A stretch of DNA of 64,000 bases from an uncultured Pseudomonadota bacterium. Lineage in GTDB: Bacteria > Pseudomonadota > Alphaproteobacteria > Rs-D84. The notes beneath the pieces were generated by a model. It saw only the letters and a program-made list of their open reading frames with translations, was not told where the DNA came from and did no database searches. Where the stretch lies: the NCBI GenBank assembly GCA_947303585.1, contig CAMYYT010000001.1, positions 18,008 to 82,007 on the forward strand, given 5' to 3'. The position numbers and the translations under genes were made by a program. This document shows, piece by piece, positions 1-64,000 of this stretch; positions within the stretch are counted from its first letter, which is position 1; every line of letters begins with the position of its first letter.

Positions 1-30
1 CATTTATAAATGTGTATAAACGGGGTAAAT

Positions 31-972
31 ATGAAAAATAAAATAAAAAATGCCAAATCTTTGGAAGAATTACAGGTTTTGTATGCTGAAACTTTTGGTA
101 AAAATGGGACTATGACCGCCAAATTAAAAAATATGGCGACATTGTCTAATGAAGAACGCGCAACAATAAACGCAGAAAACAGCGAATTGCGTACTTTGTT
201 CAAAGATAAACAAACAGAATTAGAAATGGCTGCATTAAATGCTAAATTGGCAACTGAATACATCGATGTTACTTTGGACAAAGAACCAAAAAATCGCGGA
301 ACACTTCATCCGTTAACACAAAGTTTAAAAGAATTAGCAGCCATAATGGAATCTTTTGGTTTTACACTTTGGACTGGGCCAGAAATTGAAGATGATTGGC
401 ATAATTTTACTGCGTTAAATACCCCAGAATATCACCCTGCGCGTGATATGCAAGATACCTTCTTTTTGGAAAACGGTAATGTTATGCGTACACAAACCAG
501 TGCAATTCAAATTCGTGCTATGGAACAACATGGTGCGCCGATAAAGATATTTGCAATTGGTTCAACTTATAGAAAAGAATTAGATGCAACACATTCTGCG
601 ATGTTTGGGCAAATGGAAGGTTTATACATAGATAAAAATGTGACTATGTCCGATTTAATTGGGACATTACGTGCCCTGCTTTCAAAGTTTTTTGGTAAAG
701 AAATAGAATTGCGTATTCGTCCATCTTATTTCCCGTTCACAGAACCATCTGTTGAATTTGATATGAAATGGGGTGATAAGTGGTTGGAAATTTGTGGCGC
801 TGGTATGGTTCATCCGAATGTTTTGAAAAATTGCAATATAAATCCAGATGAATATCAAGGTTTTGCATTTGGATTTGGTTGGGATCGTATGGCAATGTTA
901 AAATATGATTTGAATGATATACGCGCATTTTACGATGGCGATGTTCGTTGGTTAAAAAACAGTGGATTTTAA
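31..972 (+). CDS. pheS: Phenylalanyl-tRNA synthetase alpha subunit
   Basis: ORF 10..972. A GGGG SD-like run at 22-25 favours the ATG at 31. Class II aaRS motifs are present: SYFPFTEPSVEFD, GAGMVHPNVL, GFAFGFGWDRMAML. pheT follows immediately. Confidence 0.93.
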   Translation: MKNKIKNAKSLEELQVLYAETFGKNGTMTAKLKNMATLSNEERATINAENSELRTLFKDKQTELEMAALNAKLATEYIDVTLDKEPKNRGTLHPLTQSLKELAAIMESFGFTLWTGPEIEDDWHNFTALNTPEYHPARDMQDTFFLENGNVMRTQTSAIQIRAMEQHGAPIKIFAIGSTYRKELDATHSAMFGQMEGLYIDKNVTMSDLIGTLRALLSKFFGKEIELRIRPSYFPFTEPSVEFDMKWGDKWLEICGAGMVHPNVLKNCNINPDEYQGFAFGFGWDRMAMLKYDLNDIRAFYDGDVRWLKNSGF

Positions 973-987
973 TTAAAGGGGTAAAAA

Positions 988-3309
988 ATGAAATGGTCTT
1001 ATGAATGGTTAAAACAATATTTAAAAACAGATTTAACCCCAGAACAAATAGCAGATAAATTAACATCTATTGGTTTAGAAGTAGAAGGTCTGGAAAATCC
1101 GATTTTACCAATCGCTGCAAAAATTGTCGAATGTAAACCACATGAAAACAGTGACCATCTACATGTATTAAAGGTGGATGATGGAAGTGGGACTTTGCGT
1201 CAAGTGGTCTGTGGTGCGCCAAATGCCCGTGTTGGTTTAATTTCTGCGCTGGCAATACCGGGGTGTAAAATTGGTGATATGGTAATTCAAAGCGGAAAAT
1301 TACGCGGTGTATTATCAGACGGTATGATGTGCAGCGGTAAAGAATTAGGCATAAATGAAGACCACAGTGGTATCATCGAATTAGATGAAAAGAAAGAAAA
1401 AATAGGTGAACCAATATCTGCGTTGTCTGGAACTGGTTCTGCGGTTTTTGAAACTTCTATTACACCAAATCGCCCAGATTATTTATCTTTGCGTGGAATT
1501 GCGCTGGATTTATCTGCGGCTGGTGCGGGTGAATTTATCGATGAAAAAATCAACGAATTAAAAGAAGTTAAGGGAAACCGCAAAGTAAATTTATTGGCTG
1601 GGGACGCTTGTCCAACATATCGCTTCTGCGAAATTCATGGAATTAAAAATACGCCATCTAATAAAACAATTCAAAATCGTTTGTTGTCGGCTGGTATAAA
1701 TCCAAAGAACGCAGCAATTGATGCTACAAATTATATTTGTTATGATTTGGCACAACCTATGCATTGTTTTGATGCTGATGAAATTGTTGGTGATATAACA
1801 GTTCGTATGGCAAAGCAAGGTGAAAAATTCACAGACCTTTTTGACAATGAACACGAATTAAATGAAAAAGATTTGGTTATAACTGATGATGCTGGGATAC
1901 TTGCTTTGGCTGGTGTGGTTGGCGGAAAACGTGCATCTACAACAGATAAAACAACAAATATAATTCTGGAATCTGCGTATTTTAACCCAGTGTTTGTGCG
2001 TAAATCATCAAAGAAAATCGGTTTATCAACAGACTCTTCTTATCGATATGAACGCAATATAAATCCAAATGGAACTTTGCGTGCTTTGTCAAAGGCTGCA
2101 AAAATAATAATGGATACATGTGGTGGTAAAATAGTAAATGTATCAGTCGCAGGTCGTGCGTCCTATACGCCGGAATCTGTGGTATACAATCCATCATTAC
2201 TTAAACAAAAAACAGGTATTGAATTAGATAAAAAAACGCAAAAAGATATTTTGAAAAAATTGCATTTTGATGTCAAAGAAAACGCAAATGGCGATTTTGA
2301 AATTATACCAAACCCACAAAGAACAGATATTGTAATACCTGAAAATATCGTGTCTGAATTAGTTCGTATTTATGGTTATGATAAAATCGGTTTAAAAGAA
2401 ATGCCAGAAAACACGATGAAACCAGTTCACAAAGATATGGATGTTCCATTAAAACAAAAATTAGCAAATCGTGGTTTGAACGAAGCAGTCACTTTTGGAT
2501 TTGGTAATTCAAAAATTGAAAAAATCTTAACAGATAAACCAATTATCAAAGTTGCTAATCCTATTATTAATGATTTGGATACGGCAAGAAACAATTTGAT
2601 TGGTAATTTATTAATAGCGGTTGCGAATAATGAAAAACGCGGTTTCCCAGATATTAATATATTTGAATTAGGAACAGTGTTTGATGGTGATAAACCAGGT
2701 GAACAACATACATCAATTTGTATAATTCGCAGTGGCATTACATCACCAAAACATTGGCAAAAACGCAATCGTGCAATAGATGTTTTTGATGTCAAGGCTG
2801 ATTTAGTATCGCTTCTTGGCGCACAAAAATATACAATTGAAACAGATAACGCGCCACTTTGGGCGCATCCATACAGATATGGTCGCATAGTCCAAGGTAA
2901 AAAAGTTTTGGCAGAATTTGGACAATTACATCCATCCATAGCTAAACAAATGCATATTAAAACAAATGTATTTGTTGGTTTGGTTGATGATATTGAGAAT
3001 TTACCGGTATCACCAAAGCATAAAAAAATACCGATGACTGATTTTATGCCGATTACACGCGATTTTGCGTTTGTTGTGGATGCAAATTTTGCGGCTGAAA
3101 AAATAGTATCGGCTGCTTTATCAGCAGATTCAAAAATTGCAGATGCCATAGTATTTGATGCGTTTGATATGGGTGATGGTAAAAAATCGGTTGCTTTCAC
3201 AATAACCATTTACCCAGAACAAAATATGACAGATGTTGATTTATTAAAGATTCAAGATTCTGTTATAAAAAATGTAGAAAAAAAATGTAATGCAAAATTA
3301 CGCGCATAA
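988..3309 (+). CDS. pheT: Phenylalanyl-tRNA synthetase beta subunit
   Basis: 773-aa ORF 16 nt after pheS. It has an N-terminal OB/tRNA-binding domain (KIVECKPHENSDHLHVLKVDDG), B3/4 and B5 regions, and a C-terminal FDX-ACB-like end (KKSVAFTITIYPEQNMTD). Confidence 0.93.
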   Translation: MKWSYEWLKQYLKTDLTPEQIADKLTSIGLEVEGLENPILPIAAKIVECKPHENSDHLHVLKVDDGSGTLRQVVCGAPNARVGLISALAIPGCKIGDMVIQSGKLRGVLSDGMMCSGKELGINEDHSGIIELDEKKEKIGEPISALSGTGSAVFETSITPNRPDYLSLRGIALDLSAAGAGEFIDEKINELKEVKGNRKVNLLAGDACPTYRFCEIHGIKNTPSNKTIQNRLLSAGINPKNAAIDATNYICYDLAQPMHCFDADEIVGDITVRMAKQGEKFTDLFDNEHELNEKDLVITDDAGILALAGVVGGKRASTTDKTTNIILESAYFNPVFVRKSSKKIGLSTDSSYRYERNINPNGTLRALSKAAKIIMDTCGGKIVNVSVAGRASYTPESVVYNPSLLKQKTGIELDKKTQKDILKKLHFDVKENANGDFEIIPNPQRTDIVIPENIVSELVRIYGYDKIGLKEMPENTMKPVHKDMDVPLKQKLANRGLNEAVTFGFGNSKIEKILTDKPIIKVANPIINDLDTARNNLIGNLLIAVANNEKRGFPDINIFELGTVFDGDKPGEQHTSICIIRSGITSPKHWQKRNRAIDVFDVKADLVSLLGAQKYTIETDNAPLWAHPYRYGRIVQGKKVLAEFGQLHPSIAKQMHIKTNVFVGLVDDIENLPVSPKHKKIPMTDFMPITRDFAFVVDANFAAEKIVSAALSADSKIADAIVFDAFDMGDGKKSVAFTITIYPEQNMTDVDLLKIQDSVIKNVEKKCNAKLRA

Positions 3310-3313
3310 GAAA

Positions 3314-3338
3314 AACCGCCGTACAGGCGGTTTTTTGT
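3314..3338 (+). terminator. Rho-independent terminator after pheT
   Basis: Hairpin CCGCC-gtaca-GGCGG (3316-3330) followed by TTTTTTGTTTT, 5 nt after the pheT stop. Confidence 0.8.
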
Positions 3339-3347
3339 TTTATAATT

Positions 3348-3728
3348 TTATCTTATAATATGATTATTCGCCATAATAAGTGATTCTATATCGCGATTCA
3401 ATTCACATGCGTTAATTATTCTTTCTGCATCTTTGCCATAGAAAGTATAAGGCACAGATTTTTTTGAAATTACATTAACGCCGCTTCCTTTGACCAGTTT
3501 ATTATGGTGTTCTATGCCTGGTAAACCAAAGGCTTTGGCTTCATTAAAACATTCTACATACCATTTATCGTATGAAACTTCTATACCATTGATGTTGTAT
3601 TCGTATCGCATAACAAAACTTGCACCAATTGGCGCATAATTTCTATTTTTGAAAATAAGACATTGAGTATTTGGATTTTTTACAGAAAATTCTACAAATT
3701 CTTTAACTTTATCGCGTTGAGTGAACAT
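3348..3728 (-). CDS. Hypothetical protein (126 aa), no recognisable family
   Basis: Clean ORF filling the gap between pheT and ileS on the opposite strand. I recognise no motifs. Confidence 0.5.
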   Translation of the reverse strand: MFTQRDKVKEFVEFSVKNPNTQCLIFKNRNYAPIGASFVMRYEYNINGIEVSYDKWYVECFNEAKAFGLPGIEHHNKLVKGSGVNVISKKSVPYTFYGKDAERIINACELNRDIESLIMANNHIIR

Positions 3729-3808
3729 AATAAACCTTTTTGTTTTGTCCCATTCTCATCTGCGCAGAGCATATTGTATAAGAATATGATAAAAAATCAA
3801 CAGATTAC

Positions 3809-3837
3809 TTGATTTTCATTAAAAATAATTGTATAAA
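3809..3837 (+). promoter_or_regulatory. Sigma70-type promoter for the ileS leader
   Basis: TTGATT (3809-3814), 17-nt spacer, TATAAA (3832-3837). The predicted TSS at about 3844-3845 coincides with the ATG of the leader ORF. Confidence 0.5.
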
Positions 3838-3844
3838 TAGACAC

Positions 3845-3877
3845 ATGAACAAAAAAGCGATAATTATCATTAAATAA
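3845..3877 (+). CDS. Candidate ileS leader peptide MNKKAIIIIK
   Basis: ATG AAC AAA AAA GCG ATA ATT ATC ATT AAA TAA. Four consecutive Ile codons lie in a 10-codon ORF between the promoter and a terminator hairpin, just upstream of ileS. Confidence 0.55.
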   Translation: MNKKAIIIIK

Positions 3878-3902
3878 CTGGCACTGCGCTTTGGCGGTGG
3901 CT

Positions 3903-3926
3903 GGGGCGCATATGGCGCCTTTTTTT
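3903..3926 (+). terminator. Attenuator terminator in the ileS leader
   Basis: GGCGC (3905-3909) / GCGCC (3915-3919) stem, extendable by two G-U pairs, loop ATATG, then T7 (3920-3926). The left arm can alternatively pair with GCGCTTT (3886-3892). Confidence 0.6.
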
Positions 3927-3948
3927 AATGCAACCAAGGGTAAATACA

Positions 3949-6900
3949 ATGGCATACACAAAAACAGAACCAAAAGTGAATTTTGCTGAATTGGAACACA
4001 AAGTAATAGATTTTTGGCGTGAAAATGACACTTTTCATAAATCTTTGAATAAAACCAAAATGGGCGAAGAATTTAATTTCTATGATGGACCACCGTTTGC
4101 AAATGGTTTGCCACATTGGGGGCACTTGGGGGTAAGTGCGATTAAAGATATGGTATCACGTTATCAAACAATGCGCGGAAAACATGTTGTTCGTGAATTA
4201 GGTTGGGATTGCCATGGTCTGCCAGCAGAAAACAGCGTTGAAAAAAAGCAAGGACGCAGTGCAAAAAATATCGTTGAACAAGACGGCATAGCGGCTTTTT
4301 GTGATATGTGTAAAAAAGATGTTATGACATACACTAATGAATGGTTGCGTTTTATTGAACGTATTGGTCGTTGGGTTGATGGTGGTGATGAATTTGGTTA
4401 TCGCACTATGGATAAAAATTATATGGAATCAGTAATTTGGGCATTGAAAAAAATGCATGATATGGGATTGCTTTACAAAGATTTCAAGGTTAACCCTTTT
4501 GATTGGAAATTTGGTACAGTTTTATCCAACAGCGAAGCGTCCAGCGAATACCAAGATATCGTTGACGATACAGTGACAGTATGGTTTGAATTGGAAAATG
4601 GTGACAGGGCTATTGCATGGACAACAACGCCATGGACTTTGCCGGCTAATTCTGCGTTGGCGGTTAACCCAAATATGGAATATGTAAGATTGCGTCACGA
4701 AGATGGGTCTGTTTATGTTATGGCAAAATCACGTGTAAACGCATACGATAAAATCTTTGCCAGTTCAGAAAATCTTGGCACAGTAAAGGGTAAAGATTTG
4801 GTTGGATTGCATTATAAACCAATATTTAATTATTATAAAAATAGCGACCCATTGTTGTATCAAATCATATCTGCTGATTATGTTAGTGATGGGGACGGTA
4901 CAGGTATTGTTCATATTGCACCAGCGTATGGCGAAGACGATTATTTAGCAGCCAAAGCTTTAAATCCAAAATTCCCAGTAATTTTGAATGTTGATGATTA
5001 TGGTAATTTTGATAATACTGTGGTTGATTGGGCGGGTGAAAATATTTTTGAAGCTAATCCAAAAATCATAGATTGGCTGCGCCAAAACGGTATTTTGGTT
5101 AAAAAAGATCAACATAAACACAGTTATCCTTTTGGCCCGCGCAGTCATGAAAAACTGATTTATCGTGCAACGGACGCGTGGTATGTTGATGTTCCAAAAA
5201 TCCGTGAACGTTTGGTTGAAATAACTAAAAATGAAACGAATTGGACCAGTGCAGGTAATCGTTTTATGGCATGGATTGAAAATGCACGTCCATGGGGAAT
5301 TTCCAGAAATAGATTCTGGGGTGTTCCATTACCAATTTGGGAAAAAGATGGCGAATATAAAATCTTTGGTTCAATAAAAGAAATGGAAGATTTCTTTGGT
5401 GTAAAGATTGATGATTTACATCGTCCAACATTAGATAAATTAACAAAAGATGGTTGGCATCGTATAAGCGATGTGCTTGATTGTTGGTTTGAAAGTGGTT
5501 CTATGCCATTTGCTCAATTACACTACCCATTTGAAAATGCAGATAAGTTTGAAAAGGCTTTCCCGGCAGATTACATTATCGAAGGCCAGGATCAAACACG
5601 TGGATGGTTTTATCTGTTAATGGTTATGGCGGTTGCGTTGTTTGATAAACCCGCATTTAAAACAGTGTCAGTAAATGGTATGGTTTGTGATGAACAAAAA
5701 AGAAAGTTTTCTAAATCGTTACATAATTATGTTGATCCAACAGAGCAACTAGAAGCATACGGTGCAGATGCAATTCGTCTGTTTATCCAAGGCAGCAATT
5801 TTATGAAAGCTGAATCGGTCGGTGTTGACAAAGAAGGTTTGGTATTCAATGACACAATCAAGACTATTTTAACACCGCTTTGGAATGCATACCACTTCTT
5901 TACTTTGTATGCAAATGCCGGAAATATTACTGTTGAAAAAGAACCAGATTGTGAAAATTTATTGGATAAATATATCGTTGCAGAATTAAACGAACTTATC
6001 AAAACAACAACAGCATCTTTGAACGAATATAAACCAGATGTTGCAGTGAAAGAATTTGTTCGTTTCTTGGATATATTAAACAATTGGTATGTTCGTCGTA
6101 ATCGTGACAGATTCTGGGATGAAGACGAAAGCGCTTTTGAAACATTGCATTATGTGTTGGTAAAATTCTGTACAATATTGGCACCTTTTGCACCGTTCAT
6201 AAGTGAATATATCTTTAAGAATTTAACAGGCAAAGAATCTGTGCATTTACAAGATTGGCCAAAGGCGGGTGAAACAGATACTAAAATTTTACAAGATATG
6301 CGTCGTGTTCAAATGATAGTGTCCACAGGAAAACAATTGCGCGAACAATATAAATTGCGTAATCGTTTACCACTTCAAGATGTCACAATCGCTGGTGTTG
6401 ATATGACCGAATACGCGGATATCATCGCAGATGAATTAAATGTCAAAGAAGTTAAATTCCTGGACAATATTAAATCTGTGGCAGATTCTTTCGTGTATTT
6501 AATCACACCAAAAATCGGTGCGCGTCTTGGCAGTGCTCTGAAAGAAATAATCCCATCGGTTAAACGCGGTGATTATACTTTGGACGGTGATAAGTTAGTT
6601 GTTGGCGAATATACTTTGAACAATGACGAATTTGAAAACCGTTTAACTGTCAAACAAGGTGTCAGTGGTGCCGCGTTGCCAGATAATACAGCTGTGGTTG
6701 TTTTGAATACTGAAATCAATGGTGAATTAATCGCCGAAGGTTTGGTAAACGATGCATTGCGTTTTATTCAAGATTCACGCAAAGCCGCGGGATTAGATGT
6801 ATCAGACAGAATAAAAATGACCTATACAGCAGATTCTGGGCTTTATACAGCAATCGAGGCACACAAAAAACGTATTATGCATGACGCTTTGATTGTTGAA

Positions 6901-6978
6901 ATGAATATTGGTGTGGCTGAACAATTCACAAAACAAATCGAAGATTATAACTTTGTAATTGATATTGAAAAAGCATAA
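3949..6978 (+). CDS. ileS: Isoleucyl-tRNA synthetase, type 2 (eukaryote-like)
   Basis: ORF 3928..6978. AAGGG at 3936-3940 favours the ATG at 3949 (MAYTKTEPK). Motifs: FYDGPPFANGLPHWGHL (HxGH), KFSKS, and editing domain WTTTPWTLP. There is no C-terminal Zn-Cys cluster. Confidence 0.93.
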   Translation: MAYTKTEPKVNFAELEHKVIDFWRENDTFHKSLNKTKMGEEFNFYDGPPFANGLPHWGHLGVSAIKDMVSRYQTMRGKHVVRELGWDCHGLPAENSVEKKQGRSAKNIVEQDGIAAFCDMCKKDVMTYTNEWLRFIERIGRWVDGGDEFGYRTMDKNYMESVIWALKKMHDMGLLYKDFKVNPFDWKFGTVLSNSEASSEYQDIVDDTVTVWFELENGDRAIAWTTTPWTLPANSALAVNPNMEYVRLRHEDGSVYVMAKSRVNAYDKIFASSENLGTVKGKDLVGLHYKPIFNYYKNSDPLLYQIISADYVSDGDGTGIVHIAPAYGEDDYLAAKALNPKFPVILNVDDYGNFDNTVVDWAGENIFEANPKIIDWLRQNGILVKKDQHKHSYPFGPRSHEKLIYRATDAWYVDVPKIRERLVEITKNETNWTSAGNRFMAWIENARPWGISRNRFWGVPLPIWEKDGEYKIFGSIKEMEDFFGVKIDDLHRPTLDKLTKDGWHRISDVLDCWFESGSMPFAQLHYPFENADKFEKAFPADYIIEGQDQTRGWFYLLMVMAVALFDKPAFKTVSVNGMVCDEQKRKFSKSLHNYVDPTEQLEAYGADAIRLFIQGSNFMKAESVGVDKEGLVFNDTIKTILTPLWNAYHFFTLYANAGNITVEKEPDCENLLDKYIVAELNELIKTTTASLNEYKPDVAVKEFVRFLDILNNWYVRRNRDRFWDEDESAFETLHYVLVKFCTILAPFAPFISEYIFKNLTGKESVHLQDWPKAGETDTKILQDMRRVQMIVSTGKQLREQYKLRNRLPLQDVTIAGVDMTEYADIIADELNVKEVKFLDNIKSVADSFVYLITPKIGARLGSALKEIIPSVKRGDYTLDGDKLVVGEYTLNNDEFENRLTVKQGVSGAALPDNTAVVVLNTEINGELIAEGLVNDALRFIQDSRKAAGLDVSDRIKMTYTADSGLYTAIEAHKKRIMHDALIVEMNIGVAEQFTKQIEDYNFVIDIEKA

Positions 6979-7653
6979 ATGACAAAACAGAAAATAACTC
7001 TTACACCGGATATTTATTTTGAAAATGTATGTCCTACATTGAATATGAATATCCGGTCAGAGTTGTATTCTACAAATGAATTTACTTTCGCTGTGGCGGT
7101 GATTTTATCTGCCCAGGCAACCGACAAGAAAGTAAACGAAGTGACACCTGACCTTTTTAAAATTGCATACAGCCCAGACAAAATGTTGGACTTAGGTTTA
7201 GACGGTTTAAAAAAACACATCAAAGTAATTTCTTTTTTTAATAACAAAGCGAATAATATCATTAAATTATCACAGCAATTAAAAGATAAAAACAGCAATT
7301 GTTCAAACTATAAATTTCCGCAAAAATATCACAATCGCAGCGAATTAATGAAATTGGCTGGCGTTGGTCAAAAGACAGCAAATGTGATAATGAATGTTCT
7401 TTGGAACGCGCCAAATATTGGGGTTGATACGCATGTGTTTCGCCTGTCTCATCGATTTAATTGGTGTAGCGACAAAGAAAACACACCAGAAAAAGTCGAA
7501 GAAAAATTATTAAAAATAATCCCACAAAAATATCATGCATTGGTAAATCATACAATGGTATTACATGGAAGATATACCTGCAAAGCACTTCATCCAAAAT
7601 GTGAAAATTGCCCGGTAAATAAATGGTGTTGTGCAAGCGATAAAAAGATATAA
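6979..7653 (+). CDS. nth: Endonuclease III
   Basis: Helix-hairpin-helix LMKLAGVGQKTANVIMN and a C-terminal 4Fe-4S cluster CKALHPKCENCPVNKWC. The start abuts the ileS stop. Confidence 0.9.
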   Translation: MTKQKITLTPDIYFENVCPTLNMNIRSELYSTNEFTFAVAVILSAQATDKKVNEVTPDLFKIAYSPDKMLDLGLDGLKKHIKVISFFNNKANNIIKLSQQLKDKNSNCSNYKFPQKYHNRSELMKLAGVGQKTANVIMNVLWNAPNIGVDTHVFRLSHRFNWCSDKENTPEKVEEKLLKIIPQKYHALVNHTMVLHGRYTCKALHPKCENCPVNKWCCASDKKI

Positions 7654-7657
7654 AAAT

Positions 7658-7679
7658 ACCGGCATTCGCCGGTGTTTTT
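7658..7679 (+). terminator. Rho-independent terminator after nth
   Basis: ACCGGC-attc-GCCGGT followed by GTTTTT. Confidence 0.8.
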
Positions 7680-7689
7680 ATAAATTTTA

Positions 7690-7765
7690 TGGTGCCGGTT
7701 ATAGGACTTGAACCTACGACCCCCTCATTACGAATGAGATGCTCTACCAACTGAGCTAAACCGGC
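7690..7765 (-). tRNA. tRNA-Thr (anticodon CGU)
   Basis: The reverse complement GCCGGTTTAGCTCAGTTGGTAGAGCATCTCATTCGTAATGAGGGGGTCGTAGGTTCAAGTCCTATAACCGGCACCA folds as a cloverleaf. Anticodon loop is TTCGTAA and CCA is encoded. Confidence 0.93.
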
Positions 7766-7810
7766 GTGTCACGCAAATAATAACCAACAAAAACCTAAAA
7801 TTCAAGGTTT

Positions 7811-8287
7811 TTATTTACCGCGCCCCTGTTCAATATGTTTCAAAAACATGGTTTCTAAAATTGCGATAGTTTCCAATCTTTTGTATTCAGGTGTGTCTTT
7901 GGGAAAAATCAATTCCGCGTTTTCAGACAAAATTTTTCCGAAATTATTTGGATTATTTGGCTCTATTTTTGCCGCATTTTTAAAGGCTTTGCCTTCGTAT
8001 TTATTTTTTACAGCCACATAAATGTCATAAATATATTTATCTTTCGTGCGTGTTTGATTCCAAGAACAAAGCGGTTTATTATTTTTACCAAAGATACAAA
8101 CATGTCCCATTGGTGTAATTTTTGATGCGGGCGTATATTGCGTAAAAACCACACGATAATCACCAAAATAATAATTAATATCTGTGTAATAAGTATCAGA
8201 TTTTAACATATCGTGTTTAACGGTTTTGACAGTCACCACAGATTTTTCCAATGCTTCATAGATGGCGACTTTTTCTGCTTCGTTCAT
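7811..8287 (-). CDS. Hypothetical protein (158 aa), no recognisable family
   Basis: Clean ORF between tRNA-Thr and mnmG. I recognise no motifs. Confidence 0.5.
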   Translation of the reverse strand: MNEAEKVAIYEALEKSVVTVKTVKHDMLKSDTYYTDINYYFGDYRVVFTQYTPASKITPMGHVCIFGKNNKPLCSWNQTRTKDKYIYDIYVAVKNKYEGKAFKNAAKIEPNNPNNFGKILSENAELIFPKDTPEYKRLETIAILETMFLKHIEQGRGK

Positions 8288-8312
8288 ATATTTTTTCCTT
8301 TTGATTTCTTTT

Positions 8313-9965
8313 TTATTTATTCCCGCATTTTATTTTGCGCATTACGACCATTATTCCGGCTGGTGTCATTCCTGGAATCCGCGACAGTGCCGCGATATTT
8401 TCAGGTCTGGTTTTGGTCAATTTTTCAATTAATTCATTTGTAAGCCCTGGCAAATCGTTGTATTTAAAATCTTTTGGAATTTTTAATTCACTATCTTTTT
8501 TATAATTTGCAATTTCTCGTTCATTTCGAGAAATATATCCAGCGTAAAATTTATCGTTTTCTTTTGCTGTCGCTTCACGTAGTTTTTTGATTTTTTTATG
8601 TAAGTCTTTCGTGATTAGTCCCAATCTTTCCGCCATATCACCCAAACGCAAAACAGCATTATCACTGCGTAAATTTAATCTGTATTCTGCACGCGAAGTA
8701 AACATACGATATGGTTCGTCCACCCCAAGCGTTGTTATATCATCAATCAAAACACCAATCATAGAATTAGTTCTGTCCAGAATAAGTGGTTCAATATTTA
8801 ACGCATACGCGGCAGCATTACTGCCTGCGACAACACCTTGGGCGGCGGCTTCTTCGTATCCGCTGGTTCCGTTAATTTGACCAGCGAAAAATAAACCCGC
8901 ATAATCTTTGGATTCCAAAGTATTTTTTAATACACGTGCATCAATCGCATCATATTCAATAGCATAACCAAAACGCGCTATACGGCAATTTTCCAAGCCT
9001 GGGATGGTGCGTATCCATTTGTCTTGGATATCGCTTCCAAAAGATGTTGAAATACCATTTGGATAAATTAAATCACTGTTAAAACCTTCGGGTTCTAAAA
9101 ATACATGATGCGTTTTGTGTTCTGGAAATCGCATAACTTTGTCTTCCAGTGACGGACAATAACGCGGCCCCAGTCCCGTTATATCACCATTATACATTGG
9201 TGCTTTTTTAATATTTTTACGGATAATTTCATGAGTTGTCTCATCAGTATGGGTAATAAAACATTTTGTATTATATTTGTTATTTTTATCACCAATTCCA
9301 AACCAATCGTGTGGTGCATCGCCTGGTTGTTCTTCACAAACACTAAAATCAATGCTGTCGCGATAAATACGCGCAGGCGTTCCGGTTTTAAGCCTTAATA
9401 ATTCAAACCCCGCATCTTTTAAAACCTTTGAAATATGTGTATCGTTTTCTTGGTATTGACCATCATCCATTAAACGACCAGATGGAATTTTTTCTTTGCC
9501 ACGTGTCACCAATCCACCTAAAAAAGTACCCGTGGTTAAAACGATGGATGCAGCAGAATATTTTTTATTTACAGTTTTATTTTTTAAATTTAAATCGACC
9601 ACAGATTCAAAAATCACATCCAGATTTTTTGTTTCTTTTAAAATTTTCATCACAGCATCATGATAAAAATTTCTATCAATTTGTGCGCGCAAAGCCTGGG
9701 TTGCTGCGCCATGCGTCGCGTTAAGGGTACGCCAATGAATGCCCGATGAATCTGCCGCAAAAGGCATAACACCACCCAATGCCGCCATTTCAGCAACCAT
9801 TTGTGATTTACCCGGCCCCCCAATTGATGGATTGCAAGACATTGCGCCAATATCACTTTCGCGCATAGTCAACAAAAGTGTTTTTGCACCGCGACGCGCA
9901 GCCGCAGTTGCTGCCTCAACCCCAGCATGTCCACCACCAATGATAATCACATCATATTTTTTCAT
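8313..9965 (-). CDS. mnmG: tRNA uridine 5-carboxymethylaminomethyl modification enzyme MnmG (GidA), short form (550 aa)
   Basis: N-terminus YDVIIIGGGHAGVEAATAAARRG..MSCNPSIGG, RMFTSRAEYRL, and C-terminal IPGMTPAGI. It is about 70 aa shorter than E. coli MnmG. Confidence 0.9.
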   Translation of the reverse strand: MKKYDVIIIGGGHAGVEAATAAARRGAKTLLLTMRESDIGAMSCNPSIGGPGKSQMVAEMAALGGVMPFAADSSGIHWRTLNATHGAATQALRAQIDRNFYHDAVMKILKETKNLDVIFESVVDLNLKNKTVNKKYSAASIVLTTGTFLGGLVTRGKEKIPSGRLMDDGQYQENDTHISKVLKDAGFELLRLKTGTPARIYRDSIDFSVCEEQPGDAPHDWFGIGDKNNKYNTKCFITHTDETTHEIIRKNIKKAPMYNGDITGLGPRYCPSLEDKVMRFPEHKTHHVFLEPEGFNSDLIYPNGISTSFGSDIQDKWIRTIPGLENCRIARFGYAIEYDAIDARVLKNTLESKDYAGLFFAGQINGTSGYEEAAAQGVVAGSNAAAYALNIEPLILDRTNSMIGVLIDDITTLGVDEPYRMFTSRAEYRLNLRSDNAVLRLGDMAERLGLITKDLHKKIKKLREATAKENDKFYAGYISRNEREIANYKKDSELKIPKDFKYNDLPGLTNELIEKLTKTRPENIAALSRIPGMTPAGIMVVMRKIKCGNK

Positions 9966-9968
9966 ATT

Positions 9969-10523
9969 TCATTTTTCTTTGATTTTTGCATACAAAGCAA
10001 TATCTTCTCGTTTGTTTAATGCTGGTAAGAAATCAAAACTGCGTAAAACACCTTCGAGTTGAAAACCACATTTTTCAGCCACTTTGCATGAAGCGATATT
10101 TTCAGGGTTTGCCTTTATAACTATGCGTTTAAAACCCATATTGAAAAATTCATTTGAAATTGCTTTAACTGCTTCGCTCATAAAACCTTGGCCTGCGTAT
10201 TTTACATTTAACCAATAACCAAATTCACTGCTTTCGCGTTCCCAATTTATATCGAACATAGTACATACGCCAGCAAAACTACCATCTTTGCGTAAGTACA
10301 TACCATAAGTGGCTTCTGTTTGATTTTTCCAATTTTTGTCAGCGTCGCTTAAAAAAGCGAATTCTTGTTCTGGCTGTTTTACATTTGACCAAGGTAAGAA
10401 TTTATAATAGTCTCTGTTTTTTGAAATTATGTCAAAGATTTCATTTGCCAATGCGAATTTCACAGGCAGTGGTTTCAAATCAAGATTTTTTGTTTGTAAT
10501 TTTTTAAATTCTTGTGGTTTCAT
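9969..10523 (-). CDS. GNAT family N-acetyltransferase (RimJ/RimL-like)
   Basis: 184 aa with a GNAT core: YWLNVKYAGQGFMSEAVKAISNEFF..GFKRIVIKANPENIASCKVAEKCGFQLEG. Confidence 0.75.
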   Translation of the reverse strand: MKPQEFKKLQTKNLDLKPLPVKFALANEIFDIISKNRDYYKFLPWSNVKQPEQEFAFLSDADKNWKNQTEATYGMYLRKDGSFAGVCTMFDINWERESSEFGYWLNVKYAGQGFMSEAVKAISNEFFNMGFKRIVIKANPENIASCKVAEKCGFQLEGVLRSFDFLPALNKREDIALYAKIKEK

Positions 10524-10525
10524 TT

Positions 10526-11251
10526 TTAAAACCTCCCCATGCCGCCATTGACATGTATTGTTTGTCCGTTGATGTATGATGCTTCATCACTTGCCAAAAA
10601 TATGCAAGCATTTGCAACATCCACTGGTTCACCAAATCGACCAGCCGGTATTTGTTCAAGATATTTTTTCTTTAATTCATCGCTTAAAATATCAGTCATT
10701 GGTGTTTTGATAAATCCTGGTGCAATCGTGTTCGCAGTAATTCCACGCGAAGCAACTTCGGCGGCAATAGATTTTGTCATTGCAATAATTGCGCCTTTGG
10801 ATGCGGCATAATTAGCCTGACCTGCACCACCGACCACACCAACGATAGAAGCCATATTTATAATGCGTCCAAATCTTTGTTTCATCATCGGCATTAAACA
10901 TGCGCGACATAATTTAAAAGTTGCGCGTAAATTAGTGTTCAAAACATTATCAAATTGTTCATCACTCATCCGCATCATCAAAGTATCAGCAGTAATCCCA
11001 GCATTGTTAATTAAAACATCTATGCGACCAGCCTTTGCAATAGTTTCATCAATCAATTTTTCAGCCGCGCCATCCACAGATAAATCAGATACAATTTTTA
11101 TAAAAGAATCATCAAACGCAGAAAGTTTATCCGCGCTGCGTCCCGTCACAGCCACAGTTGCCCCCGCTGCTTTCATTTGTTCTGCGATTGCTCTACCAAT
11201 ACCACCTGTGGCACCTGTGATTAAAACAACTTTGTTTGTTAATTCGAACAT
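10526..11251 (-). CDS. fabG: 3-oxoacyl-ACP reductase
   Basis: SDR motifs TGATGGIGRAIA, NNAG and YAASKGA. Adjacent to fabD. Confidence 0.88.
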   Translation of the reverse strand: MFELTNKVVLITGATGGIGRAIAEQMKAAGATVAVTGRSADKLSAFDDSFIKIVSDLSVDGAAEKLIDETIAKAGRIDVLINNAGITADTLMMRMSDEQFDNVLNTNLRATFKLCRACLMPMMKQRFGRIINMASIVGVVGGAGQANYAASKGAIIAMTKSIAAEVASRGITANTIAPGFIKTPMTDILSDELKKKYLEQIPAGRFGEPVDVANACIFLASDEASYINGQTIHVNGGMGRF

Positions 11252-11252
11252 A

Positions 11253-12128
11253 TTAAACCTCTAATTTTTTTGTTTCAATTTTATCAGTTGTACGACCAAT
11301 CAATCCAGACAACACATTACCAGGACCAATTTCAATTGCATTTGTAATGCCAAGATTTACCATTTCCAGAACACTTTCGCGCCAATGAACACCATGTGTT
11401 AATTGATAAATCAATGCATCTTTGATTTCGTCTGGATTTTCAATAACAGTGCAAGTTTTGTTAGAAATCCATTTTGCGCGTGGGGTTTCAATTTTCACCT
11501 TTTCAAATTCAGTACGCATAATTTCAATAGATGGTTCTTGGGCGCGACAATGCACAGGTGCAGAAAGCGCAAGCGGCATAACGCGACGCGCACCAGTTTC
11601 TTTTAATTTCTCGCTTGCGTTTTCGACTGCTTCTTTTAATCCTGAAATTACAACTTGACCCGGGCAATTATCGTTTGCCATATCACATCCGTATTTTTCA
11701 CAAATATCACGAACAGTATCTGCATCTAAACCCAATACCACAGATACCAAACCCATCCCAACAGGAACAGCGGCCTGCATAGCATTCCCGCGTGTACGCA
11801 ACAATCTGGCGGTGTCTGCCAAACTGATTGCGCCTGCAACACAAAGCGCGGTGTATTCCCCCAAACTGTGTCCTGCAACAAAATCTGGCATTGGTAAATC
11901 ACCAGCACGAAACATTGCAACACTTGTCGCCATAATCGCAGGTTGAACATTTTTTGTTAATGTTAATTCGTCCATTGGTCCGTTAAAAATTATGTTTGAT
12001 AATTTTTCACCCAATGCATCATCAACTTCGTCAAACACGGCGCGTGCCGCCGCATTATTTTCATACAGTTCTTTGCCCATACCTACGAATTGAGCGCCTT
12101 GCCCCGGAAATACATAAATGTTCGACAT
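11253..12128 (-). CDS. fabD: Malonyl-CoA-ACP transacylase
   Basis: FPGQGAQ and GHSLGEY motifs. AAAGGA lies 6 nt upstream of the ATG at 12128 (MSNIYVFPGQG), so this start is preferred over the ORF start at 12152. Confidence 0.88.
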   Translation of the reverse strand: MSNIYVFPGQGAQFVGMGKELYENNAAARAVFDEVDDALGEKLSNIIFNGPMDELTLTKNVQPAIMATSVAMFRAGDLPMPDFVAGHSLGEYTALCVAGAISLADTARLLRTRGNAMQAAVPVGMGLVSVVLGLDADTVRDICEKYGCDMANDNCPGQVVISGLKEAVENASEKLKETGARRVMPLALSAPVHCRAQEPSIEIMRTEFEKVKIETPRAKWISNKTCTVIENPDEIKDALIYQLTHGVHWRESVLEMVNLGITNAIEIGPGNVLSGLIGRTTDKIETKKLEV

Positions 12129-12190
12129 TATTTGTCCTTTTATCATAGTCATTCGAATTATAGAAAATTAACAGCAAAAATCAAATAAAA

Positions 12191-12730
12191 CTATTTACGC
12201 ATAGAAAATTCGCAACCACAATAATTTTGGCGGTAAAATTCAGATTCACGGTTAATAGAAACGCGTAAATTTTCATCCCATTTAATTGGTAGATATTTTA
12301 TTTCACCACAAGATTCATTTGCCGCTGCATCAACTTGTGCCTGCGATTTGAAACGAGATACACCAAACACACTGGCTATCGCATTAAACCCGTGTTTTTT
12401 GGCATATTCACGTGCATAACAAAAACGAAAAGCAAAACATTTGCTGCATCGCGCCCCGCGTTCAGGTTCGTTTTCAAAACCGCTTACAGCGTTCTTCCAA
12501 TCGTCATGATTATAATCACCCACGACATATTTAACACCCAATTTTTCACAGTATTTTATTTGTTCATTTAATCTTTTTTGATATTCGTCCCATGGGTAAA
12601 TATTAGGATTAAAAAACATAACGATAAAATCTTCTATACCTGGGATTTCGCCGTCTGCAAGTTGTTTAATAGCGCCAGCCGAACATGGCGCACAACAAGA
12701 CATCAAAATCAATTTTATATTTTTATCCAT
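12191..12730 (-). CDS. queH: Epoxyqueuosine reductase QueH (DUF208)
   Basis: SCCAPCS near the N-terminus and C-terminal YRQNYCGCEFS, which are characteristic QueH Cys motifs. Confidence 0.8.
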   Translation of the reverse strand: MDKNIKLILMSCCAPCSAGAIKQLADGEIPGIEDFIVMFFNPNIYPWDEYQKRLNEQIKYCEKLGVKYVVGDYNHDDWKNAVSGFENEPERGARCSKCFAFRFCYAREYAKKHGFNAIASVFGVSRFKSQAQVDAAANESCGEIKYLPIKWDENLRVSINRESEFYRQNYCGCEFSMRK

Positions 12731-14351
12731 TTGTTTTTTCGGTTAATTCAATTCTGTTGAACAGATTTTCCGGCACAGTAAATTTTTCGCTGTTGCCAAG
12801 TCTGTGTTCGTATTTTGTTGGCCAAGATAAATCGTGTTTATTTTCAAAAATGTTTTGAATTTTTTCGGCGGCATCTGGTATAAAAGGTGCAGACACGCGC
12901 GCAAAGAAATCAATCATTTGAAAACATTCATTTAATGCCGCAGCTGCCCCAGCCATATCACCGTTTTTAACCAAAGCCCACGGTTCTTTGATAGTCATAT
13001 ATTCGTTAGCAATCGCCCACAAAGAACGCAAAGCAAACACAGCATCTCTGAATTCACATTTTTCCAAAGCATTTGTTAAATCGGATAATTTTTCATTTAT
13101 TTTTATTTCTAAATCTTTATCAATACCGTTTCCGTCTGGAACAGTATCGCCGAAATTCTTTGCTGATAATTTGCAAACGCGCGAAACAAAATTTCCCAAC
13201 ATACCATTTAAATCTTTGTTCACGATTTCAGCAAAACGCTCCATTGTAAAATCAGTATCATCAGTTTCAGGTGCAGATGCCATCAAAGCATATCTCCAAC
13301 AATCGCTTGGTGCGATATTTAATGCTTCATCAAGAAAAATGCCATTTCCCGTAGATTTTGAAATCTTCGCGCCATTAAAGTTCATAAAATTTTGTCCCTT
13401 TAACATATCGACAGTTTTCCAATTATCGTTCATTGCCAATTCTTGTGCTGGGAAGAACACAGAATGGAAAGACACATTATCTTTGGCCATAAATTGTGTA
13501 TAATAGCAATCTGGATTTTTCCACCAACTTGCCCAATCATCTGTCGCGGCTTGGGATATAGAAACATAACCCCATGGGGCATCAAACCAGACATAGAATA
13601 CTTTGTCTTCGAACCCGGGTTTATTAACAGGTATTCCCCACTTTAAATCGCGGGTTATAGGATTATCATGTAAACCTTCGTCCAGCCATTTATTAGCTAT
13701 GGTTATGGCTGTTTTTGGCCAATTTTGGCGAGAATCAATCCAAGCGCGTAATTTATCTTGGACAGCGCTTAATTTAAAATACAAATGTTTTGTTTCACGC
13801 ATTTCAACTGGGGAAGAAGGATCGATTGCGCTGTGTGGATTGATTAATTGATCAGGGTCAAGTGATGTGCCACATTTATCACATTCATTTCCATATGCGT
13901 GGTCATAGCCGCATTTTGGACAAGTCCCAATAACATATCTGTCTGCCAAGAATTTTTTTTCGTTTACAGAATAAGGCTGCATGGATGATTTTTCTTCTAT
14001 CATTCCCAAAGAATCAAGACGATTGAATAATTCATGAATCAATTTTTCATGTAATTTTGTATGTGTACGACCATATAAATCAAAGGACAATTTAAAATCA
14101 CGAACAGCGTCCAAATGTTTTGCGCGGTATTTATCAACATATTCTTCAACAGGGATGTTTTCTTTCAAAGCACCAACTTCGCTGGGAGTACCATGTTCAT
14201 CAGCGCCACCAATATAAAGAACATCACGTCCCTGTGCACGACAGAATCTGGCATATACATCACTTGGCAATAAACAACCAATTAAATGCCCAATATGTAA
14301 ATTGTTGTTAACATAAGGCAGCGCAGAAGTAATTAAATATTTTTGTCCCAT
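12723..14351 (-). CDS. metG: Methionyl-tRNA synthetase
   Basis: LHIGHL (HIGH), KISKS (KMSKS), and zinc knuckles CPKCG..CDKCG. It overlaps the queH start by 8 nt. Confidence 0.93.
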   Translation of the reverse strand: MGQKYLITSALPYVNNNLHIGHLIGCLLPSDVYARFCRAQGRDVLYIGGADEHGTPSEVGALKENIPVEEYVDKYRAKHLDAVRDFKLSFDLYGRTHTKLHEKLIHELFNRLDSLGMIEEKSSMQPYSVNEKKFLADRYVIGTCPKCGYDHAYGNECDKCGTSLDPDQLINPHSAIDPSSPVEMRETKHLYFKLSAVQDKLRAWIDSRQNWPKTAITIANKWLDEGLHDNPITRDLKWGIPVNKPGFEDKVFYVWFDAPWGYVSISQAATDDWASWWKNPDCYYTQFMAKDNVSFHSVFFPAQELAMNDNWKTVDMLKGQNFMNFNGAKISKSTGNGIFLDEALNIAPSDCWRYALMASAPETDDTDFTMERFAEIVNKDLNGMLGNFVSRVCKLSAKNFGDTVPDGNGIDKDLEIKINEKLSDLTNALEKCEFRDAVFALRSLWAIANEYMTIKEPWALVKNGDMAGAAAALNECFQMIDFFARVSAPFIPDAAEKIQNIFENKHDLSWPTKYEHRLGNSEKFTVPENLFNRIELTEKTNG

Positions 14352-14368
14352 TGTGTAGTCCTTTGTTT

Positions 14369-14394
14369 AAAAATAAAAGCGCCATCACGGGCGC
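14369..14394 (-). terminator. Terminator-like hairpin between tRNA-Val(GAC) and metG
   Basis: On the minus strand, GCGCC-cgtgat-GGCGC is followed by TTTTATTTTT. It ends only 17 nt before the metG ATG. Confidence 0.6.
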
Positions 14395-14464
14395 ACAAAT
14401 TCGTTCCCGCAATATTTTTTCAAAGATTAATTGTACATTCGCATTTTATTTCTTTTTTTATTTG

Positions 14465-14541
14465 TGGTGGGTGGTATTGGGCTCGAACCAACGACCTCCA
14501 CGATGTCAACGTGACGCTCTAGCCAACTGAGCTAACCACCC
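14465..14541 (-). tRNA. tRNA-Val (anticodon GAC)
   Basis: The reverse complement GGGTGGTTAGCTCAGTTGGCTAGAGCGTCACGTTGACATCGTGGAGGTCGTTGGTTCGAGCCCAATACCACCCACCA has anticodon loop TTGACAT. CCA is encoded. Confidence 0.93.
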
Positions 14542-14553
14542 AAAGCAACACAG

Positions 14554-14581
14554 ATTATAACAGCAAAATTTAAGATTGCAA
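14554..14581 (-). promoter_or_regulatory. Sigma70-type promoter for tRNA-Val(GAC)
   Basis: On the minus strand: TTGCAA (14581-14576), 16-nt spacer, TATAAT (14559-14554). The tRNA 5' end lies 12 nt downstream. Confidence 0.55.
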
Positions 14582-14604
14582 ATAAAAAACCGGCATTGCC
14601 GGTT
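14581..14604 (-). terminator. Rho-independent terminator after mreB
   Basis: AACCGGC-aat-GCCGGTT followed by TTTTTTATT on the minus strand, 5 nt after the mreB stop. Confidence 0.8.
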
Positions 14605-14608
14605 CTTT

Positions 14609-15691
<1,083 letters not shown>

Positions 15692-15781
15692 TTATAAAGC
15701 AGACATTAAAAAAATCAAGCCCACATAATTAAATTTTGCTTTTTTATTTGCTTTTCGTGCAAATCTGGTAATATTAACCGT

Positions 15782-16141
15782 ATGAAAAGAAAAACTATAA
15801 GAAATCACAGGGATTTTATCACATCACCACTTAGTCCAAAGACGGTGACTGATTTTTGTGTAATCAAAGCAAAACCAGCAAAAATACCAGGTGATGCACG
15901 ATATGGTTTAATTGTGTCTAAACGCGTCTTTAAATTGGCGGTGGAAAGAAATCGTGCTAAAAGATTAATGCGTGATTGGATATCGTATAACGAAGATTTA
16001 ATGCTGCCTGCCTTAGATTATATATTTATTTTGCGCAGCGGTATCTTAAATGCAACGCGCGACCAAGGGCGCGCCTCTACATCAGTTGCATTGCATAAAA
16101 TTGCAAAAGCACACAATAAAAATGCAAAAAACGAAAAATAA
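15782..16141 (+). CDS. rnpA: Ribonuclease P protein component
   Basis: Basic 119-aa protein with an RNR-like motif (AVERNRAKRLMRD). It is followed by and overlaps yidD, the canonical neighbour. Confidence 0.8.
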   Translation: MKRKTIRNHRDFITSPLSPKTVTDFCVIKAKPAKIPGDARYGLIVSKRVFKLAVERNRAKRLMRDWISYNEDLMLPALDYIFILRSGILNATRDQGRASTSVALHKIAKAHNKNAKNEK

Positions 16142-16361
16142 TTTTTCCATTTCTTTCGCTACCAAGATGATAAAGATATATCAAATGTGTATATCGCCTT
16201 TCATTGGTGGACGCGCAGCATGCAGATTTACCCCAACTTGCAGCGAATATACGCGTCAAGCAATCGAAAAATATGGGCTTTGTCGTGGAACTTGGATGGG
16301 ATTGCAACGTATATCGCGGTGCAGACCGGGGGGTGGATGCGGATACGACCCTGTTCCTTGA
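16122..16361 (+). CDS. yidD: Membrane protein insertion efficiency factor YidD
   Basis: YQMCISPFIGGRAACRFTPTCSEYTRQAIEKYG..GLQRISRCRPGGGCGYDPVP. The ATG at 16122 gives the typical 79 aa, whereas the ORF track starts at 16050. Confidence 0.85.
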   Translation: MQKTKNNFSISFATKMIKIYQMCISPFIGGRAACRFTPTCSEYTRQAIEKYGLCRGTWMGLQRISRCRPGGGCGYDPVP

Positions 16362-16423
16362 CATAATAAATGATTGTGGTAAAATTATAGTGATATGTTA
16401 ATACATCAAAAGGATTTATAATT

Positions 16424-16870
16424 ATGACATCTTTCAGAGCAACAGTTGAAAATATGTCCAAACTTATGGATGAAATGGGCATAACTGAATTAGATTTAGA
16501 ACGTCAACTGTTATTGGGTTTATACCGTAAACATATTCATTTATCTAAACAACAAACAGTTGCTGCGCCAGTTGGTGTTGTTGCGCCAAAGGCCAAAGCA
16601 GATGAAAAAATTTCGGGACATGTTCTAAAATCTCCTATGGTGGGGGTTGCATATCTTGCCCCAGAACCTGGTGCAAAACCTTTTGTAAAGGTTGGCTCTG
16701 CGGTAAAGGCTGGGGACACAGTTGCATTGGTCGAAGCAATGAAAACATTTAATCCGATAAAATCTGACATAGACGGCATTGTCAAGGAAGTATTGGTTGC
16801 TGATGGTGTGGCTGTTGAATTTGATACACCTATTATTGTTATAGAACAGGTTTCAAATGCCAAAGATTAA
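16424..16870 (+). CDS. accB: Biotin carboxyl carrier protein of acetyl-CoA carboxylase
   Basis: Biotinyl-lysine motif [18 protein letters not shown]. accC follows. Confidence 0.9.
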
Positions 16871-18242
16871 GAAAGTTTTAATCGCCAATCGCGGCGAAAT
16901 CGCGTTGCGTGTTATTCGTGCATGTCGCGATATGGGGATAAGAACTGTTGCGGTTTATTCTACTGCGGACAGGGATGCGATGCATGTAAAATTGGCTGAT
17001 GAATCAGTATGTATCGGTCCTGCACAGAGCAGCGAATCTTACCTTAATGAATCTGCTATATTAACTGCTGCGCTTTTGACGAACGCAGATGCAATTCATC
17101 CAGGCTATGGATTTTTATCAGAACGCGCTGACTTTGTCGAAAAGGTGGAACAGCATGGTCTTATATGGATTGGGCCAAACGCAGATATGATTCGTAAAAT
17201 GGGCGACAAAGTTAACGCTAAAAAAACTGCGATAAAATGTGGATTGCCTGTCGTTCCGGGCAGTGATGGTGCAATAAAAAATATCGAAGATGCGATTTGT
17301 TGGGCAGATAAAATTGGATATCCAGTTATGATAAAGGCTGCATCTGGTGGCGGTGGCCGCGGTATGCGTGCTGTGCATAATGCAAACGAATTACGCGAAG
17401 CGTTTCCAATTGTAAAGGCTGAATCAAAAACAGCATTTGGTGACGATACACTTTATATGGAAAAATTATTGTTGCACCCGCGTCATATTGAATTTCAGGT
17501 TTTGGGTGATAAACATGGTGGCGTGGTAATCTTTGGTGAACGCGATTGTTCCCTGCAGCGCAAAAATCAAAAGGTTATGGAAGAATGTCCGGCGGCTGTA
17601 TTAACGCAAAAGCAACGCGACGATATGATTGAAATTTGTAAAAACGCGGCCAAGAAAATGAAGTACACAAATGCTGGAACTTTTGAATTTATGTTCGAAG
17701 GTGGCAAATTTTATTTCTTGGAAATGAATACGCGCTTGCAGGTTGAACATCCTGTGACAGAAATGGTTTACGGAATTGATTTGGTTCGCGAACAAATTAG
17801 AATTGCAGCCGGGGAAAAATTGGGTTATACACAATCTAATTTGGTTGCGCACGGACACGCGATTGAATTTCGTGTTAATGCCGAAGACCCGGAAACTTTC
17901 ATTCCAAATCCTGGGAAAATAACATTGTATGCACCGCCGGGTGGATTGGGCGTTCGCGTAGATTCTGCCGTATACAGCGGATATACAATTCCGCCGACTT
18001 ATGATTCAATGATTGCGAAATTAATTGTGCATGCACAATCAAGACCTGCGTGTATTATGCGCGCTGAACGTGCATTGGATGAATTTGTAATCGAAGGTGT
18101 AAAAACAACAATTCCATTGCAAAAGAAATTATTGGAAAACACCGATGTGCGTCAGTTAAAAACAGATAATCATTGGTTGGAAAAATTCTTGGAAAATGAA
18201 AAAGAAAAACAGCAAGAAATAAAAGAAAAAGAAGAAGAATAA
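16857..18242 (+). CDS. accC: Biotin carboxylase
   Basis: [20 protein letters not shown]-grasp GGGGRGMR, and [14 protein letters not shown]. Confidence 0.95.
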
Positions 18243-18247
18243 AAAAA

Positions 18248-18271
18248 CACCGGCATTTGCCGGTGTTTTTT
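18248..18271. terminator. Bidirectional terminator between accC and sspB
   Basis: A-run, CACCGGC-attt-GCCGGTG, T-run, located between convergent genes. Confidence 0.85.
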
Positions 18272-18740
18272 ACTGATTTTTTCTTTTTCTAAATTCATCC
18301 ATGGAAACAACGCGTTTATCGTCTGGTACAGTGCCAGGCTTTTCTTCCAATGGTAATTCTATATCATCTTGCTTTGCAACAACAGGTCTTTGTTGTGGCT
18401 GGAAAGATAACATAAAATCAACAGATGGATCTTTGAATTCAACCAATGCAGAAAACGGAACACGAATAAAAAATGGACGACCATCAAAAGTCAATTGAAC
18501 ACCAAATTCTTTGTCTGACACATTAAGATTGTTATAAGAATACTGTAAAACAATCGTCATTAAATCAGGATAACGCATACGCAAAAAATCAGGCAACACA
18601 ACACCCGGGTCGCGTGTTTTGAAAGTAATAAAGAAACTTGCATCATTGCCCAGACCATTAAATTGTGCGTGTATAAGCGCTTCTTTGACAACAGATTTTA
18701 ATGCGCTGTCTAATAATTGTTGATAATTAATTTTTGACAT
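18270..18740 (-). CDS. sspB: ClpXP adaptor SspB-like protein (alphaproteobacterial type)
   Basis: FFITFKT..PGVVLPDFLRMRYPDLMTIVLQ..FGVQLTFDGRPFFIRVPFSALVEFKDPS matches my memory of the SspB family pattern. Start taken at MSKINYQ (18740). Confidence 0.6.
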   Translation of the reverse strand: MSKINYQQLLDSALKSVVKEALIHAQFNGLGNDASFFITFKTRDPGVVLPDFLRMRYPDLMTIVLQYSYNNLNVSDKEFGVQLTFDGRPFFIRVPFSALVEFKDPSVDFMLSFQPQQRPVVAKQDDIELPLEEKPGTVPDDKRVVSMDEFRKRKNQ

Positions 18741-19830
18741 CTTTGTTCTCCGCCATTTTCGATACAACTATATTACTTATTGCGCCATCTTGGCAAGTGA
18801 CAAATAAAGCATCAGGGATATTTTTAAATATATTTATATCCAAACCTGTTGCCCAAACCTGTGCGTCAGATTCATTTAAATCAGCAAACAATTTTACGCG
18901 TGCATTTTCATCCAAATGTGCCGCAGCTTCATCTAATAAAATCAAAGGTTTTGTGCCTGTTTTAATATGGATTAACTTAGCATGCGCCAAAATTAAATCG
19001 ATTAATATAGATTTCTGTTGCCCTGTCGAAGTGATATATGCTGGTAAATTTAATTTTTTATTAAATACTCCGAAATCAGATTTATGTGCGCCGTCTATAA
19101 CCATTTTATCGCCGTTTAATTCGCGATTATTTTGTAAATATGTAAAATATTTTTTTTCTGCGACTGTCGCGGTGTTTTCCAACAATAATTTTTCGACCAT
19201 ACCATTAACCGAAACAGCGCCATTTTCAAAAAAATAGTTTATTTCGCCTGCGTATCTAATTCTGCTGGCGCTGACAGCAATCGCAGTTGCAGCAATTTGT
19301 GTGTCAATTGCGTCCAGCCAATTTTTATCACCACCGTTTTTAATGACACCTGCCCTTTCGGTCAATAATTTATTAAGACGCGAAATGCGTCCAACATGTG
19401 CCGGTTCAAAATTAGCGCACAATCTGTCAAAGAAAGCGCGTCTATCAGCCGCAGATTCCAAAAAAATTCTGTCTTCTCGCGGGGTTAACCACACTATGCG
19501 TAATTTTTTTGCCAAATCAGCCAACGCAACATTTTCGTTATCGATTTTTGCATGCCTGTTAGAATCACCAGAATTCAAGAATACACAAACATCACTATCA
19601 TCTGCAGTTGTTGCAAATACTGAAAAACCGCCATCCCCGTCAAATCGCGCCAGCATTTGCATATCTGCCCCGCGCAAACCCCGTTCACCAGAAAGCAACG
19701 ATAACGCTTCAAGTATTGCGGTTTTACCTGCGCCATTTAATCCTGTGATAATTATATTTTTGATATTTCCAATCTTAATTCTGGAACATTTATGATTTCT
19801 AAAATTCGTAAGAGTAATTTGGTTTATCAT
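18727..19830 (-). CDS. recF: DNA replication and repair protein RecF
   Basis: MINQITLTNFRNH.., Walker A GLNGAGKT, and signature STGQQKS..LLDE. The ORF-track start at 19959 runs through tRNA-Cys, so the start is set at 19830. Confidence 0.88.
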   Translation of the reverse strand: MINQITLTNFRNHKCSRIKIGNIKNIIITGLNGAGKTAILEALSLLSGERGLRGADMQMLARFDGDGGFSVFATTADDSDVCVFLNSGDSNRHAKIDNENVALADLAKKLRIVWLTPREDRIFLESAADRRAFFDRLCANFEPAHVGRISRLNKLLTERAGVIKNGGDKNWLDAIDTQIAATAIAVSASRIRYAGEINYFFENGAVSVNGMVEKLLLENTATVAEKKYFTYLQNNRELNGDKMVIDGAHKSDFGVFNKKLNLPAYITSTGQQKSILIDLILAHAKLIHIKTGTKPLILLDEAAAHLDENARVKLFADLNESDAQVWATGLDINIFKNIPDALFVTCQDGAISNIVVSKMAENKDVKN

Positions 19831-19840
19831 TTTAAAAAAT

Positions 19841-19914
19841 TGGAGGCCAGGGTCGGAATCGAACCGGCATCCAAGGATTTGCAGTCCTCTGCATAACCAC
19901 TCTGCCACCTGGCC
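19841..19914 (-). tRNA. tRNA-Cys (anticodon GCA)
   Basis: The reverse complement GGCCAGGTGGCAGAGTGGTTATGCAGAGGACTGCAAATCCTTGGATGCCGGTTCGATTCCGACCCTGGCCTCCA has anticodon loop CTGCAAA. Confidence 0.9.
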
Positions 19915-20035
19915 TTCACGTATGCGTATCTTAGGCAAAAAAAAATCATATTTCAACATAAAAATGAAGGGGTCAGAAAAAGAATTTGTTCCCCTGTTTT
20001 TAAGGGCTAAAAAAGGGTATCTTTTATATAGAAAT

Positions 20036-21349
20036 ATGAAGAAGGGAATCTTGATTTTTGCTGTTTTTCCCTGTGTCGCATTGGCAGATAGTGATTGCGC
20101 AACTATGCGTCATGTTCCAAGTCATGAAATGACATTGGTTGAAATAATAGATATTGCCCTTTGTCGAAATCCGCATACAGCTGCTGCTTACGCATCTTTG
20201 CAATCTGCGCGATATACAAAAAATGCGGCACATTCGTATTATTTGCCAACAGTATCGGGCAGCGCGCACGCAAACCGCGACCATACTGTACACGATGATT
20301 GGGATTATACGGTGTCTCTGTCTGCTTCGTATTTGATATTTGATTTTGGTAAACGAGAATCAGATTTTGCACAAACTTTGGCAACTTATCGCGCGGCAGG
20401 CTTTGATTATGATGAAACAATACAAAATTATGTTTATTCGGTTATCGGGGCTTATTATGCATTACTTAATATGGATGCAGATGTAAAATCTGCTGGGGCT
20501 TCATTGAAAGTTGCTCAAACAGCGAAAGAAACAGCGGACAAAAAATACAAAGCAGGTGCGGTAGCAAAGGCAGATGTATATAAAGCAGATACCACCTTGG
20601 CTTCATCTCAACTTGAATTGGAACGCGCAAAAAATAATCGTGAAATCGCCAAAGGAACATTGTTAAACACGTTGTCTTTCCCAGCAAACGAAGATATTCA
20701 TATCAAAGATATGCCGATTAGTTTTGGCAGTGATACGGAAAGCGAAAGCATAGATGAATTAATAAACATAGCACGCAAACAAAGACCTGATTTATTAAAA
20801 GCGCATTCTCAAACAAACGCAGCTTGGCATCGGCGCAACAGTGCTTTTTTGAAAAATTTACCGTCTATTTCTGTGACTGGTGGTGTGGATGTGACTGATA
20901 AAACATTTGGCGGTATGTTTGAAAATATGTCTGCCAAAATCAAAGGTAATTTTGGTGTGTCTGTATCAATGCCAATATTCACAGGTTTTTTAAATTATTA
21001 CAATACACGTGCAGCAAATTCTGATTATGAAAGTATGAAATACAGTGAACAAAATATAAACAATGCCGCAACTATGGACGTTTTTACTGCGTACCAAAAT
21101 TATAAAACGGCGCGAACAGTATTAAAACAAACAGAAACACTTCTTAAATCGGCCACAGAAAATGAACATGTGACTTCGGGAATGTATCGTGTTGGGCGTT
21201 CAACAATGTTAGATTGGCAAACAGCCCAATCAGAATTGGCTGATGCGCGTAAACAAAATAATTCTGCAAAATATGATTTGTTTATTAAACGCGCAGCAGT
21301 TGCGCTGGCTATTGGTGATATAAAAAAGGGATTAAAGGACGATAAATAA
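20036..21349 (+). CDS. TolC-family outer membrane efflux protein
   Basis: Signal peptide MKKGILIFAVFPCVALA from the ATG at 20036. Two OEP-type repeats. First gene of a four-gene efflux operon. Confidence 0.8.
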   Translation: MKKGILIFAVFPCVALADSDCATMRHVPSHEMTLVEIIDIALCRNPHTAAAYASLQSARYTKNAAHSYYLPTVSGSAHANRDHTVHDDWDYTVSLSASYLIFDFGKRESDFAQTLATYRAAGFDYDETIQNYVYSVIGAYYALLNMDADVKSAGASLKVAQTAKETADKKYKAGAVAKADVYKADTTLASSQLELERAKNNREIAKGTLLNTLSFPANEDIHIKDMPISFGSDTESESIDELINIARKQRPDLLKAHSQTNAAWHRRNSAFLKNLPSISVTGGVDVTDKTFGGMFENMSAKIKGNFGVSVSMPIFTGFLNYYNTRAANSDYESMKYSEQNINNAATMDVFTAYQNYKTARTVLKQTETLLKSATENEHVTSGMYRVGRSTMLDWQTAQSELADARKQNNSAKYDLFIKRAAVALAIGDIKKGLKDDK

Positions 21350-22533
21350 TGGAAGAAATAAAAAGGCCAAACTTTTTTATAAGGTTGTTTTCGTGGCTTT
21401 GGCGCAATAAATGGTGGGTGTCTGGTTCGATTATAATTGTTGTATTGATGTTGTGGTGGGCGGGTGTTTTTTCTTCGTCTAAAAAGCATAAATACATAAC
21501 TGCAGATATTACGCGTGGCGACATAGTTCAAACTGTGACAGCCAGTGGTGAAATACAACCTGTTAATACTATCAATGTGGGGTCCCAGGTTTCTGGTACC
21601 ATAGAAGATATTTTTGTTGATTATAATTCTGTTGTTAAGAAAGGTGATATTTTATTAAAAATTGAACCATCTGTTTTGCAATCCACGGTTGATGAATCGT
21701 TGGCATTGTTGGAATCAGCCAAGGCGGAATTAAAATACGCACAAAGTGAATTTGAAAGAAATCAAAGTTTATATAATGACGGATTTATTTCGCGTGCAGA
21801 AATGGAAAAATCACAAACGCTTTATGAACAAGCACAACAAGCGGTAAACAAAGCGCAATATGCTTTTGAGCGAGCTGAAACAAATCTTGGTTATGCGACT
21901 ATTACTTCGCCTGTGGACGGCACGGTAATTTCAAGAAAGGTAGACAAAGGTCAAACTGTGGCGGCGTCTTTTCAAACGCCAGACTTGTTTGAAATTGCTG
22001 AAGATTTATCGAAAATGCAAATTGAAACCGCTGTATCCGAAGCAGATATTGGTATGGTCAAAGAAGGATTGCCTGTAACTTTTACAGTAGACGCGTATCC
22101 GAATATGACTTTCAAAGGAAATGTCCAACAAATAAGGTTGTCCCCGACAAATGTTTCTAATGTGGTTGTTTATACTGTTGTGATTGATGTAGATAACAGC
22201 GATTTGAAATTAATGCCCGGAATGACTGCTTTTGTGACAGTTGTGGTTGCCGAAGCTAAAGATGCGCTAAAAACAAAAAATTCTGCACTTTTGATGCGCA
22301 GTTTTCAAAATGTTATCAAAGATAAAGTTTTGGATGAAAAGATAACACCAAAAACTCATCTCGCTATTAAACGCGACAAAGACATAGTGTTTGTGCCGTA
22401 TACAAAGGGTTTAACGACGCCTACGGAAACGCAAATCATATCTGATGATATAAAGGAAACAGACAAAATCATTGTTGGAATTGAAGGACAAACAACCACT
22501 AATAAATCGTCTATGCCGGGACCAAGAATGTAA
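21349..22533 (+). CDS. HlyD/MacA-family periplasmic adaptor
   Basis: N-terminal TM, lipoyl/barrel-sandwich motifs (VGSQVSGTIEDIFVDYNSVVKKGDILLKIE; ITSPVDGTVISR), and a coiled-coil hairpin. Confidence 0.85.
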   Translation: MEEIKRPNFFIRLFSWLWRNKWWVSGSIIIVVLMLWWAGVFSSSKKHKYITADITRGDIVQTVTASGEIQPVNTINVGSQVSGTIEDIFVDYNSVVKKGDILLKIEPSVLQSTVDESLALLESAKAELKYAQSEFERNQSLYNDGFISRAEMEKSQTLYEQAQQAVNKAQYAFERAETNLGYATITSPVDGTVISRKVDKGQTVAASFQTPDLFEIAEDLSKMQIETAVSEADIGMVKEGLPVTFTVDAYPNMTFKGNVQQIRLSPTNVSNVVVYTVVIDVDNSDLKLMPGMTAFVTVVVAEAKDALKTKNSALLMRSFQNVIKDKVLDEKITPKTHLAIKRDKDIVFVPYTKGLTTPTETQIISDDIKETDKIIVGIEGQTTTNKSSMPGPRM

Positions 22534-22534
22534 A

Positions 22535-23284
22535 ATGAAAAAACAAACGCCGCCAATCATTTTCTTAAACAAAATAAATAAAGTTTTCCCGCTGGCTATC
22601 GGTGGTGTTCAACAGGTTTTATTTGATATAAATTTTACTATAAATGCAGGTGAATTCGTTGCGATTATGGGACCGAGTGGTTCTGGGAAATCAACATGTA
22701 TGAATATAATCGGGGCATTGGATGGCGCGACATCTGGCACATACGAATTATACGGCAAAGATATTTCAACTATGACACCTGATGATTTAGCAACTGTTCG
22801 AAACGAATATATCGGTTTTGTTTTTCAAAATTTTAATTTGCTTTCTAAACGCACAGTCTTGGACAATGTAATGTTGCCATTGATGTATCGTGGCATAGTT
22901 ATGCACGACAGAATATCGCGCGCACGCGAAATGTTAAAATTAGTGGGACTTGAAAATTTTGAAACTTATCTTTCCACGCAATTGTCGGGTGGTATGAAAC
23001 AACGAGTTGCAATCGCGCGTGCTTTAGCAGGAAATCCAAAATTAATTCTGGCAGATGAACCAACAGGTTCGCTGGATTCAAAAATGGGAAACGAAATATT
23101 AAAATTTTTTGAAAAATTAAACCATGATTTTGGGATTACTATTGTGATGATAACGCACGAATTTCAAATATCGCAATACGCACGGCGAATAATTCATATT
23201 TATGACGGGCGAATTACTTACGATGGACCTGTTCCTAAAAGTGAAACTGTATTATTAAAATCAGAAAAACGAGCTAAAAAATGA
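22535..23284 (+). CDS. ABC transporter ATP-binding protein (MacB/LolD-type, separate ATPase)
   Basis: GPSGSGKST, LSGGMKQRVAIARAL and LADEPTGSLD. The ATG at 22535 lies 1 nt after the adaptor stop. Confidence 0.9.
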   Translation: MKKQTPPIIFLNKINKVFPLAIGGVQQVLFDINFTINAGEFVAIMGPSGSGKSTCMNIIGALDGATSGTYELYGKDISTMTPDDLATVRNEYIGFVFQNFNLLSKRTVLDNVMLPLMYRGIVMHDRISRAREMLKLVGLENFETYLSTQLSGGMKQRVAIARALAGNPKLILADEPTGSLDSKMGNEILKFFEKLNHDFGITIVMITHEFQISQYARRIIHIYDGRITYDGPVPKSETVLLKSEKRAKK

Positions 23285-24498
23285 CCCTGGGAGACATATT
23301 AAAAGAATCTTGGATATCTGTAAGCGGAAACAAATTAAGGTCGTTTCTGACAGTTCTGGGTATTATTATTGGCGTTATGGCGGTGGTGATAATGGTGGCA
23401 GTTGGCGAAACAGTTCAAAAATCAATCACAGACCAATTTTCATCGCTTGGAACAAATACGATTGTCGTTCGTGCAGGTGCGGCGCGTAATCGTGGTGTTC
23501 GTATGGGCAGCAATCAAACCCTTACAATAACTGATACAGATCAAATTAAAAGATTGCCGGATGTTATGTATATAACTCCGGCTCAAATGGGAAACGCCCA
23601 GGTTATCTATGGTAATAAAAATTGGTCGACGATGGTGCTGGGGGTGTATCCTGATTATTTAGCAATTCAAGACATAGAAATGGAATGTGGAACATCATTT
23701 GATATGAACGCAGTAAAAAATGCTGCTGCGTACGCAATAATCGGTCCTGATACAGCGTATGAATTAGGATTACCGGATAATCCAGTTGGAGAATTTATAC
23801 GAATCCAGCATATACCTTTTGTTGTTGTCGGTGTAATGAAAGCGCGTGGTGATTCAGCCTTTGGTTCCCAAGATGATATGATAATAATTCCAATAACTAC
23901 ATTCAAAAAACGTCTGCAAGGTTCTAAATTTCCTGATGCTGTTACAATGATAGCGCTCAAAATTTTCCCAGACGCGAATAACAATGTAGTAATTGAGCAA
24001 ATAACATCGCTTTTGCGGCAAAGACATCGGTTAAAAGATAGCGACGAAGACGATTTTCAAATCACAGATATGAAACAAATAATGGAAACAATGGATACTG
24101 TGACAGGTTATCTTAAATTGCTACTTATCGCGATAGCGGCGGTTTCGTTATTAGTTGGTTCCATAGGAATTATGAATATGATGTTAACATCTGTCGCCGA
24201 ACGCACGCGTGAAATTGGTATTCGCAAAGCAATCGGCGCGCGCGAACGCGTAATCATAATTCAGTTTTTATCAGAATCAATAATGATATCTTTTATCGGT
24301 TCCATGATAGGTTTAGTGCTGGGGGTTGGTTTATCCCAAGGTGTCGGTCGATTGATATTGCATTACGATGTCCCGTTTTCAATTTGGCCGGTAATTTTAT
24401 CTGTGGGCGTTGCGGTTGTTGTGGGGTTAGCATCAGGTGTAATGCCCGCAATCAAAGCTGCTAAATTAAACCCGATTGATAGTTTAAGATATGAATAA
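23281..24498 (+). CDS. ABC transporter permease (MacB/FtsX-type)
   Basis: MacB_PCD-like periplasmic domain and a C-terminal FtsX domain (ERTREIGIRKAIGAR..NPIDSLRYE). ATGA overlap with the ATPase gene. Confidence 0.9.
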   Translation: MTLGDILKESWISVSGNKLRSFLTVLGIIIGVMAVVIMVAVGETVQKSITDQFSSLGTNTIVVRAGAARNRGVRMGSNQTLTITDTDQIKRLPDVMYITPAQMGNAQVIYGNKNWSTMVLGVYPDYLAIQDIEMECGTSFDMNAVKNAAAYAIIGPDTAYELGLPDNPVGEFIRIQHIPFVVVGVMKARGDSAFGSQDDMIIIPITTFKKRLQGSKFPDAVTMIALKIFPDANNNVVIEQITSLLRQRHRLKDSDEDDFQITDMKQIMETMDTVTGYLKLLLIAIAAVSLLVGSIGIMNMMLTSVAERTREIGIRKAIGARERVIIIQFLSESIMISFIGSMIGLVLGVGLSQGVGRLILHYDVPFSIWPVILSVGVAVVVGLASGVMPAIKAAKLNPIDSLRYE

Positions 24499-24526
24499 AA
24501 AAAGCCGGCATTTGCCGGCTTTTTTA
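24499..24526. terminator. Bidirectional terminator between the efflux operon and rpsO
   Basis: AAAAA-AGCCGGC-attt-GCCGGCT-TTTTT. Confidence 0.85.
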
Positions 24527-24528
24527 TC

Positions 24529-24801
24529 TTATTTACGCAGACCCAATTTTTTAATCAGTTCTTCGTATTCAGCAACACTATTCTTTTTGATGTAAGCCAA
24601 CAATTTCTTGCGGCGGTTAACCATCAACAACAATCCACGTTTAGAGTGTTCGTCTTTGTGGTTGTTTTTCATGTGTTCTGTTAAATTGCGAATGCGTTCT
24701 GTCAAAACAGCCACTTGGGATGCAGCAGAACCACCATTATCTTTTTCGCTGGTTTTGAATGCAGCGATTAATTCGCTTTTCTTTTGTTTTGTTACGGACA
24801 T
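24529..24801 (-). CDS. rpsO: 30S ribosomal protein S15
   Basis: GSAASQVAVLTERIRNLTEHMKNNHKDEHSKRGLLLMVNRRKKLL. Confidence 0.95.
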   Translation of the reverse strand: MSVTKQKKSELIAAFKTSEKDNGGSAASQVAVLTERIRNLTEHMKNNHKDEHSKRGLLLMVNRRKKLLAYIKKNSVAEYEELIKKLGLRK

Positions 24802-24818
24802 TGTTTTTTCCTTTGTTT

Positions 24819-25688
24819 TTATAGTGTTCGTTTTGGATGAATTAAACCGTTTTCTATGCGCCCCATCCCAATAAATTCTTTATCGTGATAAATCCGCACA
24901 AAACCGCCCTTTTCATCAGTTTTGATAAATCCACCGTTTTTGTATAATTCGGCATCTTTATCATTCAGATTGATTACCGGAATGTCCCCCAGTGCACAAT
25001 CAGGTGCCAACAAATATTTGTCTGGCGCTTTGCCATTATTAACCAGATTTTCCAAAAAATCAAGTTTTACGGCGTTTTTTATTTCAAAACTATTGGTTAG
25101 TGTGCGTCTTATATATGTTGTTGTTGCAATTGCACCACATAAATTTGCAATATCGCGAACGAGCGAGCGCACATAAGTCCCCCGTGAACAAAGAACACGA
25201 AAATTATATTCATCGCCCTTTTCCCCAAGGTATTTTAATTCATAAATATTAATTGGGCGCGGTTTCATTTCAATATCTTTACCCTTGCGTGCTAATTCGT
25301 ATGCGCGCGCGCCATTCACATGTATCGCAGAAAATTTCGGTGGAATTTGTTTGACTGTTTTGCTTATTCTTTTACAAGCGTCCACAATTTCATTTTCGTT
25401 TGGAATTTTGTCATCGGTTTTTATTGTGTTCCCAGTAATATCAAGCGTATCTGTTTCAATCCCAAAGCGTAGACCGAATAAATATTCTTTTTTATTTTCA
25501 TTATGCTCTTCAATAAATGGTATCATTTTTGTGGCACGCCCTAACGCGATTAACAACACACCAGTTGCCATTGGATCCAAAGTTCCAATATGACCAAATT
25601 TTTTTTCACCAAATATACGCGCAACACGCACCCCAGCTTTTCTGCTGTATACACTAGATTCTTTGTCTAAAACAATTATACCATCCAT
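24819..25688 (-). CDS. truB: tRNA pseudouridine-55 synthase
   Basis: GHIGTLDPMATGVLLIALG motif. Upstream of rpsO, as in the canonical operon. Confidence 0.9.
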   Translation of the reverse strand: MDGIIVLDKESSVYSRKAGVRVARIFGEKKFGHIGTLDPMATGVLLIALGRATKMIPFIEEHNENKKEYLFGLRFGIETDTLDITGNTIKTDDKIPNENEIVDACKRISKTVKQIPPKFSAIHVNGARAYELARKGKDIEMKPRPINIYELKYLGEKGDEYNFRVLCSRGTYVRSLVRDIANLCGAIATTTYIRRTLTNSFEIKNAVKLDFLENLVNNGKAPDKYLLAPDCALGDIPVINLNDKDAELYKNGGFIKTDEKGGFVRIYHDKEFIGMGRIENGLIHPKRTL

Positions 25689-25691
25689 CTT

Positions 25692-28217
25692 TTATCCAAA
25701 TAATGATAATTGTGATTTATTGTTTTTTTCATCTTTAACTATTGGCTTTATCGAAGGCTTTTCAGGCTTTTGAACGGCTTCTATTTTTTCTTCGCGTCCA
25801 TTTTCCAAACTTAATAAAACATTTTCAGCGCGTTCTACTATGCTTGCTGGCATACCAGCCATTTTTGCCACCGCTATACCGTATGAACGATTAGCAACCC
25901 CCGCGATAATTTTGTGTAAAAATACTATATCATTATTATGTTCACGAACATCAATAGTTAAACAAGACACATTATTTAATTTGTTGTTCTCAACTAATTC
26001 AGTTAATTCATGATAATGCGTGGCAAACAAAGTTCGCGGTGCTAAATTATCAAGATGTTCTAATACTGCTTGGGCAATGGCCATACCATCAAAAGTAGAA
26101 GTTCCCCGCCCTATTTCATCAAATATAATGAAAGATTGTTTTGTTGCGCGATTTAATATGTTTGCAGTTTCAACCATTTCTACCATAAATGTAGATTGTC
26201 CTGCTGCTAGATTATCTGATGCTCCAACGCGACTGAATAATTGGTCGCAAATACCAATAGTTGCGCTGGTCGCAGGGACAAAGGACCCAAGATGAGAAAG
26301 AACAACTAATATTGCGTTTTGACGTAAATAAGTAGATTTTCCTGCCATATTTGGACCAGTCAAAAGTGCAACAGGGTGTTCATTCAAATTACAATCGTTT
26401 TTTACAAAATTATCACCGTTGTGGCGCAACACATATTCAATCACAGGATGACGTCCACCAACAATATTAAATTCATTTGTTTCTGTTATATTTGGACGAA
26501 CCCAAGAATATAAATCTGCGCATCGTGCCAAAGACAACCAAACATCAACATCTGCGACTAAATCTGCCGTATTCATTAAATCATTTGATATTTCACGAAT
26601 ATTTTCAATAAGCGTATTAATAATTTCATTTTCAATAGCAGTTGCTTTTTCAGAAGCGCTGCGAATATCATTATCTAAATCAATTAATCGAGCCGTTGTA
26701 AAACGCATATTCCCAGCCATTGTTTGACGATGTATAAATCCAGAATCTGGCGCCATTAGCGCATCAGCCTTGGTAGATGGAACTTCTATGAAATAACCGA
26801 GAATATTATTATATTTGATTTTCAAATTACTTACATTTGTTTGATTAATGTATTCTGCTTGTAATCCAGCAATGGTTTCAATTGCGCCGTTTGAAAGTTT
26901 TCTCATATTATCAAGCGATATATCAAAACCAGTACGAATTACATTGCCATCTCTGAAAAACGTAGGCAATTCATCGTTAAGCGCGCGTTGCAATTTGTCT
27001 GCTAATGCGTCATGAGTATTTATTTCTTTAAATTTTAAAGACAAATCATAATCTAACTTTTGACCAACATTTTTTATTGTGTCTAATATCAATAAAAATT
27101 CGGTCACATTACGCAAATCGCGTGGTGTTCCACGTCCTGCCAGTAAACGCGACAAAGCACGATTCACATCGGGAATACGCGTTAACACAGCGTCAATTTC
27201 TGCCATCAAAGAATGATTTGTTAACAAATGTCCAATATGTGTTTGACGCGATAAAATAACATCTTTATCCCCAGGTAATGTGCGTAAATAAGAACGTAAT
27301 TTGCGTGCGCCAGACGCTGTTTTTGTATTATCAATTACATCCAATAAACAAGTGCCACCATCGTTAATCGGTGCGTCTATTTCCAAACTTTTCCAAGTAG
27401 ATGAATCAATAATTAATTGACGCCCAGATTTAAAAGAATACGGCGCACGAAAAGATATATTTGCGCCACGCTGTGTATTAAATAAATATCCTGCCAACAG
27501 AGTTATCGCACTTACATTATCACGATTGTCTGATTGAACATTTCCGCCGAATACATGCGATACAATTACGTTTATGTCAGAACGTAAATACAATTTTTCA
27601 TATACCGGTGTAGTTTTATATATTTCGCGTAAATTTTTTATGATTTGTTTTTCTGCATCTTTTTCTGGATAAATAATTTCCGCAGGATTTATGCGTATCA
27701 TATCATCTGCAATACAATCTGATTGCCCGATAAAAAATTCACCCGTAGAAATATCACAACCTGCGATATCAAACACAGATTCACTAATTGGAACGATTGA
27801 AATTAAAAAATTAGATTTAGCTGGTGTTAATAAATTTTCATCAGTTAATGTTCCAGGTGTTAATACGCGAATAACTTTTCTTTCAATAAATTTGTGTCCG
27901 CGTTGTTTTGCTTGTTGCGGTGTTTCCATCTGTTCAACCAAAGCAACTTTGAATCCAGATTTCACCAATCTACCAAAATAATTATCTGCCGCATGCCACG
28001 GAATCCCACACATAGGAACATCTGCACCAAAACCATCTGTTCCGCGATGCGTTAAAACCAGCGACAATGCGGCACTTACTGTTTTTGCATCTTCAAAGAA
28101 AGCTTCGTAAAAATCACCAAGTCTAAAAAGCAACAACGCATCTGGATTTTCAGATTTCATATCAACATACTGTTGCATAACTGGCGAAAGTTTGTTTTTT
28201 TCTGCCATTTTATTCAC
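25692..28217 (-). CDS. mutS: DNA mismatch repair protein MutS
   Basis: SPVMQQY, GDFYEAFFEDA, Walker A GPNMAGKST, STFMVEM and DEIGRGTSTFDG. An alternative start lies at 28208. Confidence 0.95.
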   Translation of the reverse strand: MNKMAEKNKLSPVMQQYVDMKSENPDALLLFRLGDFYEAFFEDAKTVSAALSLVLTHRGTDGFGADVPMCGIPWHAADNYFGRLVKSGFKVALVEQMETPQQAKQRGHKFIERKVIRVLTPGTLTDENLLTPAKSNFLISIVPISESVFDIAGCDISTGEFFIGQSDCIADDMIRINPAEIIYPEKDAEKQIIKNLREIYKTTPVYEKLYLRSDINVIVSHVFGGNVQSDNRDNVSAITLLAGYLFNTQRGANISFRAPYSFKSGRQLIIDSSTWKSLEIDAPINDGGTCLLDVIDNTKTASGARKLRSYLRTLPGDKDVILSRQTHIGHLLTNHSLMAEIDAVLTRIPDVNRALSRLLAGRGTPRDLRNVTEFLLILDTIKNVGQKLDYDLSLKFKEINTHDALADKLQRALNDELPTFFRDGNVIRTGFDISLDNMRKLSNGAIETIAGLQAEYINQTNVSNLKIKYNNILGYFIEVPSTKADALMAPDSGFIHRQTMAGNMRFTTARLIDLDNDIRSASEKATAIENEIINTLIENIREISNDLMNTADLVADVDVWLSLARCADLYSWVRPNITETNEFNIVGGRHPVIEYVLRHNGDNFVKNDCNLNEHPVALLTGPNMAGKSTYLRQNAILVVLSHLGSFVPATSATIGICDQLFSRVGASDNLAAGQSTFMVEMVETANILNRATKQSFIIFDEIGRGTSTFDGMAIAQAVLEHLDNLAPRTLFATHYHELTELVENNKLNNVSCLTIDVREHNNDIVFLHKIIAGVANRSYGIAVAKMAGMPASIVERAENVLLSLENGREEKIEAVQKPEKPSIKPIVKDEKNNKSQLSLFG

Positions 28218-28413
28218 CAGAATTTGTGACTTTTAATGTTTCAATTTTTAATTCCGCTTCTTTTAATAATTGTTCGCAATAAGCTTTTAATTTTATACCT
28301 TCTTCGTATGCAGCCACAGAATCAGCCAAAGGCATTTCGCCACTTTCCATTTTTTTTACTAATTCAGTTAATTGTTTATATGCATCTTCAAATGAAAGTT
28401 TATTTGTATCCAT
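28210..28413 (-). CDS. xseB: Exodeoxyribonuclease VII small subunit
   Basis: 67 aa, with LSFEDAYKQLTELVKKMESGEMPLADSVAAYEEGIKL. Confidence 0.8.
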   Translation of the reverse strand: MDTNKLSFEDAYKQLTELVKKMESGEMPLADSVAAYEEGIKLKAYCEQLLKEAELKIETLKVTNSGE

Positions 28414-28485
28414 CGTTATAATATCCTTTTACTTCAATGTGGCAAAGATAGCGCAAAAAATCAAATTTTGCAACAAATAAACATA

Positions 28486-28509
28486 TTAAAAAACCGCCCA
28501 AACGGGCGG
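28486..28509 (-). terminator. Rho-independent terminator after infC
   Basis: On the minus strand, CCGCCC-gttt-GGGCGG is followed by TTTTTTAA. Confidence 0.8.
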
Positions 28510-28513
28510 AAAT

Positions 28514-29062
28514 TTATTTTGCAGGCGCAATTATAATTGATTTAGTTCTGTCGTCCGGTTTAGATCTAGATTCAACAGTTCCTTTGTCACCAATCAATGC
28601 GATAATGCGTTCAAATAATTGTGGAACAGCATCACGACTGCGCGCCAATACCCTTTTATCACCATGAGTCATCACAGCAATTTTAACTTTGTTACCTTCG
28701 CCCAAAAATTCAAAAACTTTTTTCATCTTTACATTGAAATCATTTTCTTCGATAACAGGGGTAACCCAAACTTCGCGTAATTCAATTGTTTTTTGTTTTT
28801 TGCGTGCCTCATTAGCGCGTTTCTTTTGTTCATATTTATATTTGCCATAATCCATCATTTTGACCAACACAGGCGTTGCATTTGCATTTATTTCAACCAA
28901 ATCAAGCCCTTTGTCATAAGCCATATTTAATGCGTCACTGGTATTCATAACACCCAGATTTTGACCGTCTCCACTTATTACTTGCACAGTCTTGGCAAAT
29001 ATTTTGTCGTTTATACGCGGCCCCATATCGCGAGCCTTGTTATTGTTCGAATTATTTTTAAT
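28514..29062 (-). CDS. infC: Translation initiation factor IF-3 (predicted ATT start)
   Basis: RINDKIFAKTVQVISGDGQNLGVM.. is typical IF3. The frame stays open upstream of the first ATG (29026). GGAG lies 7 nt upstream of an in-frame ATT at 29062-29060, giving IKNNSNNNKARDMGPRIN. Confidence 0.85.
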   Translation of the reverse strand: MKNNSNNNKARDMGPRINDKIFAKTVQVISGDGQNLGVMNTSDALNMAYDKGLDLVEINANATPVLVKMMDYGKYKYEQKKRANEARKKQKTIELREVWVTPVIEENDFNVKMKKVFEFLGEGNKVKIAVMTHGDKRVLARSRDAVPQLFERIIALIGDKGTVESRSKPDDRTKSIIIAPAK

Positions 29063-29106
29063 CGTAATGCTCCTTTAATAACTTACAGGCGAATTATTAA
29101 ATATTT

Positions 29107-29853
29107 TTAAGAGTTTTTCAACAATTTTTGAATGTTTTGCAAAGCGACCCAAACATCTTTTTTGGCGCTTGGCTTCAATATTAAATAATTTGGATGATAA
29201 AGAGGTATAATAATGTGGCCTTTTTCGTCTTTGATTTCATTTCCATGAGAATCATTCAAATTGGTTTTTGCGATTTCTGTAGTTGCCAAAGTCCCGAAAG
29301 TAATAATCACACGAGGATTAAGCATTTCTATCAATTTATCAACAAAAGGACGCGATAAATCTAATTCTTCGCGCAAAGGGGTTCGTCCCCCGGGGGTTCG
29401 CCAGAATAATAACGGAACAATTGAAACATTTTCACGCGACATTCCTATGGCAGTTAACATTTTGTCTGTCATTTCCCCAGCGTTTCCAGACAAGATATTT
29501 CCAGATAAATCATCATCTGCACTTGGTAAATCAGTTATAATCAATAAACCATTTGGTTTTGACGCAATATTTGGTTTAACTGGATTAGTCGCCCCGCCCC
29601 GCAAAGGATGATTAAATTCGCAAATCATACGAACCAACGAATCGGTATCGCTTGGTCTTGTCACCATAGATTTTACTGTATCTAATGTTATTGGTGCAGC
29701 TGCTGGGATAATAACAGCCTTGTCAGAGCATGGTTGATTGACTTGAAAGTTTTGCTGCACAGGCGCCTTTTTCACAGCGGATTTCAGGGGTTTTTCACTA
29801 AGTTCCCATTTAACGCCAGCCAAACTTAAATCTTGTAAAGTATAACTTCCCAT
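29107..29853 (-). CDS. Uracil-DNA glycosylase family 4-like protein with N-terminal extension
   Basis: C-terminal region GLLIITDLPSADDD..GNAGEMTDKMLTAIG..PWRTPGGRTP..ITFG resembles the family-4 UDG motifs. Confidence 0.65.
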   Translation of the reverse strand: MGSYTLQDLSLAGVKWELSEKPLKSAVKKAPVQQNFQVNQPCSDKAVIIPAAAPITLDTVKSMVTRPSDTDSLVRMICEFNHPLRGGATNPVKPNIASKPNGLLIITDLPSADDDLSGNILSGNAGEMTDKMLTAIGMSRENVSIVPLLFWRTPGGRTPLREELDLSRPFVDKLIEMLNPRVIITFGTLATTEIAKTNLNDSHGNEIKDEKGHIIIPLYHPNYLILKPSAKKDVWVALQNIQKLLKNS

Positions 29854-29928
29854 GTTTTATTCCTTGATTTTTAATAATTCCTATTATACAATATAACCTG
29901 AGCAACAAAAACTCAAGGGAGTATTTTC

Positions 29929-30345
29929 ATGAAAATAGTAAACTTTGCTTTAATAGCTGGTGTTGCTGGAATGTTGGCCGCTTGTGGCGGTTCCAGTATC
30001 GTTGAACCAACAGATTTGAACAATCAACGCGTTTTCTTTGCTTTTAATTCAGCAGAAATTTCTGATGAAGCAGAAAACAACTTGTTGGGACAATCTTTGT
30101 ATATGAAAAATCACGAAGACACAAAAATCCAAATTGCTGGTAATTGCGACGAACGTGGTTCCACAGAATACAACTTGGCTTTGGGTGCACGTCGTGCAAA
30201 CGCTGCCAAACGCGTATTGGTTAACGATGGTATAGATGCATCTCGTATCTCTACAATCTCTTACGGTAAAGAACGTCCATTGGTCAAAGGTACTGGTGAA
30301 GACGTTTGGAAATTCAACCGTAACGCAACAACAACAGTTAAATAA
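29929..30345 (+). CDS. pal: Peptidoglycan-associated lipoprotein (OmpA family)
   Basis: Lipobox MLAAC. OmpA-like domain: GNCDERGSTEYNLALGARRANA..YGKERP. Confidence 0.85.
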   Translation: MKIVNFALIAGVAGMLAACGGSSIVEPTDLNNQRVFFAFNSAEISDEAENNLLGQSLYMKNHEDTKIQIAGNCDERGSTEYNLALGARRANAAKRVLVNDGIDASRISTISYGKERPLVKGTGEDVWKFNRNATTTVK

Positions 30346-30360
30346 TATAACTTTGTTATT

Positions 30361-30392
30361 AAAAAAACACCGGCGATTGCCGGTGTTTTTTT
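30361..30392. terminator. Bidirectional terminator between pal and parB
   Basis: A7-CACCGGC-gatt-GCCGGTG-T7. Confidence 0.85.
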
Positions 30393-30396
30393 GATT

Positions 30397-31272
30397 TTAT
30401 TTAGATAATTTATTAATTAAATCTTCCATTTGAATACGGTTAGAAAACGATATAATAAATTGCCCTGCTCCGCCGCGTTTTTCGCACAATTTTACATCTG
30501 TGCCCAAATGTTTAGAGATTTTATTTTCAATCTTTTCTACATACGCGCCGTCCAAGGTGTTTTGTGTGAAATTGCGGCTTTTGGTTGAACGCCCTGCTTT
30601 TTTTACTTGTTTTTGCGTTTCAGCAACAGATAATTTATTGTTTATAATATCGTGCGCCAATTGTTCTGGGTTATCAGAAACAGCAATTGTGCGCGCGTGC
30701 GAAGCAGATATTTTACCTTCCTTAATTAATTGTTTAACAGAATCGGGTAATGCGTTAATTCGCATTAAATTTCTTATATAACTTTCTGATTTACCGATTA
30801 ATTTTGAAACATCTTCTAATTCATAGCCGCATTTTTGCATCAAATTTTTATAACCTTCGGCTTCTTCTACGGGATTAAGGTTTTCGCGTTGAACATTTTC
30901 TATTAACGCAATTTCCATCGCGTTTTTATCATCCAAAGTTTTTACTAATGCCGGAATTTCGCTTAAATTCGCCATTTTTGCAGCACGAAATCTGCGTTCG
31001 CCAGCCACAATTTCATAAAGATAAGGCTTGTTTTGAACGTTACGCAAAATAATTGGTGTTAAAACCCCCTGCTTTTTTATTGAATCAGCGAGTTCTTTTA
31101 ATTCTTGTTCATTAAAAGTTTTTCGTGGCTGGTCTGGATTAGGGCTTATTTGAACCAAAGGAATTGGTTTAACAACCACTCGTTCGCCCCCTGTTAATAC
31201 GGAAATATCTGGAATTTGTCCCATTTCTTCGTTTAATTGAGCCAAAGATTTGCCTAAAAATTTTGATGCCAT
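30397..31272 (-). CDS. parB: Chromosome partitioning protein ParB
   Basis: NPDQPRK, IVAGERRFRAAK, and an HTH region (GYELEDVSKLIGKSESYIRNLMRI). Confidence 0.92.
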   Translation of the reverse strand: MASKFLGKSLAQLNEEMGQIPDISVLTGGERVVVKPIPLVQISPNPDQPRKTFNEQELKELADSIKKQGVLTPIILRNVQNKPYLYEIVAGERRFRAAKMANLSEIPALVKTLDDKNAMEIALIENVQRENLNPVEEAEGYKNLMQKCGYELEDVSKLIGKSESYIRNLMRINALPDSVKQLIKEGKISASHARTIAVSDNPEQLAHDIINNKLSVAETQKQVKKAGRSTKSRNFTQNTLDGAYVEKIENKISKHLGTDVKLCEKRGGAGQFIISFSNRIQMEDLINKLSK

Positions 31273-31274
31273 AA

Positions 31275-32048
31275 TTAATTCCTTTTCTCTAATGCATTAA
31301 CGATTTCAGTTGCAACGCGCAAATAAGCCTGGGCGCCTGGCGATTTAAAATCATAAAAAAGTGCCGGTTTTCCGTGGCTGGGGGCTTCTGAAACACGGAC
31401 ATTACGCGGGACAACAGTTTTGAAAACTTTGTCACCAAAAGTATTGCGTACATCTTCTTCGACTGCACGTGTAAGCCCCAACTTTTTATCATACATTGTT
31501 AAAACCATTCCTAAAACGTCCAAGTCAGGATTCCATTTTTCCTGAATTGCTTTGATAGTAGAAAGCAATTGTTGAACGCCTTCTAGTGCGAAAAATTCAC
31601 ATTGCAGCGGTATAACAACATAATTAGATGCACTTAACGCGTTTATAGTTAACATACCCAAATTTGGCGGACAATCTATAAGTATATAATCGTAATTATT
31701 TTGTATTGTTTTTAATGCGTCGCGCAGGCGGTATTCCCTGCTATCCAAATCAAGCATATCTAATTCGGCGCCTGCGAGTTTTGCTGACGCAGGCAACAAA
31801 TGCATATTTGGTATTGCTGTCGTTAAAATATTTTCAGCAATCCCCGCAGTTCCCATTAATACGCCGTATACGCTTTGTTTATGTGCAGCGCGTACAAAGC
31901 CCAGACCTGTGCCGGCATTGCCCTGGGAATCCATATCAATTAACAATACGCGTTTTTTTATTGCAGCAAGCGATGCGGCGATATTTATTGCGGTTGTGGT
32001 TTTGCCCACCCCACCCTTTTGATTCGCAAATGAAATAATTTTGACCAT
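31275..32048 (-). CDS. parA: Chromosome partitioning ATPase ParA (Soj)
   Basis: Deviant Walker A NQKGGVGKTTT, and DCPP. Confidence 0.93.
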   Translation of the reverse strand: MVKIISFANQKGGVGKTTTAINIAASLAAIKKRVLLIDMDSQGNAGTGLGFVRAAHKQSVYGVLMGTAGIAENILTTAIPNMHLLPASAKLAGAELDMLDLDSREYRLRDALKTIQNNYDYILIDCPPNLGMLTINALSASNYVVIPLQCEFFALEGVQQLLSTIKAIQEKWNPDLDVLGMVLTMYDKKLGLTRAVEEDVRNTFGDKVFKTVVPRNVRVSEAPSHGKPALFYDFKSPGAQAYLRVATEIVNALEKRN

Positions 32049-32144
32049 TTTCTGCTTTCCTTTTTTGATGAAAACAGCATATTAAATACTTGAAAAATAG
32101 TCAACATAAATATTAAAAATGCGTAAAAACAATATGTTACATTT

Positions 32145-32160
32145 TATTTCATATGAAATA
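32145..32160. promoter_or_regulatory. parS-like perfect 16-bp palindrome TATTTCATATGAAATA
   Basis: It lies between rsmG and parA. It matches 12/16 of the parS consensus TGTTTCACGTGAAACA, and all four differences are symmetric GC-to-AT changes. Confidence 0.35.
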
Positions 32161-32165
32161 TTGTG

Positions 32166-32735
32166 TTATTTTAGGTTGCTTATGCATATAATAAACCCGT
32201 CGCCGGTTTCAGATTTATATAATTCATAGTCGAATTTATACCGGGATTTTGCAGTTAAAATTTCGCTTTCAATTTCCCGGCCTTTTAGCAAAAAAAGCCG
32301 GCAATTTTTAGTGTGCTTTTTGCCGGTATAATCAAAAATTTTTATCAATGGTGCAAAGGCGCGTGCAGTGAATACAAAATTCCCGGCGTTTACCGGTGTT
32401 TTTGATAAAAAATTTTCGATTCTGTCATTAACTATTGTAAGGTTTGGTAAATCGAGTTCTTGTTTTAATGTTGATAAAAATTTTGTTTTTTTCCCAATCG
32501 ATTCGATACACGTTACATTCCAACCCAAAATTGCCAATACGACCCCGGGAAAACCGGCACCGCTGCCCAAATCAATGATATTTACATTTTTTGGAATAAA
32601 TTTGGCCAGTTGCGCGCTGTCTTTGATATGACGCGTTTGAATGTCGCTTAAAGTGCTGGGCGCAACAAGATTCATTTTTGTTGACCATTCTTTGAGCAAA
32701 TTTTCGTATTTAATAAATTTTTCTTCTATTTTCAT
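32166..32735 (-). CDS. rsmG: 16S rRNA m7G527 methyltransferase RsmG (GidB)
   Basis: SAM motif IIDLGSGAGFPGVVLAI. Canonical position upstream of parAB. Start taken at MKIEEKF (32735). Confidence 0.85.
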   Translation of the reverse strand: MKIEEKFIKYENLLKEWSTKMNLVAPSTLSDIQTRHIKDSAQLAKFIPKNVNIIDLGSGAGFPGVVLAILGWNVTCIESIGKKTKFLSTLKQELDLPNLTIVNDRIENFLSKTPVNAGNFVFTARAFAPLIKIFDYTGKKHTKNCRLFLLKGREIESEILTAKSRYKFDYELYKSETGDGFIICISNLK

Positions 32736-32760
32736 AAAATTTATTCTAGCATATTTTGCT

Positions 32761-34380
32761 ATGAAAGATAGAAAAAGTTTTTTAAAGGGTGCATTTTTAT
32801 TTGTACTTGTTATTTTTTGCCTTTGTATTATGGGGCGAAAGATATTTGAAAATAGCTCCACAGATATGGGGCAGGGTGATATTATTGAACAAAACGATTT
32901 TGGCGCGTTTCTTGCGGCTCAGCATGCACTTTATGTCAACGATTTTGATAATGCGTATAAAATGATGGAATCTATTAAAACAGATAATGCATCCATCAGA
33001 CAATCTAAAAATATATCGAGTTTTTTTAGTGGTAAAATGCCTGAAAATGCCAAAGAATTAAAGAATTCAAAGGATTTTATGGAAACATTGATTTATGATG
33101 CTTTCTTGATTCAACAAGACGATTGGAAAAGTGTTTATGAAAGACATAAAAAGGACGAATCTTTGTTGTCTGCGCCGCTTCGTATATTTTCCGCATTAAA
33201 ACAAGATAGAATTACAGAAACAAAAAAATTTGTTGATTCTGTAAAGACTAATGATTATTGGAAAGCTTTTGTGTTGGGGCAAATTGCGGTATTAAACAAT
33301 GATATAGATACTGCTGCCAAAGAATTTGCCAAAGTGCATCCAGATTTTATGAACATAAATGATTATCTTTATCTTATGTCTTTTTATCAGAAAAACGGCA
33401 TGGTTGAAGATATGGAATTTTTGCGTGAAGATTTTATGGCAAAGCCGGGTGGGGCGCATGTATTAAATTACCCAGAAATCCCAGATTGGTCGTATTTTGA
33501 AGGTTATAAAAATAATTTAATATTCAGTATAATTCAAACTGTGTCGCATACCCAAATGATGATTTATACTGATTTGTCGTTATTGTTTTTGCGTTTTGCA
33601 CAAATGATATCAGATGAAGCAAATATGGATGTTATAAATTATTATCTGGGGCAATATTATTCGTATAATTTTGGTGATTATAAAACTTGCTTTGCTTCGA
33701 TTAACAAATCCAGTCCATTTTATTTATTTGGGCAATTAAGAATAGCAGAAAAAGCAAATGACAAAAGGTCTATTGAAAAGATAGCTTATGATAATCCTTT
33801 GTTTATTCCTGCACAACAATTGGCTGTGCGTGACAGTGTCAGAAATGGGGATAAAAGTAAGGTAATAACATTGTTAAATCGTGCGTTAAAACAAAAAAAT
33901 GTTCCAGATGATGGCAAAATATATTTATTGAAACAGCGTGCATATATCTATTTGCTTTTTAACGATGCTGCACGCGCGCAAAAAGATATAGATGCTATTG
34001 AAGATATTGACCCGGAATTATCAGCAGATATATTACTTTTGCAATCGCGTACTTGGTATCTGCAAAATAAGAAATTAGACAAAGCGTACGATTATACGAT
34101 GAGTTTGATAAAGAATAATCCATCAGATGTTCTTGCGTGGGATTTGTTGGCGCAAATTGTATCCAAGAAAGAGAATGTAAATAATGCGCTGGAAATTTTG
34201 GAACGCATTGTTTCAACAGGGACAAATGTATCTGTGATTTATGAACATTTGGGTGATTTATATATGAAAAATGGCGATCAAGAACGCGCTTTGCGTGCAT
34301 ATAAACAAGCGCTAGATTTATCAGAAGACGCATTTGTTGTTATGCCATTTATAGAGAAAAAAATAAGGAAAATACAATGA
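32761..34380 (+). CDS. Membrane-anchored TPR-repeat protein
   Basis: Start at MKDRKSFLKGAFLFVLVIFCL (N-terminal TM). The C-terminus has TPR-like repeats (..AWDLLAQIV.., LGDLYMKNGDQERALRAYKQALDL). Confidence 0.7.
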   Translation: MKDRKSFLKGAFLFVLVIFCLCIMGRKIFENSSTDMGQGDIIEQNDFGAFLAAQHALYVNDFDNAYKMMESIKTDNASIRQSKNISSFFSGKMPENAKELKNSKDFMETLIYDAFLIQQDDWKSVYERHKKDESLLSAPLRIFSALKQDRITETKKFVDSVKTNDYWKAFVLGQIAVLNNDIDTAAKEFAKVHPDFMNINDYLYLMSFYQKNGMVEDMEFLREDFMAKPGGAHVLNYPEIPDWSYFEGYKNNLIFSIIQTVSHTQMMIYTDLSLLFLRFAQMISDEANMDVINYYLGQYYSYNFGDYKTCFASINKSSPFYLFGQLRIAEKANDKRSIEKIAYDNPLFIPAQQLAVRDSVRNGDKSKVITLLNRALKQKNVPDDGKIYLLKQRAYIYLLFNDAARAQKDIDAIEDIDPELSADILLLQSRTWYLQNKKLDKAYDYTMSLIKNNPSDVLAWDLLAQIVSKKENVNNALEILERIVSTGTNVSVIYEHLGDLYMKNGDQERALRAYKQALDLSEDAFVVMPFIEKKIRKIQ

Positions 34381-35240
34381 AAATAGGTGTTTTTGGTGCT
34401 GGTGCATGGGGCACAGCCTTGGCTTATACATGCGCAAAATCAGGTAATGAAGTTATTCATTGGGGTTTTGAAGGTATTTTCGATGGATTGCTTGATTTGC
34501 AAAAACCAGAAGCAGTTACCAGAACATCAAATATGGCAGATTTATCGTCTTGTGAATATTGGTTGATTGTAACGCCATCGGCTTTCTTTCGTGAAACAGT
34601 TCGCAAAATGCGCGCGTTTTTCAACAATCAACCGATTTTGATTTGTACCAAAGGAATGGAAGGCGAAACCGGTCAATTTATGTCTGAAATTTTGAACGAA
34701 GAAATCCCAGAATGCAAAGACATTGGTGTTTTGTCTGGCCCACAATTTGCCCGCGAAGTTGCAACAGGTATTCCAACAGGATCGACTTTGGCTGGTAACG
34801 AACGGGTAAGGGCAGGGGGGCATATTGCACTTTCTGCGCTGTATCTGCAAGATTGCGAAGATATAATTGGGACACAATTTTGTGGTGTTGGTAAAAACGC
34901 AGTATCGTTAATTTCAGGCTTTTTAACAATCAAAGCAAGTGGTGAAAATGAACGCGCATTAGTGTTCACGCGTGCTTGGGATGAAATAGTAGATATCGCT
35001 GTTAAAATGGGTGCAGAATGCGGGACATTTTTGGGGCTTTGTGGTGTGGGTGATTTGTTTTTATCTGCGACATCACCAACCAGTCGTAATTTTTCAGCGG
35101 GTGAATCAATTGCGCGTGGCGAACAATATGCAGGCACAGTAGAGGGTGTTTTTGCTCTTCGTGGATTGATTAAACGCGCAGAAAAAATCGGCGTTTCTAC
35201 ACCTGTTTTAATCGAAATGAAAAACAAAATGGGATTATAA
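34377..35240 (+). CDS. gpsA: NAD(P)H-dependent glycerol-3-phosphate dehydrogenase, short form
   Basis: MKIGVFGAGAWGTALA, LSGPQFAREV, and SPTSRNFSAG. ATGA overlap with the upstream gene. Confidence 0.85.
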   Translation: MKIGVFGAGAWGTALAYTCAKSGNEVIHWGFEGIFDGLLDLQKPEAVTRTSNMADLSSCEYWLIVTPSAFFRETVRKMRAFFNNQPILICTKGMEGETGQFMSEILNEEIPECKDIGVLSGPQFAREVATGIPTGSTLAGNERVRAGGHIALSALYLQDCEDIIGTQFCGVGKNAVSLISGFLTIKASGENERALVFTRAWDEIVDIAVKMGAECGTFLGLCGVGDLFLSATSPTSRNFSAGESIARGEQYAGTVEGVFALRGLIKRAEKIGVSTPVLIEMKNKMGL

Positions 35241-35259
35241 TTTTTGCCGGGCTTTTTTG

Positions 35260-35287
35260 TTGCAAATAAATAAATATCTTTTATAAT
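35260..35287 (+). promoter_or_regulatory. Near-consensus sigma70 promoter for pnp
   Basis: TTGCAA (35260-35265), 16-nt spacer, TATAAT (35282-35287). Confidence 0.6.
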
Positions 35288-35302
35288 CTTAAGCCAGAGG
35301 TC

Positions 35303-35368
35303 GCGAAGAAGAAATTGTTCTTTCTTGCATTTGGGTTAAGAGTGCAAAAATGAATAATTTTTCTTCGC
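35303..35368 (+). promoter_or_regulatory. Long imperfect stem-loop in the pnp 5' UTR
   Basis: GCGAAGAAGAAATT (35303-35316) pairs with AATTTTTCTTCGC (35356-35368), with one bulge. It encloses an inner TTGCA/TGCAA hairpin. Confidence 0.4.
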
Positions 35369-35403
35369 ATGAATAATAACAATTTTAACAAACGGAGAAA
35401 AAT

Positions 35404-37569
35404 ATGTTTGGTATTTTCAAAAAAAGCGAAGGACATGTTTTGAACAATCCTGTCGCTGTTGAATTTCAATATGGTGACGAAACAGTTAGATTAGAAACTG
35501 GTCGTTACGCAAAACAAGCAACTGGTGCGGTAATGGCAACTATGGGTGGCACAATGGTTTTGGCAACTGTGTGTGCTGAAAAGACAGCAGTTGAAGGTCA
35601 AGATTTTTTCCCATTAACCGTTGATTATCAAGAAAAATATGCATCCAGTGGTCGTATCCCGGGTTCGCGCGACAGACGCGAAGGCAAATCTAGCGTCAGC
35701 GAAACTTTGACTGCACGCCTTATCGACAGACCGATTCGTCCATTGTTTCCAGAAACTTTCAAAAACAAAGTCCAAATAATTGCACAGGTGTTTTCTTACG
35801 ACAAGAAAAACCAACCTGATATTTTGGCGATGATTGCATCGTCTGCTGCGCTGGCAATATCTGGTGTTCCTTTCCAGGGACCAATTGGTGCCGCGCGTGT
35901 GGGTTATATGGACGGTCAATATGTTTTGAATCCATCGAAAAAAGAAGTCGAAGATTCCCAGATGGATTTGGTTGTTGCTGCGACCAAAGACGGTGTTTTG
36001 ATGGTAGAATCTGAAATTGGTGAATTGGATGAAAAAACAACTTTGGGTGCTGTGAAATTCGGTTTTGACGCACAACAAACTGTTATCAAAGCGATTAATG
36101 AATTTGTCGAAAAGGCTGGTAAAGAACCTTGGGCGATTCCTGAAAACACAGACGAATATGTCACTATGCAGAAAGATTTTGAACAATTTGCTGGCGATAT
36201 CGAAAAGGCTTTGTTAATCAAAGAAAAATTGGTTCGTCTTGATACATTGGCAGATATTCACGCCCAGGCCAAAGCTCGTCTTGTTGAATTATTCCCAGAT
36301 ACAACCACAGCGACATCTACGCTGGAATCGTGGGCTGATGAAATTGTTGAAAACATCACGGCACGTATTATGCGTGGAAATATTTTGGCTGGAAAACCTC
36401 GTATCGATGGTCGTGATACCAAGACAGTTCGTCCAATCGAGATTGAATTGGGTGTATTGCCACGCGCACATGGTTCTGCTTTGTTTACACGCGGTGAAAC
36501 CCAGGCTTTGGTATCTTTAACACTTGGCGGTGGCAAAGACGCTTTGCCAATTGAATCTTTGGACGGTGACAGCGAACGTGACTTTATCTTGAATTATAAT
36601 TTCCCAGGTTATTCTGTTGGTGAAGCCAAAGGCTTAAAAGCCCCAGGTCGTCGTGAACTTGGTCATGGTAACTTGGCATGGCGTGCAGTTCATCCAATGG
36701 TTCCAACCCGCGAAGAATTTGATTATGTAATTCGCGTATGCAGTGATATTTTGGAATCTAATGGTTCTTCGTCTATGGCGACAACATGTGGCGCAACATT
36801 GGCGATGATGGACGGTGGTGTTCCAATGAAAAGACCTGTTGCAGGTATCGCTATGGGCTTAATCAAAGAAGGCGATGATTACGCAATTTTGACTGATATT
36901 TTGGGTGACGAAGACCATCTTGGTGATATGGATTTCAAAGTGACGGGTACAAACAAAGGTATCACAGCTTTGCAGATGGATATAAAAATCACATCTATCA
37001 CTTTTGAAATTATGGAACATGCGTTGGCTCAGGCTAAAGATGGTCGTATGCACATTTTGGGCAAAATTGAAAAGGCTATCAAGGCTCCACGCAAACAATT
37101 GTCTGAATTTGCACCTCAATCTTATACAATGAAAATCAATCCAGACAAAGTTCGCGATGTTATTGGCAAAGGTGGCGCTGTAATCCAGGCCTTGACACGC
37201 GAAACAAACACACAGATTGAATTAGAAGACGACGGTACTGTAAAAATTATGGCTGCAGACAAGGATGATGCTGAAGAAGCGATAAAACGCATCAAAGAAA
37301 TTGTTGCAGAACCAGAAGTCGGTGAAATATATGAAGGCGAAATCAGCGGTATCAAAGATTTTGGTCTGTTTGTAAAGATTTTGAAAAATTTTGAATCTAT
37401 GGTTCATATTTCTGAAATCACAGGTGAAAGATTAAACAAAATCGAAGATGCAAAACTTAATATCGGTGACAAAGTATTTGTAAGATACCTGGGGACAGAT
37501 AAACGCGGTAAAACACGTTTGTCTATGGTTGGCATCGACCAAAAAACAGGTAAAGAAATCAAAAAATAA
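35404..37569 (+). CDS. pnp: Polyribonucleotide nucleotidyltransferase (PNPase)
   Basis: Two RNase PH domains, plus KH (VIGKGGAVIQAL) and S1 (GEIYEGEISGIKDFGLFVKI). GGAG SD. Confidence 0.96.
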   Translation: MFGIFKKSEGHVLNNPVAVEFQYGDETVRLETGRYAKQATGAVMATMGGTMVLATVCAEKTAVEGQDFFPLTVDYQEKYASSGRIPGSRDRREGKSSVSETLTARLIDRPIRPLFPETFKNKVQIIAQVFSYDKKNQPDILAMIASSAALAISGVPFQGPIGAARVGYMDGQYVLNPSKKEVEDSQMDLVVAATKDGVLMVESEIGELDEKTTLGAVKFGFDAQQTVIKAINEFVEKAGKEPWAIPENTDEYVTMQKDFEQFAGDIEKALLIKEKLVRLDTLADIHAQAKARLVELFPDTTTATSTLESWADEIVENITARIMRGNILAGKPRIDGRDTKTVRPIEIELGVLPRAHGSALFTRGETQALVSLTLGGGKDALPIESLDGDSERDFILNYNFPGYSVGEAKGLKAPGRRELGHGNLAWRAVHPMVPTREEFDYVIRVCSDILESNGSSSMATTCGATLAMMDGGVPMKRPVAGIAMGLIKEGDDYAILTDILGDEDHLGDMDFKVTGTNKGITALQMDIKITSITFEIMEHALAQAKDGRMHILGKIEKAIKAPRKQLSEFAPQSYTMKINPDKVRDVIGKGGAVIQALTRETNTQIELEDDGTVKIMAADKDDAEEAIKRIKEIVAEPEVGEIYEGEISGIKDFGLFVKILKNFESMVHISEITGERLNKIEDAKLNIGDKVFVRYLGTDKRGKTRLSMVGIDQKTGKEIKK

Positions 37570-37575
37570 AAACAT

Positions 37576-37606
37576 TGTCGGGTGATTTGTTCGCCCGACA
37601 TTTTTT
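37576..37606 (+). terminator. Rho-independent terminator after pnp
   Basis: TGTCGGG...CCCGACA followed by TTTTTT. Confidence 0.8.
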
Positions 37607-37632
37607 ATCAAAGAAATCAAAGGATTTTTAAT

Positions 37633-37929
37633 ATGGACATGGAATCATTAATGGTACAAGCCCAAGATTTACAAAGTAAAATATCATCCGCCCAAGATGC
37701 TTTGGGAAATATGACGGTCAAAGGAATCGCTGAAAATGGTGCAGCCGTTGTTTCTATGACTGGTAAATATGATGTTTTGTCTGTTGTGATTAAGCCTGAA
37801 ACATTGGCTTTGGGCGCTGAAAAGGTGTCGCAAATAGTTATGGACGCATACAAAGATGCAAAAATCAAAGCGGATGTATTGATTGATAAAACAATGTCTG
37901 CGATAACTGGTGGTCTGGGGGATGAATAG
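37633..37929 (+). CDS. Nucleoid-associated protein YbaB/EbfC family
   Basis: Start MDMESLMVQAQDLQSKISSAQDAL..V.G..ENGAAVVSMTGKYDVLSVVIKPE, the typical YbaB pattern. The ORF-track start at 37582 lies inside the pnp terminator. Confidence 0.8.
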   Translation: MDMESLMVQAQDLQSKISSAQDALGNMTVKGIAENGAAVVSMTGKYDVLSVVIKPETLALGAEKVSQIVMDAYKDAKIKADVLIDKTMSAITGGLGDE

Positions 37930-37952
37930 ACATCCATGTATGTAAATTATTT

Positions 37953-37979
37953 GTCTGGCGTTTCGCCAGACTATTTTTT
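37953..37979 (+). terminator. Rho-independent terminator after ybaB
   Basis: GTCTGGCG-ttt-CGCCAGAC followed by TATTTTTT. Confidence 0.8.
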
Positions 37980-37980
37980 A

Positions 37981-38059
37981 TTCTCGTCTCTAACCGTCAC
38001 AAACAAAAATAAAAACCGAGATAAACTCGGTTAAAATTTTTGGTGGACGTTAAAGAGAC
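37981..38059 (-). repeat. Direct repeat copy 1: tRNA-Val 3' end fragment plus 60-nt trailer with terminator
   Basis: 79 nt. It differs from 38147-38224 by 1 substitution and 1 indel. On the minus strand it reads GTCTCTTTAACGTCCACCA, followed by AACCGAG-ttta-TCTCGGTT and a T-run. Confidence 0.85.
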
Positions 38060-38146
38060 ACGCTTGGCAATTCTTGCCTGTGCGGCATTCCTGACGATTT
38101 CACCGCGTTAAAACTTGTGAAATCTACTCATAGTCGAACTCCTTCG

Positions 38147-38224
38147 TTCTCGTCTCTAACCGTCACAAACAAAAATAAAAACCGAGATAAACTCGGTTTA
38201 AATTTTTGGTGGACGTTAAGAGAC
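38147..38224 (-). repeat. Direct repeat copy 2: 3' end of the intact tRNA-Val(UAC) plus trailer and terminator
   Basis: See copy 1. It overlaps the last 18 nt of the functional tRNA gene. Confidence 0.85.
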
Positions 38225-38283
38225 TCGAACTCCTGACCCTCTCGGTGTAAACGAGATGCTCTAGCCAACTGAGCTAAACGTCC
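38207..38283 (-). tRNA. tRNA-Val (anticodon UAC)
   Basis: The reverse complement GGACGTTTAGCTCAGTTGGCTAGAGCATCTCGTTTACACCGAGAGGGTCAGGAGTTCGAGTCTCTTAACGTCCACCA has anticodon loop TTTACAC. Confidence 0.92.
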
Positions 38284-38390
38284 AAGGCGGTATTTATAAT
38301 ACCTTAAATTTTTCAATTGTCCAGTATTTTTTGATTCACTACACCAATAAAAATTTTTAAATTTAAGAAAAGTGAAAAATTTTTAACTTT

Positions 38391-38421
38391 AAAAATACCG
38401 CCCGAATGGGCGGTGTTTTTT
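38391..38421. terminator. Terminator after infB (bidirectional form)
   Basis: AAAAAT-ACCGCCC-gaat-GGGCGGT-GTTTTTT. Confidence 0.8.
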
Positions 38422-38433
38422 ATCAATCACATT

Positions 38434-40848
38434 TTACAATTGTGCTTTGATTTCTTGGACTTCATAGCATTCGACACGGTCGCCTTCTTTCAAGTCGTTA
38501 TATTTATCAAAACTCATACCGAATTCTACGCCGTTTGACACTTCGTTAACTTCGTTCTTTTCACGTCTTAATTCGCCAATTTTGCCGTCATAGATAACGA
38601 CATTGTTACGAAGCAAGCGAACAAGGGCTGATTTTTTAATTACACCTTCGCTTACACGACAGCCCGCAACTTTGGTGCCTTTGCCCACAGTGAACAAAGC
38701 AATAACATCTGCGTATCCAATGAAGTTTTCTTTGTGTTCTGGCGCTAATTTACCAGACAATATTTCTTTGATTTCATCTGTGATGCGATAAACAACGCTG
38801 TGATAGCGGATATCTACACCGTTATTACGCGCCATATCACGAACAGCGCTGTCGGCACGAACATTAAACGCGATAATAACTGCACCTGATGCGGTGGCTA
38901 ATCTTATATCACCTTCAGTAATTTGACCAACGCCCGCAGACAATAATTCGACCGCTGCTTTGTCTGAATTAAAGCCACGCAACATATCAGATATTGCTTC
39001 GACTGAACCTTGGACATCTGCGCGCAAAATAATTGGCAAAGTCAATTTTTTCGTTTCATCGCGTTTAGCAAATAATTCTTCCAAAGATGAACGTTTAACG
39101 GCATTTGCTTTGTCTTTTGCTTTTTGAACACGATACGCAGCAACTTCGCGGGTTTGCGCTTCGTTTTCCATTACATGCAACTCGTCACCTGCACTTGGGA
39201 CAGATTCTAATCCCAAAACCATTGCTGGTTGTCCTGGTTTTACAGATTTAACACGAACACCGTTTGAATTTATCAAACCACGCACGCGACCAAATGTTTC
39301 ACCCACTACAAAAACATCACCAACTGACAATGTTCCCTGACGCATTAAAACTGTTGCGACTGCGCCAAGTCCTTTTTCCATCTTAGCTTCGACAACATAA
39401 GCGGAAGCCAACATTTCGGGGTCAGCCTTTAAATCCATAATTTCAGATTGCAAAAGAATTGCTTCTTCTAATTTATCCAGTCCCATTTTTGTCTTGGCAG
39501 AAATTTCGACACATTGAACATCGCCGCCCATTTCTTCAACCTGAACTTCTTGTTGCAAAAGGTCAGTTTTTACACGCATTGGGTCTGCTTCGGGCAAATC
39601 ACATTTGTTAATTGCAACGATAAAAGGAACCTTGGCTGCACGAATATGGTTAATTGCTTCAATAGTTTGTGGCATAATTGAATCATTAGCCGCAACCACC
39701 AACACAACGATATCTGCGATTTGCGCGCCACGCGCACGCATTGCTGTAAATGTTTCGTGTCCAGGTGTATCCAAAAATGTTATCGTTGCCCCAGATTTCG
39801 TTTTTACTTCGTATGAAGAAATATGCTGAGTGATTCCTCCTGCTTCGCCTGCTGCAACATTAGCATTACGGAAAGCATCCAAAAGCGAAGTTTTACCATG
39901 ATCAACATGTCCTACAACTGTGACAACAGGTGAACGCGGTTGAAGTCTTTCTGGATTTGGTTGTTCTTCCAAAATATTTGCATAAGGTTTAACATCTACA
40001 CGTTTAACAGTTGCACCAAATTCAGTCGCTATTAATTCAGCAGTATCAGCATCAATAGATTGATTTTGTGATGCCATCATACCCATTTCCATCAATTTTT
40101 TGATAACATTGCCGACTTTTTCAGCCATGGCTGCCGCCAAATCTTTGACTGTGATTGTATCACCCAAAGTGACAACACGTTCAACCTTTTGTGGTGCAGT
40201 AAATACCGAGCGTGCTTTTTCACGAAATCTTTTAAGTGATGCTTCGCTGCGTCTGCGTTCAGCCCCACGCAATCCGATTTCTTCTTCGTCATCATCGTCA
40301 CCGCCACCGATAACAATGTCATGGATAGATATTTTTCCACCTTTTTTGAAATCTTTCTTGAAACGGTTTTGTTTTGAATTGCGCATATCTTCGCCGTCTT
40401 CGTTATCACGACGAGAATTGCGATTTTGAAAGGCGACATTATTCTTTTTGTTTTCGTGCGTATTTTCGCGTTTCGGTGTTGCAACAATAGCATCTTCAAC
40501 AGATTGCGGTTGTTCTGCAACATTGTTTTCACGTTGCGCCAATTGTTCTTTGACTGCTTCGTATTCGCGATTTTCGCGTTCGATTTCTGCTTCGCGAGCC
40601 TTGCGCGCGGCTTCTTCTTCGGCCTCGCGTTTTTTGCGTTCTTCGTCTCTGGCCTTGGCCGCAGCCAACACGGCACGCAATTTTTCGTCAGCTGCACTGC
40701 GTGGTGTTTCAACTTTCTTTGGTTCGTCACGCAATTCTTTGTTGCCAGGCGCAACAATGCGACGACGGCGTTCTACGAACACTGCGTCACCCTTTTTGCT
40801 TTGTACTGCGTCAATCGTTACTGATTTTCCAAGTGTTAATGTCGCCAT
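38434..40848 (-). CDS. infB: Translation initiation factor IF-2
   Basis: G domain [17 protein letters not shown] and NKCD. The N-terminal region is low-complexity and rich in Lys, Glu and Ala. Confidence 0.96.
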
Positions 40849-40908
40849 TTTTTAACCTTTGGTTATTTATTGTTTGTTTTATCTCGCTGTAGCGATAGCG
40901 TAAGCGGA

Positions 40909-42453
40909 TTATTCTGCGTCTTCTTCTGGAGTAATTCCATATGCCAATTCGCGTGCTTTCATAATAACTTTTTCTGCCAAACGCATAGACATATTATCTT
41001 CGCCCAAAATTTCAACCAATTCATCAGATGCAAGATCTGCCAAATCAGCCAAAGACTTTATGTCTGCTTCACCCAATTTCATAATAATTGGACGTTTGAT
41101 AAAATCAAAATTCAACAAATCGTCTTTTAATCCCATTTTGTGCCCATTGTCAAAATAGTCTTGTTCAATTTTAGCAAGATAAGCTTTTGCGCGATTTTGC
41201 AATTCTGTCGCCAATTCTGGATTAAAGCCTTCGATAGATTCTAATTCTGATTGTTCAACATAAGCAATTTCTTCAATTGTTCTGAAACCTTCTGTGATTA
41301 ACAATTGAGCGATGGTTTCATCAACATCCAAAGCTTTGGTGAATAATTCTGTTTTTTCTTTAAATTCTTTTGCACGACGCTCTTGTTCTTCGGCTTCACT
41401 CATAACATCAATATTCCAGCCAGTTAATTGAGAAGCAAGACGAACATTTTGTCCACGACGACCAATCGCCAAAGATTGTTGATCTTCGGTCACAACAACC
41501 GCAGCAGTATGTGTATCTTCGTCAACAATGATTTTTGCAACTTTTGCTGGCTGCATAGCGTTCACGATAAACACAGCTGGGTCTTCGGAATACAAGATAA
41601 CATCGATTTTTTCACCGTGACATTCGTTGATAACCGGTTGAATACGTGTTCCTTTGATACCAACGGTCATCCCCACAGCATCAATAGATGGGTCTTGGGT
41701 TTCAACAGCGATTTTAGCGTGAGAACCAGGAGCACGAGAAACAGATTTAATTTTAATAACACCTTCGTAAATTTCTGGAACTTCTTGAGTAAACAATTTT
41801 TCCATAAACAAAGGATGCGTTCTGGTTAAAAAGATTTGTGGCCCAGAGTTAGAACGAACAACATCCATAATCAATGCACGAACACGATCACCAACCGCCA
41901 AACGTTCACCTGGGATTAATTCTGTATTTTTAATATAACCTTCGGCTTTGCCATTGATATCAACAAAAACATTACCAAATTCAATTCTTTTGACAACGCC
42001 ATTTACAATATCGCCAATATTATCTTTGAATTCTTCGTATTGATGACCTTTTTCAGCATCACGAACACGAGCAGTCATAATTTGACGCGCCGTTTGAAAC
42101 GCCATACGACCAAATTCTGGTTCTGGCAACATATCTTCTACGACATCGCCAACCATAGGATTAGCAGAATATTTTTTCGCTTTTTCTATCGTCAACATAG
42201 TGTTTGGGTCGTAATCTTCGCCCAAATTTTCTGGGGAATCAATAACTTCAAATAAACGTTTTACATGGATAGCCCCATTTTTACGGTCAATGTTTGCAAC
42301 AATATTAAATTCTTCACCATATTTATGTTTTGCGATTTTTGCAATTGCCGCTTCCAAAGATTCAATAACTGTTTCTTTGTCTATCATTTTTTCTTGAGCC
42401 AAAGAATCGATAGCAAGTAACAAATCTTGGCGTGGCATAGATTCAAAAGACAT
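40909..42453 (-). CDS. nusA: Transcription termination/antitermination factor NusA
   Basis: N-terminal domain, S1 (GDIVNGVVKRIEFGNVFVDI), KH1/KH2 (AIGRRGQNVRLASQLTGWNIDV), and C-terminal HhH repeats. Confidence 0.95.
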   Translation of the reverse strand: MSFESMPRQDLLLAIDSLAQEKMIDKETVIESLEAAIAKIAKHKYGEEFNIVANIDRKNGAIHVKRLFEVIDSPENLGEDYDPNTMLTIEKAKKYSANPMVGDVVEDMLPEPEFGRMAFQTARQIMTARVRDAEKGHQYEEFKDNIGDIVNGVVKRIEFGNVFVDINGKAEGYIKNTELIPGERLAVGDRVRALIMDVVRSNSGPQIFLTRTHPLFMEKLFTQEVPEIYEGVIKIKSVSRAPGSHAKIAVETQDPSIDAVGMTVGIKGTRIQPVINECHGEKIDVILYSEDPAVFIVNAMQPAKVAKIIVDEDTHTAAVVVTEDQQSLAIGRRGQNVRLASQLTGWNIDVMSEAEEQERRAKEFKEKTELFTKALDVDETIAQLLITEGFRTIEEIAYVEQSELESIEGFNPELATELQNRAKAYLAKIEQDYFDNGHKMGLKDDLLNFDFIKRPIIMKLGEADIKSLADLADLASDELVEILGEDNMSMRLAEKVIMKARELAYGITPEEDAE

Positions 42454-42498
42454 TTTGCTTTCTCCTTCGTTCGTTAGTCGTTGTCTTTTACTGAAAGA

Positions 42499-42518
42499 GC
42501 GGGGTTTTGCAACCCCGC
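42499..42518 (-). promoter_or_regulatory. GC-rich hairpin in the nusA leader
   Basis: On the minus strand, GCGGGGTT-GCAA-AACCCCGC forms 8 perfect base pairs with a GNRA loop, followed by TCTTTC. It lies 45 nt upstream of the nusA ATG. Confidence 0.35.
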
Positions 42519-42622
42519 CCTTAAAAACTTTTTTAAGAACACATCTGTATTATACGGGCGAATCGTGAAAATGCAAGAAAAAAATTATAAATTGAAATAT
42601 CTGGCTTTTAATTCTTTGTTGC

Positions 42623-42651
42623 TTGACGGGTGTTGTTTTGAGATTTATACT
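42623..42651 (+). promoter_or_regulatory. Sigma70-type promoter for lptF
   Basis: TTGACG (42623-42628), 17-nt spacer, TATACT (42646-42651). The ATG lies 9 nt downstream of the -10 element. Confidence 0.5.
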
Positions 42652-42660
42652 TTATCTGAT

Positions 42661-43722
42661 ATGACTATTATAAATAGGTATTTTAGAAATCAATTGGTTG
42701 GTATATTTGTGATGCTGCTGCTTATCCTTACTGGATTGGCATGGATGATGCAGATTATGGCCATGATGAAATTTTTACTTAATTATGGCGTAGATTTTTC
42801 AAGTTTTGTTTATTTAACTTCGCTGATGATTCCGTTTATTGTATCTATCATTGTTCCTTTTGTGACTTTTATTGCTGTGATTTTTGTTTACAACAAAATG
42901 ATTTCTGAAAACGAAGTGACTGTTATGGCGTCATCTGGTTTATCACCTTGGCAAATTGCAAAACCTGCTTTGAAATTTGCAGGTGTTCTGACTGCGTTGC
43001 ATCTGATATTGAACATTTGGATTGTTCCGACCAGTCAATCTATGTTTTACAGCACTCAATGGAATTTACGTTATGGGTTGGCACACTTGAAATTACAAGA
43101 AGGTGCGTTTACAAAATTGGCTAATGGATTGGTAGTGTATGTTGACAAAGTGTCTGGGAACGATTTGAACCAAGTTATGCTGTCTGATATGCGCGAAGAC
43201 AAAAATCAAATTATGGTATTCGCAGAACGCGGAAAATTAGTGTCAACGATTCACGGACTTTCTATTGTCACAAATCATGGTTCTTTACAAATCGAAGGGC
43301 GCAACGGTTTTACAACTGGGACTTTTGATAATTTGGACATGGATTTGAATTTGGTGGAAAATGATGCAGATATGTCATTCAGGGTTCGTCGCATTCCAAC
43401 ATCAATTTTGCTGCAGACTGTGTTTTCACAAGACAGCGCCAGACAACACAAATTGACTTTGGTTGAAATATGCACTCGTTTATTAAATCCTTTTATGAAT
43501 TTAATTTTGGCAATCGTTTGCACACTGGTTTTATTAAAGTCTTCTTTGTTGCGCAGGCGCGCCAGTTTTGCCCCAGCAATGGCGATATTGTCTATGGCTG
43601 TTATAATGGCAATTTATATGTCTGCGTCTAATATGGCTACCAGTTTGACTGATATTGGTTTGATTGCAATCGGGGTTTTTATTGTTCTGTTTGGGTTATT
43701 GGGTTTATTGATAAAAAAATGA
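42661..43722 (+). CDS. lptF: LPS export ABC permease LptF/LptG family
   Basis: MTIINRYFRNQLVGIFVMLLL is the typical family N-terminus. The protein has 6 TM segments with a periplasmic beta-jellyroll. The ORF-track start at 42481 is rejected. Confidence 0.8.
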   Translation: MTIINRYFRNQLVGIFVMLLLILTGLAWMMQIMAMMKFLLNYGVDFSSFVYLTSLMIPFIVSIIVPFVTFIAVIFVYNKMISENEVTVMASSGLSPWQIAKPALKFAGVLTALHLILNIWIVPTSQSMFYSTQWNLRYGLAHLKLQEGAFTKLANGLVVYVDKVSGNDLNQVMLSDMREDKNQIMVFAERGKLVSTIHGLSIVTNHGSLQIEGRNGFTTGTFDNLDMDLNLVENDADMSFRVRRIPTSILLQTVFSQDSARQHKLTLVEICTRLLNPFMNLILAIVCTLVLLKSSLLRRRASFAPAMAILSMAVIMAIYMSASNMATSLTDIGLIAIGVFIVLFGLLGLLIKK

Positions 43723-45749
43723 AATATATAATGTCATTTTTATCGTATTGCCTTTGTGCGACAAGCGCGTTCGCATTAGGGATTAATACAGAAGAGGCCA
43801 AGACAATTAAATCAGACAAAATTGAATACGATTTAAAAAGCCAAGAATTAAAAACTTCTGGCAACACAGAAATGACAAATGCTTCGGGTCAAAAAGTAAA
43901 AGTTAATAATTTAACCTTGTCCAAAGACAAAACCAGCATTGATGCAAACAATGTGGAATTGTGGTTGGGAAGCCATGTTTATATTCGTGCAGACGAAGTG
44001 ACACGCAAAAAAAATGAAACCATTGCCAAGAATGCCGAATTTACCGCTTGTGATGGGTGTGATGAATATGGTAACGCCTGGGAAATATCCAGCAAAACTG
44101 TTATTCATGATTCAGATGAAAAGATGCTTTACTTTCATAATGCAACTTTTTGGGTATATAACGATACTTTCCCTATCTTGTGGTTGCCTTATTATGAAAT
44201 GCCGGACCCGACTGTTAAATATAAAACAGGTTTTTTGAACCCTAGTATAAATTCTACTAATGATATGGGGACGCAATTTAATATACCTTTCTATATCAAT
44301 TTTTCGAACAGACACGATTTAACAACTACATTTTCTTATCTTACCAAAGAAAATCCTTTATTTCAGGCTGAACATCGTCTGAATTTGCGTCATTCAGAAT
44401 TTAGGTCTGTTGGTTCTTTTACTCATAACAAGCAAGGCGAAAATCGTTGGCATTTTTATAATGATGATAAAATAGAACTGGGCGAAAATGCGCGCGCTTT
44501 TGTTTACATTGCCAGAACATCTGATAAAACTTATTTACAAAAATATGGTTTTTATGATTATCAACCTTACCTTGATTCTGGGGCCAAGGTTGAATTGTTT
44601 GGTCAAACCAGTTATGTTGTTGCAGACGCGCATATATTCCAAGAATTACGTCAAGCGACCGGAAATCAAAATACTATTTCTGGAAATATATTGCCTAATA
44701 TCCGCGGAAAACACCAAACAGACCCATTTTTTAAAGAAACTTATTTAAGTCTTTCCGGGGATATTTTGGGCGTGTCTGGTTCTCATTCAACCAGTCAACG
44801 CGCCATAGGTGAAGCACGAATAATTTCACCTTGGACTTTGTGGGGCGGAAATCGCATTACTTTAAGTGCTGCAACACGTTATGATATTTACAATTTTGAT
44901 AATACCAATGTGTATAGTGATAACGGAATAACAGAATCTTATTATGGGATTAAAACACGTTTTTTGCCAAGTGGATATGCAGAATGGGCTTTGCCGCTTT
45001 ATAGCGTGAAAAATGATTGGACTTATATTCTGGAACCAAAAGCGCGTTTAACAATTATGGAACATATAAATTCAAAATCTGTTTTTGCTGTGAACAATGA
45101 TTCTGCAGGACGCTTTTTATCTGATACAACTTTGTTTTCTGATAACAGGTATGCGGGTCTGGATGTTTGGGAAAACGGGAACTTTATTGATTATGGCGTA
45201 AGATGGGCAGCATTTAACCAAAAGCATGATATCGAAGTATTTATTGGTCAAACTTATGATTTTGATACGGAAAGCGAAGATTTTAACGAAAACGGATTTA
45301 GAAATGGTTTTTCTGATTATGTGGGAAGAATTGCTTATACAAGAAACTATTTCCAAATATCTTCACGTGCAAGATTTGATCGCGAAAAGACCTCATTAAA
45401 TCATATGGAAAATTCTGTTTATGTTGGCAAAAGTGGTTATTATTTAACTTTGGGACATATTTGGGACACACATCCTATTGATGTTTTATCTGTGGATGAC
45501 AAAGATACTCATGAATTAACAGCAGGAGCGGGTTTACCGATTACAAAACGAGTAAATATCAGAGGTTCTGTAATTTATAATGCGTATGAACATTTTGTTC
45601 AAAGACATAGTGGCGGTATTTATTTTGAACATCCTTGCTATTATTTTTCACTGGAATACAGTCGTGATAATGCTATTAAAAGTGATTATATTGGTAACAC
45701 AACTTACAGATTTAAGTTTGGTATGAGTATTGACGGCAAACATTATTAA
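43719..45749 (+). CDS. lptD: LPS-assembly outer membrane protein LptD
   Basis: Signal peptide, an OstA-like N-terminal domain, and a large Tyr/Asn/Phe-rich beta-barrel ending ..YRFKFGMSIDG. ATGA overlap with lptF. Confidence 0.85.
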   Translation: MKYIMSFLSYCLCATSAFALGINTEEAKTIKSDKIEYDLKSQELKTSGNTEMTNASGQKVKVNNLTLSKDKTSIDANNVELWLGSHVYIRADEVTRKKNETIAKNAEFTACDGCDEYGNAWEISSKTVIHDSDEKMLYFHNATFWVYNDTFPILWLPYYEMPDPTVKYKTGFLNPSINSTNDMGTQFNIPFYINFSNRHDLTTTFSYLTKENPLFQAEHRLNLRHSEFRSVGSFTHNKQGENRWHFYNDDKIELGENARAFVYIARTSDKTYLQKYGFYDYQPYLDSGAKVELFGQTSYVVADAHIFQELRQATGNQNTISGNILPNIRGKHQTDPFFKETYLSLSGDILGVSGSHSTSQRAIGEARIISPWTLWGGNRITLSAATRYDIYNFDNTNVYSDNGITESYYGIKTRFLPSGYAEWALPLYSVKNDWTYILEPKARLTIMEHINSKSVFAVNNDSAGRFLSDTTLFSDNRYAGLDVWENGNFIDYGVRWAAFNQKHDIEVFIGQTYDFDTESEDFNENGFRNGFSDYVGRIAYTRNYFQISSRARFDREKTSLNHMENSVYVGKSGYYLTLGHIWDTHPIDVLSVDDKDTHELTAGAGLPITKRVNIRGSVIYNAYEHFVQRHSGGIYFEHPCYYFSLEYSRDNAIKSDYIGNTTYRFKFGMSIDGKHY

Positions 45750-45760
45750 AAGGAAAGGAA

Positions 45761-46588
45761 ATGAAGAATTTATGTAGCTTTTTTATATTATTAATTGCAG
45801 GGATTGGATGCGCGAATGCTGCAACAGTTGTGGGTTCTGTAAATGGCAATCCGATTACTGATTCTGATATAACTGCGCGGACAGAATTAATGGCTCGTCA
45901 GGGAAAAACTTCGACCACAAATCGCAAACAAGCTTTTCAAAACATAGTTGATGATTATGTAAAATTAGATTATGCCAGCAAATACAATGTAAAACCAACT
46001 GACAAGGATGCAGACAAAGAATTAAAACGGATGGGATTGACTGATTTGGGTGCAACAACGCGTTCTATGGCACGTCTTGCTGTGCGGGCAGATATTGCTT
46101 GGCAAGTTATAATGGCTCGAACAATTATGCCGACTGTCGAAGTGTCTAAATCTGATATAGCCGAAGAAAAATCAGACATTGCACGCGAACACGGATTACC
46201 AATTGAAATGACTTTGATAAGATTGACTGATGTTCCAAGCAATATAACAACAAAACTAACAAGCCCAAAAAATTGTGATGCCGCTGAAAAAATGGTTGAA
46301 GATTTAGGTGGATATCCCCAAAAAATTACGGCTATGCAATATGAATTAGCGCCAGAAATGCGTCAAAAAATTGCAGGGCTACCATTGCTTACTTGGTCTA
46401 AACCTGACGCAAATGGTTCTATGGTTTTGGTATGCAGCGAAAAGAAAGGCAAAGAATATAAAAATCTGGACGAAATAATAAAACAAAATGCACAATTCAA
46501 AAAAGCTTCGTTTATCGCAGACCAACAATTAAAACAATTGCGCCGCAAAGCAGTAATTATTATAAACGACGATAGATATAAATTATGA
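45761..46588 (+). CDS. SurA-like periplasmic chaperone (SurA N-terminal domain, no obvious PPIase domain)
   Basis: Signal peptide, then VNGNPITDSDITARTELM... Canonical position after lptD. Confidence 0.6.
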   Translation: MKNLCSFFILLIAGIGCANAATVVGSVNGNPITDSDITARTELMARQGKTSTTNRKQAFQNIVDDYVKLDYASKYNVKPTDKDADKELKRMGLTDLGATTRSMARLAVRADIAWQVIMARTIMPTVEVSKSDIAEEKSDIAREHGLPIEMTLIRLTDVPSNITTKLTSPKNCDAAEKMVEDLGGYPQKITAMQYELAPEMRQKIAGLPLLTWSKPDANGSMVLVCSEKKGKEYKNLDEIIKQNAQFKKASFIADQQLKQLRRKAVIIINDDRYKL

Positions 46589-47682
46589 AAACAGTACTTT
46601 TTAATTTAAATGACAGTGAACTTGAAAAATTCATAACGGATTTAGGTCAGCCGCGTTTTCGTGCTAAGCAAATTCAAGAATGGTTAAATCGTGGTGCGCC
46701 AGATTTTATGCTGATGAAAAATCTGCCCGAAGATTTGCGTAAAAAACTGGAAGATTTGGCAGAAACTTTGCCTGTAAAAATTGTAAAAAAATTGGAAAGC
46801 AGCGACAATCAAACCACTAAATTTTTACTTGAATTATCTGACGGTGAACAAATTGAATGCGTTTTGATGCGCACAACTTATGGCAACAGTGTATGTGTTT
46901 CTTCACAAGCAGGCTGTGCGATGGGATGTAAATTTTGTGCATCTACTTTGCTTGGCCTTAAACGCAATTTAACAGTTAACGAAATGTTCGCGCAAATTCT
47001 GGTTGCGCAATGGGAATTGCGCGGCGATAAAGTGCGTGATATTAAACCAAACGGCGATGCTAATAATGGGGATGTTTCGCATATCGTTGTAATGGGAACA
47101 GGTGAACCATTACAAAATACTGAAAATGTGATTGGATTTTTAGAGCGCGCGAATAATGAATTAAATATATCTTGGCGAAGAATAACAGTTTCTACTTGCG
47201 GAATTGTTCCGGGTATAAACGAATTAAACAAATGGGGGCGCCCAATAAATTTGGCTATATCTTTACATGCACCAACTGACGAATTACGCAGCAAAATTAT
47301 GCCGATTAACAACAAATACAAATTACGCGAAGTTTTAGATGCCGCTTTTGCGTTTTCCAGCGCACACAATCGTCAATTAATGATTGAATATATATTGCTG
47401 GGCAAAAAAGACCAAGATGGCTCTGTGGCGCTTTATAATGCAAATGAAGACTATGCGTTAAAACTGGTTGAATTAATGCGCGGACACAATGTTATGGTGA
47501 ATCTCATTCCGTGGAATAGTGTGGACGAACGCGATTTTGCATCAGTTTCTGGAAACGCAGTGCATCGATTCCAAGATATTTTAATTAAAAACGGTATTCA
47601 TACCAGAATAAGGAGAGAGCGTGGCGCAGATATTGGTTCTGCATGTGGACAGTTAAGATTAAAAAATGCTAAAAAAGGGTAA
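46585..47682 (+). CDS. rlmN: 23S rRNA/tRNA m2A methyltransferase RlmN (radical SAM)
   Basis: RFRAKQIQEWL, CAMGCKFCAS, GTGEPL, and C-terminal GSACGQL. Confidence 0.92.
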   Translation: MKTVLFNLNDSELEKFITDLGQPRFRAKQIQEWLNRGAPDFMLMKNLPEDLRKKLEDLAETLPVKIVKKLESSDNQTTKFLLELSDGEQIECVLMRTTYGNSVCVSSQAGCAMGCKFCASTLLGLKRNLTVNEMFAQILVAQWELRGDKVRDIKPNGDANNGDVSHIVVMGTGEPLQNTENVIGFLERANNELNISWRRITVSTCGIVPGINELNKWGRPINLAISLHAPTDELRSKIMPINNKYKLREVLDAAFAFSSAHNRQLMIEYILLGKKDQDGSVALYNANEDYALKLVELMRGHNVMVNLIPWNSVDERDFASVSGNAVHRFQDILIKNGIHTRIRRERGADIGSACGQLRLKNAKKG

Positions 47683-47687
47683 ATATT

Positions 47688-48440
47688 ATGAAATTAAGAT
47701 ATATAACTTGTTCTGACCCACGTGAACACAATTCAATAAAGTCTATCATAGATTTGGCGCATTTGCCCCATGCAGAAGTCGCCGTTCAATGTCACCCTTC
47801 GAAAATGAGTCACGGTATGCCACGAAATGTTTGGTTTAATGATTTATTATATGTGGTTAACCAAGGCAGCCGTATCAGTTTAGCAATCCATATTAATCAA
47901 GAATGGGCAAATGATATTTGTGCCGATGCTAAAATTCCAAATATTGTCCTAGATTGGATGCAACTTGAAAAATCTCATAATAAACCGCTTATCAAACGTA
48001 TTCAATTAAATATGCCAAAAACAACAGCCGCAAATATAGATACAGACGGATTGGCCAAGATTATACACGATTTTCCGCACCACGAATTTATTTTTCAATA
48101 TAACGATAACACAAAAGCAGCAATAGAAAAAATGCATAATACTGGTGCAAAATTTTCTTTGCTTTTCGATGCCAGTGGCGGGAATGGCATCGCGCCAAAG
48201 GCGTGGCAAAAACCTATTTATGAAACTCATCCGATGGGATACAGCGGGGGATTATCGCCAGATAATGTTTTGCGTGAACTTGATAAAATAAACTTGGTTG
48301 TACCAAAAGACAGGGAAATCTGGATAGATGCCGAAGGAAAATTAAAATCACAAACCATGTTCAGCGAAAAAGCATTGTTTGATGTAGAACTTGCCAAAGG
48401 TTATGTCCGTCGCGCAAACGCTTGGCAAAAAGAAAAATAA
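47688..48440 (+). CDS. Hypothetical TIM-barrel-like protein with PRAI (TrpF)-like C-terminal motifs
   Basis: LLFDASGGNGIAPKAW..GYSGGLSPDNV..IWIDAEGKL resembles the TrpF pattern LLDS..GGTG..FDW..LAGGL.P.NV..VDVSSG. Weak, by eye only. Confidence 0.35.
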   Translation: MKLRYITCSDPREHNSIKSIIDLAHLPHAEVAVQCHPSKMSHGMPRNVWFNDLLYVVNQGSRISLAIHINQEWANDICADAKIPNIVLDWMQLEKSHNKPLIKRIQLNMPKTTAANIDTDGLAKIIHDFPHHEFIFQYNDNTKAAIEKMHNTGAKFSLLFDASGGNGIAPKAWQKPIYETHPMGYSGGLSPDNVLRELDKINLVVPKDREIWIDAEGKLKSQTMFSEKALFDVELAKGYVRRANAWQKEK

Positions 48441-48450
48441 TCTCTACTTG

Positions 48451-48520
48451 TTATTCCAGAGCGTGTGTTGTGACCACACTTTGTTAAAATTTCGTGTGGC
48501 AAGCATAGTCTCTGGAATAA
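48451..48520. repeat. 70-bp inverted-repeat element
   Basis: Perfect 11-bp arms TTATTCCAGAG (48451-48461) and CTCTGGAATAA (48510-48520) enclose mutually exclusive inner hairpins GTGTG/CACAC and CCACAC/GTGTGG. Confidence 0.6.
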
Positions 48521-48534
48521 GCGCCAATCAAAAT

Positions 48535-48560
48535 AAAAAACGCCCAAACGGGCGTCTTTT
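48535..48560. terminator. Bidirectional terminator between the TrpF-like gene and skp
   Basis: AAAAAA-CGCCC-aaac-GGGCG-TCTTTT. Confidence 0.8.
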
Positions 48561-48575
48561 AAGGTTTTGATATTT

Positions 48576-49229
48576 TTATAATCCCTTTGGTGTATCCATT
48601 TTTACAGATGATATCTTTTTATCCAAAGCTTTAATTACTTCGTCTGTGATATCTAAACCGTTTATGTTGGAACCTGTGCGAGCCATACGGCCATCAATCA
48701 CCAAATCAAGATTTTTCTTTGCAATTACGCCTTCAATAATTGGGTCAAGATGTTTCTTTTGAATTGTGTTCAAAGCTTCTTGGTAAGCAACTTCAATCGC
48801 CTGTGCGCTTTCAGATAAAGTGCGTTGGAAATTGTTCACGCGTTTTTGATATTCGACAACACGTCTTTGCAAAGCTTCTTGGGACAAGACATCTTGAGAT
48901 TTTTCGATATCGGCCTTTTCTTTTTCGATTTCTTTTTGTTCTTTTTCAAGTTTGTTTTTCAATTTTTCTTCAAAAGAAGCACGTTGTTTATGTAAATCTT
49001 CTAATACTTTTGCTTGACCTTGGATTTTATCCATGCTGACCAAAGCAATTCTTAAATCAGCCCCAGTTACAGCGTTTTCAGTCACTTCACTTAAAGCTTT
49101 TTCAACACTAACATTTGATTTAATGCTGGAAACAGCCCAAATGCCCAAAGCGGCAACAACCACAACAGCAGTAGCGACCACACCCATTTTTGTATATTTT
49201 TTTATCATTGGATTTTGTTCGTTTTTCAT
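48576..49229 (-). CDS. OmpH/Skp-like periplasmic chaperone
   Basis: N-terminal TM/signal anchor, a long Lys/Glu/Gln coiled-coil core, and a typical Skp C-terminal strand region. Confidence 0.6.
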   Translation of the reverse strand: MKNEQNPMIKKYTKMGVVATAVVVVAALGIWAVSSIKSNVSVEKALSEVTENAVTGADLRIALVSMDKIQGQAKVLEDLHKQRASFEEKLKNKLEKEQKEIEKEKADIEKSQDVLSQEALQRRVVEYQKRVNNFQRTLSESAQAIEVAYQEALNTIQKKHLDPIIEGVIAKKNLDLVIDGRMARTGSNINGLDITDEVIKALDKKISSVKMDTPKGL

Positions 49230-49305
49230 TTTTCTTTCCTTTTTGTTAATTGGTTATTTTGAATATAGCAAGATTTATGCCAAAAAGTAAAGTATTATTA
49301 TATTG

Positions 49306-49986
49306 TTATCGTGCGGGTGTTAATCTTATTTCTACGCGGCGATTTGTAAGTCGTCCCATATCGTCTTGGGCGGCAATTGGTCGCGCAGAACCGCGCCCCA
49401 CAATAAACATCCGTGATGTAGAAACATTGTGACGCGCAAAATAAACACCAACGCGTTCTGCCATATCCAAAGACAAAGCATGCGCGGCATTTTGATTCTT
49501 CATAGAATCTGTATAGCCTGCAATTTCCATAAAAGTTGCATTATATTTGTTCAAAATTTTTGAGATTATATTTAATGTGTCTGCGCCGTCCGAAGATATA
49601 TCAGCGATATTTTCTTGCATAATTGCGCCACGCACCAAAATAATAACCACATCTGTTCCGGCGCGTTGAACAGACATACCTGGTTTGCGCAAAGCATCAT
49701 ATAATTCGTATTCTAATGCACTCATATAATTAACCAACACTGCATTATCTATGGCGTTTTTATCGCCGTATTGCATGTTGCTGGATAATTCCCCAGTCTG
49801 TGTAATTATCTTGCCACCGTGCCCCATATAAATAGGTAATTTTGCAGCCCGTGATGTTTCGTTCATGTCCATAAAAGATGCACCACTAAGATATTGTTGC
49901 CAATTTTCTCGTGATGGACTTTGGTATTGCAAGCAAGATGCCAGCAATATTGAAAAACTTATAAAAATAATTTGTTTTAATTTCAT
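49306..49986 (-). CDS. OmpA/MotB-domain lipoprotein
   Basis: Lipobox LLASC. C-terminal OmpA-like domain GYTDSMKNQNAAHALSLDMAERV..GRGSARPIA..NRRVEIRL. Confidence 0.75.
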   Translation of the reverse strand: MKLKQIIFISFSILLASCLQYQSPSRENWQQYLSGASFMDMNETSRAAKLPIYMGHGGKIITQTGELSSNMQYGDKNAIDNAVLVNYMSALEYELYDALRKPGMSVQRAGTDVVIILVRGAIMQENIADISSDGADTLNIISKILNKYNATFMEIAGYTDSMKNQNAAHALSLDMAERVGVYFARHNVSTSRMFIVGRGSARPIAAQDDMGRLTNRRVEIRLTPAR

Positions 49987-49989
49987 ATC

Positions 49990-50445
49990 TTATTGTGCAA
50001 AAAACGATATTGTATTGTCGCCAGTTTTCATACAAAATGAAGAATCTCCTGATTCATATCCGTTAACACTTAGATGTGTAATCCAATCAATCTTTTTCGT
50101 AGTGAAATAAGCACATTCTTCAAAACTTAATTCAACAAGATTAACAGAAAATTCGCTGCCATCAAAATTGCTTGTCACAGACCATCCATCTCCACCAGCT
50201 GGCGCTTTGTCGTTAGCAATCACCCCAGATTCAATCAAGAAATCAACGGACACAGGTGTATATCCAGAATATTCCAAAAGAGTTTTAGTTTTTGTCACGA
50301 TGTCTTTCAATTCTTCGTTGGCGATTAAACGCTTTTGCTTTTCATTTGTAGAATGATACATGCTGTATGTGGCGGACAGCATAATTGCACCAATAGCCAA
50401 AACACCGATAATTTCAATTAATGAACGGCCTGATTGTTCTCTCAT
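49990..50445 (-). CDS. Type IV pilin-like / pseudopilin-like protein (151 aa)
   Basis: MREQSG|RSLIEIIGVLAIGAIML shows Gly, then Glu at +5, then a hydrophobic helix. There is a C-terminal Cys pair (EECAYF...SSFCMK). It lies 17 nt after dnaX and 3 nt before the OmpA-like gene. Confidence 0.6.
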   Translation of the reverse strand: MREQSGRSLIEIIGVLAIGAIMLSATYSMYHSTNEKQKRLIANEELKDIVTKTKTLLEYSGYTPVSVDFLIESGVIANDKAPAGGDGWSVTSNFDGSEFSVNLVELSFEECAYFTTKKIDWITHLSVNGYESGDSSFCMKTGDNTISFFAQ

Positions 50446-50462
50446 GTTCTTTTTCCCTTTTT

Positions 50463-51992
50463 TTATTTAGATATATTCACAATCTCTGCGTCTTCAAATA
50501 AATCCATTGCGCTGGCTACCATTGGGTCGGCAGCGATTTCAGCTTTTCTATGCTCGGATATAGTTTGTTGTCCTGGGGCGTTTTCAACGCGTTCCAATGT
50601 CCAGTTTTTTCCAGTATTATCTTTTAACCACAATGCCAATTTTTGAGTAAAATTTTTGTCATTTTGTCTGTCATAATACTTTATTCTCCCGTCTTCAAAT
50701 TCGATTATTTCAAGATTAGAATTATAATGAGAAAACAAAACTATTTCACGCGATTTTTGTAATTCTTCGCCCAAAGATTCAGCGGTTTTTATTTCTAAAA
50801 ATTTTGGTTTTTCCACTATAACAGGTTGTTCAGTTTTTTTTTCTTCGACTGGCCTTTGTTTAAGTAATTCTTGAATAGGTGGCATATCTGCGATATGCAT
50901 TAAACGAACAACCAACATATCAAAGCATTGCTTTTGATTGTTTGAAGCTTGTAATTCAGAAACAGATGCAACCATAACTTGCCATATTCTGGACAAAGTA
51001 TTCAGAGTAATATTTTCGTTTATCTTTTTTATTGTTTCACGCTGGTCAGCTGTATAAGGTGACGAAGTTACATCTTGCAGACGCAAAGACGGATGCATAC
51101 GTGTTGCCCAATGTGTCCATTCCATCATATCGTTTAACAGCATTGTTAAATCTGCACCATTATTGTATATTTCATCCAATTTATTCAACGCGACATTCAC
51201 ATCGCCAGATAAAACAGTTTTCATAAAATTAACAACTGTTCCACGGTCTGTTCTTTTAAGCATATCCAGAACGGCACCTTCGTCAACGTGTCCGCCTGTT
51301 TGTGCGATTGCTTGGTCAAGCAAAGATAAACCGTCACGTACAGAACCATCGGCGGCGCGCGCCAATAATTCATTTGCGCCATCTGATAATTCAATCTTTT
51401 CTTGTTCTGCAACCCAAGCAAAATGTTTTTTCAGAGTTTCAACCGGAACACGTGCCAAATCAAAACGTTGGCAACGCGACAAAATAGTCACAGGAACTTT
51501 TCTAATTTCTGTTGTTGCTAATATAAATATCACATGTGCAGGTGGTTCTTCCAAAGTTTTTAATAACGCGTTGAACGCGCTGGTTGATAACATATGGACT
51601 TCGTCGATAATATAAACTTTGTATCGTGCATTAGTTGGACGATAAAGTGCAGCATCTAATATTTCACGCATGTTATCGACCCCAGTATGAGAAGCGGCGT
51701 CAATTTCCATAACATCAATGTGTTGTCCTGCTGCAATTGCGCGACAGTTTTCGCATACCCCACATGGTTTTGCAGTGGCATGATCCGAAGATAAACAATT
51801 TAATGCTTTGGCCAAAATGCGTGCCGTACTAGTTTTTCCGGTCCCGCGAATACCTGTGAAAATATATGCGTGTGCGATACGTCCTGTGTTAATAGCCGTG
51901 GTTAAAGTTTTGACAAGAACATCTTGTCCAATAAGAGATTCAAAATCTTGACTGCGATACTTGCGGGCTAAGACTGTATAGTTATTTTCCAT
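50463..51992 (-). CDS. dnaX: DNA polymerase III subunit tau (and predicted gamma)
   Basis: Walker A GIRGTGKTS, Zn module CGVCENCRAI, DEVHML (Walker B) and SRC. A C-terminal tau-specific domain follows a Pro/Lys/Glu linker. Confidence 0.93.
   Translation of the reverse strand: MENNYTVLARKYRSQDFESLIGQDVLVKTLTTAINTGRIAHAYIFTGIRGTGKTSTARILAKALNCLSSDHATAKPCGVCENCRAIAAGQHIDVMEIDAASHTGVDNMREILDAALYRPTNARYKVYIIDEVHMLSTSAFNALLKTLEEPPAHVIFILATTEIRKVPVTILSRCQRFDLARVPVETLKKHFAWVAEQEKIELSDGANELLARAADGSVRDGLSLLDQAIAQTGGHVDEGAVLDMLKRTDRGTVVNFMKTVLSGDVNVALNKLDEIYNNGADLTMLLNDMMEWTHWATRMHPSLRLQDVTSSPYTADQRETIKKINENITLNTLSRIWQVMVASVSELQASNNQKQCFDMLVVRLMHIADMPPIQELLKQRPVEEKKTEQPVIVEKPKFLEIKTAESLGEELQKSREIVLFSHYNSNLEIIEFEDGRIKYYDRQNDKNFTQKLALWLKDNTGKNWTLERVENAPGQQTISEHRKAEIAADPMVASAMDLFEDAEIVNISK
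50830..50846 (-). promoter_or_regulatory. A9 slippery run in dnaX with a -1-frame stop
   Basis: The coding strand reads GAA GAA AAA AAA ACT GAA. The -1 frame reads AAA AAA AAC TGA. The A9 run is 50842-50834. Confidence 0.4.
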
Positions 51993-52055
51993 CTAATGCT
52001 TCCTTTGCGCCAAGCATAGCAAATAAATATACGATTTCAATAAAAAATATCTAAA

Positions 52056-52370
52056 TTATTTCAAATTTGCGATGAAATCAGGAAAACCCATTTCTTCGTC
52101 TTCGTTAGAATCGTTTGCGTCTGAATTTTCAGATGTTTCGGCAATTTCTTGGGCCGCAGCTTTGTCTTTTGGATCGCGTTGAGAATCAATTTTTATTTGT
52201 TCTTCATTAACAATACGACCATAATGTTCCGCGGCTTGCAGCAAGCGTTCGCGTTCGATTTCGTCACTTGTTTGACGTGCTTGATCGATATATTGTTTTC
52301 TTTTTTGACGCCATTTATGACAGCGCTGTATCATTTGCCCCACAGAGGTTTGGTTTTTTTTACTTGGCAT
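52056..52370 (-). CDS. DUF4167-like small protein
   Basis: QKRKQYIDQARQ..ERERLLQAAEHYGRIVNE matches the remembered DUF4167 core (..QHAEHY.R..). Acidic C-terminus. Confidence 0.5.
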   Translation of the reverse strand: MPSKKNQTSVGQMIQRCHKWRQKRKQYIDQARQTSDEIERERLLQAAEHYGRIVNEEQIKIDSQRDPKDKAAAQEIAETSENSDANDSNEDEEMGFPDFIANLK

Positions 52371-52464
52371 GTTTTTTCTTTTGTTCTTAAGGAAATTATT
52401 TTTAACGACAATCTATGTTATCGCTCCATTTCAACAACACTATGTTAAAACATCTTAAAACTGA

Positions 52465-52493
52465 TTGCAATAATTTTTTTCAATTGCTATGCT
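52465..52493 (+). promoter_or_regulatory. Candidate promoter of the pilin-like operon
   Basis: TTGCAA (52465-52470), 17-nt spacer, TATGCT (52488-52493). It overlaps the inverted repeat GCAAT..ATTGC. Confidence 0.45.
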
Positions 52494-52517
52494 ACTTATT
52501 AATAGGAGGGATTTTCT

Positions 52518-53870
52518 TTGCAAAACCAAAAGGGTAATTTTTTAATGCAAGCATTATTGGCATTGACTTTGGTTTTTGCTTTTATGCCTTTTTTTGCTAG
52601 TAAATTATCCAGACGCGATATGTCTGCGCAAATGTATGCAGCAACAGAACAAATAGAAACAGTATATGATGTGGCGCGCAATTTTTTACGTGAAGAAAAA
52701 GAAAATTTGCCATATAAAAAACAAGAGTTGTCTGGTGGAACATTTGTTTCTACCTTGGAAAGTTATGGATTGCCTGTTGGGTTTATTCCGCAAACTTCGT
52801 TGGGGCAAGAATTGTCTTTGGTCATAGATAAAAATGAAGATGGAATTTTAAGTTATATTAAAATCAGGGGTGGGGATTTATCTAAAATTGAATTGGCAGA
52901 ATTGGCGCGGCGGATCGGTTTTTATGCTGATGTCAAAGGAAATCACTTAGAAGTGGTCGTTCCAATCGATACTGTATATTCTGATATTGTGTCTAGAAAA
53001 GAAACAGATGAAAATATTGGGTTTTTATCTGAATTGGATATGAACGATAATAACATAGATAAAGTTGGTGTTTTATTTGCGCGAAACGGGGCTTTTGAAA
53101 CGGCACAATTTAATACTTTGGTTCTTTATGGACTTGAATCAGGTCGAAATGAAAAAAATAGCATATCGGACATATACGCAAACAGAACAGTTTTTCAAAG
53201 TGCTGATGGTGGTGCTGCTTTGTCTATGGGGCGCGGTGAATTAAATGTAAGTGATTTGTCTTTACGGACAATTTCAAAATTTGGAACGGCTGGTGGTTTT
53301 GAATCAAACTATGCTTCGGTTTATGAATTTTCGATGGCCGAAGGTAAAACTGGGTTTTCTGGACCGTCTGATTGGATGGTTAGTGGTTCTGTTCGTGCAG
53401 ATAATTTCAGTTTTAATGTGGATAGATTGGAAATAGGTTCATATTTAGATGCGTCTCGTGGTCAAGATGTTTATGTGGATTCAAATTCTTTACAATATAA
53501 CACTAAAATGGGTATAGATGTAAAAAATATTTATGCGGCTAATATATCGTTGCGTGACCAAACTTCGTATGGATTGTTGAATGGACAAACTGGACCATTG
53601 TTAATAGATATTAGACCTGCTGGGACTTCGTTATTACCCGATGTTTATGTTGATACCATAGACAATGATTCTTTTGAAATTATTGAAGATCCAAAATCTG
53701 CAGATACAAAAATGATTTCTTGTCGGGATGTTATAACGGGGTTAAATGGAAATTACAACAAAAAATCTTTGGTGCAAAATATAATTTGTCAGTATGTTTT
53801 TTGGCAAAGGTTAGAAGCAAGAATAGATATAAAACAATGTTTAATGAGTGGCAGAAGTGATTGTATATAA
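52518..53870 (+). CDS. Large pilin-like protein A (450 aa, Gln at +5)
   Basis: TTG start 7 nt after AGGAGGG. N-terminus MQNQKG|NFLMQALLALTLVFAF. Four C-terminal Cys. Paralogous to the next two ORFs. Confidence 0.55.
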   Translation: MQNQKGNFLMQALLALTLVFAFMPFFASKLSRRDMSAQMYAATEQIETVYDVARNFLREEKENLPYKKQELSGGTFVSTLESYGLPVGFIPQTSLGQELSLVIDKNEDGILSYIKIRGGDLSKIELAELARRIGFYADVKGNHLEVVVPIDTVYSDIVSRKETDENIGFLSELDMNDNNIDKVGVLFARNGAFETAQFNTLVLYGLESGRNEKNSISDIYANRTVFQSADGGAALSMGRGELNVSDLSLRTISKFGTAGGFESNYASVYEFSMAEGKTGFSGPSDWMVSGSVRADNFSFNVDRLEIGSYLDASRGQDVYVDSNSLQYNTKMGIDVKNIYAANISLRDQTSYGLLNGQTGPLLIDIRPAGTSLLPDVYVDTIDNDSFEIIEDPKSADTKMISCRDVITGLNGNYNKKSLVQNIICQYVFWQRLEARIDIKQCLMSGRSDCI

Positions 53871-53895
53871 AAAGCATTTTAACAGGTTGGTTTTG

Positions 53896-55053
53896 ATGTC
53901 GCAACGCGGTGCGTCTATGACAGAAGTGATATTGGCAGTGGCTGTAATTGTTGCTGTATCGCCTTTTATATATAATCAAATTTTGAATATGGCGCGCGAT
54001 TCTGAAGATATTGCCAAAGCAAATCAGATTGTAAAATATCGTGATGGAATTATAAATTTCTTACGCATAAATCAAAACAAATGGGAAGATGCGGACGAAA
54101 TAAAAATGACCGATGAAGAAATAGAAGAAATCGCTCCGTTGGCGCATACTGTTTTCATAGATAAATACAAAGTAAATGGCGCCACAATAACCGAAGCGTA
54201 TCTTGCGTTTACTATTCCGCAATCAAGATATCGTGTTGCAAACATTGCTAAACAAATAGGGGAAGATGCAGCCGTTGTTCGTGAAGATGGTATTGCTTAT
54301 TCGCAAAGTTGGGCGGTGTCCGCCCCTGAAAATTTTTATGTGGGTGATTTAATTTATCGTGTTTCGCGTGATTTTGAAGGTGCAGATAAATCTAAATTTT
54401 TACATCGTGGCACAATGGGTGAAGATAATTTAAATCAGATGCAGCGCAATTTGCATATGAATAATTTTAATATATTTAATGTTTCTGATATTGATGCGGT
54501 GTCTGCCAAGATTGTTGATGCGGATGCAGTATTTTTAGATGCATCTGTTGTTGATGCGAATAATATATATTTTTCGTCTGGCGCGAATATGAATTCGGCA
54601 AATATGGCTGTGGGTTCTATGCGTGTTACTGGTGACACAAATGGTTTTAAAACTATAATGGCTGATAAACTTAATGGTGATAAATATACAACAAATGGGC
54701 GTATCATAGCGGACAGAGCTACAATCGGAAATTCAATAAATGTATCTGGGAATTTAATTTTAAAATCTGCCAGCGCCACTACATCAAGTGGTTTTGGTGG
54801 AATTTCAATGAATAAACTTTTGACCCCGTATATTTCTGCAACAGATATGAGCTTTTTTGAAAATTATGGTATAACAGTATCCGGAGAATTATTATTGGCA
54901 GCCCAGGCGCCATTAAAAATAGGAACTTGGGTTTTTCCGTCTGTCACGCCACCATCTTTTTCGAAATTTATATTAACGCGTGCAACATTACCAGCAACAC
55001 CTGATGCAGATGAATTTAAAAAGTTAACAGACAAAGATTGGCAAACGAAATGA
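53896..55053 (+). CDS. Large pilin-like protein B (385 aa)
   Basis: MSQRG|ASMTEVILAVAVIVAV (Glu at +5). Motif FLHRGTMGEDNLNQMQRNLHMNNFNIFNV. The C-terminal half is rich in Asn, Ser, Gly, Val and Ala. The ORF-track GTG start at 53848 overlaps gene A. Confidence 0.55.
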   Translation: MSQRGASMTEVILAVAVIVAVSPFIYNQILNMARDSEDIAKANQIVKYRDGIINFLRINQNKWEDADEIKMTDEEIEEIAPLAHTVFIDKYKVNGATITEAYLAFTIPQSRYRVANIAKQIGEDAAVVREDGIAYSQSWAVSAPENFYVGDLIYRVSRDFEGADKSKFLHRGTMGEDNLNQMQRNLHMNNFNIFNVSDIDAVSAKIVDADAVFLDASVVDANNIYFSSGANMNSANMAVGSMRVTGDTNGFKTIMADKLNGDKYTTNGRIIADRATIGNSINVSGNLILKSASATTSSGFGGISMNKLLTPYISATDMSFFENYGITVSGELLLAAQAPLKIGTWVFPSVTPPSFSKFILTRATLPATPDADEFKKLTDKDWQTK

Positions 55054-56369
55054 TGTTAAGAAAAAAACATTTTGAACAAAAAAATTCACAACATGGTGGT
55101 ATGTTGGTTGAATTGATGATGACTATTGCATTGGCAGCAATCATAATTCCGTTTGTTTTTCGTTATCAGCAAACATCTGTATCTCGTGCCAGAAACGTAG
55201 CGGTCGCCAAACAAATGGAAAATGTTCAAAATGCGCTGGAGAGATATATCATAGAAAACAAAATTGAATTAATGCGTCCAACGGGCAAAAATATATCTCG
55301 AATAAACATAGGGGATTTGGTTAATTATGGTTTGCCCGAATATATTGCGGATAACTACAAAAACGATTATCAGTTGCGCATATTAAAAACAGCAGACAAT
55401 AACAACAAGGCTGTTTTACAGGGTGTTGTAATTTTGTCTAATAGAGAAATAACACCGCTTCGAACACGTGAAATAGTAAACCTTGGTGGTGGCAAATTTG
55501 GTTTTGTTGAAGGAAATACAACATACGGTGGTTTTGGGGCTTTTCGTGCGAATGCCACAGATTTTGGAATTACGGATACCAAAGGTTTAGTTGGAACAAC
55601 GGCTACAACGCGTGGTAGTACAGAATATTTATGGCGTATACCATCAGAAAGTGAAATTGATGCAACAATGCAATCGCCGCTAAATTTGGATGGACACGAT
55701 TTACAGAAAGTGCGTTTTTTTGATGCGTCCAAAGCACAATTTGAAGAAAAATTAAAAGTAGAAAAACTAGCCACAGATTCTTTGGTGTTTTCTAATCGTG
55801 CAACCATAGATGCGGTTTTTGCTACGAATACAGCGGTTGTAAATGGCGCTTTTACATCTGATTCTCGGACTTTGAATGTTGGCGGGGTTTTGGCTTTGGC
55901 AGATTCAGCAAAGTTTTCTTCATTTTATACAAATGATTTGTATGTTAATACTTTGACATTAAATGGTTTTACTGTGACAAAATCAGCAGACAAATCATCA
56001 ACTTTGAAAATCATAGGTGATATGGATTTGGTACTTGGTCATATCACAGCATCGTATGTCTCGGTGGGCTATACAGGTTCTGTCACGCCGCAATTAACAA
56101 TTAGCGAAAAAATCCAAGACCCAAAAGATTCTTCATATTATTGGAATGTGAAAACCAAAAAAGCGCGTTTTGCGGATGTGAATTTTCCAGATTTGGCGCG
56201 TATGGCATCAGACATTGTGAAAATGGAATCTAAACCGGGCAGCGTTGCAACGACTGTTTTTGGTGGTGTTGCAGCAAATGCGAATGCTACGGTCGGAGAT
56301 TATATTAACGCACTGAACGATATACAAACGCAAATCAAGGAAAAATATCAACAGTTGAATTTAGAATAA
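55050..56369 (+). CDS. Large pilin-like protein C (439 aa)
   Basis: MMLRKKHFEQKNSQHG|GMLVELMMTIALAAIII (Glu at +5). ATGA overlap with the gene B stop. Motif YLWRIPSESEIDATMQSPLNLDGHDLQKV. Confidence 0.55.
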   Translation: MMLRKKHFEQKNSQHGGMLVELMMTIALAAIIIPFVFRYQQTSVSRARNVAVAKQMENVQNALERYIIENKIELMRPTGKNISRINIGDLVNYGLPEYIADNYKNDYQLRILKTADNNNKAVLQGVVILSNREITPLRTREIVNLGGGKFGFVEGNTTYGGFGAFRANATDFGITDTKGLVGTTATTRGSTEYLWRIPSESEIDATMQSPLNLDGHDLQKVRFFDASKAQFEEKLKVEKLATDSLVFSNRATIDAVFATNTAVVNGAFTSDSRTLNVGGVLALADSAKFSSFYTNDLYVNTLTLNGFTVTKSADKSSTLKIIGDMDLVLGHITASYVSVGYTGSVTPQLTISEKIQDPKDSSYYWNVKTKKARFADVNFPDLARMASDIVKMESKPGSVATTVFGGVAANANATVGDYINALNDIQTQIKEKYQQLNLE

Positions 56370-56407
56370 TTTATGGTATAAATCTGAAATAACCCTGGGG
56401 GTAATAG

Positions 56408-56920
56408 ATGAAAACAGTATGTGATTTTTGTAAAACTGAATATTTGCTAGATAAAATGCCTAATACACAAGTTAAATGTGCAGTATGTGGGCATGTTTGG
56501 ACGCCACGTGTTCCTTTTCGTCAAAATGCTACCATGAAATTGATTGCGGCTATTTGTGCTTTGATTGCGGCATGTGTGTTTTCATTGGTTGTGGTGTTTA
56601 ATTTTACTTCGAAAAATACTAATAATAAGCCGTTGATTACAACCATAGATGATAAAAACATACATCTTGTAGAAGACGAAACTGGAACCAAGCGTATATT
56701 TGTGTCTGGGGATATCACGAACACCACAGATGATATTTACGGATTGCCAAACATAGTAATCGTTGCATACGATGAACACGACAATGTTTTGTCGCGCCAA
56801 GCTTTTACTCCGCCGGCAACTTTGTTGGAAGCAAAAACCACAGTCACATTTAATCATATGTTGTCTGTGAACCCTGCAAATGTAAAAAGATTATCTGTGG
56901 AATTAAAGGAATCAAAATGA
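56408..56920 (+). CDS. MJ0042-type zinc-ribbon membrane protein (DUF3426-like)
   Basis: CDFCKTEY..VKCAVCGHVW zinc ribbon, one TM (LIAAICALIAACVFSLVVVF), and a C-terminal beta domain resembling DUF3426. Confidence 0.65.
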   Translation: MKTVCDFCKTEYLLDKMPNTQVKCAVCGHVWTPRVPFRQNATMKLIAAICALIAACVFSLVVVFNFTSKNTNNKPLITTIDDKNIHLVEDETGTKRIFVSGDITNTTDDIYGLPNIVIVAYDEHDNVLSRQAFTPPATLLEAKTTVTFNHMLSVNPANVKRLSVELKESK

Positions 56921-57384
56921 AAATTTTGTCAGCAATAATTGCATCAGTTTTATTATCGCCTGCGTTTTCAGCAACTGCGCCAGCGCCACAACCTGCTCCG
57001 CGGGTCAGTTTGTTTTCTACATCAGTAGATTGGGCGGCGGTAACTGGTCGTCCTTGGCAACAATACAAAGGTGAAATCAGTGGCAGAAACAGAAAATTGA
57101 TAAAACAGGGTCTGGTATTATATTACCTTGATGCTTTTCCTTGCTATGGCGAAGCGGACAGCGTTCGCGTTTGGATATCCCCAGATGGTGAAATGTACGG
57201 GCATTTGCGTTTAGTCTGTATTGCTGCCCCAAAGACAGTATCATTTGCTTATCGTAATGCAGTGCAAGATGCTTTGGACGCGCGCACAGATGGAATTTTA
57301 ATCTGTCCGACAGATGCTGAAAGATATTTTAAGATAGATCTTTCTAAATGTGAAATTGGGCCAAAATGGACGGAATATAAATAA
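56917..57384 (+). CDS. Secreted hypothetical protein (155 aa)
   Basis: Signal peptide MKILSAIIASVLLSPAFSA. ATGA overlap upstream and TAATG overlap with rluD. Confidence 0.5.
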   Translation: MKILSAIIASVLLSPAFSATAPAPQPAPRVSLFSTSVDWAAVTGRPWQQYKGEISGRNRKLIKQGLVLYYLDAFPCYGEADSVRVWISPDGEMYGHLRLVCIAAPKTVSFAYRNAVQDALDARTDGILICPTDAERYFKIDLSKCEIGPKWTEYK

Positions 57385-58343
57385 TGTCAGAAATCCGCAA
57401 CTTTATTGTAGATAGTGAAAACACAGGTATCCGTTTGGATAAATTTTTGGCGAATTATATGCCAGAATTTTCACGCAGCGAAATTCAAAAATTTAATATT
57501 AAACGCGCTGATGGTAAAACATTAAAATTATCAGACAAAACCAAAGAAAACGAAGAATTTATCGTTGAAATTCCAGATAAAAAAACAGACATCGCTTACG
57601 ACAATATTTCAAATGATTTTGATTTAGATATTTTGTTTGAAGACGATGATATAATTGTTTTGGATAAGCCGCGTGGTGTTGTAATGTATCCATCGGCTGG
57701 GAACAAAACGGGAACGCTTGTCCAAAATTTATTATCTTACACGCATTTATCAACACTTGGCGGATTGACAAGACCTGGGGTTGTTCATCGCCTTGACAAA
57801 GATACCAGCGGGGTTATGGTTTTTGCCAAAAGTGACGCGGCATATCGTGGTTTGGTAAAAATGTTTTCAACTCACGATTTGACAAGAAAGTACATAGCAT
57901 TTGTTTGGGGTGTTCCGACATGGGGCGGGGCAGAAATTACTGGGAATATCGCGCGTTCTTCGCGCAACAGACAAAAAATGAGTTTGGTTAAAACAGGTGG
58001 CAAACCAGCTCATACAATCGTCAATGTTATGGATGCTTGGACACGACCTGGGATTTCTTTGTTTCGTTGTACATTAATGACGGGGCGAACACATCAAATC
58101 AGGGTTCATCTGTCTTCGCATGGTTTTCCAGTTTTATGCGACCCATTATATGGACGCGAAAAATCGCACCTAGGTTCGGTCAAAGACCCGGCATTATTGG
58201 AATTTTTGAAAACGCATAATGGGCAAATGTTACACGCGGAAGTTCTGGAATTCAAGCATCCAGTAACAGGTGAACAGATGCATTTCAAATCTCGTATGCC
58301 AATCGACATGATGGAATTGAAAGAAATCCTGGACGGCGAATAA
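57384..58343 (+). CDS. rluD: 23S rRNA pseudouridine synthase RluD family
   Basis: N-terminal S4 domain (RLDKFLANYMPEFSRSEIQK). Catalytic HRLDKDTSGVMVFAK. RTHQIRVHL. Confidence 0.9.
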   Translation: MSEIRNFIVDSENTGIRLDKFLANYMPEFSRSEIQKFNIKRADGKTLKLSDKTKENEEFIVEIPDKKTDIAYDNISNDFDLDILFEDDDIIVLDKPRGVVMYPSAGNKTGTLVQNLLSYTHLSTLGGLTRPGVVHRLDKDTSGVMVFAKSDAAYRGLVKMFSTHDLTRKYIAFVWGVPTWGGAEITGNIARSSRNRQKMSLVKTGGKPAHTIVNVMDAWTRPGISLFRCTLMTGRTHQIRVHLSSHGFPVLCDPLYGREKSHLGSVKDPALLEFLKTHNGQMLHAEVLEFKHPVTGEQMHFKSRMPIDMMELKEILDGE

Positions 58344-58388
58344 AAATTCCACCCTTGGGGGTGGGGCCCACGAAGTGGTAGTGGGGAC
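58344..58388 (+). repeat. GC-rich two-hairpin element, copy A
   Basis: AAATTCC, then CCACCC-ttgg-GGGTGG, then CCAC-gaa-GTGG, then a G-rich tail. Homologous to 61796-61840. Confidence 0.6.
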
Positions 58389-58477
58389 AAAAAAATAATC
58401 ATCACCCAACTTCATTTTTCTCTTTCTTTATTTTTGATTGTATGATAAAATAAAGACAAAGTATATGGAGAAAGGGG

Positions 58478-61400
58478 ATGAAAAATATCGTCAAAACCGT
58501 TAGTTTACTAACAATAGTTTCTTTGATTCCTGCGGCTTTCGCTGCTACATCACGTGTCGGCGTTACGAACAAGGCGTCTGCACGGTTGCCGTCGATTGCG
58601 GGGCATATTTTGTCTGGTGGCACAACCACGACAACCACGACTGCGACAACGGCGTCTTACTATGGCGCTGCTGATTGTGTTGAAAAATACGAAGATTGTT
58701 TGCGTGCTGACGATGTTTGTGGTTCTAATTTTGAAGAATGTACAACTAACGTTTTGCTTCATGCCCAAATGCCAAAATGTTCGAATATTTTGTATCAATG
58801 TTCGGCTGCGGGGGTTCAACAGTTATTTGGGACATCTGCAATAACGGCTCTTTCTACTGTGGCGTCTGACGGTTATGTCAAGGATGACAAAGGAAACAAT
58901 ACAACCGAAGTGGCGGAATATATGTATCCACTTAAAAATTCAGAATTGAATAATTTGATTGCTGGTGCAAAAGAAGGTAACAAATTAACCAAAGAACAAT
59001 GTGTTAAACGTTATACAAATTGTTTACAACGTGATGATGTCTGCGGTGAAAATTTTGAATTATGCACAAGCGACAGGGAATTTAAAAAACAAGCGGTCCT
59101 TTGTGATTCAACATTTGAACGTTGTCCAACAGATGCCAAACGTGAATTATTTGGTTCTACAGAGGCGGCGGCAAGTTTAAAACCAGCAGCAAATTCTGAA
59201 AACAACTACAACAGATTAAGAACACTTATCGAAGACGGGCGTGCGTATGCGGTTGGTAATGCGGTAAAAACTTGTAACAAAGTTGTGAAAAATTGTTTTG
59301 TTAATGCGTGCAGCAAAAATCCTTTCCGCTGTGTCGAAGGGGTAAGTATTGCACAGATAAATACTGCAGATTTTCTTGGAACTGGAACAAGTGCTATTAA
59401 TACCGAAGATATTGATATGACAGAAACCCAAGACGCAACGGCAGTTCGTAAATGGTTAAAGGGTCAATGCCGCGATACAATTGGTTCAAATAAGTCTTGT
59501 CACATGGTGTATCGTGAAAAGAATAATATTTCAGAATCTGAATTGATGAATACAGAATTTCAAGAAGAAGTATTTAATCTTGCATATTCTGACAAAACTG
59601 TTCAAGATGCTATACAGGTGCAAATGCAAGAAAATATCAAAGTTTTTGATACAAATGCGAAAAATGCATGTGTGGAAACTATAAAATCTTGCGCAATGCG
59701 TTCTTGTGGTGGCGGTTTGGGGTCTGTGTGTTATAAACAGGCAAGATACAGCACATCGTCAACAACGATGCCTGCAACTTTCACAAACAATCTTACTAAC
59801 ACTACCAGCACAATTAATATGACAGCAACCGCGATAAATGACAACGGTGTTCATATCAATGGTGATAACACATATGGTGATATCGAAGCGGGTTGTTCAG
59901 CAATTGTTAACGCGGATCCAAATTGTCAATATGCTGCAACCGCATCATCCTCAGATGGATATACATACAATTATACACGAAATAATACATTTTCAACATT
60001 GTTCCCAAAGGGCGGTTCTTTGGCACAAGACCCGATTGGTGCGATTGGAAAATTGAATGCGTTGTTGGCAACATCATATAATGACGCCGCAATTGAAAAA
60101 ATGAAAAAACAATGCAGAACAATCGCGCTTTCTTGCGTTGAATCTGTCTGTGGCGAAGATTATATTAATTGCTATCGTAACAGAACAGACATTGTTGCTG
60201 GCAAGGGTGGTTCTGGAACATATGCCACAAACACAAAGTTGGATAAAAGTATGAACAAGGTTGGTGGTGTTCTTGATTACAATATCGTTATTGGTTTGTG
60301 TATGAATACCGTTAAAAGTTCATCTGTGTGTGAAGAACACTTGAAGGTTGCAACAGCCGAATGGCGCAACAGTCAAGATGATAATAGTTGGGGTGATGCA
60401 AATTCAGTTGGCGAAAGCTGGTTGGGCGCAAATGCAACAAAAACTGATAAAGTTTTGATTGGTTGCCGTGCTAGTGAACAAAGTAAGAAAGGTTCAAATC
60501 TTAGTATTTTTGCCAAGAAAGATTGTAGCGATATGATGCCACCAGTTAATAATTCTTGTGATGGTGTAGCAAGTTTTGGTTGTACATACGACGAACCTGT
60601 GTATCAAGAACAGTCTGAATATGTGTTGGAAAATGGTGCGACAACTTTGTTCCAAGATTTATTGCGCGATGTTGAAATGCAGGCACAGATGTTGTATAAC
60701 GCGAAACTTACCAAAGAACAAAATATCTGCCGTAGTAATAACAATGGTGGTATTATGGGTAAGGGCGACAATGGTTCTACATTTATGTGGGTGAAATTAA
60801 ATGGTTCAAAGGTTCCAGGAAACTACCCAAGCCAAGGTTTGGCTTCGAACCAATTCACAGCGTCAAATGATTTGTATGGTTCGTTCTGCCGTGCGAAAAT
60901 TACTGTCCAATCTGACGATAAAGATATCCAAAATTTATTGGAAGATAAACAAACAGCTTATTTCGCAGTTGGTGATTCATTTACCTGTGGTTCATGGATA
61001 AGCGATGCCGATTTACGTAAAATTTCTGACACGGTTGGTAATCGCGCCCTTTGCCAAGAAGGCTATGGAAAATGGGTAGACGGTGAATGCAAAACAGATG
61101 GTGTTGCTAACCGTTCAACCAAAGAACATATCGCATACGCATGGGGTACAGTCGCGCCAATGTTGGCAGGTGGTGCTTTGGGCGTCGGCTTAACCGAATC
61201 TGGATTATTAGCAGGCCTGACTGCAAAATCCAATGGCGGTAACACACAGAAGCAAAACAAAACGTTGTGTTCAAAATACGCTGCTGCTGCTGAAACACCA
61301 GGTGATGCACAACAATCAAATCTTGATCTCGCAAAGCAGTATTGTGAAAAAGTTTATTCTAGTTCTGCAAAAGAGTGTGAAGATATTTCTGGGAACAACA

Positions 61401-61699
61401 CGGCCACGGCCAAGAAAATTAGGATTGCCTGTGATGAAGCTAGTGATAAAGATACTTGGGGAACAACAAAGGAAGAAAAAGGTCTTGGAACCAGAATTGC
61501 TGTTCCGCTTGCAACCGCTGCTGTTGGTGGTGCATTGGGTGGTGGTATAACTGCTTCGGTTATTAAACAAAAGAAAGAAAATATTAAAAACGAAGCTGCT
61601 CAAAAATGGATGGATGAAATCGGTGAACATATCCAATGTTATTTGGGAACCGATGAATTGGGAACATACGGCGACGTAGTATCCATTGAATTAGATTAA
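58478..61699 (+). CDS. Giant secreted cysteine-rich protein (1073 aa) with two C-terminal Gly-rich hydrophobic segments
   Basis: GGAGAAAGGGG SD. Signal peptide ..LIPAAFA|ATS. A poly-Thr run. More than 50 Cys, including a duplicated module C-x3-Y-x2-CL-x2-DDVCG-x-NFE-x-CT. I recognise no family. Confidence 0.7.
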   Translation: MKNIVKTVSLLTIVSLIPAAFAATSRVGVTNKASARLPSIAGHILSGGTTTTTTTATTASYYGAADCVEKYEDCLRADDVCGSNFEECTTNVLLHAQMPKCSNILYQCSAAGVQQLFGTSAITALSTVASDGYVKDDKGNNTTEVAEYMYPLKNSELNNLIAGAKEGNKLTKEQCVKRYTNCLQRDDVCGENFELCTSDREFKKQAVLCDSTFERCPTDAKRELFGSTEAAASLKPAANSENNYNRLRTLIEDGRAYAVGNAVKTCNKVVKNCFVNACSKNPFRCVEGVSIAQINTADFLGTGTSAINTEDIDMTETQDATAVRKWLKGQCRDTIGSNKSCHMVYREKNNISESELMNTEFQEEVFNLAYSDKTVQDAIQVQMQENIKVFDTNAKNACVETIKSCAMRSCGGGLGSVCYKQARYSTSSTTMPATFTNNLTNTTSTINMTATAINDNGVHINGDNTYGDIEAGCSAIVNADPNCQYAATASSSDGYTYNYTRNNTFSTLFPKGGSLAQDPIGAIGKLNALLATSYNDAAIEKMKKQCRTIALSCVESVCGEDYINCYRNRTDIVAGKGGSGTYATNTKLDKSMNKVGGVLDYNIVIGLCMNTVKSSSVCEEHLKVATAEWRNSQDDNSWGDANSVGESWLGANATKTDKVLIGCRASEQSKKGSNLSIFAKKDCSDMMPPVNNSCDGVASFGCTYDEPVYQEQSEYVLENGATTLFQDLLRDVEMQAQMLYNAKLTKEQNICRSNNNGGIMGKGDNGSTFMWVKLNGSKVPGNYPSQGLASNQFTASNDLYGSFCRAKITVQSDDKDIQNLLEDKQTAYFAVGDSFTCGSWISDADLRKISDTVGNRALCQEGYGKWVDGECKTDGVANRSTKEHIAYAWGTVAPMLAGGALGVGLTESGLLAGLTAKSNGGNTQKQNKTLCSKYAAAAETPGDAQQSNLDLAKQYCEKVYSSSAKECEDISGNNTATAKKIRIACDEASDKDTWGTTKEEKGLGTRIAVPLATAAVGGALGGGITASVIKQKKENIKNEAAQKWMDEIGEHIQCYLGTDELGTYGDVVSIELD

Positions 61700-61721
61700 T
61701 ATTTTCAAAAAATAAAAAAAA

Positions 61722-61751
61722 ACAGGTTGCCTTTCCGCAACCTGTTTTTTT
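61722..61751 (+). terminator. Rho-independent terminator after the Cys-rich gene
   Basis: ACAGGTTGC-ctttcc-GCAACCTGT (9 bp) followed by T7. Confidence 0.85.
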
Positions 61752-61795
61752 GTTTCCGCTTTTTAATTTTTCCGCTTGGTGCTGGGAACCCAACC

Positions 61796-61840
61796 TAAAT
61801 TCCCCCTTAGGAGGGGTGGCACGGAAGTGCTGGGGGATGG
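61796..61840 (+). repeat. GC-rich two-hairpin element, copy B
   Basis: AAATTCC, then CCCCT-tagg-AGGGG, then GCAC-ggaa-GTGC, then the tail TGGGGGATGG. Confidence 0.6.
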
Positions 61841-61852
61841 TTGAAATAACCG

Positions 61853-61881
61853 TTGCCTTTTGTTTTCTTTGTATCTATAAT
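61853..61881 (+). promoter_or_regulatory. Sigma70-type promoter for lpxD
   Basis: TTGCCT (61853-61858), 17-nt spacer, TATAAT (61876-61881). Confidence 0.55.
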
Positions 61882-61904
61882 CGCATTAAACAAAGGATAC
61901 AAAA

Positions 61905-62951
61905 ATGAAAGATTTATTTCGCAAAATTTTCGGCCCAAAGGGTAAAAAAATTACTGCCGGTGAATTGGCTAAAAAATTCGGATTGGAATTAAAGGGAAAC
62001 GCCAAAGAGATGGTAAACGGTGTTGCGCCGATTGCTGATGCTAAACCTGGACAGTTGGCGTTTTATTCTACGGAACGTAATTCTGCTGCTTTTAAAATTT
62101 TGCCTATCGAAGTTTTGCAGAACACGCGTGCTTCTGTAATTTTGTTGCAACATGCACAAATCAAAGACGCACCAAAAGGTGCAACGCTTTTAATTACTGA
62201 TTCTCCGCGTGGAAATATCGTAAAAATTTTGGGTGAAATTTATGCTGAAAAGCCTCGTTTCGGTGTGTCTTATTTTGCAACCATAGAACGCGGTGTGTTT
62301 TGGCGCAAAAAACGCACGAATTATGTCGGGCAATATGCGACTATTGAAAAAGGTGCTGTGATTGAAGAAGGTGTTAAGATTTATCCAGGGGCTTTCATTG
62401 GTCGTAATGTGGTTTTGGGTGCGAACACTATCGTTTACGGCGGGGCGCACATAGAAAACGCTACAATAGGTTCAGATTGCGTGATAAATTCGGGTGCGGT
62501 AATTGGCAAAGATGGTTTTGGATACACGCGTCAGAACGGTAAAAATGTGTTTATACCACATACTGGCCGCGTGGTGTTGGGTAAACGTGTGTCTGTGGGT
62601 GCGAATACTTGTATTGATCGTGGCGCGATGACAGATACTGTTGTCGGGGACGGAACAAAAATCGATAATTTATGTCAGATTGCGCATGGTGTTGTTATTG
62701 GCAAAGAATGCTTTTTGGCTGCGGGCGTGGGATTGGCTGGCGGTGTTGTTGTGGGTGACCGTGTGTTGCTGGCGGGGCAGGTCGGTGTTCCAAACGGTAT
62801 TCATATCGGAGATGATGCCGAAGTCGGTGCAAAAAGCGGTGTATTTCGTAATATTCCTGCTGGCGAAAGATGGCTGGGATTGCCTGCCAGTCCGGGGCTT
62901 GAATTTTTCCGTCATTATGCTTGGGTTAAAAAGAACATGGATAAGAAATAA
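61905..62951 (+). CDS. lpxD: UDP-3-O-acylglucosamine N-acyltransferase
   Basis: LpxD N-terminal domain (LAFYSTERN..) followed by a long hexapeptide-repeat left-handed beta-helix (IGSDCVINSGAVIGKDGFGY.., VGDGTKIDNLCQIAHGVVIG). Confidence 0.92.
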   Translation: MKDLFRKIFGPKGKKITAGELAKKFGLELKGNAKEMVNGVAPIADAKPGQLAFYSTERNSAAFKILPIEVLQNTRASVILLQHAQIKDAPKGATLLITDSPRGNIVKILGEIYAEKPRFGVSYFATIERGVFWRKKRTNYVGQYATIEKGAVIEEGVKIYPGAFIGRNVVLGANTIVYGGAHIENATIGSDCVINSGAVIGKDGFGYTRQNGKNVFIPHTGRVVLGKRVSVGANTCIDRGAMTDTVVGDGTKIDNLCQIAHGVVIGKECFLAAGVGLAGGVVVGDRVLLAGQVGVPNGIHIGDDAEVGAKSGVFRNIPAGERWLGLPASPGLEFFRHYAWVKKNMDKK

Positions 62952-62955
62952 AAAT

Positions 62956-62979
62956 AAAACGCCCGTTCGGGCGTTTTTT
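62956..62979. terminator. Bidirectional terminator between lpxD and the convergent Cys-rich gene
   Basis: AACGCCC-gttc-GGGCGTT flanked by A and T runs. Confidence 0.8.
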
Positions 62980-63778
62980 ATTTCGGACAAACTTCTAATA
63001 ATCCGTGTGTTGTTTGTATTTCATCGTTTATATATACTGTGATATCGCGTTGCATACCGTCTGTGTAATTATACACAAAAGGTTTTTCAGCAAACAATGG
63101 TGCGCGTTCATATATATCAAAGAACGGTTCCAACAGAGATTCAAACCATTGACGATTTTTGCAAAGACATGCATTTCGAACATCTGCGACCATTTGACCA
63201 GTAACGCCATTTGAATAACTGTGTGCGATTTCATCGTCGTTCATAACCATACAACGTGACGCCACAGCAAATTCGTTAGCATCGTCTTTCAAGAATTGAT
63301 AAACGGCTGCATCACTTGCGCCTTTTTGACGCATCTTGTAAATGATTCCTTCGCTGCAACAGGCGCGTGAAGCGTTCATCAAAATTTTATATCTTTCAAC
63401 CAATGGCGCCATTGCTTCGTTATCTGCATTGACATCGTAATTGGAATATATTGCATACAAAACATCGTCTTCGCGGACAGGATTCATATGCGGAGAACGC
63501 GGAAACGAAGCCGTTTTATACACAGGCTTTTTATACCATATTTCACATTCAGCCATCGAAGTAAACGGACAAACGGATGAATAGCCACACGAAGTATCGC
63601 AAGTTTCAACTGGTTCAGGTTCAACATATTGTGGTGCCAAGATTTCTACTTTGTCGACTTCTTCTTCCAAGACAACAGGTGTTAATTCACAATCTTTGCC
63701 CACACATTCAGACGCGTTCGCACAATTTGCACTAAACGCAATAGCAATAAATGCCAAAAAAGAAATTTTATTTTTCAT
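62978..63778 (-). CDS. Secreted cysteine-rich hypothetical protein (266 aa, 13 Cys)
   Basis: Signal peptide MKNKISFLAFIAIAFSANCANA. Cys clusters ECVGKDC, ETCDTSCGYSSVCP, ACC and NACLC. No known family. Confidence 0.6.
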   Translation of the reverse strand: MKNKISFLAFIAIAFSANCANASECVGKDCELTPVVLEEEVDKVEILAPQYVEPEPVETCDTSCGYSSVCPFTSMAECEIWYKKPVYKTASFPRSPHMNPVREDDVLYAIYSNYDVNADNEAMAPLVERYKILMNASRACCSEGIIYKMRQKGASDAAVYQFLKDDANEFAVASRCMVMNDDEIAHSYSNGVTGQMVADVRNACLCKNRQWFESLLEPFFDIYERAPLFAEKPFVYNYTDGMQRDITVYINDEIQTTHGLLEVCPK

Positions 63779-63891
63779 GTATTTAATTTTATCACAAAAA
63801 AAGCCTGCTTAAAACAAAAATTTTTATGTTGTATAAAATATTTTAAATTTCTATACTGTGAATAGATTCTTATACACAAAAGGAAGGAAAT

Positions 63892-64000
63892 ATGAAAAAA
63901 ATCTCTATATTGTCTGCTTTGATAGTTTTGTCAGCACCGGCGCTGGCGGTTGAAGATGTTCATAAAATGTATGGCAAAGAACCCATGGATGTCGCTTCGC
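63892..64000 (+). CDS. Secreted hypothetical protein, 5' fragment (runs off the window)
   Basis: AGGAAGG SD, then ATG at 63892 and signal peptide MKKISILSALIVLSAPALA. Confidence 0.45.
   Translation, partial: MKKISILSALIVLSAPALAVEDVHKMYGKEPMDVAS

Follow-up and report, generated by a model that had tools for sequence, protein, structure and literature searches.

A probable Ile-codon leader-peptide attenuator ahead of ileS in a lineage of uncultured Alphaproteobacteria

The ileS gene on a 64,000-nt stretch of DNA from a rumen alphaproteobacterium near “Candidatus Enterousia” (the whole stretch is referred to here as the window) is preceded by an element that is probably a ribosome-mediated leader-peptide transcription attenuator, coupling transcription of ileS to the supply of charged tRNA-Ile. 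The anatomy of the element is conserved in more than 100 related gut and environmental bacteria, its short open reading frame (ORF) changes under coding-type constraint, and two of its three helices covary. That the leader is translated, and in which direction the switch would respond, we infer from these features and from folding models.

Anatomy of the ileS leader

All parts of the element lie on the forward strand. The promoter (3809-3837) consists of a -35 element, TTGATT, at 3809-3814, a 17-nt spacer, and a -10 element, TATAAA, at 3832-3837, and a gap of 7 nt separates the -10 element from the ATG of the leader ORF at 3845. This ORF (3845-3877) reads ATG AAC AAA AAA GCG ATA ATT ATC ATT AAA, with a TAA stop, and would encode MNKKAIIIIK; its regulatory Ile codons, ATA ATT ATC ATT, occupy 3860-3871. 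Hairpin 1:2 (3878-3904) has the core CACTGC/GCGGTG, in which 3882-3887 pairs with 3894-3899, and in its extended form 3878-3887 pairs with 3894-3904. The antiterminator, helix 2:3 (3886-3909), joins GCGCUUUGGC (3886-3895) to GCUGGGGCGC (3900-3909) through 10 bp and a GGUG loop, and its 3′ strand is at the same time the 5′ strand of the intrinsic terminator, helix 3:4 (3903-3926), which comprises GGGGCGC-AUAUG-GCGCCUU at 3903-3921 and U7 at 3920-3926. The element measures about 80 nt between its predicted start and the last base of the T-run, and a further 22 nt lead from the terminator to the ileS ATG.

The original prediction, made from the window's letters, had described this promoter, the 10-codon ORF with four consecutive Ile codons, and the terminator with its T7 run ending 22 nt before the ileS ATG at 3949, all of which we confirm at these positions. 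Hairpin 1:2 had been drawn at 3882-3899, where its core indeed lies, and is now seen to be extendable, but the antiterminator, described as a 7-bp helix, proved to have 10 bp. The three hairpins were correctly placed, but the claim that they exclude one another holds only in part: 1:2 competes with 2:3, and 2:3 with 3:4, but 1:2 and 3:4 can coexist.

The ileS gene (3937-6978), whose coding sequence runs from 3949 to 6978 behind a Shine-Dalgarno sequence, AAGGG (3937-3941), is followed directly at its 3′ end by nth (6979-7653). Its product carries the Pfam domains tRNA-synt_1, Anticodon_1, and DUF5915, matches the NCBIfam model TIGR00392 (ileS) with 760 bits, and is similar to MupA/MupB over its full length; it is a type-2-like IleRS, in agreement with the type-2 assignment first proposed. 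The ORF caller places the start of ileS at an in-frame ATG at 3928, within the T-run; among relatives, only the start at 3949 is conserved (ATGGCATAY). Because the 22 nt between the T-run and this ATG are too short for a promoter, all ileS transcripts must read through the terminator, and because the gene upstream is divergent, the terminator serves no other gene's end.

The promoter spacing would put the start of the leader transcript on or beside the AUG of the 10-codon ORF. Relatives share this spacing, with a gap between the -10 element and the ATG of 7-8 nt in 46 of 62 and of 6-10 nt in 57 of 62; those of the 10-nt-gap group possess an additional in-frame ATG at 7 nt. Two promoter types occur among them, TTGATT-17-TATAAA and, in a second clade, (C)TGGAAA-17-TAnAnT, and a motif resembling a Shine-Dalgarno sequence precedes the leader ATG in only 1 of the 62. 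A promoter 7-8 nt before an ATG that has no Shine-Dalgarno sequence suggests that the leader peptide is leaderless, although not everywhere, since a tRNA-Thr gene 12-25 nt upstream replaces the promoter in 11 distinct relatives.

Conservation and covariation among relatives

Our sample comprised 143 ileS loci of relatives with sufficient upstream sequence; the homologous-protein search returned only relatives of at least 78% identity, and the wider taxonomic range came from a metagenome scan. Rather than being lost among these relatives, the mini-ORF with its Ile run is kept in 124 of the 143 loci, as part of an element represented by 110 distinct sequences, and the ORF (with its frame, length, Ile run, and stop), the spacer, and the 1:2, 2:3, and 3:4 helices persist down to about 61% IleRS identity. 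A search of 100 loci (729 kb) with a covariance model of the element gave a single hit in each, and every hit lay before ileS.

The leader ORF has 10 codons in 103 of the 110 distinct sequences, and although peptide lengths range from 9 to 11 codons, the frame is always kept. Leader residues 2 to 5 are free to vary. Within the Ile run, 251 of 252 codons specify Ile, and variation is limited to third positions, which are A, T, or C but never G; codon 6 is ATA in 57 of 63 leaders, and codons 7 and 8 are ATT in the same proportion (57/63). The stop codon is TAA in 98, TGA in 8, and TAG in 4 of the 110 distinct sequences, a single codon separates it from the Ile run in 105, and in 97 it is followed by a spacer of 8-9 nt before the antiterminator. 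The spacing from stop to structure is the best-conserved distance of the element and is maintained even in one relative, L101, in which the last Ile codon is replaced. In two others, L082 and L142, the stop comes earlier and the T-run is degenerate, but the remaining parts are kept. The near-constant length, the restriction of change to third positions, the interchange of stops, and the preserved frame mean that the leader ORF changes like coding sequence, and we conclude from these substitution patterns that it evolves under coding-type constraint. A more speculative possibility is that, through the AUA conserved as the first Ile codon, the leader would also sense the minor tRNA-Ile that depends on lysidine.

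The original prediction had asked whether the short ORF and the hairpins upstream of ileS co-vary in relatives; the arrangement as a whole is conserved, and both 1:2 and 2:3 carry compensatory changes. Across 109 sequences, 85.7% of the cells of hairpin 1:2 are paired, as against 25-55% in slid controls, and its 26 double-sided changes were matched by none of 500 shuffles. The antiterminator reaches 96.1% paired cells across the same number of sequences (34-65% in slid controls), with four pairs changed on both sides (0/500 shuffles). In L057 and L105, a base of the shared strand is changed, and the change is compensated in both partner strands. For the terminator, column-wise covariation was not demonstrated after realignment to the covariance model (64.7% paired versus 54-73% in slid controls), but such column counts are uninformative here, since lineages differ in the register of the stem and the length of the loop. 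Conservation of the terminator was scored instead from the hairpins of the individual sequences, which replaced the column counts, and by this measure 63 of 63 leaders have a GC-rich hairpin of 5-8 bp followed by a T-run; the hairpins comprise 46 distinct sequences and vary in their loops.

Rfam searches, run on 3300-4300 with E-values up to 10 and on the whole window at the gathering score, returned no family matching 3809-3948, the curated leaders (Phe_leader, Trp_leader, His_leader, Leu_leader, Thr_leader, and others) among them. The T-box model likewise had no match in 3300-4300 (E-values up to 10) or in the whole window (gathering score), and none at the gathering score at distant ileS loci. 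On the opposite strand, the pheT terminator (3306-3382) gives weak matches to Phe_leader and Trp_leader. In relatives, we searched upstream of pheS for a leader rich in Phe and did not clearly find one.

Folding models and competing explanations

The calculated energies are -9.6 kcal/mol for the core of hairpin 1:2 (-13.3 kcal/mol when extended), -15.8 kcal/mol for the antiterminator, and -10.8 kcal/mol for the terminator. The minimum-energy fold of transcripts ending at 3899-3908 is hairpin 1:2, which in these models would be the first to form during transcription and would block the antiterminator; it is thus a candidate anti-antiterminator, RNA polymerase pause hairpin, or both. The barrier to refolding from 1:2 into the antiterminator along a direct path is estimated at 15.4 kcal/mol, which is high.

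At equilibrium, the full leader favors the antiterminator only when the front of the ribosome lies at 3882-3885. With masks reaching stop+12 or more, at least 94% of leaders form the terminator, the unmasked full-length RNA favors 1:2 plus terminator in about 67% of relatives, and in roughly one relative out of three the antiterminator is never favored at equilibrium, owing to the great strength of the terminator. Applied to E. coli trpL and pheM, however, equilibrium folding with masks predicts “terminator” at every mask, so that it is an invalid test of the logic, and we used instead a snapshot method, in which the leader is folded under a ribosome mask before the 3′ arm of the terminator is made. 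This method reproduces the known behavior of both E. coli leaders, and with it the antiterminator holds the 5′ arm of the terminator (P about 1) as long as the mask stays short of stop+11/12, a result obtained for 94-97% of 63 leaders. Given that the antiterminator is favored over this range by a method that recovers pheM and trpL, the pheST-type logic first proposed for this leader is the most likely one.

Under this logic, when Ile-tRNA is plentiful, a ribosome would pass the four Ile codons and reach the stop. The antiterminator begins 8-9 nt past the stop, and the front of the ribosome would mask its first G-C pairs; alternatively, the ribosome would depart and 1:2 would re-form. By either route, the terminator would form and transcription would halt about 80 nt from its start. 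When Ile-tRNA is scarce, the ribosome would lag on the Ile codons, and on the last of them its front would stand at the foot of 1:2 with segment 2 uncovered, such that the antiterminator would fold before the 3′ arm of the terminator exists and RNA polymerase would enter ileS.

By the usual rule that the ribosome front lies 12 nt beyond the first base of the A site, the front is predicted at 3881 for a ribosome on the last Ile codon (Ile9) and at 3887 for one on the stop codon, so that, set against the range of 3882-3885, the classical logic needs an effective front 1-2 nt beyond the rule; the models resolve the switching position of the ribosome to about 2 nt at best. Ribosomes stalled on Ile6 to Ile8 fall short of hairpin 1:2, and of the antiterminator arm no more than 1-2 nt lie under a ribosome at the stop codon, compared with about 5 nt in pheM. 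The original prediction, that a stall at any of the Ile codons leaves the antiterminator free to form, is therefore too simple: hairpin 1:2, conserved and covarying, forms first and is reached only from the last Ile codon on.

Because the front range of 3882-3885 falls between the last Ile codon and the stop, the geometry is also compatible with an inverse response, in which free RNA, or RNA with an early-stalled ribosome, would adopt 1:2 and the terminator (off) and a ribosome at the last sense codon or the stop would melt 1:2 and allow the antiterminator (on). If this were true, ileS would be tied positively to translational capacity and switched on by successful Ile decoding. Several observations agree with it: 1:2 forms first, remains the minimum-energy fold until 3908, and is conserved with covariation; the unmasked RNA of most relatives prefers 1:2 with the terminator; a ribosome on Lys10 or the stop comes closer to the required front range than one on Ile6-8 does; and the stop-to-structure spacing, L101 included, is the distance most faithfully kept. 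We nonetheless judge such a response unlikely. An essential synthetase would drop when its product is scarce, which amounts to positive feedback and runs contrary to every characterized control of a synthetase (pheST attenuation and T-boxes; PMC1262725, PMC2965389), no reason is given for the four conserved Ile codons, and in the snapshot analysis validated on pheM and trpL, 1:2 does not beat the antiterminator in this leader.

Control after initiation could also take a different route, through Rho-dependent polarity, through an effect of mini-ORF translation on mRNA stability, or through a constitutive partial terminator without sensing of Ile. The terminator is present in all relatives and very strong in some clades, which would suit such a route, and L082 and L142 indicate that variants of the mechanism exist. 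A constitutive terminator, however, needs neither a conserved and compensated antiterminator nor an Ile run at a fixed distance, and a Rho loading site of the typical C-rich kind would not fit a leader this short and this G-rich after the ORF, making such routes distinctly improbable.

Translation of the mini-ORF is itself read from a sequence pattern, no Shine-Dalgarno sequence precedes its ATG, and the nucleotides of the Ile run (ATA at codon 6, ATT at codons 7 and 8) are strongly conserved as such, as they might be in an untranslated RNA element at which a protein (e.g., IleRS, by analogy with ThrRS binding its own leader), a tRNA in the manner of a T-box, or a small RNA sets the balance of terminator and antiterminator. 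The run nevertheless varies as codons do, at third positions only and never to ATG, the stops interchange within a preserved frame, and the start codon keeps a fixed distance to the promoter. Moreover, the 33 unstructured nt before the hairpins are too few for a T-box Stem I, and the site matches neither the T-box nor any other Rfam family. We consider an untranslated element very improbable.

Taken singly, the sequence of this leader is unexceptional. Its fold energy is unremarkable (z = -0.82), and since this score is not significant, the case rests on comparison between genomes; runs of Ile codons in the window, which has 38% GC, number 4 where 3.9 are expected by chance. The complete leader-ORF pattern occurs once in the window and in none of 100 shuffles, and the same is true of the antiterminator sequence, whose uniqueness in the window led us to reject a repeat element. 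That an ordinary terminator-like hairpin lies by chance beside an accidental short ORF in AT-rich intergenic DNA, as the frequency of Ile runs and the ordinary fold stability would allow, is refuted by the comparative data, the decisive evidence being the retention of the arrangement in 124 of 143 ileS loci, in 110 different versions and with a single model match per locus, always before ileS.

Known synthetase leaders and the place of ileS among them

Attenuation of pheST is known in proteobacteria (PMC1262725). The E. coli pheM/pheST system resembles the ileS leader in having a short ORF rich in cognate codons before a synthetase operon, followed by 1:2, 2:3, and 3:4 hairpins with an intrinsic terminator, and when pheM is folded by the same method, its terminator arm is freed by a ribosome on the stop codon. 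The two differ in that pheM has 14 codons with five Phe codons spread over the ORF, whereas the leader described here has 10 codons with an Ile run; that the regulatory codons of pheM lie on segment 1, whereas segment 1 here lies wholly past the stop (a difference from trpL as well); that the antiterminator arm starts 5 nt after the stop in pheM but 8-9 nt after it here; and that 1:2 clearly wins in the untranslated RNA of pheM (P 0.12) but not in that of the ileS leader (P about 1). There is no sequence similarity between the two elements, and the Rfam Phe_leader model has no match at the site. In addition, pheM is preceded by a 5′ untranslated region (UTR) of its own with a ribosome-binding site, whereas the ileS leader is predicted to be leaderless.

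Leaderless leader peptides, 14 cases in all, have been reported in Deinococcus deserti, and cysS is one of several synthetase genes that they precede (de Groot et al. 2014, PMC4007540). The cysS leader shares its form with the ileS leader, with a transcript beginning at the AUG, a peptide of about 10 codons (10 amino acids, with Cys) enriched in the cognate amino acid, and the synthetase gene downstream, and the authors proposed transcription attenuation for these leaders (PMC4007540). Deinococcus belongs to a different phylum, and the account of these leaders in that paper offers experimentally mapped transcription starts and no comparative or structural analysis (PMC4007540).

The original prediction knew of no Ile leader peptide for ileS, which is not quite the case: ribosome profiling in Caulobacter crescentus led to CCNA_03934 being named “ileS leader CDS” (Schrader et al. 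2014, PMC4117421). Like the element described here, it is a small translated ORF on the leader of an ileS mRNA in an alphaproteobacterium, and a trpS leader CDS is listed as well (PMC4117421). In the passages of that paper that concern it, CCNA_03934 is named without its sequence, Ile content, hairpins, or a mechanism and serves as a negative control (PMC4117421). Runs of Ile codons (plus Val and Leu) that sense the charging of Ile-tRNA by ribosome stalling and a choice between terminator and antiterminator are also found in ilvL/ivbL of the enterobacterial ilv operons and in ilvIH/ilvBN of alphaproteobacteria (PMC4117421); these differ from the ileS leader in serving biosynthetic operons and in having mixed branched-chain codons, longer peptides, and a conventional 5′ UTR.

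In Firmicutes and Actinobacteria, ileS is preceded by T-box leaders (PMC1262725, PMC7583486). These act on the same gene and respond to the same signal (charged versus uncharged tRNA-Ile), and those of Firmicutes share the terminator/antiterminator output, but a T-box binds the tRNA directly through a large structured RNA and involves no translation, and the T-box model has no match here. The exchange of one sensor for another on a conserved target has been described for hisS by Naville and Gautheret (PMC2965389).

The probable attenuator is a known kind of switch that is new for this gene and lineage, with the Caulobacter ileS leader CDS as a precedent. For annotation, it explains the presence of a terminator directly before an essential gene. 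As a compact, probably leaderless element of about 80 nt with 110 distinct variants, it offers good material for a new Rfam family, and with a spacer held at 8-9 nt, it is a good system for asking how few nucleotides of ribosome position decide the outcome of an attenuator. With it, ileS, in its type-2 form, becomes one of the few synthetase genes for which a leader-peptide attenuator is well supported, in a large lineage of uncultured Alphaproteobacteria from gut, rumen, termite, and environmental sources, and ileS would provide a further case of a sensor swapped between lineages, a T-box in Actinobacteria and Firmicutes (PMC1262725, PMC7583486) and a translated leader here.

An Ile-codon leader conserved upstream of ileS

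A 220-nt intergenic region ahead of ileS holds a 10-codon ORF encoding MNKKAIIIIK (3845-3877) and three hairpins: hairpin (a), with its core at 3882-3899; an antiterminator at 3886-3909; and a terminator at 3903-3921, followed by a T-run at 3920-3926. We consider this element a well-supported new ileS example of leader-peptide attenuation, a known mode of control. Because Ile-codon runs are expected by chance in the window (4 found, 3.9 expected) and the single-sequence fold energy is unremarkable (z = -0.82), it is cross-genome comparison that carries the case; within the window there is one occurrence of the full ORF pattern and one of the antiterminator sequence, versus 0 of 100 shuffles for each. 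The coordinates of the original prediction all proved correct on re-reading. Its antiterminator is present, as a 10-bp helix (3886-3895 with 3900-3909) and not one of 7 bp, and its claim that the three hairpins are mutually exclusive fails for hairpin (a), which can be extended to 3878-3904, and the terminator, since these two can coexist.

The mini-ORF, Ile run, and hairpins, which the original prediction proposed to seek in relatives, are kept in 124 of 143 ileS loci for which 200 nt or more of context was available (from one scan of species-representative genomes and one of metagenomes), representing 110 distinct sequences and extending down to ~61% IleRS identity. Loci that lack the element include L029, L058/L098, L084, L087, L089, L138, and L158, as well as a group at 43-46% identity. 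Run over 100 loci (729 kb), a covariance model of the element matches each locus exactly once, in every case ahead of ileS.

The peptide consensus is M-x4-I-I-I-I-(K/R/E...) and then a stop, with 10 codons in 103 of the 110 distinct sequences, a single codon between the Ile run and the stop in 105, and a spacer of 8-9 nt from the stop to the antiterminator arm in 97. Across the first 63 leaders, 251 of 252 run codons specify Ile, with variation confined to third positions (A, T, or C, never G), residues 2-5 vary freely, and the stop may be TAA, TGA, or TAG; on comparative grounds, such a pattern marks a translated ORF under constraint solely for its Ile codons, length, and stop. The last three Ile codons are best conserved (variants are A/M/V-I-I-I), consistent with the effective codons lying at the 3' end of the run. 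The first Ile codon (the run lies at 3860-3871 in the window) is ATA in 57/63 leaders and codons 7-8 are ATT in 57/63, and 28% of the Ile codons in genes of the window are ATA; the major tRNA-Ile and its minor, lysidine-dependent counterpart would thus both be probed by the run. At two loci (L082 and L142, both 500-585), the codon after the Ile run is TAA, such that the stop falls 3 nt earlier and the peptide has 9 aa; their terminator T-runs are degenerate (TTTATTATTA) and their hairpins retained, and these loci may represent attenuators in decay or natural experiments on the spacing rule.

The antiterminator pairs in 96.1% of alignment cells (109 sequences), versus 34-65% with slid partners, and has four pairs changed on both sides, a number reached by 0 of 500 shuffles. 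Similarly, hairpin (a) pairs in 85.7% of cells, versus 25-55% when slid, with 26 double-sided cells (0 of 500 shuffles). A GC-rich terminator hairpin of 5-8 bp with a T-run is present in 63/63 leaders examined, in 46 different sequences with free loops; column-wise pairing counts for it on the model-fitted alignment are uninformative because the stem register shifts. At two loci, the strand shared by the antiterminator (as its 3' strand) and the terminator (as its 5' arm) has changed together with both partners: L057 has G-to-A there, compensated by C-to-U in the antiterminator 5' arm and terminator 3' arm, and L105 has C-to-U, with G-to-A in each partner strand. These substitutions support both alternative pairings.

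Gene context, promoter, and ileS start

The source is an uncultured rumen alphaproteobacterium near "Candidatus Enterousia" (97% IleRS identity to the best relative), and the window, with a G+C content of 38%, starts inside pheS (10-972), which is followed by pheT (988-3309), a two-way terminator (3310-3336), an unannotatable minus-strand ORF of 126 aa (3348-3728; no Pfam or NCBIfam match), the element, ileS (3949-6978), and, directly after it, nth (6979-7653). A tRNA-Thr(CGT) gene lies downstream of nth (7690-7765, minus strand). Sub-threshold Rfam matches around the two-way terminator (3305-3442) to several small RNA and leader families (STnc420, at 36 bits versus a gathering score of 70, plus Phe_leader and Trp_leader) look like generic terminator matches and not like true members of those families.

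The encoded IleRS matches the ileS equivalog, resembles the MupA/MupB type over its full length, and ends in a DUF5915 domain, consistent with its earlier designation as type 2. The ileS start at 3949 (Shine-Dalgarno [SD] motif AAGGG) is the one conserved among relatives; ORF callers choose an in-frame ATG within the end of the terminator T-run, at 3928, and thereby lengthen ileS by 7 codons, a start we reject. Database entries of some relatives (1027-1030 aa) may be similarly mis-set.

In 46 of 62 relatives, the distance from the end of the leader promoter, TTGATT-17-TATAAA or, in a second clade, (C)TGGAAA-17-TAnAnT, to the leader ATG is 7-8 nt; the group with a 10-nt distance has an additional in-frame ATG at 7 nt. 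Just 1 of 62 relatives shows an SD-like motif ahead of the leader ATG, in contrast to ileS, which has its own. Promoter spacing and the missing SD together predict a leaderless mRNA; for the 10-aa leader peptides of Deinococcus deserti, by comparison, leaderless starts have been mapped (PMC4007540). The leader of one relative (L119, 497-580) starts with GTG in place of ATG, its distance from the -10 element unchanged; GTG is an unusual leaderless start. In 11 distinct relatives (L030, L059, L090, L095, L100, and L121 among them), a tRNA-Thr(CGU) gene ending 12-25 nt before the leader ATG replaces the promoter; leader and ileS would there be cotranscribed with the tRNA and hence lack a leaderless start, so that leaderless initiation, as read from these arrangements, is not universal. 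A minus-strand promoter-like site (TTGATT-16-TACAAT, 3800-3773) stands back to back with the leader promoter. Since the ileS ATG follows the T-run by just 22 nt and the ORF upstream is divergent from the leader promoter, all ileS transcription must pass the terminator.

Folding alternatives and ribosome position

In the scheme of the original prediction, a ribosome lagging on the leader would let the antiterminator form, giving readthrough into ileS, and one at the leader stop codon would free the terminator 5' arm, giving termination. The energy comparison it called for gives -9.6 kcal/mol for the core of hairpin (a) and -13.3 for its extended form, -15.8 for the antiterminator (-20.6 with outer pairs), -10.8 for the terminator, and -22.5 for extended hairpin (a) plus terminator; during elongation, hairpin (a) is the optimal fold while the 3' end lies at 3899-3908, giving way to the antiterminator at 3909-3918 and to hairpin (a) with the terminator from 3919. 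An equilibrium model, in which the full leader is folded with the ribosome as an unpaired mask, lets the antiterminator win solely for mask ends 3882-3885, but we discarded it as a test because it wrongly predicts termination at every mask for the Escherichia coli trpL and pheM controls.

Folding only the RNA present before the terminator 3' arm is made reproduced both controls: the antiterminator is disfavored without a ribosome (P 0.12-0.15), reaches P 0.9-1.0 (pheM) or ~0.5 (trpL) with the mask at the Phe- or Trp-codon stall, and is lost with a ribosome on the stop codon. In the ileS leader, the antiterminator holds the terminator 5' arm with P ~1 in 94-97% of 63 leaders until the mask meets the antiterminator arm's first base, at stop+11/12, after which release proceeds base by base, beginning with the G-C pairs next to the loop, the predicted nucleation point of the terminator. 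Folding of these 63 leaders thereby supports readthrough with a lagging ribosome and termination with one at the stop codon.

Placing the ribosome front 12 nt beyond the first base of the A site predicts fronts at 3872, 3875, 3878, and 3881 for Ile6-Ile9, 3884 for Lys10, and 3887 for the stop codon, such that, of the Ile codons, only the last would place the front at the foot of hairpin (a). A stop-codon ribosome would cover 1-2 nt of the antiterminator arm, compared with ~5 nt in pheM, and agreement with the classical scheme requires an effective front 1-2 nt beyond that given by this rule. Within the same uncertainty, the geometry is compatible with an inverse scheme, in which completing the leader opens hairpin (a) and permits readthrough, but we regard this as quite improbable, as such control of an essential synthetase would work against homeostasis and leaves the Ile-specific run unexplained. 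Hairpin (a) is conserved and forms first, and its refolding into the antiterminator faces a high estimated barrier (15.4 kcal/mol on a direct path); a kinetic role for it, as a pause hairpin and/or anti-antiterminator, is probable.

Relation to other synthetase leaders

Leader-peptide attenuation is established for E. coli pheST (PMC1262725); it has also been predicted in bacilli, at hisS paralogs (PMC2965389), and in Deinococcus, at cysS and other genes (PMC4007540). The ileS gene of Actinobacteria and Firmicutes carries T-boxes (PMC1262725, PMC7583486). Ribosome profiling in Caulobacter lists a trpS leader coding sequence (CDS) and an "ileS leader CDS (CCNA_03934)" (PMC4117421), the latter named in the text concerned without mechanism or sequence. 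No Rfam family matches the element (region and whole window scanned), and no account of an ileS attenuator with Ile codons turned up in full-text literature searches.

A second synthetase attenuator, of different geometry, may precede metG (12723-14351, minus strand), at 14351-14545 on that strand. Between tRNA-Val(GAC) (14465-14541, same strand) and metG lies a 5-codon ORF, ATG CGA ATG TAC AAT TAA (MRMYN, 14443-14426), then a GCGGG stretch and a terminator-like hairpin, GCGCC-CGTGAT-GGCGC, with a T-run (14394-14379); this terminator stands ~27 nt before the metG ATG, so metG must be read through it. Relative L080 retains MRMYK, GCGGG, and a terminator; L079 has a plain tRNA terminator and then a promoter. 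In relatives, pheS follows rpmI-rplT, as in E. coli, and the rplT-pheS spacer (L079, 15361-15473; L080, 17028-17104; both minus strand) carries a conserved motif, TTGGCGG...GTTTTGT(T)TTGTAATAATAA(A/G)GCCGT, ending in a terminator-like hairpin before pheS; no clear Phe-rich ORF is present there in either relative (MYIVL in L079). This spacer falls outside the window, whose first gene is a truncated pheS.

The ileS element is unusually compact, its segment 1 (the 5' strand of hairpin [a]) lies downstream of the leader stop codon, and its arrangement suggests that it is probably leaderless. It is of interest for annotation, as an RNA family, and for the study of ribosome-position thresholds.

Follow-up and report, generated by a model that had tools for sequence, protein, structure and literature searches.

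Does the dnaX gene of an uncultured gut alphaproteobacterium give rise to one protein or to two? In the window analysed here (the whole stretch of DNA, 64,000 nucleotides long), dnaX is one uninterrupted open reading frame with tau in the zero frame. Shortly after the part that encodes the clamp-loader core, its coding strand carries nine consecutive adenosines. The original prediction held that this run is a site of gamma/tau recoding, at which decoding leaves the tau frame and soon meets a stop. If so, what slips, the ribosome or RNA polymerase, and is the slippage anything more than an accident of composition?

Known systems suggest different answers. In Escherichia coli, dnaX undergoes a -1 ribosomal frameshift at A_AAA_AAG, with a Shine-Dalgarno (SD)-like element upstream and a stem-loop downstream. 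The weak pairing of the sole tRNA-Lys(UUU) with the AAG second codon is a feature used there (PMC5009743). In Thermus thermophilus it is transcription of dnaX that slips, in a programmed way (Larsen et al. 2000, PNAS 97:1683; summaries in PMC1088944 and PMC5009743). By these accounts, slippage at the A9 run of the Thermus gene amounts to about 50%, and each of the two non-zero frames contains a stop; the short product comes from transcripts with extra adenosines, and there are two tRNA-Lys species. In dnaX genes split into two open reading frames it is tau that needs recoding, at a poly-A run that is mostly A10 (Antonov et al. 2013, PMC3711429). Finally, in Caulobacter crescentus gamma arises by partial proteolysis of tau (PMC5009743, ref. 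317).

Weighing these models against the window and its relatives, we consider the A9 run to be, more probably than not, a transcriptional slippage site of the Thermus type, giving a gamma-like protein of 387 residues, with some of 391 or 392, beside tau. Below we describe the gene and its predicted products, then ask how unusual the run is, how well it is kept among relatives and which other explanations would account for it.

The dnaX coding sequence lies on the minus strand at 50463-51992 and comprises 509 codons plus a stop in the list of open reading frames; standard decoding yields a full-length tau-like protein. Codons 1-379 (50856-51992, minus strand) encode clamp-loader domains I-III, common to tau and the predicted gamma-like product. 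They are covered by Pfam matches to PF13177 (DNA_pol3_delta2, residues 23-181), PF22608 (DNAX_ATPase_lid, 188-234) and PF12169 (DNA_pol3_gamma3, domain III, 237-379). Residues 4-366 align with residues 2-358 of E. coli tau/gamma, and the clamp-loader part matches the gamma/tau chains of PDB entries 1jr3 and 8giy. A linker of 23 codons rich in Pro, Glu and Lys follows (codons 380-402; 50787-50855, minus strand), which is hypervariable in protein alignments of 23 and of 80 relatives. The tau-specific C-terminal domain (PF12362, DUF3646; codons 403-507; 50472-50786, minus strand; Pfam E = 3.2e-15) completes the protein and is missing from all slipped products.

The A9 run itself, the predicted slippage site, occupies 50842-50834 on the minus strand and is made up of the last two bases of GAA384, AAA385, AAA386 and the first base of ACT387. 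The coding strand does read GTC GAA GAA AAA AAA ACT GAA at this point, and Pfam boundaries place the run five codons past domain III and 16 before PF12362; the position first claimed for it, between the clamp-loader domains and the tau C-terminal domain, is thus correct. Within the run, A_AAA_AAA forms an in-frame X_XXY_YYZ heptamer, which is followed in the -1 frame by AAC TGA.

What would slippage in each direction produce? Translation of the -1 frame bears out the 387-residue product ending in KKN. Its stop, the TGA at 50832-50830 (minus strand), terminates ...EEKKN, and the same frame is read in an mRNA with one extra adenosine. The other non-zero frame, that of an mRNA with one adenosine fewer or two more, is closed by the TAG at 50818-50816 (minus strand), which terminates ...KK(K)LNNLL at 391 or 392 residues. 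The products first assigned to transcriptional slippage need correction here. KKKLNNLL, attributed to one added adenosine, is in fact the product of two (392 residues), and one added adenosine gives ...EEKKN-stop, the same protein as a -1 ribosomal shift. Likewise EEKN, attributed to the loss of one adenosine, comes from the loss of two (386 residues); losing one gives ...EEKKLNNLL-stop, 391 residues long.

The proposed mechanism would operate as follows. RNA polymerase copying the T9 template would realign in a fraction of rounds, so that A10, A11 and A8 mRNAs appear beside the templated A9. An A9 (or A12) mRNA would direct synthesis of full-length tau-like DnaX of 509 (or 510) residues. On A10 mRNA, ribosomes would stop one codon past the run and release a 387-residue protein ending in EEKKN; on A8 or A11 mRNA they would stop five codons past it and release proteins of 391 or 392 residues ending in LNNLL. 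All the short forms would be gamma-like, with domains I-III kept and the tau C-terminal domain lost. Because stops follow in both non-zero frames, as in Thermus, every out-of-frame transcript would yield a gamma-like protein. The same 387-residue product would result from unstimulated -1 slippage of ribosomes on A_AAA_AAA, which may contribute a little of it.

How telling are these nearby stops? After the run, the -1 frame closes within one codon and the +1 frame within five. At coding positions equally near stops occur by chance 17% of the time in the -1 frame, 32% in the +1 frame and 4.6% in both. As both frames close this soon in 4.6% of cases by chance, the off-frame stops alone are weak evidence, and we do not count them as an argument for programming.

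The run is far more unusual than the stops. The genome (0.85 Mb, 37% GC) uses AAA for 83% of its Lys codons and GAA for 95% of its Glu codons, and its coding sequences contain 555 A7 and 100 A8 runs; the corresponding counts are three for A9 and one for A10. A run of A9 or longer could be formed by synonymous choice in 73 contexts, defined as [E/K/Q]-K-K-[T/N/K/S/R/I/M], and is observed in three against 37.7 expected. The ratio of coding to non-coding run density is 0.148 for runs of eight and drops to 0.026 for runs of nine. At the three other places where the genome encodes EKKT, the run is interrupted by GAG or AAG. Four further 'coding' A9/T9 runs, at codons 4-6, belong to open reading frames over-extended by crude calling, and two of these four are one single intergenic run (19938-19946 in the window). 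The A10 run lies five codons before the C-terminus of a glutaredoxin-like gene. Across the coding sequence, about 768 kb, this leaves just two truly internal runs of A9 or longer: the one in dnaX and one in a gene on contig C13. Such runs are strongly avoided by the coding sequences of this genome; dnaX stands out as an exception.

Baranov et al. (2005, PMC1088944) take a cliff of this kind in the lengths of coding runs to mark where selection against runs prone to slippage becomes visible; they were unable to say whether transcriptional or replicational slippage is its cause. The depletion at length 9 in this genome could accordingly also come from replication slippage.

Among its nearest relatives the site is well kept. 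All 14 cluster members with at least 90% identity retain EKKTE, and the flanking residues vary. GAA AAA AAA ACT GA does not vary among seven distinct DNA sequences of near relatives (85-99% nucleotide identity), each of which thereby preserves the run together with the -1 TGA. In these same sequences codons of conserved residues are invariant only 34% of the time overall, 39% for Lys and 12% for Thr. The probability that all four EKKT codons would be invariant is 0.014, or empirically 6 of 268 four-codon windows, in a test that is post hoc and ignores shared ancestry. The Thr codon contributes to the case: ACT, the source of the -1 TGA, is not the preferred codon for Thr, and ACT-GA is kept in the seven near relatives and in L057 as well.

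The window belongs to Candidatus Enterousia, an uncultured alphaproteobacterium found in herbivore and other guts. In a tree of its DnaX proteins the window pairs with L041 (93% identity, also with A9) in a subclade of nine species with support 98/95. Seven of the nine have A8 or A9 at EKK[T/S/A/P]E; in the sister subclade, also of nine species, no linker run reaches A8 (A7 or shorter). Other branches of the 35-species herbivore-gut clade to which these belong have A8 at VEEKK, about ten codons further on. Altogether, linker runs of at least A8 occur in 16 of the 35 species and are lacking in 19; among the species that have one, its position ranges over codons 384-399. In the distant clade none of the 46 species has such a run. 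The expectation that the run and the -1 stop would be conserved in related dnaX genes is therefore borne out by all the nearest relatives and fails at the level of the genus, most species of which have no run. Their lack of it argues against an indispensable role. Could proteolysis, as in Caulobacter, supply a short DnaX in the species without a run? It could, if such a form exists in them.

Is codon choice in the linker special? In the close clade Lys-Lys is written AAAAAA in 19 of 20 linker instances and in 197 of 311 elsewhere in the loci (p = 0.003), and contexts capable of A9 have it in all five linker cases and in none of seven elsewhere (p = 0.001); both statistics were picked after the data were seen and neither is corrected for shared ancestry. 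The distant clade likewise writes linker Lys-Lys mostly as AAAAAA (8 of 10). Part of the pattern is compositional, in that the dominant codons make EKK an A8 run and EKKT an A9 run automatically.

A sister family of the same order, f3, offers a more direct view of what such runs can do. In 17 of the 17 species examined, an A10 or A11 run sits at the same dnaX junction, within about five residues in the alignment. The three genera of the family differ in how the run relates to the frames. In g3 (14 species) the run is A10, a zero-frame stop follows two to three codons on and the zero frame encodes gamma; the tau C-terminal domain lies in the +1 frame, and tau needs one adenosine fewer or two more. 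In g11 the run is A11 with an immediate zero-frame stop; the zero frame again encodes gamma, and tau needs one extra adenosine. In g13 the run is A10 or A11 with tau in frame, and both off-frames close within one to seven codons. The two-ORF layout of g3 and g11, present in 15 species, is of the type that Antonov et al. described and is not new in kind. The window dnaX lacks this layout, with no zero-frame stop right after its poly-A run. The family shows poly-A recoding of dnaX at work in this order. A conserved run whose frame relationship varies is what polymerase slippage would predict, and judged from these alignments the pattern matches the criterion for transcriptional realignment set out by Antonov et al. 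(2013, NAR 41:6514; PMC3711429).

Other assemblies that carry the run bear on whether A9 is real. One contig from ENA, L219, is identical to the window over 1314 nt except that it has A10, and the exact 387-residue product is called on it as a gene. Coverage of this contig is 3x and it ends 10 nt past the run. Its A10 shows heterogeneity in run length among reads, in which sequencing error and a DNA variant are indistinguishable, and is weak evidence for slippage. With this coverage, the contig end so near and a library of unknown type, we do not accept it as decisive evidence of slippage. A second strain, L220, differs from the window at 15 nucleotides, encodes an identical protein and has A9. 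An assembly error in the window was also considered and rejected: the reading frame is intact with A9, and A9 recurs in both L220 and L225, assemblies from this species or one close to it. Phase variation at the DNA level was likewise dismissed, dnaX being an essential replication gene.

The alternative that survives best is that the run is tolerated and not programmed. On this account it is a by-product of a disordered linker rich in Glu and Lys and of the bias toward AAA and GAA, with no selection maintaining it; slippage does occur but is unselected, and the run persists because the slipped products, truncated yet functional clamp-loader subunits, do no harm. The preferred codons turn EKKT into A9 with a probability of about 0.66 (from codon fractions), and the prevalence of AAAAAA in the linkers of the distant clade suggests that codon choice in linkers is relaxed generally. 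The patchy distribution fits as well: half of the close clade and the entire distant clade lack the run, and its position shifts among the species that have it. The A10 run near the end of the glutaredoxin-like gene is another that survives where slippage would be harmless. Against this, the synonymous invariance of E-K-K-T in seven near relatives (p of about 0.014-0.022) includes the non-preferred ACT that creates the -1 TGA. Nor would the run be free of cost, for slippage in an essential gene cuts the yield of tau. The sister family, moreover, depends on a run of the same kind. We regard tolerance alone as unlikely, though it deserves to be taken seriously.

A second alternative is that recoding has no consequence here: polymerase and ribosomes read A9 without error, and tau is the sole product. 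Suppression of slippage on such runs may have arisen in some AT-rich bacteria (Baranov et al. 2005, PMC1088944). The strong depletion of coding runs at length 9 in this genome is, however, those same authors' sign of proneness to slippage, and in f3 the genera with tau out of frame could not make tau if such runs were read faithfully. We think uniformly faithful reading very improbable.

The last alternative, and the one that the original prediction emphasized, is programmed -1 ribosomal frameshifting of the E. coli type on A_AAA_AAA as the main route to the 387-residue product. The heptamer, the -1 TGA one codon on and an AAGG 10 nt upstream of the run all speak for it. What of the stimulators? 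Downstream of the run in the window we find no stem-loop more stable than in shuffled sequences (z = -0.11, +0.75 and +0.07 for 74, 44 and 104 nt; minimum free energies of -2.0 to -13.4 kcal/mol). The 16 run-bearing sequences share no downstream structure: in 14 of them z is near 0 (+1.1 to -0.7), and only the near-identical pair L060/L061 has a small local fold (z of -2.2 and -1.6, -5.7 kcal/mol). As for an SD-like element, the window has nothing beyond the four-nucleotide AAGG, which is absent from all run-bearing relatives. These folds, and the lack of conservation of AAGG, agree with the remark accompanying the original prediction that no strong stem-loop or SD-like stimulator was to be seen. 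The genome encodes both tRNA-Lys(UUU) and tRNA-Lys(CUU), and the second codon of the heptamer is AAA, with no AAG, which removes the weak-pairing feature exploited in E. coli (PMC5009743). In f3 the direction of the shift differs by genus, as fits polymerase slippage and not a directional ribosomal shift (PMC3711429). On these grounds E. coli-type frameshifting is very improbable as the main route.

Since the stimulators are absent, the likely mechanism is RNA polymerase slippage of the Thermus type, with unstimulated -1 ribosomal slippage a minor route at most. The sole hairpin upstream of the run lies about 40 nt before it, so no terminator-like stem abuts the run. Thus gamma/tau recoding at the junction of domain III and the linker, as first proposed, draws indirect support from the avoidance of A9 elsewhere in the genome, the invariance in near relatives, the recurrence of A8/A9 in the clade and the f3 site; the emphasis on an E. 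coli-type ribosomal shift finds no support. On the comparative evidence, recoding is likely, and polymerase slippage is a more probable cause of it than ribosomal slippage. Three things are inferred from sequence here: slippage of the polymerase at A9, the amount of the short product and its being useful as opposed to merely harmless.

How does the predicted site compare with the known ones? It resembles Thermus most closely, with a single tau-encoding dnaX reading frame, a sense-strand A9 after the clamp-loader core, stops near at hand in both non-zero frames, two tRNA-Lys species and no need for ribosomal stimulators. It differs from Thermus in three respects. The host is an uncultured, AT-rich gut alphaproteobacterium with a small genome; the run comes only five codons past domain III, so that the short product would be a minimal gamma; and a run of the window's type is kept in a small group of species and not genus-wide. 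With E. coli dnaX it shares a slippery heptamer of lysine codons, a UGA that closes the -1 frame after one codon and a truncated product without the polymerase-binding C-terminus. In contrast to E. coli, both stimulators are missing, the heptamer ends in AAA instead of AAG, there are two tRNA-Lys genes and the site directly follows domain III, whereas the E. coli site is some 60 residues further on. Two-ORF dnaX genes likewise have a poly-A run at the gamma/tau junction, but slippage in the window would be needed for the short product and not for the long one. Caulobacter crescentus demonstrates that in another alphaproteobacterium a short form of DnaX exists and matters; its mechanism, unlike that proposed for the window, is post-translational and requires no slippery sequence.

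If the site is real, it would be another independent case in which polymerase slippage lets one replication gene encode two clamp-loader subunits, this time in an uncultured alphaproteobacterial lineage of the herbivore gut. With its reading frame intact, the gene will pass through annotation pipelines unflagged. Knowledge of the slippage mechanism itself would be unchanged: poly-A slippage in dnaX is already known from Thermus, and the window case is limited to one small set of related species. Together with f3, whose run is obligatory and takes three arrangements relative to the frames, the window site provides a comparative series on the origin and fixation of recoding sites. Reading the two families jointly, we raise the tentative possibility that the order preserves every stage in the evolution of dnaX poly-A recoding, from genes without a run to genes that cannot do without one. 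The stages, equally tentative, would be no run (most Enterousia); a young, drifting in-frame A8 or A9 at which slippage gives gamma (the window's subclade); a fixed in-frame A10 or A11 (g13); and a default product swapped by the change of a single base, after which tau depends on slippage (g3 with one adenosine fewer, g11 with one more). If that reading is true, obligatory recoding would have grown from an error of transcription that was tolerated within a disordered linker.

Long A-runs in this genome (assembly GCA_947303585.1) lie mostly outside genes: 21 of its 26 A9/T9 runs are non-coding. One of them within the window, at 19938-19946, had been scored as coding only because the crude open reading frames were over-extended on both strands, and it was rejected as a coding run. 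This A9 run is intergenic; by eye, it directly follows a stretch that resembles the end of a minus-strand tRNA gene.

Besides the run in dnaX (window 50463-51992, minus strand; A9 at 50842-50834), only one other A9 run in the genome is truly internal to a coding sequence. It lies outside the window, on contig C13 (2475-4979, plus strand), where it encodes EKKI at codon 85 of 834. The product matches no Pfam family, is anchored in the membrane and has a long linker of Pro/Glu repeats; it may be a surface protein that varies by slippage or phase variation. A longer run, A10 (QKKN), is found on contig C5 (27820-28335, plus strand), also outside the window, five codons upstream of the stop codon of a gene for a secreted glutaredoxin/thioredoxin-like protein. 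At this site, where slippage alters almost nothing, a long run is tolerated.

How does the run in dnaX vary among its closest and its more distant counterparts? One public contig (ENA ERZ14210013, NODE_330022; 1324 bp) matches the window dnaX identically over 1314 nt, with A10 replacing A9. Its coverage is 3x and it ends 10 nt past the A10 run; the additional A reflects a sequencing error or else a genuine variant in run length. In the distant clade of 46 Candidatus Enterousia species, many dnaX linkers carry a conserved motif, QQES..[RK].[RQ][DE]VKNI[FL]ADRM, in place of the E/K-rich stretch (for example, L009-L011, L013, L014, L017, L018, L023, L091, L093, L095, L099, L103, L106, L114, L115, L117 and L119). 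None of the distant-clade species with this motif has an A-run of 8 or more.

Two other families of the same order, f2 and f3, have a ybaB-like gene after dnaX, whereas in the window the genes that come after dnaX encode a pilin-like protein and an OmpA-domain lipoprotein. The DnaX proteins of two f2 loci (L032 and L038) are 450-470 residues long and end in a different, low-complexity tail; on inspection by eye, nothing like the C-terminal domain of full-length tau (PF12362) is recognisable in the zero-frame tail.

In f3, outside the window, all 17 species (loci L201-L218, L027-L030, L033 and L035) have an A10 or A11 run at the domain III junction of dnaX, in three frame arrangements. In genus g3 the run is A10 and the zero-frame product is gamma, the short form lacking PF12362; one A fewer gives tau. 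Gamma is also the zero-frame product in g11, where the run is A11 and one A more gives tau. In g13, with A10 or A11, tau itself is the in-frame product. The f3 genera are thus a natural series in which the default dnaX product is swapped by one-base changes.

Follow-up and report, generated by a model that had tools for sequence, protein, structure and literature searches.

A conserved trio of PilV-related prepilin genes on the chromosome of Candidatus Enterousia, a candidate tip complex of a type IVb-like filament

Three prepilin-like genes and their neighbours

The DNA analyzed here, a single stretch of 64 kb referred to as the window, comes from Candidatus Enterousia (order Rs-D84), a gut alphaproteobacterium with a tiny genome of roughly 0.9 Mb. 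Genomes of Rs-D84 measure 0.75-1.0 Mb, and the organisms have been proposed to live in dependence on a partner (PMC12306168). The window holds three successive forward-strand genes, here named A, B and C, which encode PilV-like prepilins, overlap or abut one another and are kept together as a fixed trio among housekeeping genes. The pattern described in the initial annotation, a prepilin-type leader followed by a Gly and a hydrophobic helix, is present in all three. Gene A (52518..53870, + strand, 450 aa) has a TTG start with an AGGAGG at 52504-52509, 8 nt 5' of it, and its leader MQNQKG is followed by NFLMQALLALTLVFAFMPFF, in which position +5 is Gln and not Glu. In gene C (55050..56369, + strand, 439 aa) the leader MMLRKKHFEQKNSQHG precedes GMLVELMMTIALAAIIIPF with Glu at +5, and the start codon overlaps the stop of B by the ATGA (4 nt) originally described. 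The lengths first given for A and C were also correct, but B, annotated as 385 aa, starts 13 codons earlier. Since all 15 loci checked have a start codon 17 codons ahead of the Gly, the inner ATG (53896, of 'MSQRG') was missing from most orthologues, and gene callers gave 398 aa in three related loci (L032-L034), B most likely occupies 53857..55053 (+ strand, GTG start, 398 aa), overlapping gene A by 14 nt. The revised start provides a long leader, M-IVYKKHFNRLVLMSQRG, that ends in ...KKHFNRLVLMSQRG before ASMTEVILAVAVIVAVSPF (Glu at +5) and has the motif KKHF in common with the leader of C.

The class III (prepilin) signal is complete in B and C, which both have long basic leaders, while A carries Gln at +5. 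The combination of Gly, Glu (or Gln) at +5, hydrophobic helix and Pro was found in every orthologue of the three proteins, and residues G16, E21 and P34 of C were at least 90% conserved among 80 diverse homologues. Gln5 of A is conserved in Enterousia and in one further lineage (L029), and the first gene of two more distant trios (L020 and L025) encodes Glu5.

Downstream of C lies a gene for a bitopic protein of 170 aa (56408..56920, + strand) with a zinc ribbon in residues 1-32, a transmembrane helix at about 43-66 and a periplasmic FxLYD/DUF3426-like domain at about 87-165. All four cysteines of its CxxC-x19-CxxC motif are invariant. The zinc ribbon scored below the Pfam cut-off both in this protein (Zn_ribbon_4, E 7.6e-5; Zn_ribbon_5, E 0.005) and in its orthologues (Zn_ribbon_4 in 17/17, Zn_ribbon_5 in 14/17); MJ0042_CXXC reached 19.6 bits against a cut-off of 20.9, and comparison with zinc ribbons in the PDB was not significant (E 0.03-0.6). 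Of the parts named in the earlier label of a zinc-ribbon, transmembrane and DUF3426-like protein, the helix is visible in the sequence and the ribbon is supported at this sub-threshold level; the DUF3426 component was faint (E 0.046, below cut-off, and found in 2/17 orthologues), whereas the FxLYD model NF038353 matched above its cut-off (E 4e-7). The next gene (56917..57384, + strand) encodes a secreted protein of 155 aa with signal peptide MKILSAIIASVLLSPAFSA and four Cys, for which scans of Pfam and NCBIfam returned no family match; identity is 55-79% within Enterousia and 50% in L029. It is followed by an rluD-type pseudouridine synthase gene (57384..58343, + strand; PseudoU_synth_2, E 1.4e-27). 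The close succession of these genes behind C had been noted before, and the overlaps of the secreted-protein gene with the zinc-ribbon gene (4 nt) and with rluD (1 nt) are as described. No terminator-like sites beyond chance level were detected between A and rluD. The tight packing ends with rluD, a housekeeping gene that is probably co-transcribed with the others but functionally unrelated. The zinc-ribbon gene is found 3' of C in Enterousia, L029 and L030; linkage of the trio to this gene and the secreted-protein gene occurs only in lineages of the Rs-D84 type and is absent from more distant trios.

A fourth, small pilin-like gene is located upstream on the opposite strand (49990..50445, - strand, 151 aa). 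Its product begins with MREQSG and then RSLIEIIGVLAIGAIM, has Glu5, and matched N_methyl (E 0.0016) and TIGR02532 (E 0.027) just below their cut-offs. This gene keeps its position in 17 loci as well as in L029; beyond the N-terminal helix its product showed no specific kinship to A, B, C or PilV. Directly 3' of it, and always adjacent to it, is a gene for an OmpA-family peptidoglycan-binding lipoprotein (49306..49986, - strand, 226 aa; OmpA, E 9e-12; YiaD-type, E 1e-26), whose adjacency suggests a link to the pilins.

Remote homology of A, B and C to PilV

Searches with the Pfam N_methyl and Shufflon_N models and the NCBIfam pilin models returned no direct match to A, B or C; for Shufflon_N, and likewise for the T2SS and TadE models of Pfam, this held at E<=1. 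The sole NCBIfam hit was that of C to GspG (E 0.09; 12.8 bits, where the cut-off is 88.85), and it covered nothing beyond the N-terminal helix. The relationship to PilV that emerged from other comparisons is accordingly one of remote homology rather than a direct model match. Aligned by hhalign to a set of seven proteins that match Pfam Shufflon_N, the family of C gave a probability of 99.3% (E 2e-20, 283 columns; 99.6% in a second run beside A and B), B gave 98.8% (E 8e-17) and A gave 96.8% (E 2.5e-10, 182 columns). PF04917 itself matched 15 of 62 distant homologues, with a best E of 1e-105, and a precomputed match to Shufflon_N (PF04917) was present in P0163, a full-length C orthologue from another lineage. 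When C was compared by tblastn with 72,556 plasmids, four matches only were obtained, all of them annotated as pilV tip adhesins (E 2e-7 to 6e-4), and the reverse search with PilV against the window and related loci found a match at E 4e-13. At the level of sequence, these comparisons establish homology between the PilV constant region and the first 200-300 residues of all three proteins; in C, the region corresponds to residues of about 14-313. The likeness to the constant N-terminal region of PilV that the initial annotation had proposed is borne out for A, B and C, and with it the idea of a lineage-specific minor-pilin module gains support.

The three proteins are also paralogues, as their colinear motifs had suggested, but the kinship is restricted to the N-terminal 180-250 residues. 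Pairwise BLASTP aligned only 55-83 aa at E of about 1e-3. Comparison of family profiles gave probabilities of 97.6% for A-B (E 3e-12), 98.0% for A-C (E 2e-13) and 99.6% for B-C (E 2e-24), and the profile of C, searched in 1.84 billion representatives, recovered A-like and B-like proteins. The L-x-R...M...L motif is real, with R196 and M207 of C invariant or nearly so in 62-80 diverse homologues. An AlphaFold2 model of C (pLDDT 80) predicted a 55-residue N-terminal helix packed against a beta-sheet, then a middle part rich in beta-structure and, at the C-terminus, a bundle of helices. A Foldseek search against the PDB yielded no significant match (best E 0.23; E 1.3 for the type IVb pilin PilS).

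Conservation, synteny and the search for pilus machinery

Across 18 Enterousia metagenome-assembled genomes (MAGs), A, B and C were 62-84% identical (67-84% for gene A orthologues, 18 loci), about as conserved as their housekeeping neighbours and less so than dnaX (85-93%). Conservation was even along the whole length of the proteins, the C-termini being as conserved as the N-termini and not hypervariable; judged by these alignments, A, B and C are under purifying selection. Placement of the trio between dnaX and rluD was strict in the 18 MAGs and in one lineage that is only 45-50% identical. Three successive PilV-like genes were further observed in L020, L023, L025, L027 and L029, and a partly resolved trio in L021/L022. 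Outside Enterousia, in which it is fixed, the block was encountered in no fewer than five lineages, at least two of them apparently alphaproteobacterial.

The initial annotation had reported no pilus machinery near the genes, and Pfam scans of 51 ORFs confirmed this for the entire 64-kb window, where no prepilin peptidase, T2SS_E ATPase, platform protein, secretin or PilO/P/M was detected. Pilus machinery was likewise not found in about 5 kb upstream or in six other trio contexts. In a tblastn search with the complete Citrobacter type IVb gene set against the window and 27 related loci, PilV alone matched. A canonical type IVb pil operon (PilN secretin, PilO/P, PilQ ATPase, PilR, PilS and PilU peptidase) was seen in another locus, L028. 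Within 52400-57400 only chance-level short repeats were found in place of shufflon (sfx) repeats, and the Pfam scans of the window detected neither Rci or another integrase/recombinase nor a relaxase or type IV secretion system (T4SS).

A candidate tip complex and its alternatives

The thin pilus of R64/TP114 carries PilV as its adhesin minor pilin (PMC9045228). In addition to the homologous N-terminal region, the PilV proteins of these type IVb pili (IncI1/IncI2 R64, TP114; PF04917) share with A, B and C the block L-x-R ... N/T-M-x-(S/T)-x-L-x-(L/M), a prepilin-type organization, a length of 385-450 aa that is about threefold that of a major pilin, and beta-rich sequence following the pilin domain. 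Across about 200 residues, no more than 24-32% of positions are identical, and none of the three proteins is scored directly by the Pfam model. PilV is moreover a single gene within a pil operon, with a shufflon, Rci, sfx repeats and switchable C-termini, whereas A, B and C are three fixed chromosomal paralogues with conserved C-termini and none of these elements, unlinked to pilN-pilU. A second point of comparison is provided by CofB (CFA/III of enterotoxigenic Escherichia coli) and TcpB (TCP of Vibrio cholerae), two large minor pilins of type IVb pili whose trimers sit at the pilus tip and start its assembly. These are likewise multi-domain proteins in which beta-rich domains follow the pilin domain, and they form a three-subunit, filament-priming cap, the role proposed here for the trio; they are, however, homotrimers of one product encoded inside a pilus operon, and a sequence or fold match to A, B or C was not obtained. 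The tip complexes GspH/I/J/K of T2SS and FimU-PilVWX of type IVa pili also consist of several minor pilins encoded in a row, but they gave no significant HMM match; their subunits are much smaller than A, B and C, which all go back to a single PilV-like ancestor.

Given its conserved chromosomal site, remote from pilus-building genes, the trio probably represents the tip of a pilus whose machinery would be encoded elsewhere. We favor, with a probability of roughly 55%, the interpretation that a type IVb-like filament carries A, B and C as its tip or priming complex, made up of minor pilins derived from PilV. A different, and in our view unlikely, explanation would be that type IV machinery has been lost and that the three proteins, anchored in the inner membrane by uncleaved helices, form a heteromeric periplasmic envelope or scaffold complex, perhaps with the zinc-ribbon protein. 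Such a function would fit the lack of pilus machinery in all contexts examined, the housekeeping-like conservation of genes that always reside among core genes, C-termini that are not variable, unlike those of adhesins, and a genomic survey of Rs-D84 in which type IV pili are unreported for this order and mentioned only for a different lineage (PMC12306168). Against it stand the retention in more than 200 clusters and all orthologues of the Gly-1/Glu+5/Pro signature, which is of consequence only for cleavage by the peptidase and for packing in the filament, and the conservation nearby of a small pilin gene bearing the same signature.

A T2SS-like pseudopilus, in which the 151-aa protein would be a GspG-like major pseudopilin and A, B and C a tip complex pushing exoproteins through a secretin, appears improbable. 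The logic of the tip complex would be identical, and A, as the initial annotation had pointed out, lacks Glu5 like GspK; Gln5 is indeed what A carries, but the analogy is weakened by the Glu5 kept by the first gene of other, distant trios. The similarity of C to GspG and of the 151-aa protein to GspH (E 0.16) is weak, far below cut-off and confined to the common N-terminal helix, while significant homology is to PilV/Shufflon_N and not to GspH/I/J/K, and no Gsp genes were seen in the window. Least credible is a classical PilV mating-pair adhesin belonging to a mobile conjugative element, a reading that draws on plasmid pilV genes being the nearest annotated relatives and that we regard as highly implausible: it is already contradicted by the strict dnaX-rluD synteny, the locus has no integrase, relaxase, T4SS or shufflon repeats, and its GC content resembles that of the rest of the window.

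For the pilus tip complex, a mode of action may be outlined. The leaders of A, B and C would be cut by a prepilin peptidase encoded elsewhere, and coupled translation would yield the three proteins in roughly equal amounts. Joined by their N-terminal helices, the three subunits could then form a heterotrimeric cap, which would start a thin type IV filament and remain at the filament's tip, the role filled in type IVb pili by the homotrimeric CofB/TcpB and by the PilV adhesin. The nearby 151-aa pilin, a candidate major subunit, may make up the body of the filament. Assembly or positioning may be aided by the zinc-ribbon/TM/FxLYD protein, as by ZitP for the Cpa pili of Caulobacter. ZitP of Caulobacter crescentus combines a zinc ribbon, a transmembrane helix and DUF3426 (PMC5182063, PMC5182065), and pili cannot be assembled properly without its periplasmic DUF3426 domain (PMC5182063). 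Both ZitP and the 170-aa protein are alphaproteobacterial, and the predicted parts of the latter follow the order seen in ZitP, with a cytoplasmic CxxC-x19-CxxC ribbon, one transmembrane helix and a periplasmic DUF3426/FxLYD-like domain, a likeness of architecture and of sub-threshold Zn_ribbon_4/5 and DUF3426 matches; ZitP is longer (311 aa), and its partners, Tad/Cpa pili, CpaM and PopZ, were not seen in the window.

The exposed surface of the cap would be formed by the C-terminal halves of the three proteins, which are divergent, beta-rich and helical. As these halves are conserved and not hypervariable and a shufflon is lacking, the ligand they target is probably constant, and could plausibly be the surface of a partner organism or a gut substrate needed by these metabolically dependent bacteria.

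Gene String and Translation Starts

The three genes for large PilV-like prepilins head a tight string of open reading frames on the forward strand, in which A (52518-53870, 450 aa; TTG start, with AGGAGG 8 nt upstream) is followed by B, C (55050-56369, 439 aa; its ATG overlapping the B stop codon as ATGA), a gene for a 170-aa zinc-ribbon protein (56408-56920), one for a 155-aa secreted protein (56917-57384) and lastly rluD (57384-58343). Reading frames and junctions were as described in the initial annotation, except for the start of B, which had been placed at an inner ATG (53896, MSQRG). As this ATG is missing in most orthologues, a start codon is found 17 codons ahead of the glycine in 15 of 15 loci examined, and gene callers predict a product of 398 aa, B most likely extends from 53857 to 55053 and overlaps A by 14 nt. 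Because this conserved start, in the stretch 53848-53900, lies within the 3′ end of A, the three genes are probably translationally coupled. The leaders of B (M-IVYKKHFNRLVLMSQRG) and C (MMLRKKHFEQKNSQHG) are 16-18 residues long and have KKHF in common; type IVb prepilins typically have leaders as long and basic as these.

No promoter- or terminator-like site above chance was detected between 51.9 and 58.6 kb, so the inference of an operon is based on gene spacing and synteny. Divergently oriented upstream of A in all Enterousia loci is a gene for a 104-aa basic/acidic protein (52056-52370, reverse strand) with a sub-threshold match to DUF4167, and the 147-nt region between the two genes presumably holds promoters for both directions. 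Rfam matches in the window were limited to four tRNA genes, all on the reverse strand (7693-7765, 14468-14541, 19844-19914 and 38210-38283).

Homology to PilV and Paralogy of A, B, and C

A resemblance to the constant N-terminal region of PilV, the tip adhesin of plasmid type IVb pili, had been noted in the initial annotation and is now supported by profile, BLAST and motif evidence. When scanned directly, Pfam and NCBIfam models (N_methyl, Shufflon_N, GspG-K, TadE) gave no score on A, B or C. The Shufflon_N model (PF04917), which describes this constant region, was matched by 15 of 62 diverse relatives recovered with the C profile (best E = 1e-105). A set of seven proteins from among the relatives of C, all seven above the PF04917 cut-off, was matched by the C-family profile with 99.3% probability (E = 2e-20, 283 columns) and by A and B with 96.8% and 98.8%, respectively, and the motif of the initial annotation fell at the expected place, with C YLWRIPSESEIDATMQSPLNLDGHDLQKV aligned to SD-LYR-V-G-P-LN-M-TAIDMG-NNLNNA of the Shufflon_N set. 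A precomputed Shufflon_N match was also present in P0163, an orthologue of C from another lineage that is encoded by the third gene of a trio (29% identity over the full length). Searching 72,556 plasmids with C (tblastn) recovered four records (E = 2e-7 to 6e-4), all four annotated as ‘shufflon system plasmid conjugative transfer pilus tip adhesin PilV’, and in the reverse search a Citrobacter PilV recovered C in the window (E = 4e-13). Across 80 homologues of C, G16, E21 and P34 were at least 90% conserved, R196 was invariant and M207 nearly so. The sole match of the C profile in a search of PDB sequences was the N-terminal helix of geopilin (E = 0.09). A, B and C are almost certainly homologous to PilV, remotely but solidly. 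With them the spectrum of type IVb minor pilins grows by a family that numbers only about 200 clusters at 50% identity. The PilV-like N-terminal region of 230 residues was also seen, joined to a long extension, in P0220, P0227 and some 15 further clusters, whose proteins are about 1,000 aa long; two of their loci are L019 212-3292 and L024 2477-5488, one of them near a fliL gene.

The three proteins had further been described as paralogues, and comparison of family profiles bears this out beyond chance. Pairwise BLASTP aligned the first 55-83 residues only (E about 1e-3), and profiles built from orthologues matched with 97.6% probability for A-B (E = 3e-12, 178 columns), 98.0% for A-C (E = 2e-13) and 99.6% for B-C (E = 2e-24, 225 columns). 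Against 1.84 billion representatives, the C-family profile retrieved only 209 clusters at E ≤ 1e-3, and these included the full-length A-like protein P0269 and the B-like proteins P0267, P0268 and P0246. Together the family-profile and C-profile searches show paralogy across the N-terminal 180-250 residues only; the C-terminal halves had no detectable relationship to one another.

For C, an AlphaFold2 model from a diverse alignment of 80 sequences reached a mean pLDDT of 80; an earlier model from a shallow alignment (33 sequences, ≥71% identity; pLDDT 44) was discarded. In the predicted structure an N-terminal helix of 55 residues is followed by a beta-sheet and short helices to about residue 185 (pLDDT 84-94), by a series of short strands of lower confidence at 223-340 and by three C-terminal helices at 380-435. 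Foldseek against the PDB found nothing significant, the best matches being beta-helix proteins with E values from 0.23 upwards; PilS, a type IVb pilin, ranked eighth at a non-significant E of 1.3. The modeled topology is pilin-like, which is consistent with the homology and not independent proof of it.

Distribution and Genomic Context

In a scan of one genome per species, the C gene was found in 18 MAGs, four labeled Candidatus Enterousia; the others, which come from rumen and from sheep, yak and horse gut, are labeled Alphaproteobacteria or ‘uncultured proteobacterium’. In all 18 the gene order on one strand is ompH, an ompA-like gene, the gene for a 151-aa pilin, dnaX and the DUF4167 gene, and that on the opposite strand is A, B and C, then the genes for the zinc-ribbon and 155-aa proteins, then rluD. 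Identity was 62-84% for A, B and C compared with 85-93% for dnaX. Each protein was uniformly conserved from end to end, the C-terminus not being hypervariable; the three genes are under strong purifying selection. The whole block, including the small pilin, zinc-ribbon and secreted protein genes, is kept in a lineage 42-50% identical (L029), and in another at 36% identity (L030) the zinc-ribbon gene also follows C. Other contigs carry three consecutive PilV-like genes of 420-490 aa: L020 (by efp), L023 (by lepA), L027, and L025, where ksgA and recO/parC flank the trio and a CcrM-type methylase is encoded close by. In L021 and L022 the contig end interrupts the first gene, and the two genes after it are PilV-like. 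The zinc-ribbon gene is absent beside the more distant trios, no pilus machinery was seen near the genes of these contigs, and the conserved unit is the trio. Core in a gut lineage of alphaproteobacteria with reduced genomes, the trio is found again in several other lineages, related or unidentified. The lack of Glu5 in A had been likened to that of GspK-type caps, but the first genes of the L020 and L025 trios keep Glu at +5 (in L023 the gene call cuts the first gene short at the motif), so the Gln of A is a feature of the Enterousia-type lineages and not a general ‘cap’ signature.

Work on PilV has dealt with a single adhesin of conjugative plasmids, diversified by a shufflon. In the canonical type IVb context, represented by L028, PilV is accompanied by the PilN secretin, PilO2, PilP, ATPases, PilR, the major pilin, the shufflon and its recombinase, a prepilin peptidase and PilM; when the window and the related loci were searched, PilV alone had a counterpart. 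Pfam scans of 51 open reading frames confirmed that the window is devoid of pilus machinery: most are housekeeping genes (pheST, ileS, metG, mreB, accBC, mutS, infB, nusA, pnp, lptF/G, lptD, dnaX, rluD and lpxD) and a few have no family match. In the sequence examined beyond the window ends, all genes had housekeeping functions; the 5 kb upstream encode rplT, rpmI, mreC and a PBP2-type transpeptidase. No shufflon-type repeats were found in the trio region and no recombinase in the window. Whereas PilV is one gene with switchable ends, Enterousia has three fixed chromosomal paralogues and no shufflon. What sets this trio of PilV-like minor pilins apart is its chromosomal location, the missing shufflon and the lack of linkage to pilus genes. 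In L020 a lipoprotein of 443 aa encoded 1.2 kb beyond the 3′ end of the trio (5832-7163), considered as a secretin from a C-terminal likeness seen by eye, was dropped because it had neither Pfam support nor a homologue in the window. The sole recognizable export system in the window is a complete set of TolC-like OEP, HlyD-type adaptor, ABC ATPase and MacB/FtsX permease (19922-24498, forward strand); the genome is described as lacking standard transporters.

Among the neighboring products, the 170-aa protein has four invariant cysteines, a transmembrane helix and, in 17 of 17 orthologues, Zn_ribbon_4 matches below cut-off. Its periplasmic domain, described as DUF3426-like in the initial annotation, matched DUF3426 only faintly and scored above the NCBIfam FxLYD cut-off. 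This architecture of putative zinc ribbon, transmembrane helix and periplasmic domain resembles that of ZitP of Caulobacter crescentus, in which Cpa pili cannot be assembled properly without the periplasmic DUF3426 domain of ZitP (PMC5182063); sequence comparison with ZitP and AgmX structures gave no significant link. The 155-aa secreted protein had no family match. The 151-aa protein (49990-50445, reverse strand), encoded 2 kb from the trio and adjoining an OmpA-type lipoprotein gene, has Glu5 and an N_methyl match just below cut-off (E = 0.0016); it is a plausible candidate for the major pilus subunit, not specifically related to PilV. Beyond rluD, a 1073-aa Cys-rich protein (58478-61699, forward strand) that matched nothing in Pfam combines a signal peptide with repeats of a C-x-DDVCG-x-NFE-x-C-like module and a hydrophobic segment at the C-terminus. 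It is 44-56% identical among Enterousia genomes compared with 80-95% for neighboring genes, is missing between rluD and lpxD in L002 and is relocated in L005, and has the look of a rapidly evolving surface protein. No family match was found for a secreted Cys-rich protein of 266 aa (62978-63778, reverse strand), and further Cys-rich or Gly-rich secreted proteins are encoded downstream of the L027 trio (7592-8870).

Possible Role of the Trio

In type IVb pili, priming and capping of the tip is the job of homotrimeric CofB or TcpB. It is likewise that of PilV, the adhesin minor pilin of the R64/TP114 thin pilus (PMC9045228). A, B and C are PilV-derived, prepilin-like paralogues in a gene layout suited to coupled translation. 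We propose that a prepilin peptidase encoded elsewhere would cleave them, that their N-terminal helices may join them into a three-subunit cap priming and tipping a type IVb-like filament, and that the C-terminal halves, distinct yet conserved, could offer a constant binding surface for attachment; we give this whole chain a probability of about 0.55. Genomes of Enterousia measure 0.75-1.0 Mb; flagella, respiration, some of the glycolytic steps and standard transporters are missing, and the bacteria have been proposed to depend on partners (PMC12306168), which makes attachment to a partner or substrate the most plausible use of the trio.

Alternatively, A, B and C could be membrane-anchored envelope proteins that work with no assembly machine. 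No machinery was found in any context looked at (window, flanks, related loci and look-ups to 10 kb), and the paper on the Enterousia genomes mentions type IV pili solely for another lineage (PMC12306168). However, the Gly-1/Glu+5/Pro signature is kept in hundreds of homologues and recurs in the fourth pilin gene nearby, and we regard this alternative as unlikely. A T2SS-like pseudopilus, which we judge improbable, and an origin from a mobile element, for which we see hardly any chance, both fit the data more poorly than either a tip complex or machine-less envelope proteins.

Retention of 4 kb of pilin genes in a genome below 1 Mb implies that these genes have an important function. A broader and doubtful proposal is that in Rs-D84/Enterousia and related lineages the trio either works without canonical type IV machinery or is the adhesive tip of a minimal partner-attachment pilus. 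The latter, if true, would be an alphaproteobacterial counterpart of pilus-mediated epibiosis in Patescibacteria; a genome truly without assembly machinery would be a rare case of pilins acting outside a pilus. The trio would gain greatly in significance were the genomes to prove devoid of assembly machinery, or were the trio shown to mediate partner attachment. It offers a concrete handle on the lifestyle of Enterousia, with attachment to a partner or host being the obvious candidate function.

Follow-up and report, generated by a model that had tools for sequence, protein, structure and literature searches.

The open reading frame at 58478 to 61699 on the forward strand of the window (the whole stretch of 64,000 nucleotides analysed, to which all positions refer) codes for a protein of 1073 residues that is best explained as lineage-specific, Sec-exported and largely alpha-helical, with nearly all of its cysteines engaged in predicted intramolecular disulfides. 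The body is made up of repeated Cys-stapled helical modules followed by an alpha/beta domain, and two glycine-zipper segments bracket a hypervariable head. The reading that we prefer, and to which we give somewhat better than even weight, is that of a membrane-tethered, disulfide-bonded and exposed envelope protein with recombining cassettes.

An intact core gene of one family

The expression and export signals of the gene are as follows.

58467 to 58477, forward strand: Shine-Dalgarno-like GGAG...AGGGG, immediately 5' of the ATG, read from the sequence
58478 to 58543, forward strand: signal peptide of the SPase-I type, residues 1-22 (MKNIVKTVSLLTIVSLIPAAFA, followed by ATS)
61716 to 61751, no strand assigned: bidirectional intrinsic terminator with a 15-bp stem between A and T runs, right behind the stop codon

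The strong Shine-Dalgarno sequence and the signal peptide cleaved between PAAFA and ATS that an earlier note on this DNA had claimed were thereby both located. All homologues share an identical start, MK(N/H)I(V/I)K, and the n-region lysines, hydrophobic core and A-x-A site (cleavage between AFA and A) are kept in 39 homologues; since the signal peptide contains no cysteine, there is no lipobox. The gene is monocistronic, with its own terminator. Its neighbours are housekeeping genes (rluD and lpxD here, a tatA or PAP2 gene in other species) and give no hint of function.

Single-copy versions without internal stops were present in 89 of the 110 high-quality genomes sampled from the order, and all carriers belonged to one family (Candidatus Enterousia plus sister genera), in which this is a core gene. 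The 237 species genomes that carry it are named Ca. Enterousia or uncultured Alphaproteobacteria, and their sources include the gut of ruminants, horse, chicken, rabbit, mouse and human. Comparison of 580 body codons with two syntenic strains gave a dN/dS of about 0.09, and on these comparisons the gene is real, intact, single-copy and under strong purifying selection. A chance open reading frame or decaying pseudogene, for which the missing annotation alone speaks (every database copy is labelled 'hypothetical protein'), is refuted by that dN/dS of 0.09, by 35 invariant cysteines and by stop-free reading frames in some 90 sampled genomes and 237 species, and is given next to no credence.

The host, which is uncultured and lives in the gut, has a genome of less than 1 Mb, lacks standard uptake transporters and probably depends on partners (PMC12306168). 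Enterousia and its relatives, widespread in the guts of ruminants, horses, birds, rodents and humans, are likewise uncultured, with genomes of less than 1 Mb and no standard nutrient transporters, so that the way in which they meet their surroundings is the central question about them. The present genome contains 23 large secreted Cys-rich open reading frames without known relatives, equivalent to some 6-7% of its coding capacity, together with a secretin and a GspE/PilB-type ATPase.

Cysteine pattern and predicted disulfides

The cysteines number 44, fewer than the 'more than 50' counted previously, and the CxxxC and CxxC spacings then described are absent: none of the 43 consecutive gaps is x2 or x3, the dominant spacing being C-x6-C (13), followed by C-x4-C (3), C-x9-C (3) and C-x12-C (2). 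At least 85% of 39 homologues retain 42 of the 44 cysteines, 35 being invariant, and gains and losses occur pairwise, C859 and C871 being jointly missing in 5 of the 39 sequences. The number of head cysteines was even in all of 120 homologues despite 68 unrelated head types, and an odd number in the body (39) plus one in the tail made the total even in 118 of the 120. Such parity suggests intramolecular pairs inside modules rather than an intermolecular lattice, although bonds between molecules could be made by one or two lone cysteines, candidates being C1054 and a member of the C751/C804/C837 trio. Given the i, i+7 spacing and the helices of the AF2 model, adjacent helices are probably stapled to each other by Cys pairs that recur at fixed helical intervals.

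A check on dsbA and dsbB, suggested by the earlier note, was positive in its first part: three of three genomes encode a DsbA-like protein with a CPYC motif that is anchored in the membrane by N-terminal helices. Neither DsbB nor VKOR, both of which were looked for in the genome, was present, and the oxidation route is therefore incomplete. The proposal that the protein is a heavily disulfide-bonded component of the envelope fits the signal peptide, the strict Cys parity and the DsbA-like protein.

Organisation of the body

The mature protein begins with the following segments.

58544 to 58615, forward strand: conserved basic peptide at the N-terminus of the mature protein, residues 23-46 (ATSRVGVTNKASARLPSIAGHILS)
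58616 to 58654, forward strand: Thr-rich linker, residues 47-59 (GGTTTTTTTATTA), variable in length and sequence among homologues
58655 to 58852, forward strand: six-Cys module A1, residues 60-125 (C67, C74, C81, C88, C101, C108)
58979 to 59176, forward strand: six-Cys module A2, residues 168-233 (C175 ... C216), a tandem duplicate of A1
59273 to 60331, forward strand: three units, mostly helical by DSSP, residues 266-341, 398-483 and 546-618
59747 to 59842, forward strand: hypervariable S/T/N-rich insert, residues ~424-455, column conservation 0.01

Within the basic peptide, A23, T24, R26, R36, P38, S39, I40 and A41 were invariant among 39 homologues ranging down to 50% identity, with an AF2 pLDDT below 50; paralogs in the same genome have longer R/S/T/A-rich basic regions at this site. 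The linker contains the poly-Thr run previously pointed out.

Module A1, helical in the AF2 model (pLDDT ~80), follows the pattern C-x6-C-x6-CG-x5-C-x12-C-x6-C ... LFGTS, five of its six cysteines being invariant and C67 present in 97% of homologues (n = 39). The tandem modules proposed earlier proved to be homologous: residues 67-124 and 175-232 align without gaps over 58 positions at 38% identity (pairwise E = 7e-16), and profile-profile comparison by hhalign gave a probability of 99.2% (E = 1.3e-19). Their DNA is only 51% identical (40% at third codon positions) and the duplication occurs in 39 of 39 aligned homologues, so that its supposed old age was upheld. The genome encodes at least 10 further large secreted paralogs in which the core C-x6-C-x6-CG-x2-F/Y-x2-C recurs. 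A second Cys pattern, C-x6-C-x4-C-x6/7-C ... C-x9-C, is repeated in the three units that follow, homology among which was not demonstrable by hhalign (E 0.02-0.04). The S/T/N-rich insert is deleted in homologue P0006 and some 30-45 residues longer in P0008, P0009 and P0010.

The remainder of the body consists of a variable and a conserved segment.

60398 to 60637, forward strand: variable cassette, residues 641-720, with 4 Cys, grouping differently from the body
60638 to 61117, forward strand: conserved alpha/beta domain, residues 721-880, conservation 0.8

The alpha/beta domain carries the motifs NNGGIMG, GSTFMWVKL, SNDLYGSFC and AYFAVGDSFTCGSWI, the cysteine trio C751/C804/C837 and the pair C859/C871; it was modelled with a pLDDT of 71 (80-89 in the core), and is also found in a small paralog (C8:281-1084). 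Overall, the AF2 model shows a helical body and the alpha/beta domain, with disorder in the zippers and order in the tail. That no family had been recognised earlier agrees with the outcome of wider searches: single-sequence and profile searches of Pfam, NCBIfam and PDB sequences gave no significant match, Foldseek gave none for the whole model in PDB or BFVD, and the alpha/beta domain alone matched no PDB fold.

The C-terminal module, the head and recombination

61130 to 61219, forward strand: Gly-zipper segment 1, residues 885-914 (IAYAWGTVAPMLAGGALGVGLTESGLLAGL)
61220 to 61492, forward strand: hypervariable head between the zippers, residues 915-1005, three helices (C931, C956, C967, C985)
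61493 to 61564, forward strand: Gly-zipper segment 2, residues 1006-1029 (RIAVPLATAAVGGALGGGITASVI), part of the shared C-terminal module
61565 to 61696, forward strand: conserved tail, residues 1030-1073 (KQKKENIKNEAAQKWMDEIGEHIQCYLGTDELGTYGDVVSIELD), comprising a helix and then three short beta-strands, and carrying the single Cys 1054

The two Gly/Ala-rich hydrophobic stretches noticed previously (residues ~889-910 and 1008-1029) and the 4-Cys segment between them (C931, C956, C967, C985) are thus accounted for. Neither zipper is strongly hydrophobic, the simple Hessa dG sums being positive: +4.5 to +5.2 kcal/mol across the family for zipper 1 (AF2 pLDDT <50) and +1.9 to +3.2 for zipper 2 (Kyte-Doolittle 1.5-1.9). 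Zipper 2 would appear the likelier membrane anchor of the two. Flanking charges assign the zippers no orientation, the net flank charges departing from the positive-inside rule.

Zipper 2 and the 44-residue tail constitute a C-terminal module common to 2-4 other Cys-rich secreted proteins per genome. It was detected in 1097 protein clusters (E<=1e-3), without exception as the very last segment of Cys-rich proteins with a signal peptide; all 16 genomes sampled from the family had 2-5 copies each, and other families of the order had none. The tail (AF2 pLDDT 76-84) is 100% identical over residues 1041-1073 in 11 homologues of 66-92% overall identity.

The head varies in length from 79 to 262 residues, falls into 68 types at >=50% identity among 120 homologues, and is only 12-17% identical (55-70% as DNA) between strains with 97-99% identical bodies. 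The cassette at residues 641-720 behaves similarly: its protein identity was 31-39% to P0007 and P0009-P0011, 70-73% to P0004/P0005 and 91-98% within its own type, its DNA identity 77% against 93-99% in the flanks, and its dS 0.7-0.9 against 0.09 in the body. Further mosaic cassettes lie at residues 121-160 and 281-500, and overall cassette dS (0.7-1.4) was 8-15 times that of the body. DNA identity falls from 93-99% to 55-77% solely within the 3' third of the gene, returning to 98-99% in lpxD, and body, cassette and head yield conflicting groupings. Judged by these alignments, the discrete cassettes, above all the head, are many old alleles reshuffled between strains by recombination, and such segmental recombination speaks less for a static structural lattice than for a contact or antigen protein that is variable and exposed.

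This segmental recombination of discrete cassettes was the strongest signal of the analysis. Mosaic recombination is by itself no proof of surface exposure.

Membrane attachment

The membrane that holds the protein could be the inner one, by way of zipper 2, or the outer one, by way of a zipper hairpin. The former arrangement leads to an unlikely though substantial alternative, namely a type-I inner-membrane protein in which zipper 2 would serve as the Sec stop-transfer anchor, the invariant tail would be cytoplasmic and bind a conserved partner, and zipper 1, the head and the 860-residue body would form a periplasmic strut or scaffold, mosaicism having arisen without surface exposure. It requires no unknown export route, is compatible with the even head Cys count, and draws on the greater hydrophobicity of zipper 2 than of zipper 1, on the KQKKENIK after zipper 2 (KKKQ in single-zipper relatives), and on the tail being the most conserved part of the protein, as expected of a cytoplasmic interaction motif. 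Single-zipper proteins with the module have an even body Cys count in 65 of 83 cases and a lone tail Cys in 83 of 83, as for a reduced cytoplasmic tail; homologue P0068 has no tail Cys, and the paralog C8:281 retains the odd trio without any tail. However, 68 head types among 120 proteins, composed of old reshuffled alleles, would be unusual for a strictly periplasmic protein, and the odd body count that a single tail Cys turns into an even total (118 of 120) also fits a body-tail disulfide, which would place the tail outside the cytoplasm. The net flank charges likewise break the positive-inside rule, and in paralog C5:31541 the homologous 'zipper' (ATLVGAGTGGALGGLSGY) has too polar a sequence to span a membrane as a helix.

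The latter arrangement, which we consider distinctly improbable, would have the two zippers span the outer membrane as a SlyB-like 2TM-glycine-zipper hairpin, a socket for the recombining head outside, with the rod-like body and the tail periplasmic and disulfide-locked, possibly through a bond from C1054 to the trio. In its favour, the most variable part is exactly the inter-zipper segment, the head cysteines are always paired, so that the compartment would be an oxidising one, the single tail Cys makes up the odd body count to an even total in 118 of 120 homologues, and neither zipper is a good Sec stop-transfer signal, so that the inner membrane would be passable. Paralog C12:5253 has a Gly-zipper stretch of ~45 residues inside a small C-terminal Cys-knot, whose halves must lie on one side, implying a hairpin or non-crossing insertion, and 2TM glycine-zipper lipoproteins do occur in the Escherichia coli outer membrane (bioRxiv 10.64898/2025.12.22.696046). 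Against this, no glycine-zipper family was matched by HMM and a lipobox is missing, no mechanism is known by which a helical hairpin could carry a folded disulfide-bonded domain of 79-262 residues across the outer membrane, single-zipper relatives are unable to form one, and residues 121-160, 281-500 and 641-720 of the supposedly periplasmic body are also mosaic. Were the hairpin real, it would, together with the proteins sharing the single-zipper anchor, represent a new non-beta-barrel, non-lipoprotein route for surface proteins in diderm cells, and maybe the device with which a gut bacterium that depends obligately on partners makes contact with them.

Comparison with known systems

The protein resembles the SlyB, YfgH, OsmB, YiaD and Rickettsia 17-kDa antigen type in the Gly/Ala-rich GxxxG-like helices of an exported diderm envelope protein, and in a helix pair that adjoins a domain with beta structure; for SlyB and YfgH, the formation of oligomers in the outer membrane has been proposed (bioRxiv 10.64898/2025.12.22.696046). 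Unlike that type, it has no lipobox (AFA before A at the cleavage site) and is not a lipoprotein, its two helices are parted by a domain of 79-262 residues with predicted disulfides instead of a tight turn, and it has a 44-residue tail at its end, an 860-residue Cys-stapled body and some seven times the size. The Pfam families Rick_17kDa_Anti, Gly-zipper_Omp, Gly-zipper_OmpA and Gly-zipper_YMGG gave no match at E<=1 with the whole protein, and no Pfam glycine-zipper family matched the C-terminal 194 residues or the single-zipper anchor at E<=10.

With chlamydial OmcB and OmcA the protein has in common that it is an exported, Cys-rich envelope protein (here predicted) of a bacterium with a small genome, and OmcB likewise has a basic N-terminal segment. 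It differs in being mosaic and hypervariable, in a parity that suggests intramolecular pairs, and in there being no sign that the host is intracellular. As neither OMP6 nor OMP3 was matched in Pfam and no homologue was found among PDB sequences or folds, the comparison is only an analogy and not homology. Giardia VSP and Pneumocystis MSG are similar in their large repeated Cys modules, C-terminal membrane anchor (here predicted) and high allelic diversity, but here CxxC is missing and diversity arises through allelic recombination at one locus rather than multi-copy switching; the match to MSG (PF02349) was not significant (E = 1.2, 9.8 bits against a cut-off of 22). The CHCH twin-CX9C/CX3C hairpins of the mitochondrial intermembrane space also have Cys pairs at fixed helical spacing as probable staples, whereas here C-x6-C, C-x4-C, C-x12-C and single C-x9-C spacings are arranged in six-Cys and four-plus-two-Cys units, and no Pfam match or homology to CHCH was found.

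The C-terminal module is reminiscent of the GlyGly-CTERM/rhombosortase, PEP-CTERM/exosortase and LPXTG/sortase systems, being short, highly conserved, made of a Gly-containing hydrophobic helix and a basic cluster, and common to a number of secreted proteins that belong to one genome but are otherwise unrelated; unlike those signals, it continues for another 30-44 conserved residues beyond the basic cluster. NCBIfam sorting-signal models gave no match, and the rhomboid family PF01694 was absent from the three genomes G000, G077 and G246 but present in 14 of 14 control genomes.

Glycine zippers are also involved in membrane insertion or translocation by CdzC/CdzD of Caulobacter (PMC5380434) and the T6SS effector Tde1 (PMC10240207), and a tiny-genome host without standard uptake transporters, probably dependent on partners (PMC12306168), might profit from a membrane-attacking, contact-dependent antagonism or fusion device whose zippers, like those of glycine-zipper bacteriocins and effectors, insert into the membrane of another cell and whose head sets target specificity. 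This appears very improbable: no immunity gene co-varies (the downstream lpxD is 98-99% identical where heads are 55-70%), the gene is a single-copy core gene amid housekeeping genes, the signal peptide is of the Sec type and not a T1SS, T6SS or T7SS signal, and HMM searches detected no toxin domain. A polymorphic toxin of the CDI/Rhs type was rejected in its own right, the variable head being internal and followed by 3' sequence that is 98-99% identical, with lpxD as the next gene and heads at 55-70%.

Proposed role and significance

According to the preferred reading of an exposed envelope protein, export would be followed by oxidation by the membrane-anchored DsbA-like protein, and the C-terminal module would tie the protein to an envelope membrane, leaving a rod-like body and the head outside the cytoplasm. 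There, a diversifying agent (phages, host antibodies or partner cells) would meet the exposed protein, from which we infer a role in contact and adhesion, or in shielding, at the cell envelope; the parts that stay constant for the sake of function would be the basic N-terminal peptide on its Thr-rich linker and the alpha/beta domain. To our knowledge, no pathway surfaces a Sec-exported, non-lipoprotein, alpha-helical protein in a diderm cell, which counts against exposure.

The protein poses a biochemical puzzle, namely many predicted disulfides in an anaerobe that has a DsbA-like protein yet neither DsbB nor VKOR, and it offers a way to test whether, in diderms, large domains outside the cytoplasm can be borne by alpha-helical glycine-zipper anchors. 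It is the sole conserved single-copy Cys-rich member in nearly every genome of the Enterousia family, and its combination of an invariant anchor with antigen-like recombining cassettes therefore makes it a good handle on these bacteria: the invariant parts are targets for antibodies or probes with which to find and sort cells, and the head alleles lend themselves to strain typing.

The gene and the architecture of its product

The open reading frame (ORF) at 58478-61699 (+) was confirmed to encode 1073 aa, and most of what the earlier note had described was readily recognised: a GGAG/AGGGG ribosome-binding region upstream, an SPase-I type signal peptide without a lipobox and with cleavage between MKNIVKTVSLLTIVSLIPAAFA and ATS, a Thr run, and two Gly/Ala-rich hydrophobic segments (zippers) flanking a 4-Cys stretch. 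That description was essentially sound except with respect to its cysteines, for which both the count (44, and not the >50 claimed) and the spacings required correction: neither CxxC nor CxxxC occurred, and C-x6-C was dominant (13 of the 43 gaps), accompanied by C-x4-C, C-x9-C and C-x12-C.

Parts of the 1073-aa protein
aa 23-890, body, including tandem six-Cys modules at aa 67-124 and 175-232
aa 885-914, zipper 1
aa 915-1005, head
aa 1006-1029, zipper 2
aa 1030-1073, tail, forming with zipper 2 the putative C-terminal anchor

The tandem modules exhibited 38% identity over 58 ungapped residues (E=7e-16; profile-profile E=1.3e-19), a duplication that is far beyond chance. The proposal that it is an old one also held, because the two copies were 51% identical as DNA and 40% identical at third positions, and the duplication was present in every homologue. 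A C-x6-C-x4-C-x6/7-C ... C-x9-C pattern occurred three times thereafter (aa 266-341, 398-483 and 546-618), and comparison of these units could not establish that they are homologous.

A strong bidirectional terminator was located 3' of the gene (61716-61751), which is therefore monocistronic. Short GC-rich hairpins were also recorded just outside both gene ends (58349-58364 and 61802-61816; CCACCC..GGGTGG and CCCCC..GGGGG), each with a further GC-rich stretch after it and reading as a minus-strand terminator-like site. Apart from a 19-nt core of the downstream element, found also on contigs C13 and C8 of the window's genome, they did not belong to a multi-copy repeat family in that genome.

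Conservation, distribution and gene neighbours

Comparison with two syntenic strains (loci L020 and L021) gave a dN/dS of 0.09 over the 580-codon body, and 35 cysteines were invariant across 39 homologues with identities down to 50%; judged from these sequence comparisons, the ORF is a real gene. Its taxonomic distribution, which the earlier note had left to be defined, proved to be limited to one family of the order in an order-level sample (121 genomes, 110 of them high-quality). One full-length stop-free copy was present in 89 of the 110 high-quality genomes; the carriers comprised 80 of the 81 genomes of the window's genus plus most of the sister genera in its family, whereas the five other families represented in the 121-genome sample were without the gene. 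In a class-wide sample it was confined to the window's genus. A scan that took a single genome from each GTDB species returned 237 carriers, labelled either Candidatus Enterousia (sp., avicola, intestinigallinarum, scatequi, excrementavium) or uncultured Alphaproteobacteria/'Rickettsiales', and sourced from rumen, yak, sheep, goat, deer, horse, chicken, rabbit, mouse and human gut. A full-length relative (38% identity), like those of Enterousia MAGs, was also recorded on a contig labelled 'Bacteroides fragilis isolate ... cleanbin' (L067, CAVGNU010000002.1), the bin having probably been mislabelled or contaminated.

At 852 kb and 74% completeness the window's assembly, like the genomes of its relatives (0.7-1.1 Mb), agrees with what has been published on Enterousia (order Rs-D84), fermenters whose genomes fall below 1 Mb and which have neither a respiratory chain nor the standard uptake transporters (PMC12306168).

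Downstream of the gene lay lpxD in the window's species group and at locus L013, the context at loci L011 and L012 being different; an operon-based functional reading was dropped because gene neighbours vary between species. A convergent 266-aa ORF (62978-63778, -) with a signal peptide, 13 Cys and no Pfam match was kept at the same site in both syntenic strains.

Searches for a family or fold

The claim that the protein belongs to no known family was upheld by every sequence and fold search made. When the whole protein and five of its fragments were scanned against Pfam and NCBIfam, nothing beyond sub-threshold noise emerged (Cel124_C, E=0.003-0.012; HIG_1_N; TCR; MSG). Pfam scans of seven paralogs and neighbours gave no match, and nor did PDB sequence searches that used the single sequence or profiles A1 and A3 as query. 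An AlphaFold2 model generated from a 39-sequence alignment had a mean pLDDT of 66 and a pTM of 0.40.

Features of the AlphaFold2 model
aa 1-59, disordered
aa 60 to ~650, body, mainly helical, pLDDT 75-85
aa ~700-880, mixed alpha/beta domain
both zippers, low confidence
head, three-helix unit
tail, long helix (1017-1046) then three short beta-strands, confidently folded

The most conserved domain, aa 696-892, was modelled separately (pLDDT 71, core 80-89). Foldseek found no match for the full model in PDB or BFVD, nor for the domain model in PDB, the best values across these searches being E 0.2-1.6 and TM <0.2. The protein resembles no described family or fold.

Strain variation and recombining cassettes

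Among close homologues most of the body was 97-100% identical, aa 921-960 ~40% and aa 961-1000 12-17%, while aa 1041-1073 were identical in 11 of 11 sequences; other strains diverged sharply at aa 121-160, 281-500 or 641-720. Identity matrices calculated segment by segment contradicted one another. Thus the head of homologue P0001 grouped with that of P0006 only and its body with P0002-P0005 and P0007, the head type of P0002-P0004 was found also on the bodies of P0008 and P0010 (59-66% identical), and the cassette at aa 641-720 gave a grouping different again from those of body and head. At the DNA level, identity to the two syntenic strains was 93-99% throughout the 10 kb upstream and the 5' two thirds of the gene, dipped to 77% at 60478-60777 and 55-70% at 61078-61677, and returned to 98-99% in lpxD. 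The corresponding dS values, 0.7-1.4 in the cassettes versus 0.09 in the body, were 8-15 times higher, from which it follows that the cassettes are old alleles moved by recombination and not the outcome of recent local mutation.

In 120 homologues the head ranged from 79 to 262 aa and fell into 68 clusters at >=50% identity, the bodies of the same proteins being at least 39% identical (median 63%). A polymorphic-toxin reading was ruled out, there being no co-varying immunity gene.

Paralogs and a putative shared C-terminal anchor

The six-Cys core C-x6-C-x6-CG-x2-F/Y-x2-C was detected in at least 10 other large secreted proteins of the window's genome, six of which cluster on contig C12.

Paralogs sharing the six-Cys core
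C12:2716-5247
C12:5253-7364
C12:7814-10129
C12:21375-24167
C12:24169-26694
C12:26782-29952
C17:216-2858
C4:40964-43366
C11:21959-24319
C5:9779-12262

These secreted paralogs (700-1050 aa) combine long basic R/S/T/A-rich N-terminal regions with repeated six-Cys-core modules, and several terminate in a small Cys-knot; in C12:5253 and C12:21375 a hydrophobic, Gly/Ala-rich stretch of 45-110 aa is inserted into this knot. No Pfam domain was found in the three scanned (C12:21375-24167, C12:5253-7364 and C4:40964-43366). By a crude count (>=250 aa, signal peptide, >=3.5% Cys), 23 ORFs of this general kind account for 6-7% of the genome's coding capacity. Two giant secreted Cys-rich ORFs were also recorded, C10:19702-26622 (-) with 2306 aa and 91 Cys, and C2:44162-50146 (-) with 1994 aa and 149 Cys, the latter built of CxxC-containing repeats that differ from the repeats in the 1073-aa protein.

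The segment made up of zipper 2 and the tail could be aligned to the C-terminal ends of three further proteins encoded by the same genome (alignment A3).

Single-zipper proteins sharing the anchor (L014-L016)
C15:17705-19540
C17:18860-20047
C5:31541-33331

The A3 profile matched 1097 protein clusters, 401 of them at E<=1e-10, and in the best 150 matches the aligned region formed the very C-terminus of the protein, whose length ranged from 69 to 1165 aa. The carriers inspected had a signal peptide and Cys-rich but unrelated bodies terminating in a nearly identical anchor (...FNTARLASDLTAGVVLGTVGGVVSGVVIKKKQVEKGFDALHCTVGGQ..ADWGD.F.VGL). This ~60-aa module, almost identical across >1000 clusters, was present in 2-5 copies in each genome of the family and in none of the order's other families, a distribution that reads as the signature of a putative shared anchoring or sorting module. 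Rhombosortase-type processing was ruled out, no rhomboid-family protease having been found in three genomes.

By simple Hessa-scale summation zipper 1 scored +4.5 to +5.2 kcal/mol and zipper 2 scored +1.9 to +3.2 kcal/mol, and positive-inside analysis indicated that the four zipper flanks were about equally basic. One of two arrangements that remain has zipper 2 as an inner-membrane stop-transfer anchor with a cytoplasmic tail, zipper 1, head and body all being periplasmic; it requires no new machinery, and readily accommodates the single-zipper relatives.

Cysteine parity and topology

Head Cys were even in number (2, 4, 6 or 8) in every one of the 120 homologues. Given how frequently the head is replaced, this argues that its cysteines are paired with each other, and hence that the head would occupy an oxidising compartment and not the cytoplasm. 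The textbook topology for such a pair of segments, a two-helix inner-membrane hairpin with a cytoplasmic loop, is excluded by this even parity.

By way of contrast with the head, body Cys (aa 23-890) were odd in number in 119 of 120 homologues; the tail held a single Cys in 119 of 120, and all Cys taken together were even in number in 118 of 120. C859 and C871 were lost jointly in some sequences, from which it follows that the trio C751/C804/C837 is the odd group. The odd body Cys and single tail Cys could potentially form a body-tail disulfide. Against such a bond stand three findings: in single-zipper relatives body Cys were even in 65 of 83 (several odd-body exceptions being obvious signal-peptide mispredictions) and the tail Cys stood alone in 83 of 83, the small paralog C8:281-1084 has the trio but no tail, and the family member P0068 has no tail Cys. 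Both residues may therefore be unpaired, or used between molecules.

The other arrangement that remains, in which both zippers form an outer-membrane hairpin with the head outside, agrees with whole-protein Cys parity, with the position of the most variable segment, and with the paralog whose small Cys-knot is interrupted by a zipper stretch; however, it leaves the mosaic body cassettes unexplained and is without any known insertion route.

Redox and export machinery

The suggested check for dsbA and dsbB had a divided outcome. Each of the three genomes tested encoded a DsbA-like protein of the thioredoxin fold, with a CPYC motif and a pair of membrane helices at its N-terminus, but no DsbB or VKOR homologue was found in any of these three members of the genus. 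This pairing of a DsbA-like protein with no detected DsbB/VKOR was recorded in an anaerobe that has no respiratory chain. Genes for a secretin and for a GspE/PilB-type ATPase were also present.

Redox and export genes of the window's genome
C15:9908-10417 (locus L009, ORF 1195-2013), DsbA-like protein, CPYC
C3:11035-11535, single secretin gene, 547-aa frame
C18:7893-9104, GspE/PilB-type ATPase, away from the secretin

Directly after the secretin were two small signal-peptide ORFs, C3:11962-12420 and C3:12417-13049, with 9 and 12 Cys.

Overall reading

The best-supported reading, held with moderate confidence, is that of a membrane-tethered, disulfide-stapled and exposed envelope protein. Its constant parts would be the invariant anchor and tail together with the conserved alpha/beta domain and N-terminal basic peptide, with the recombining cassettes situated in between. 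So constituted, the protein would be a core, lineage-defining component by which these tiny-genome gut bacteria face the outside.
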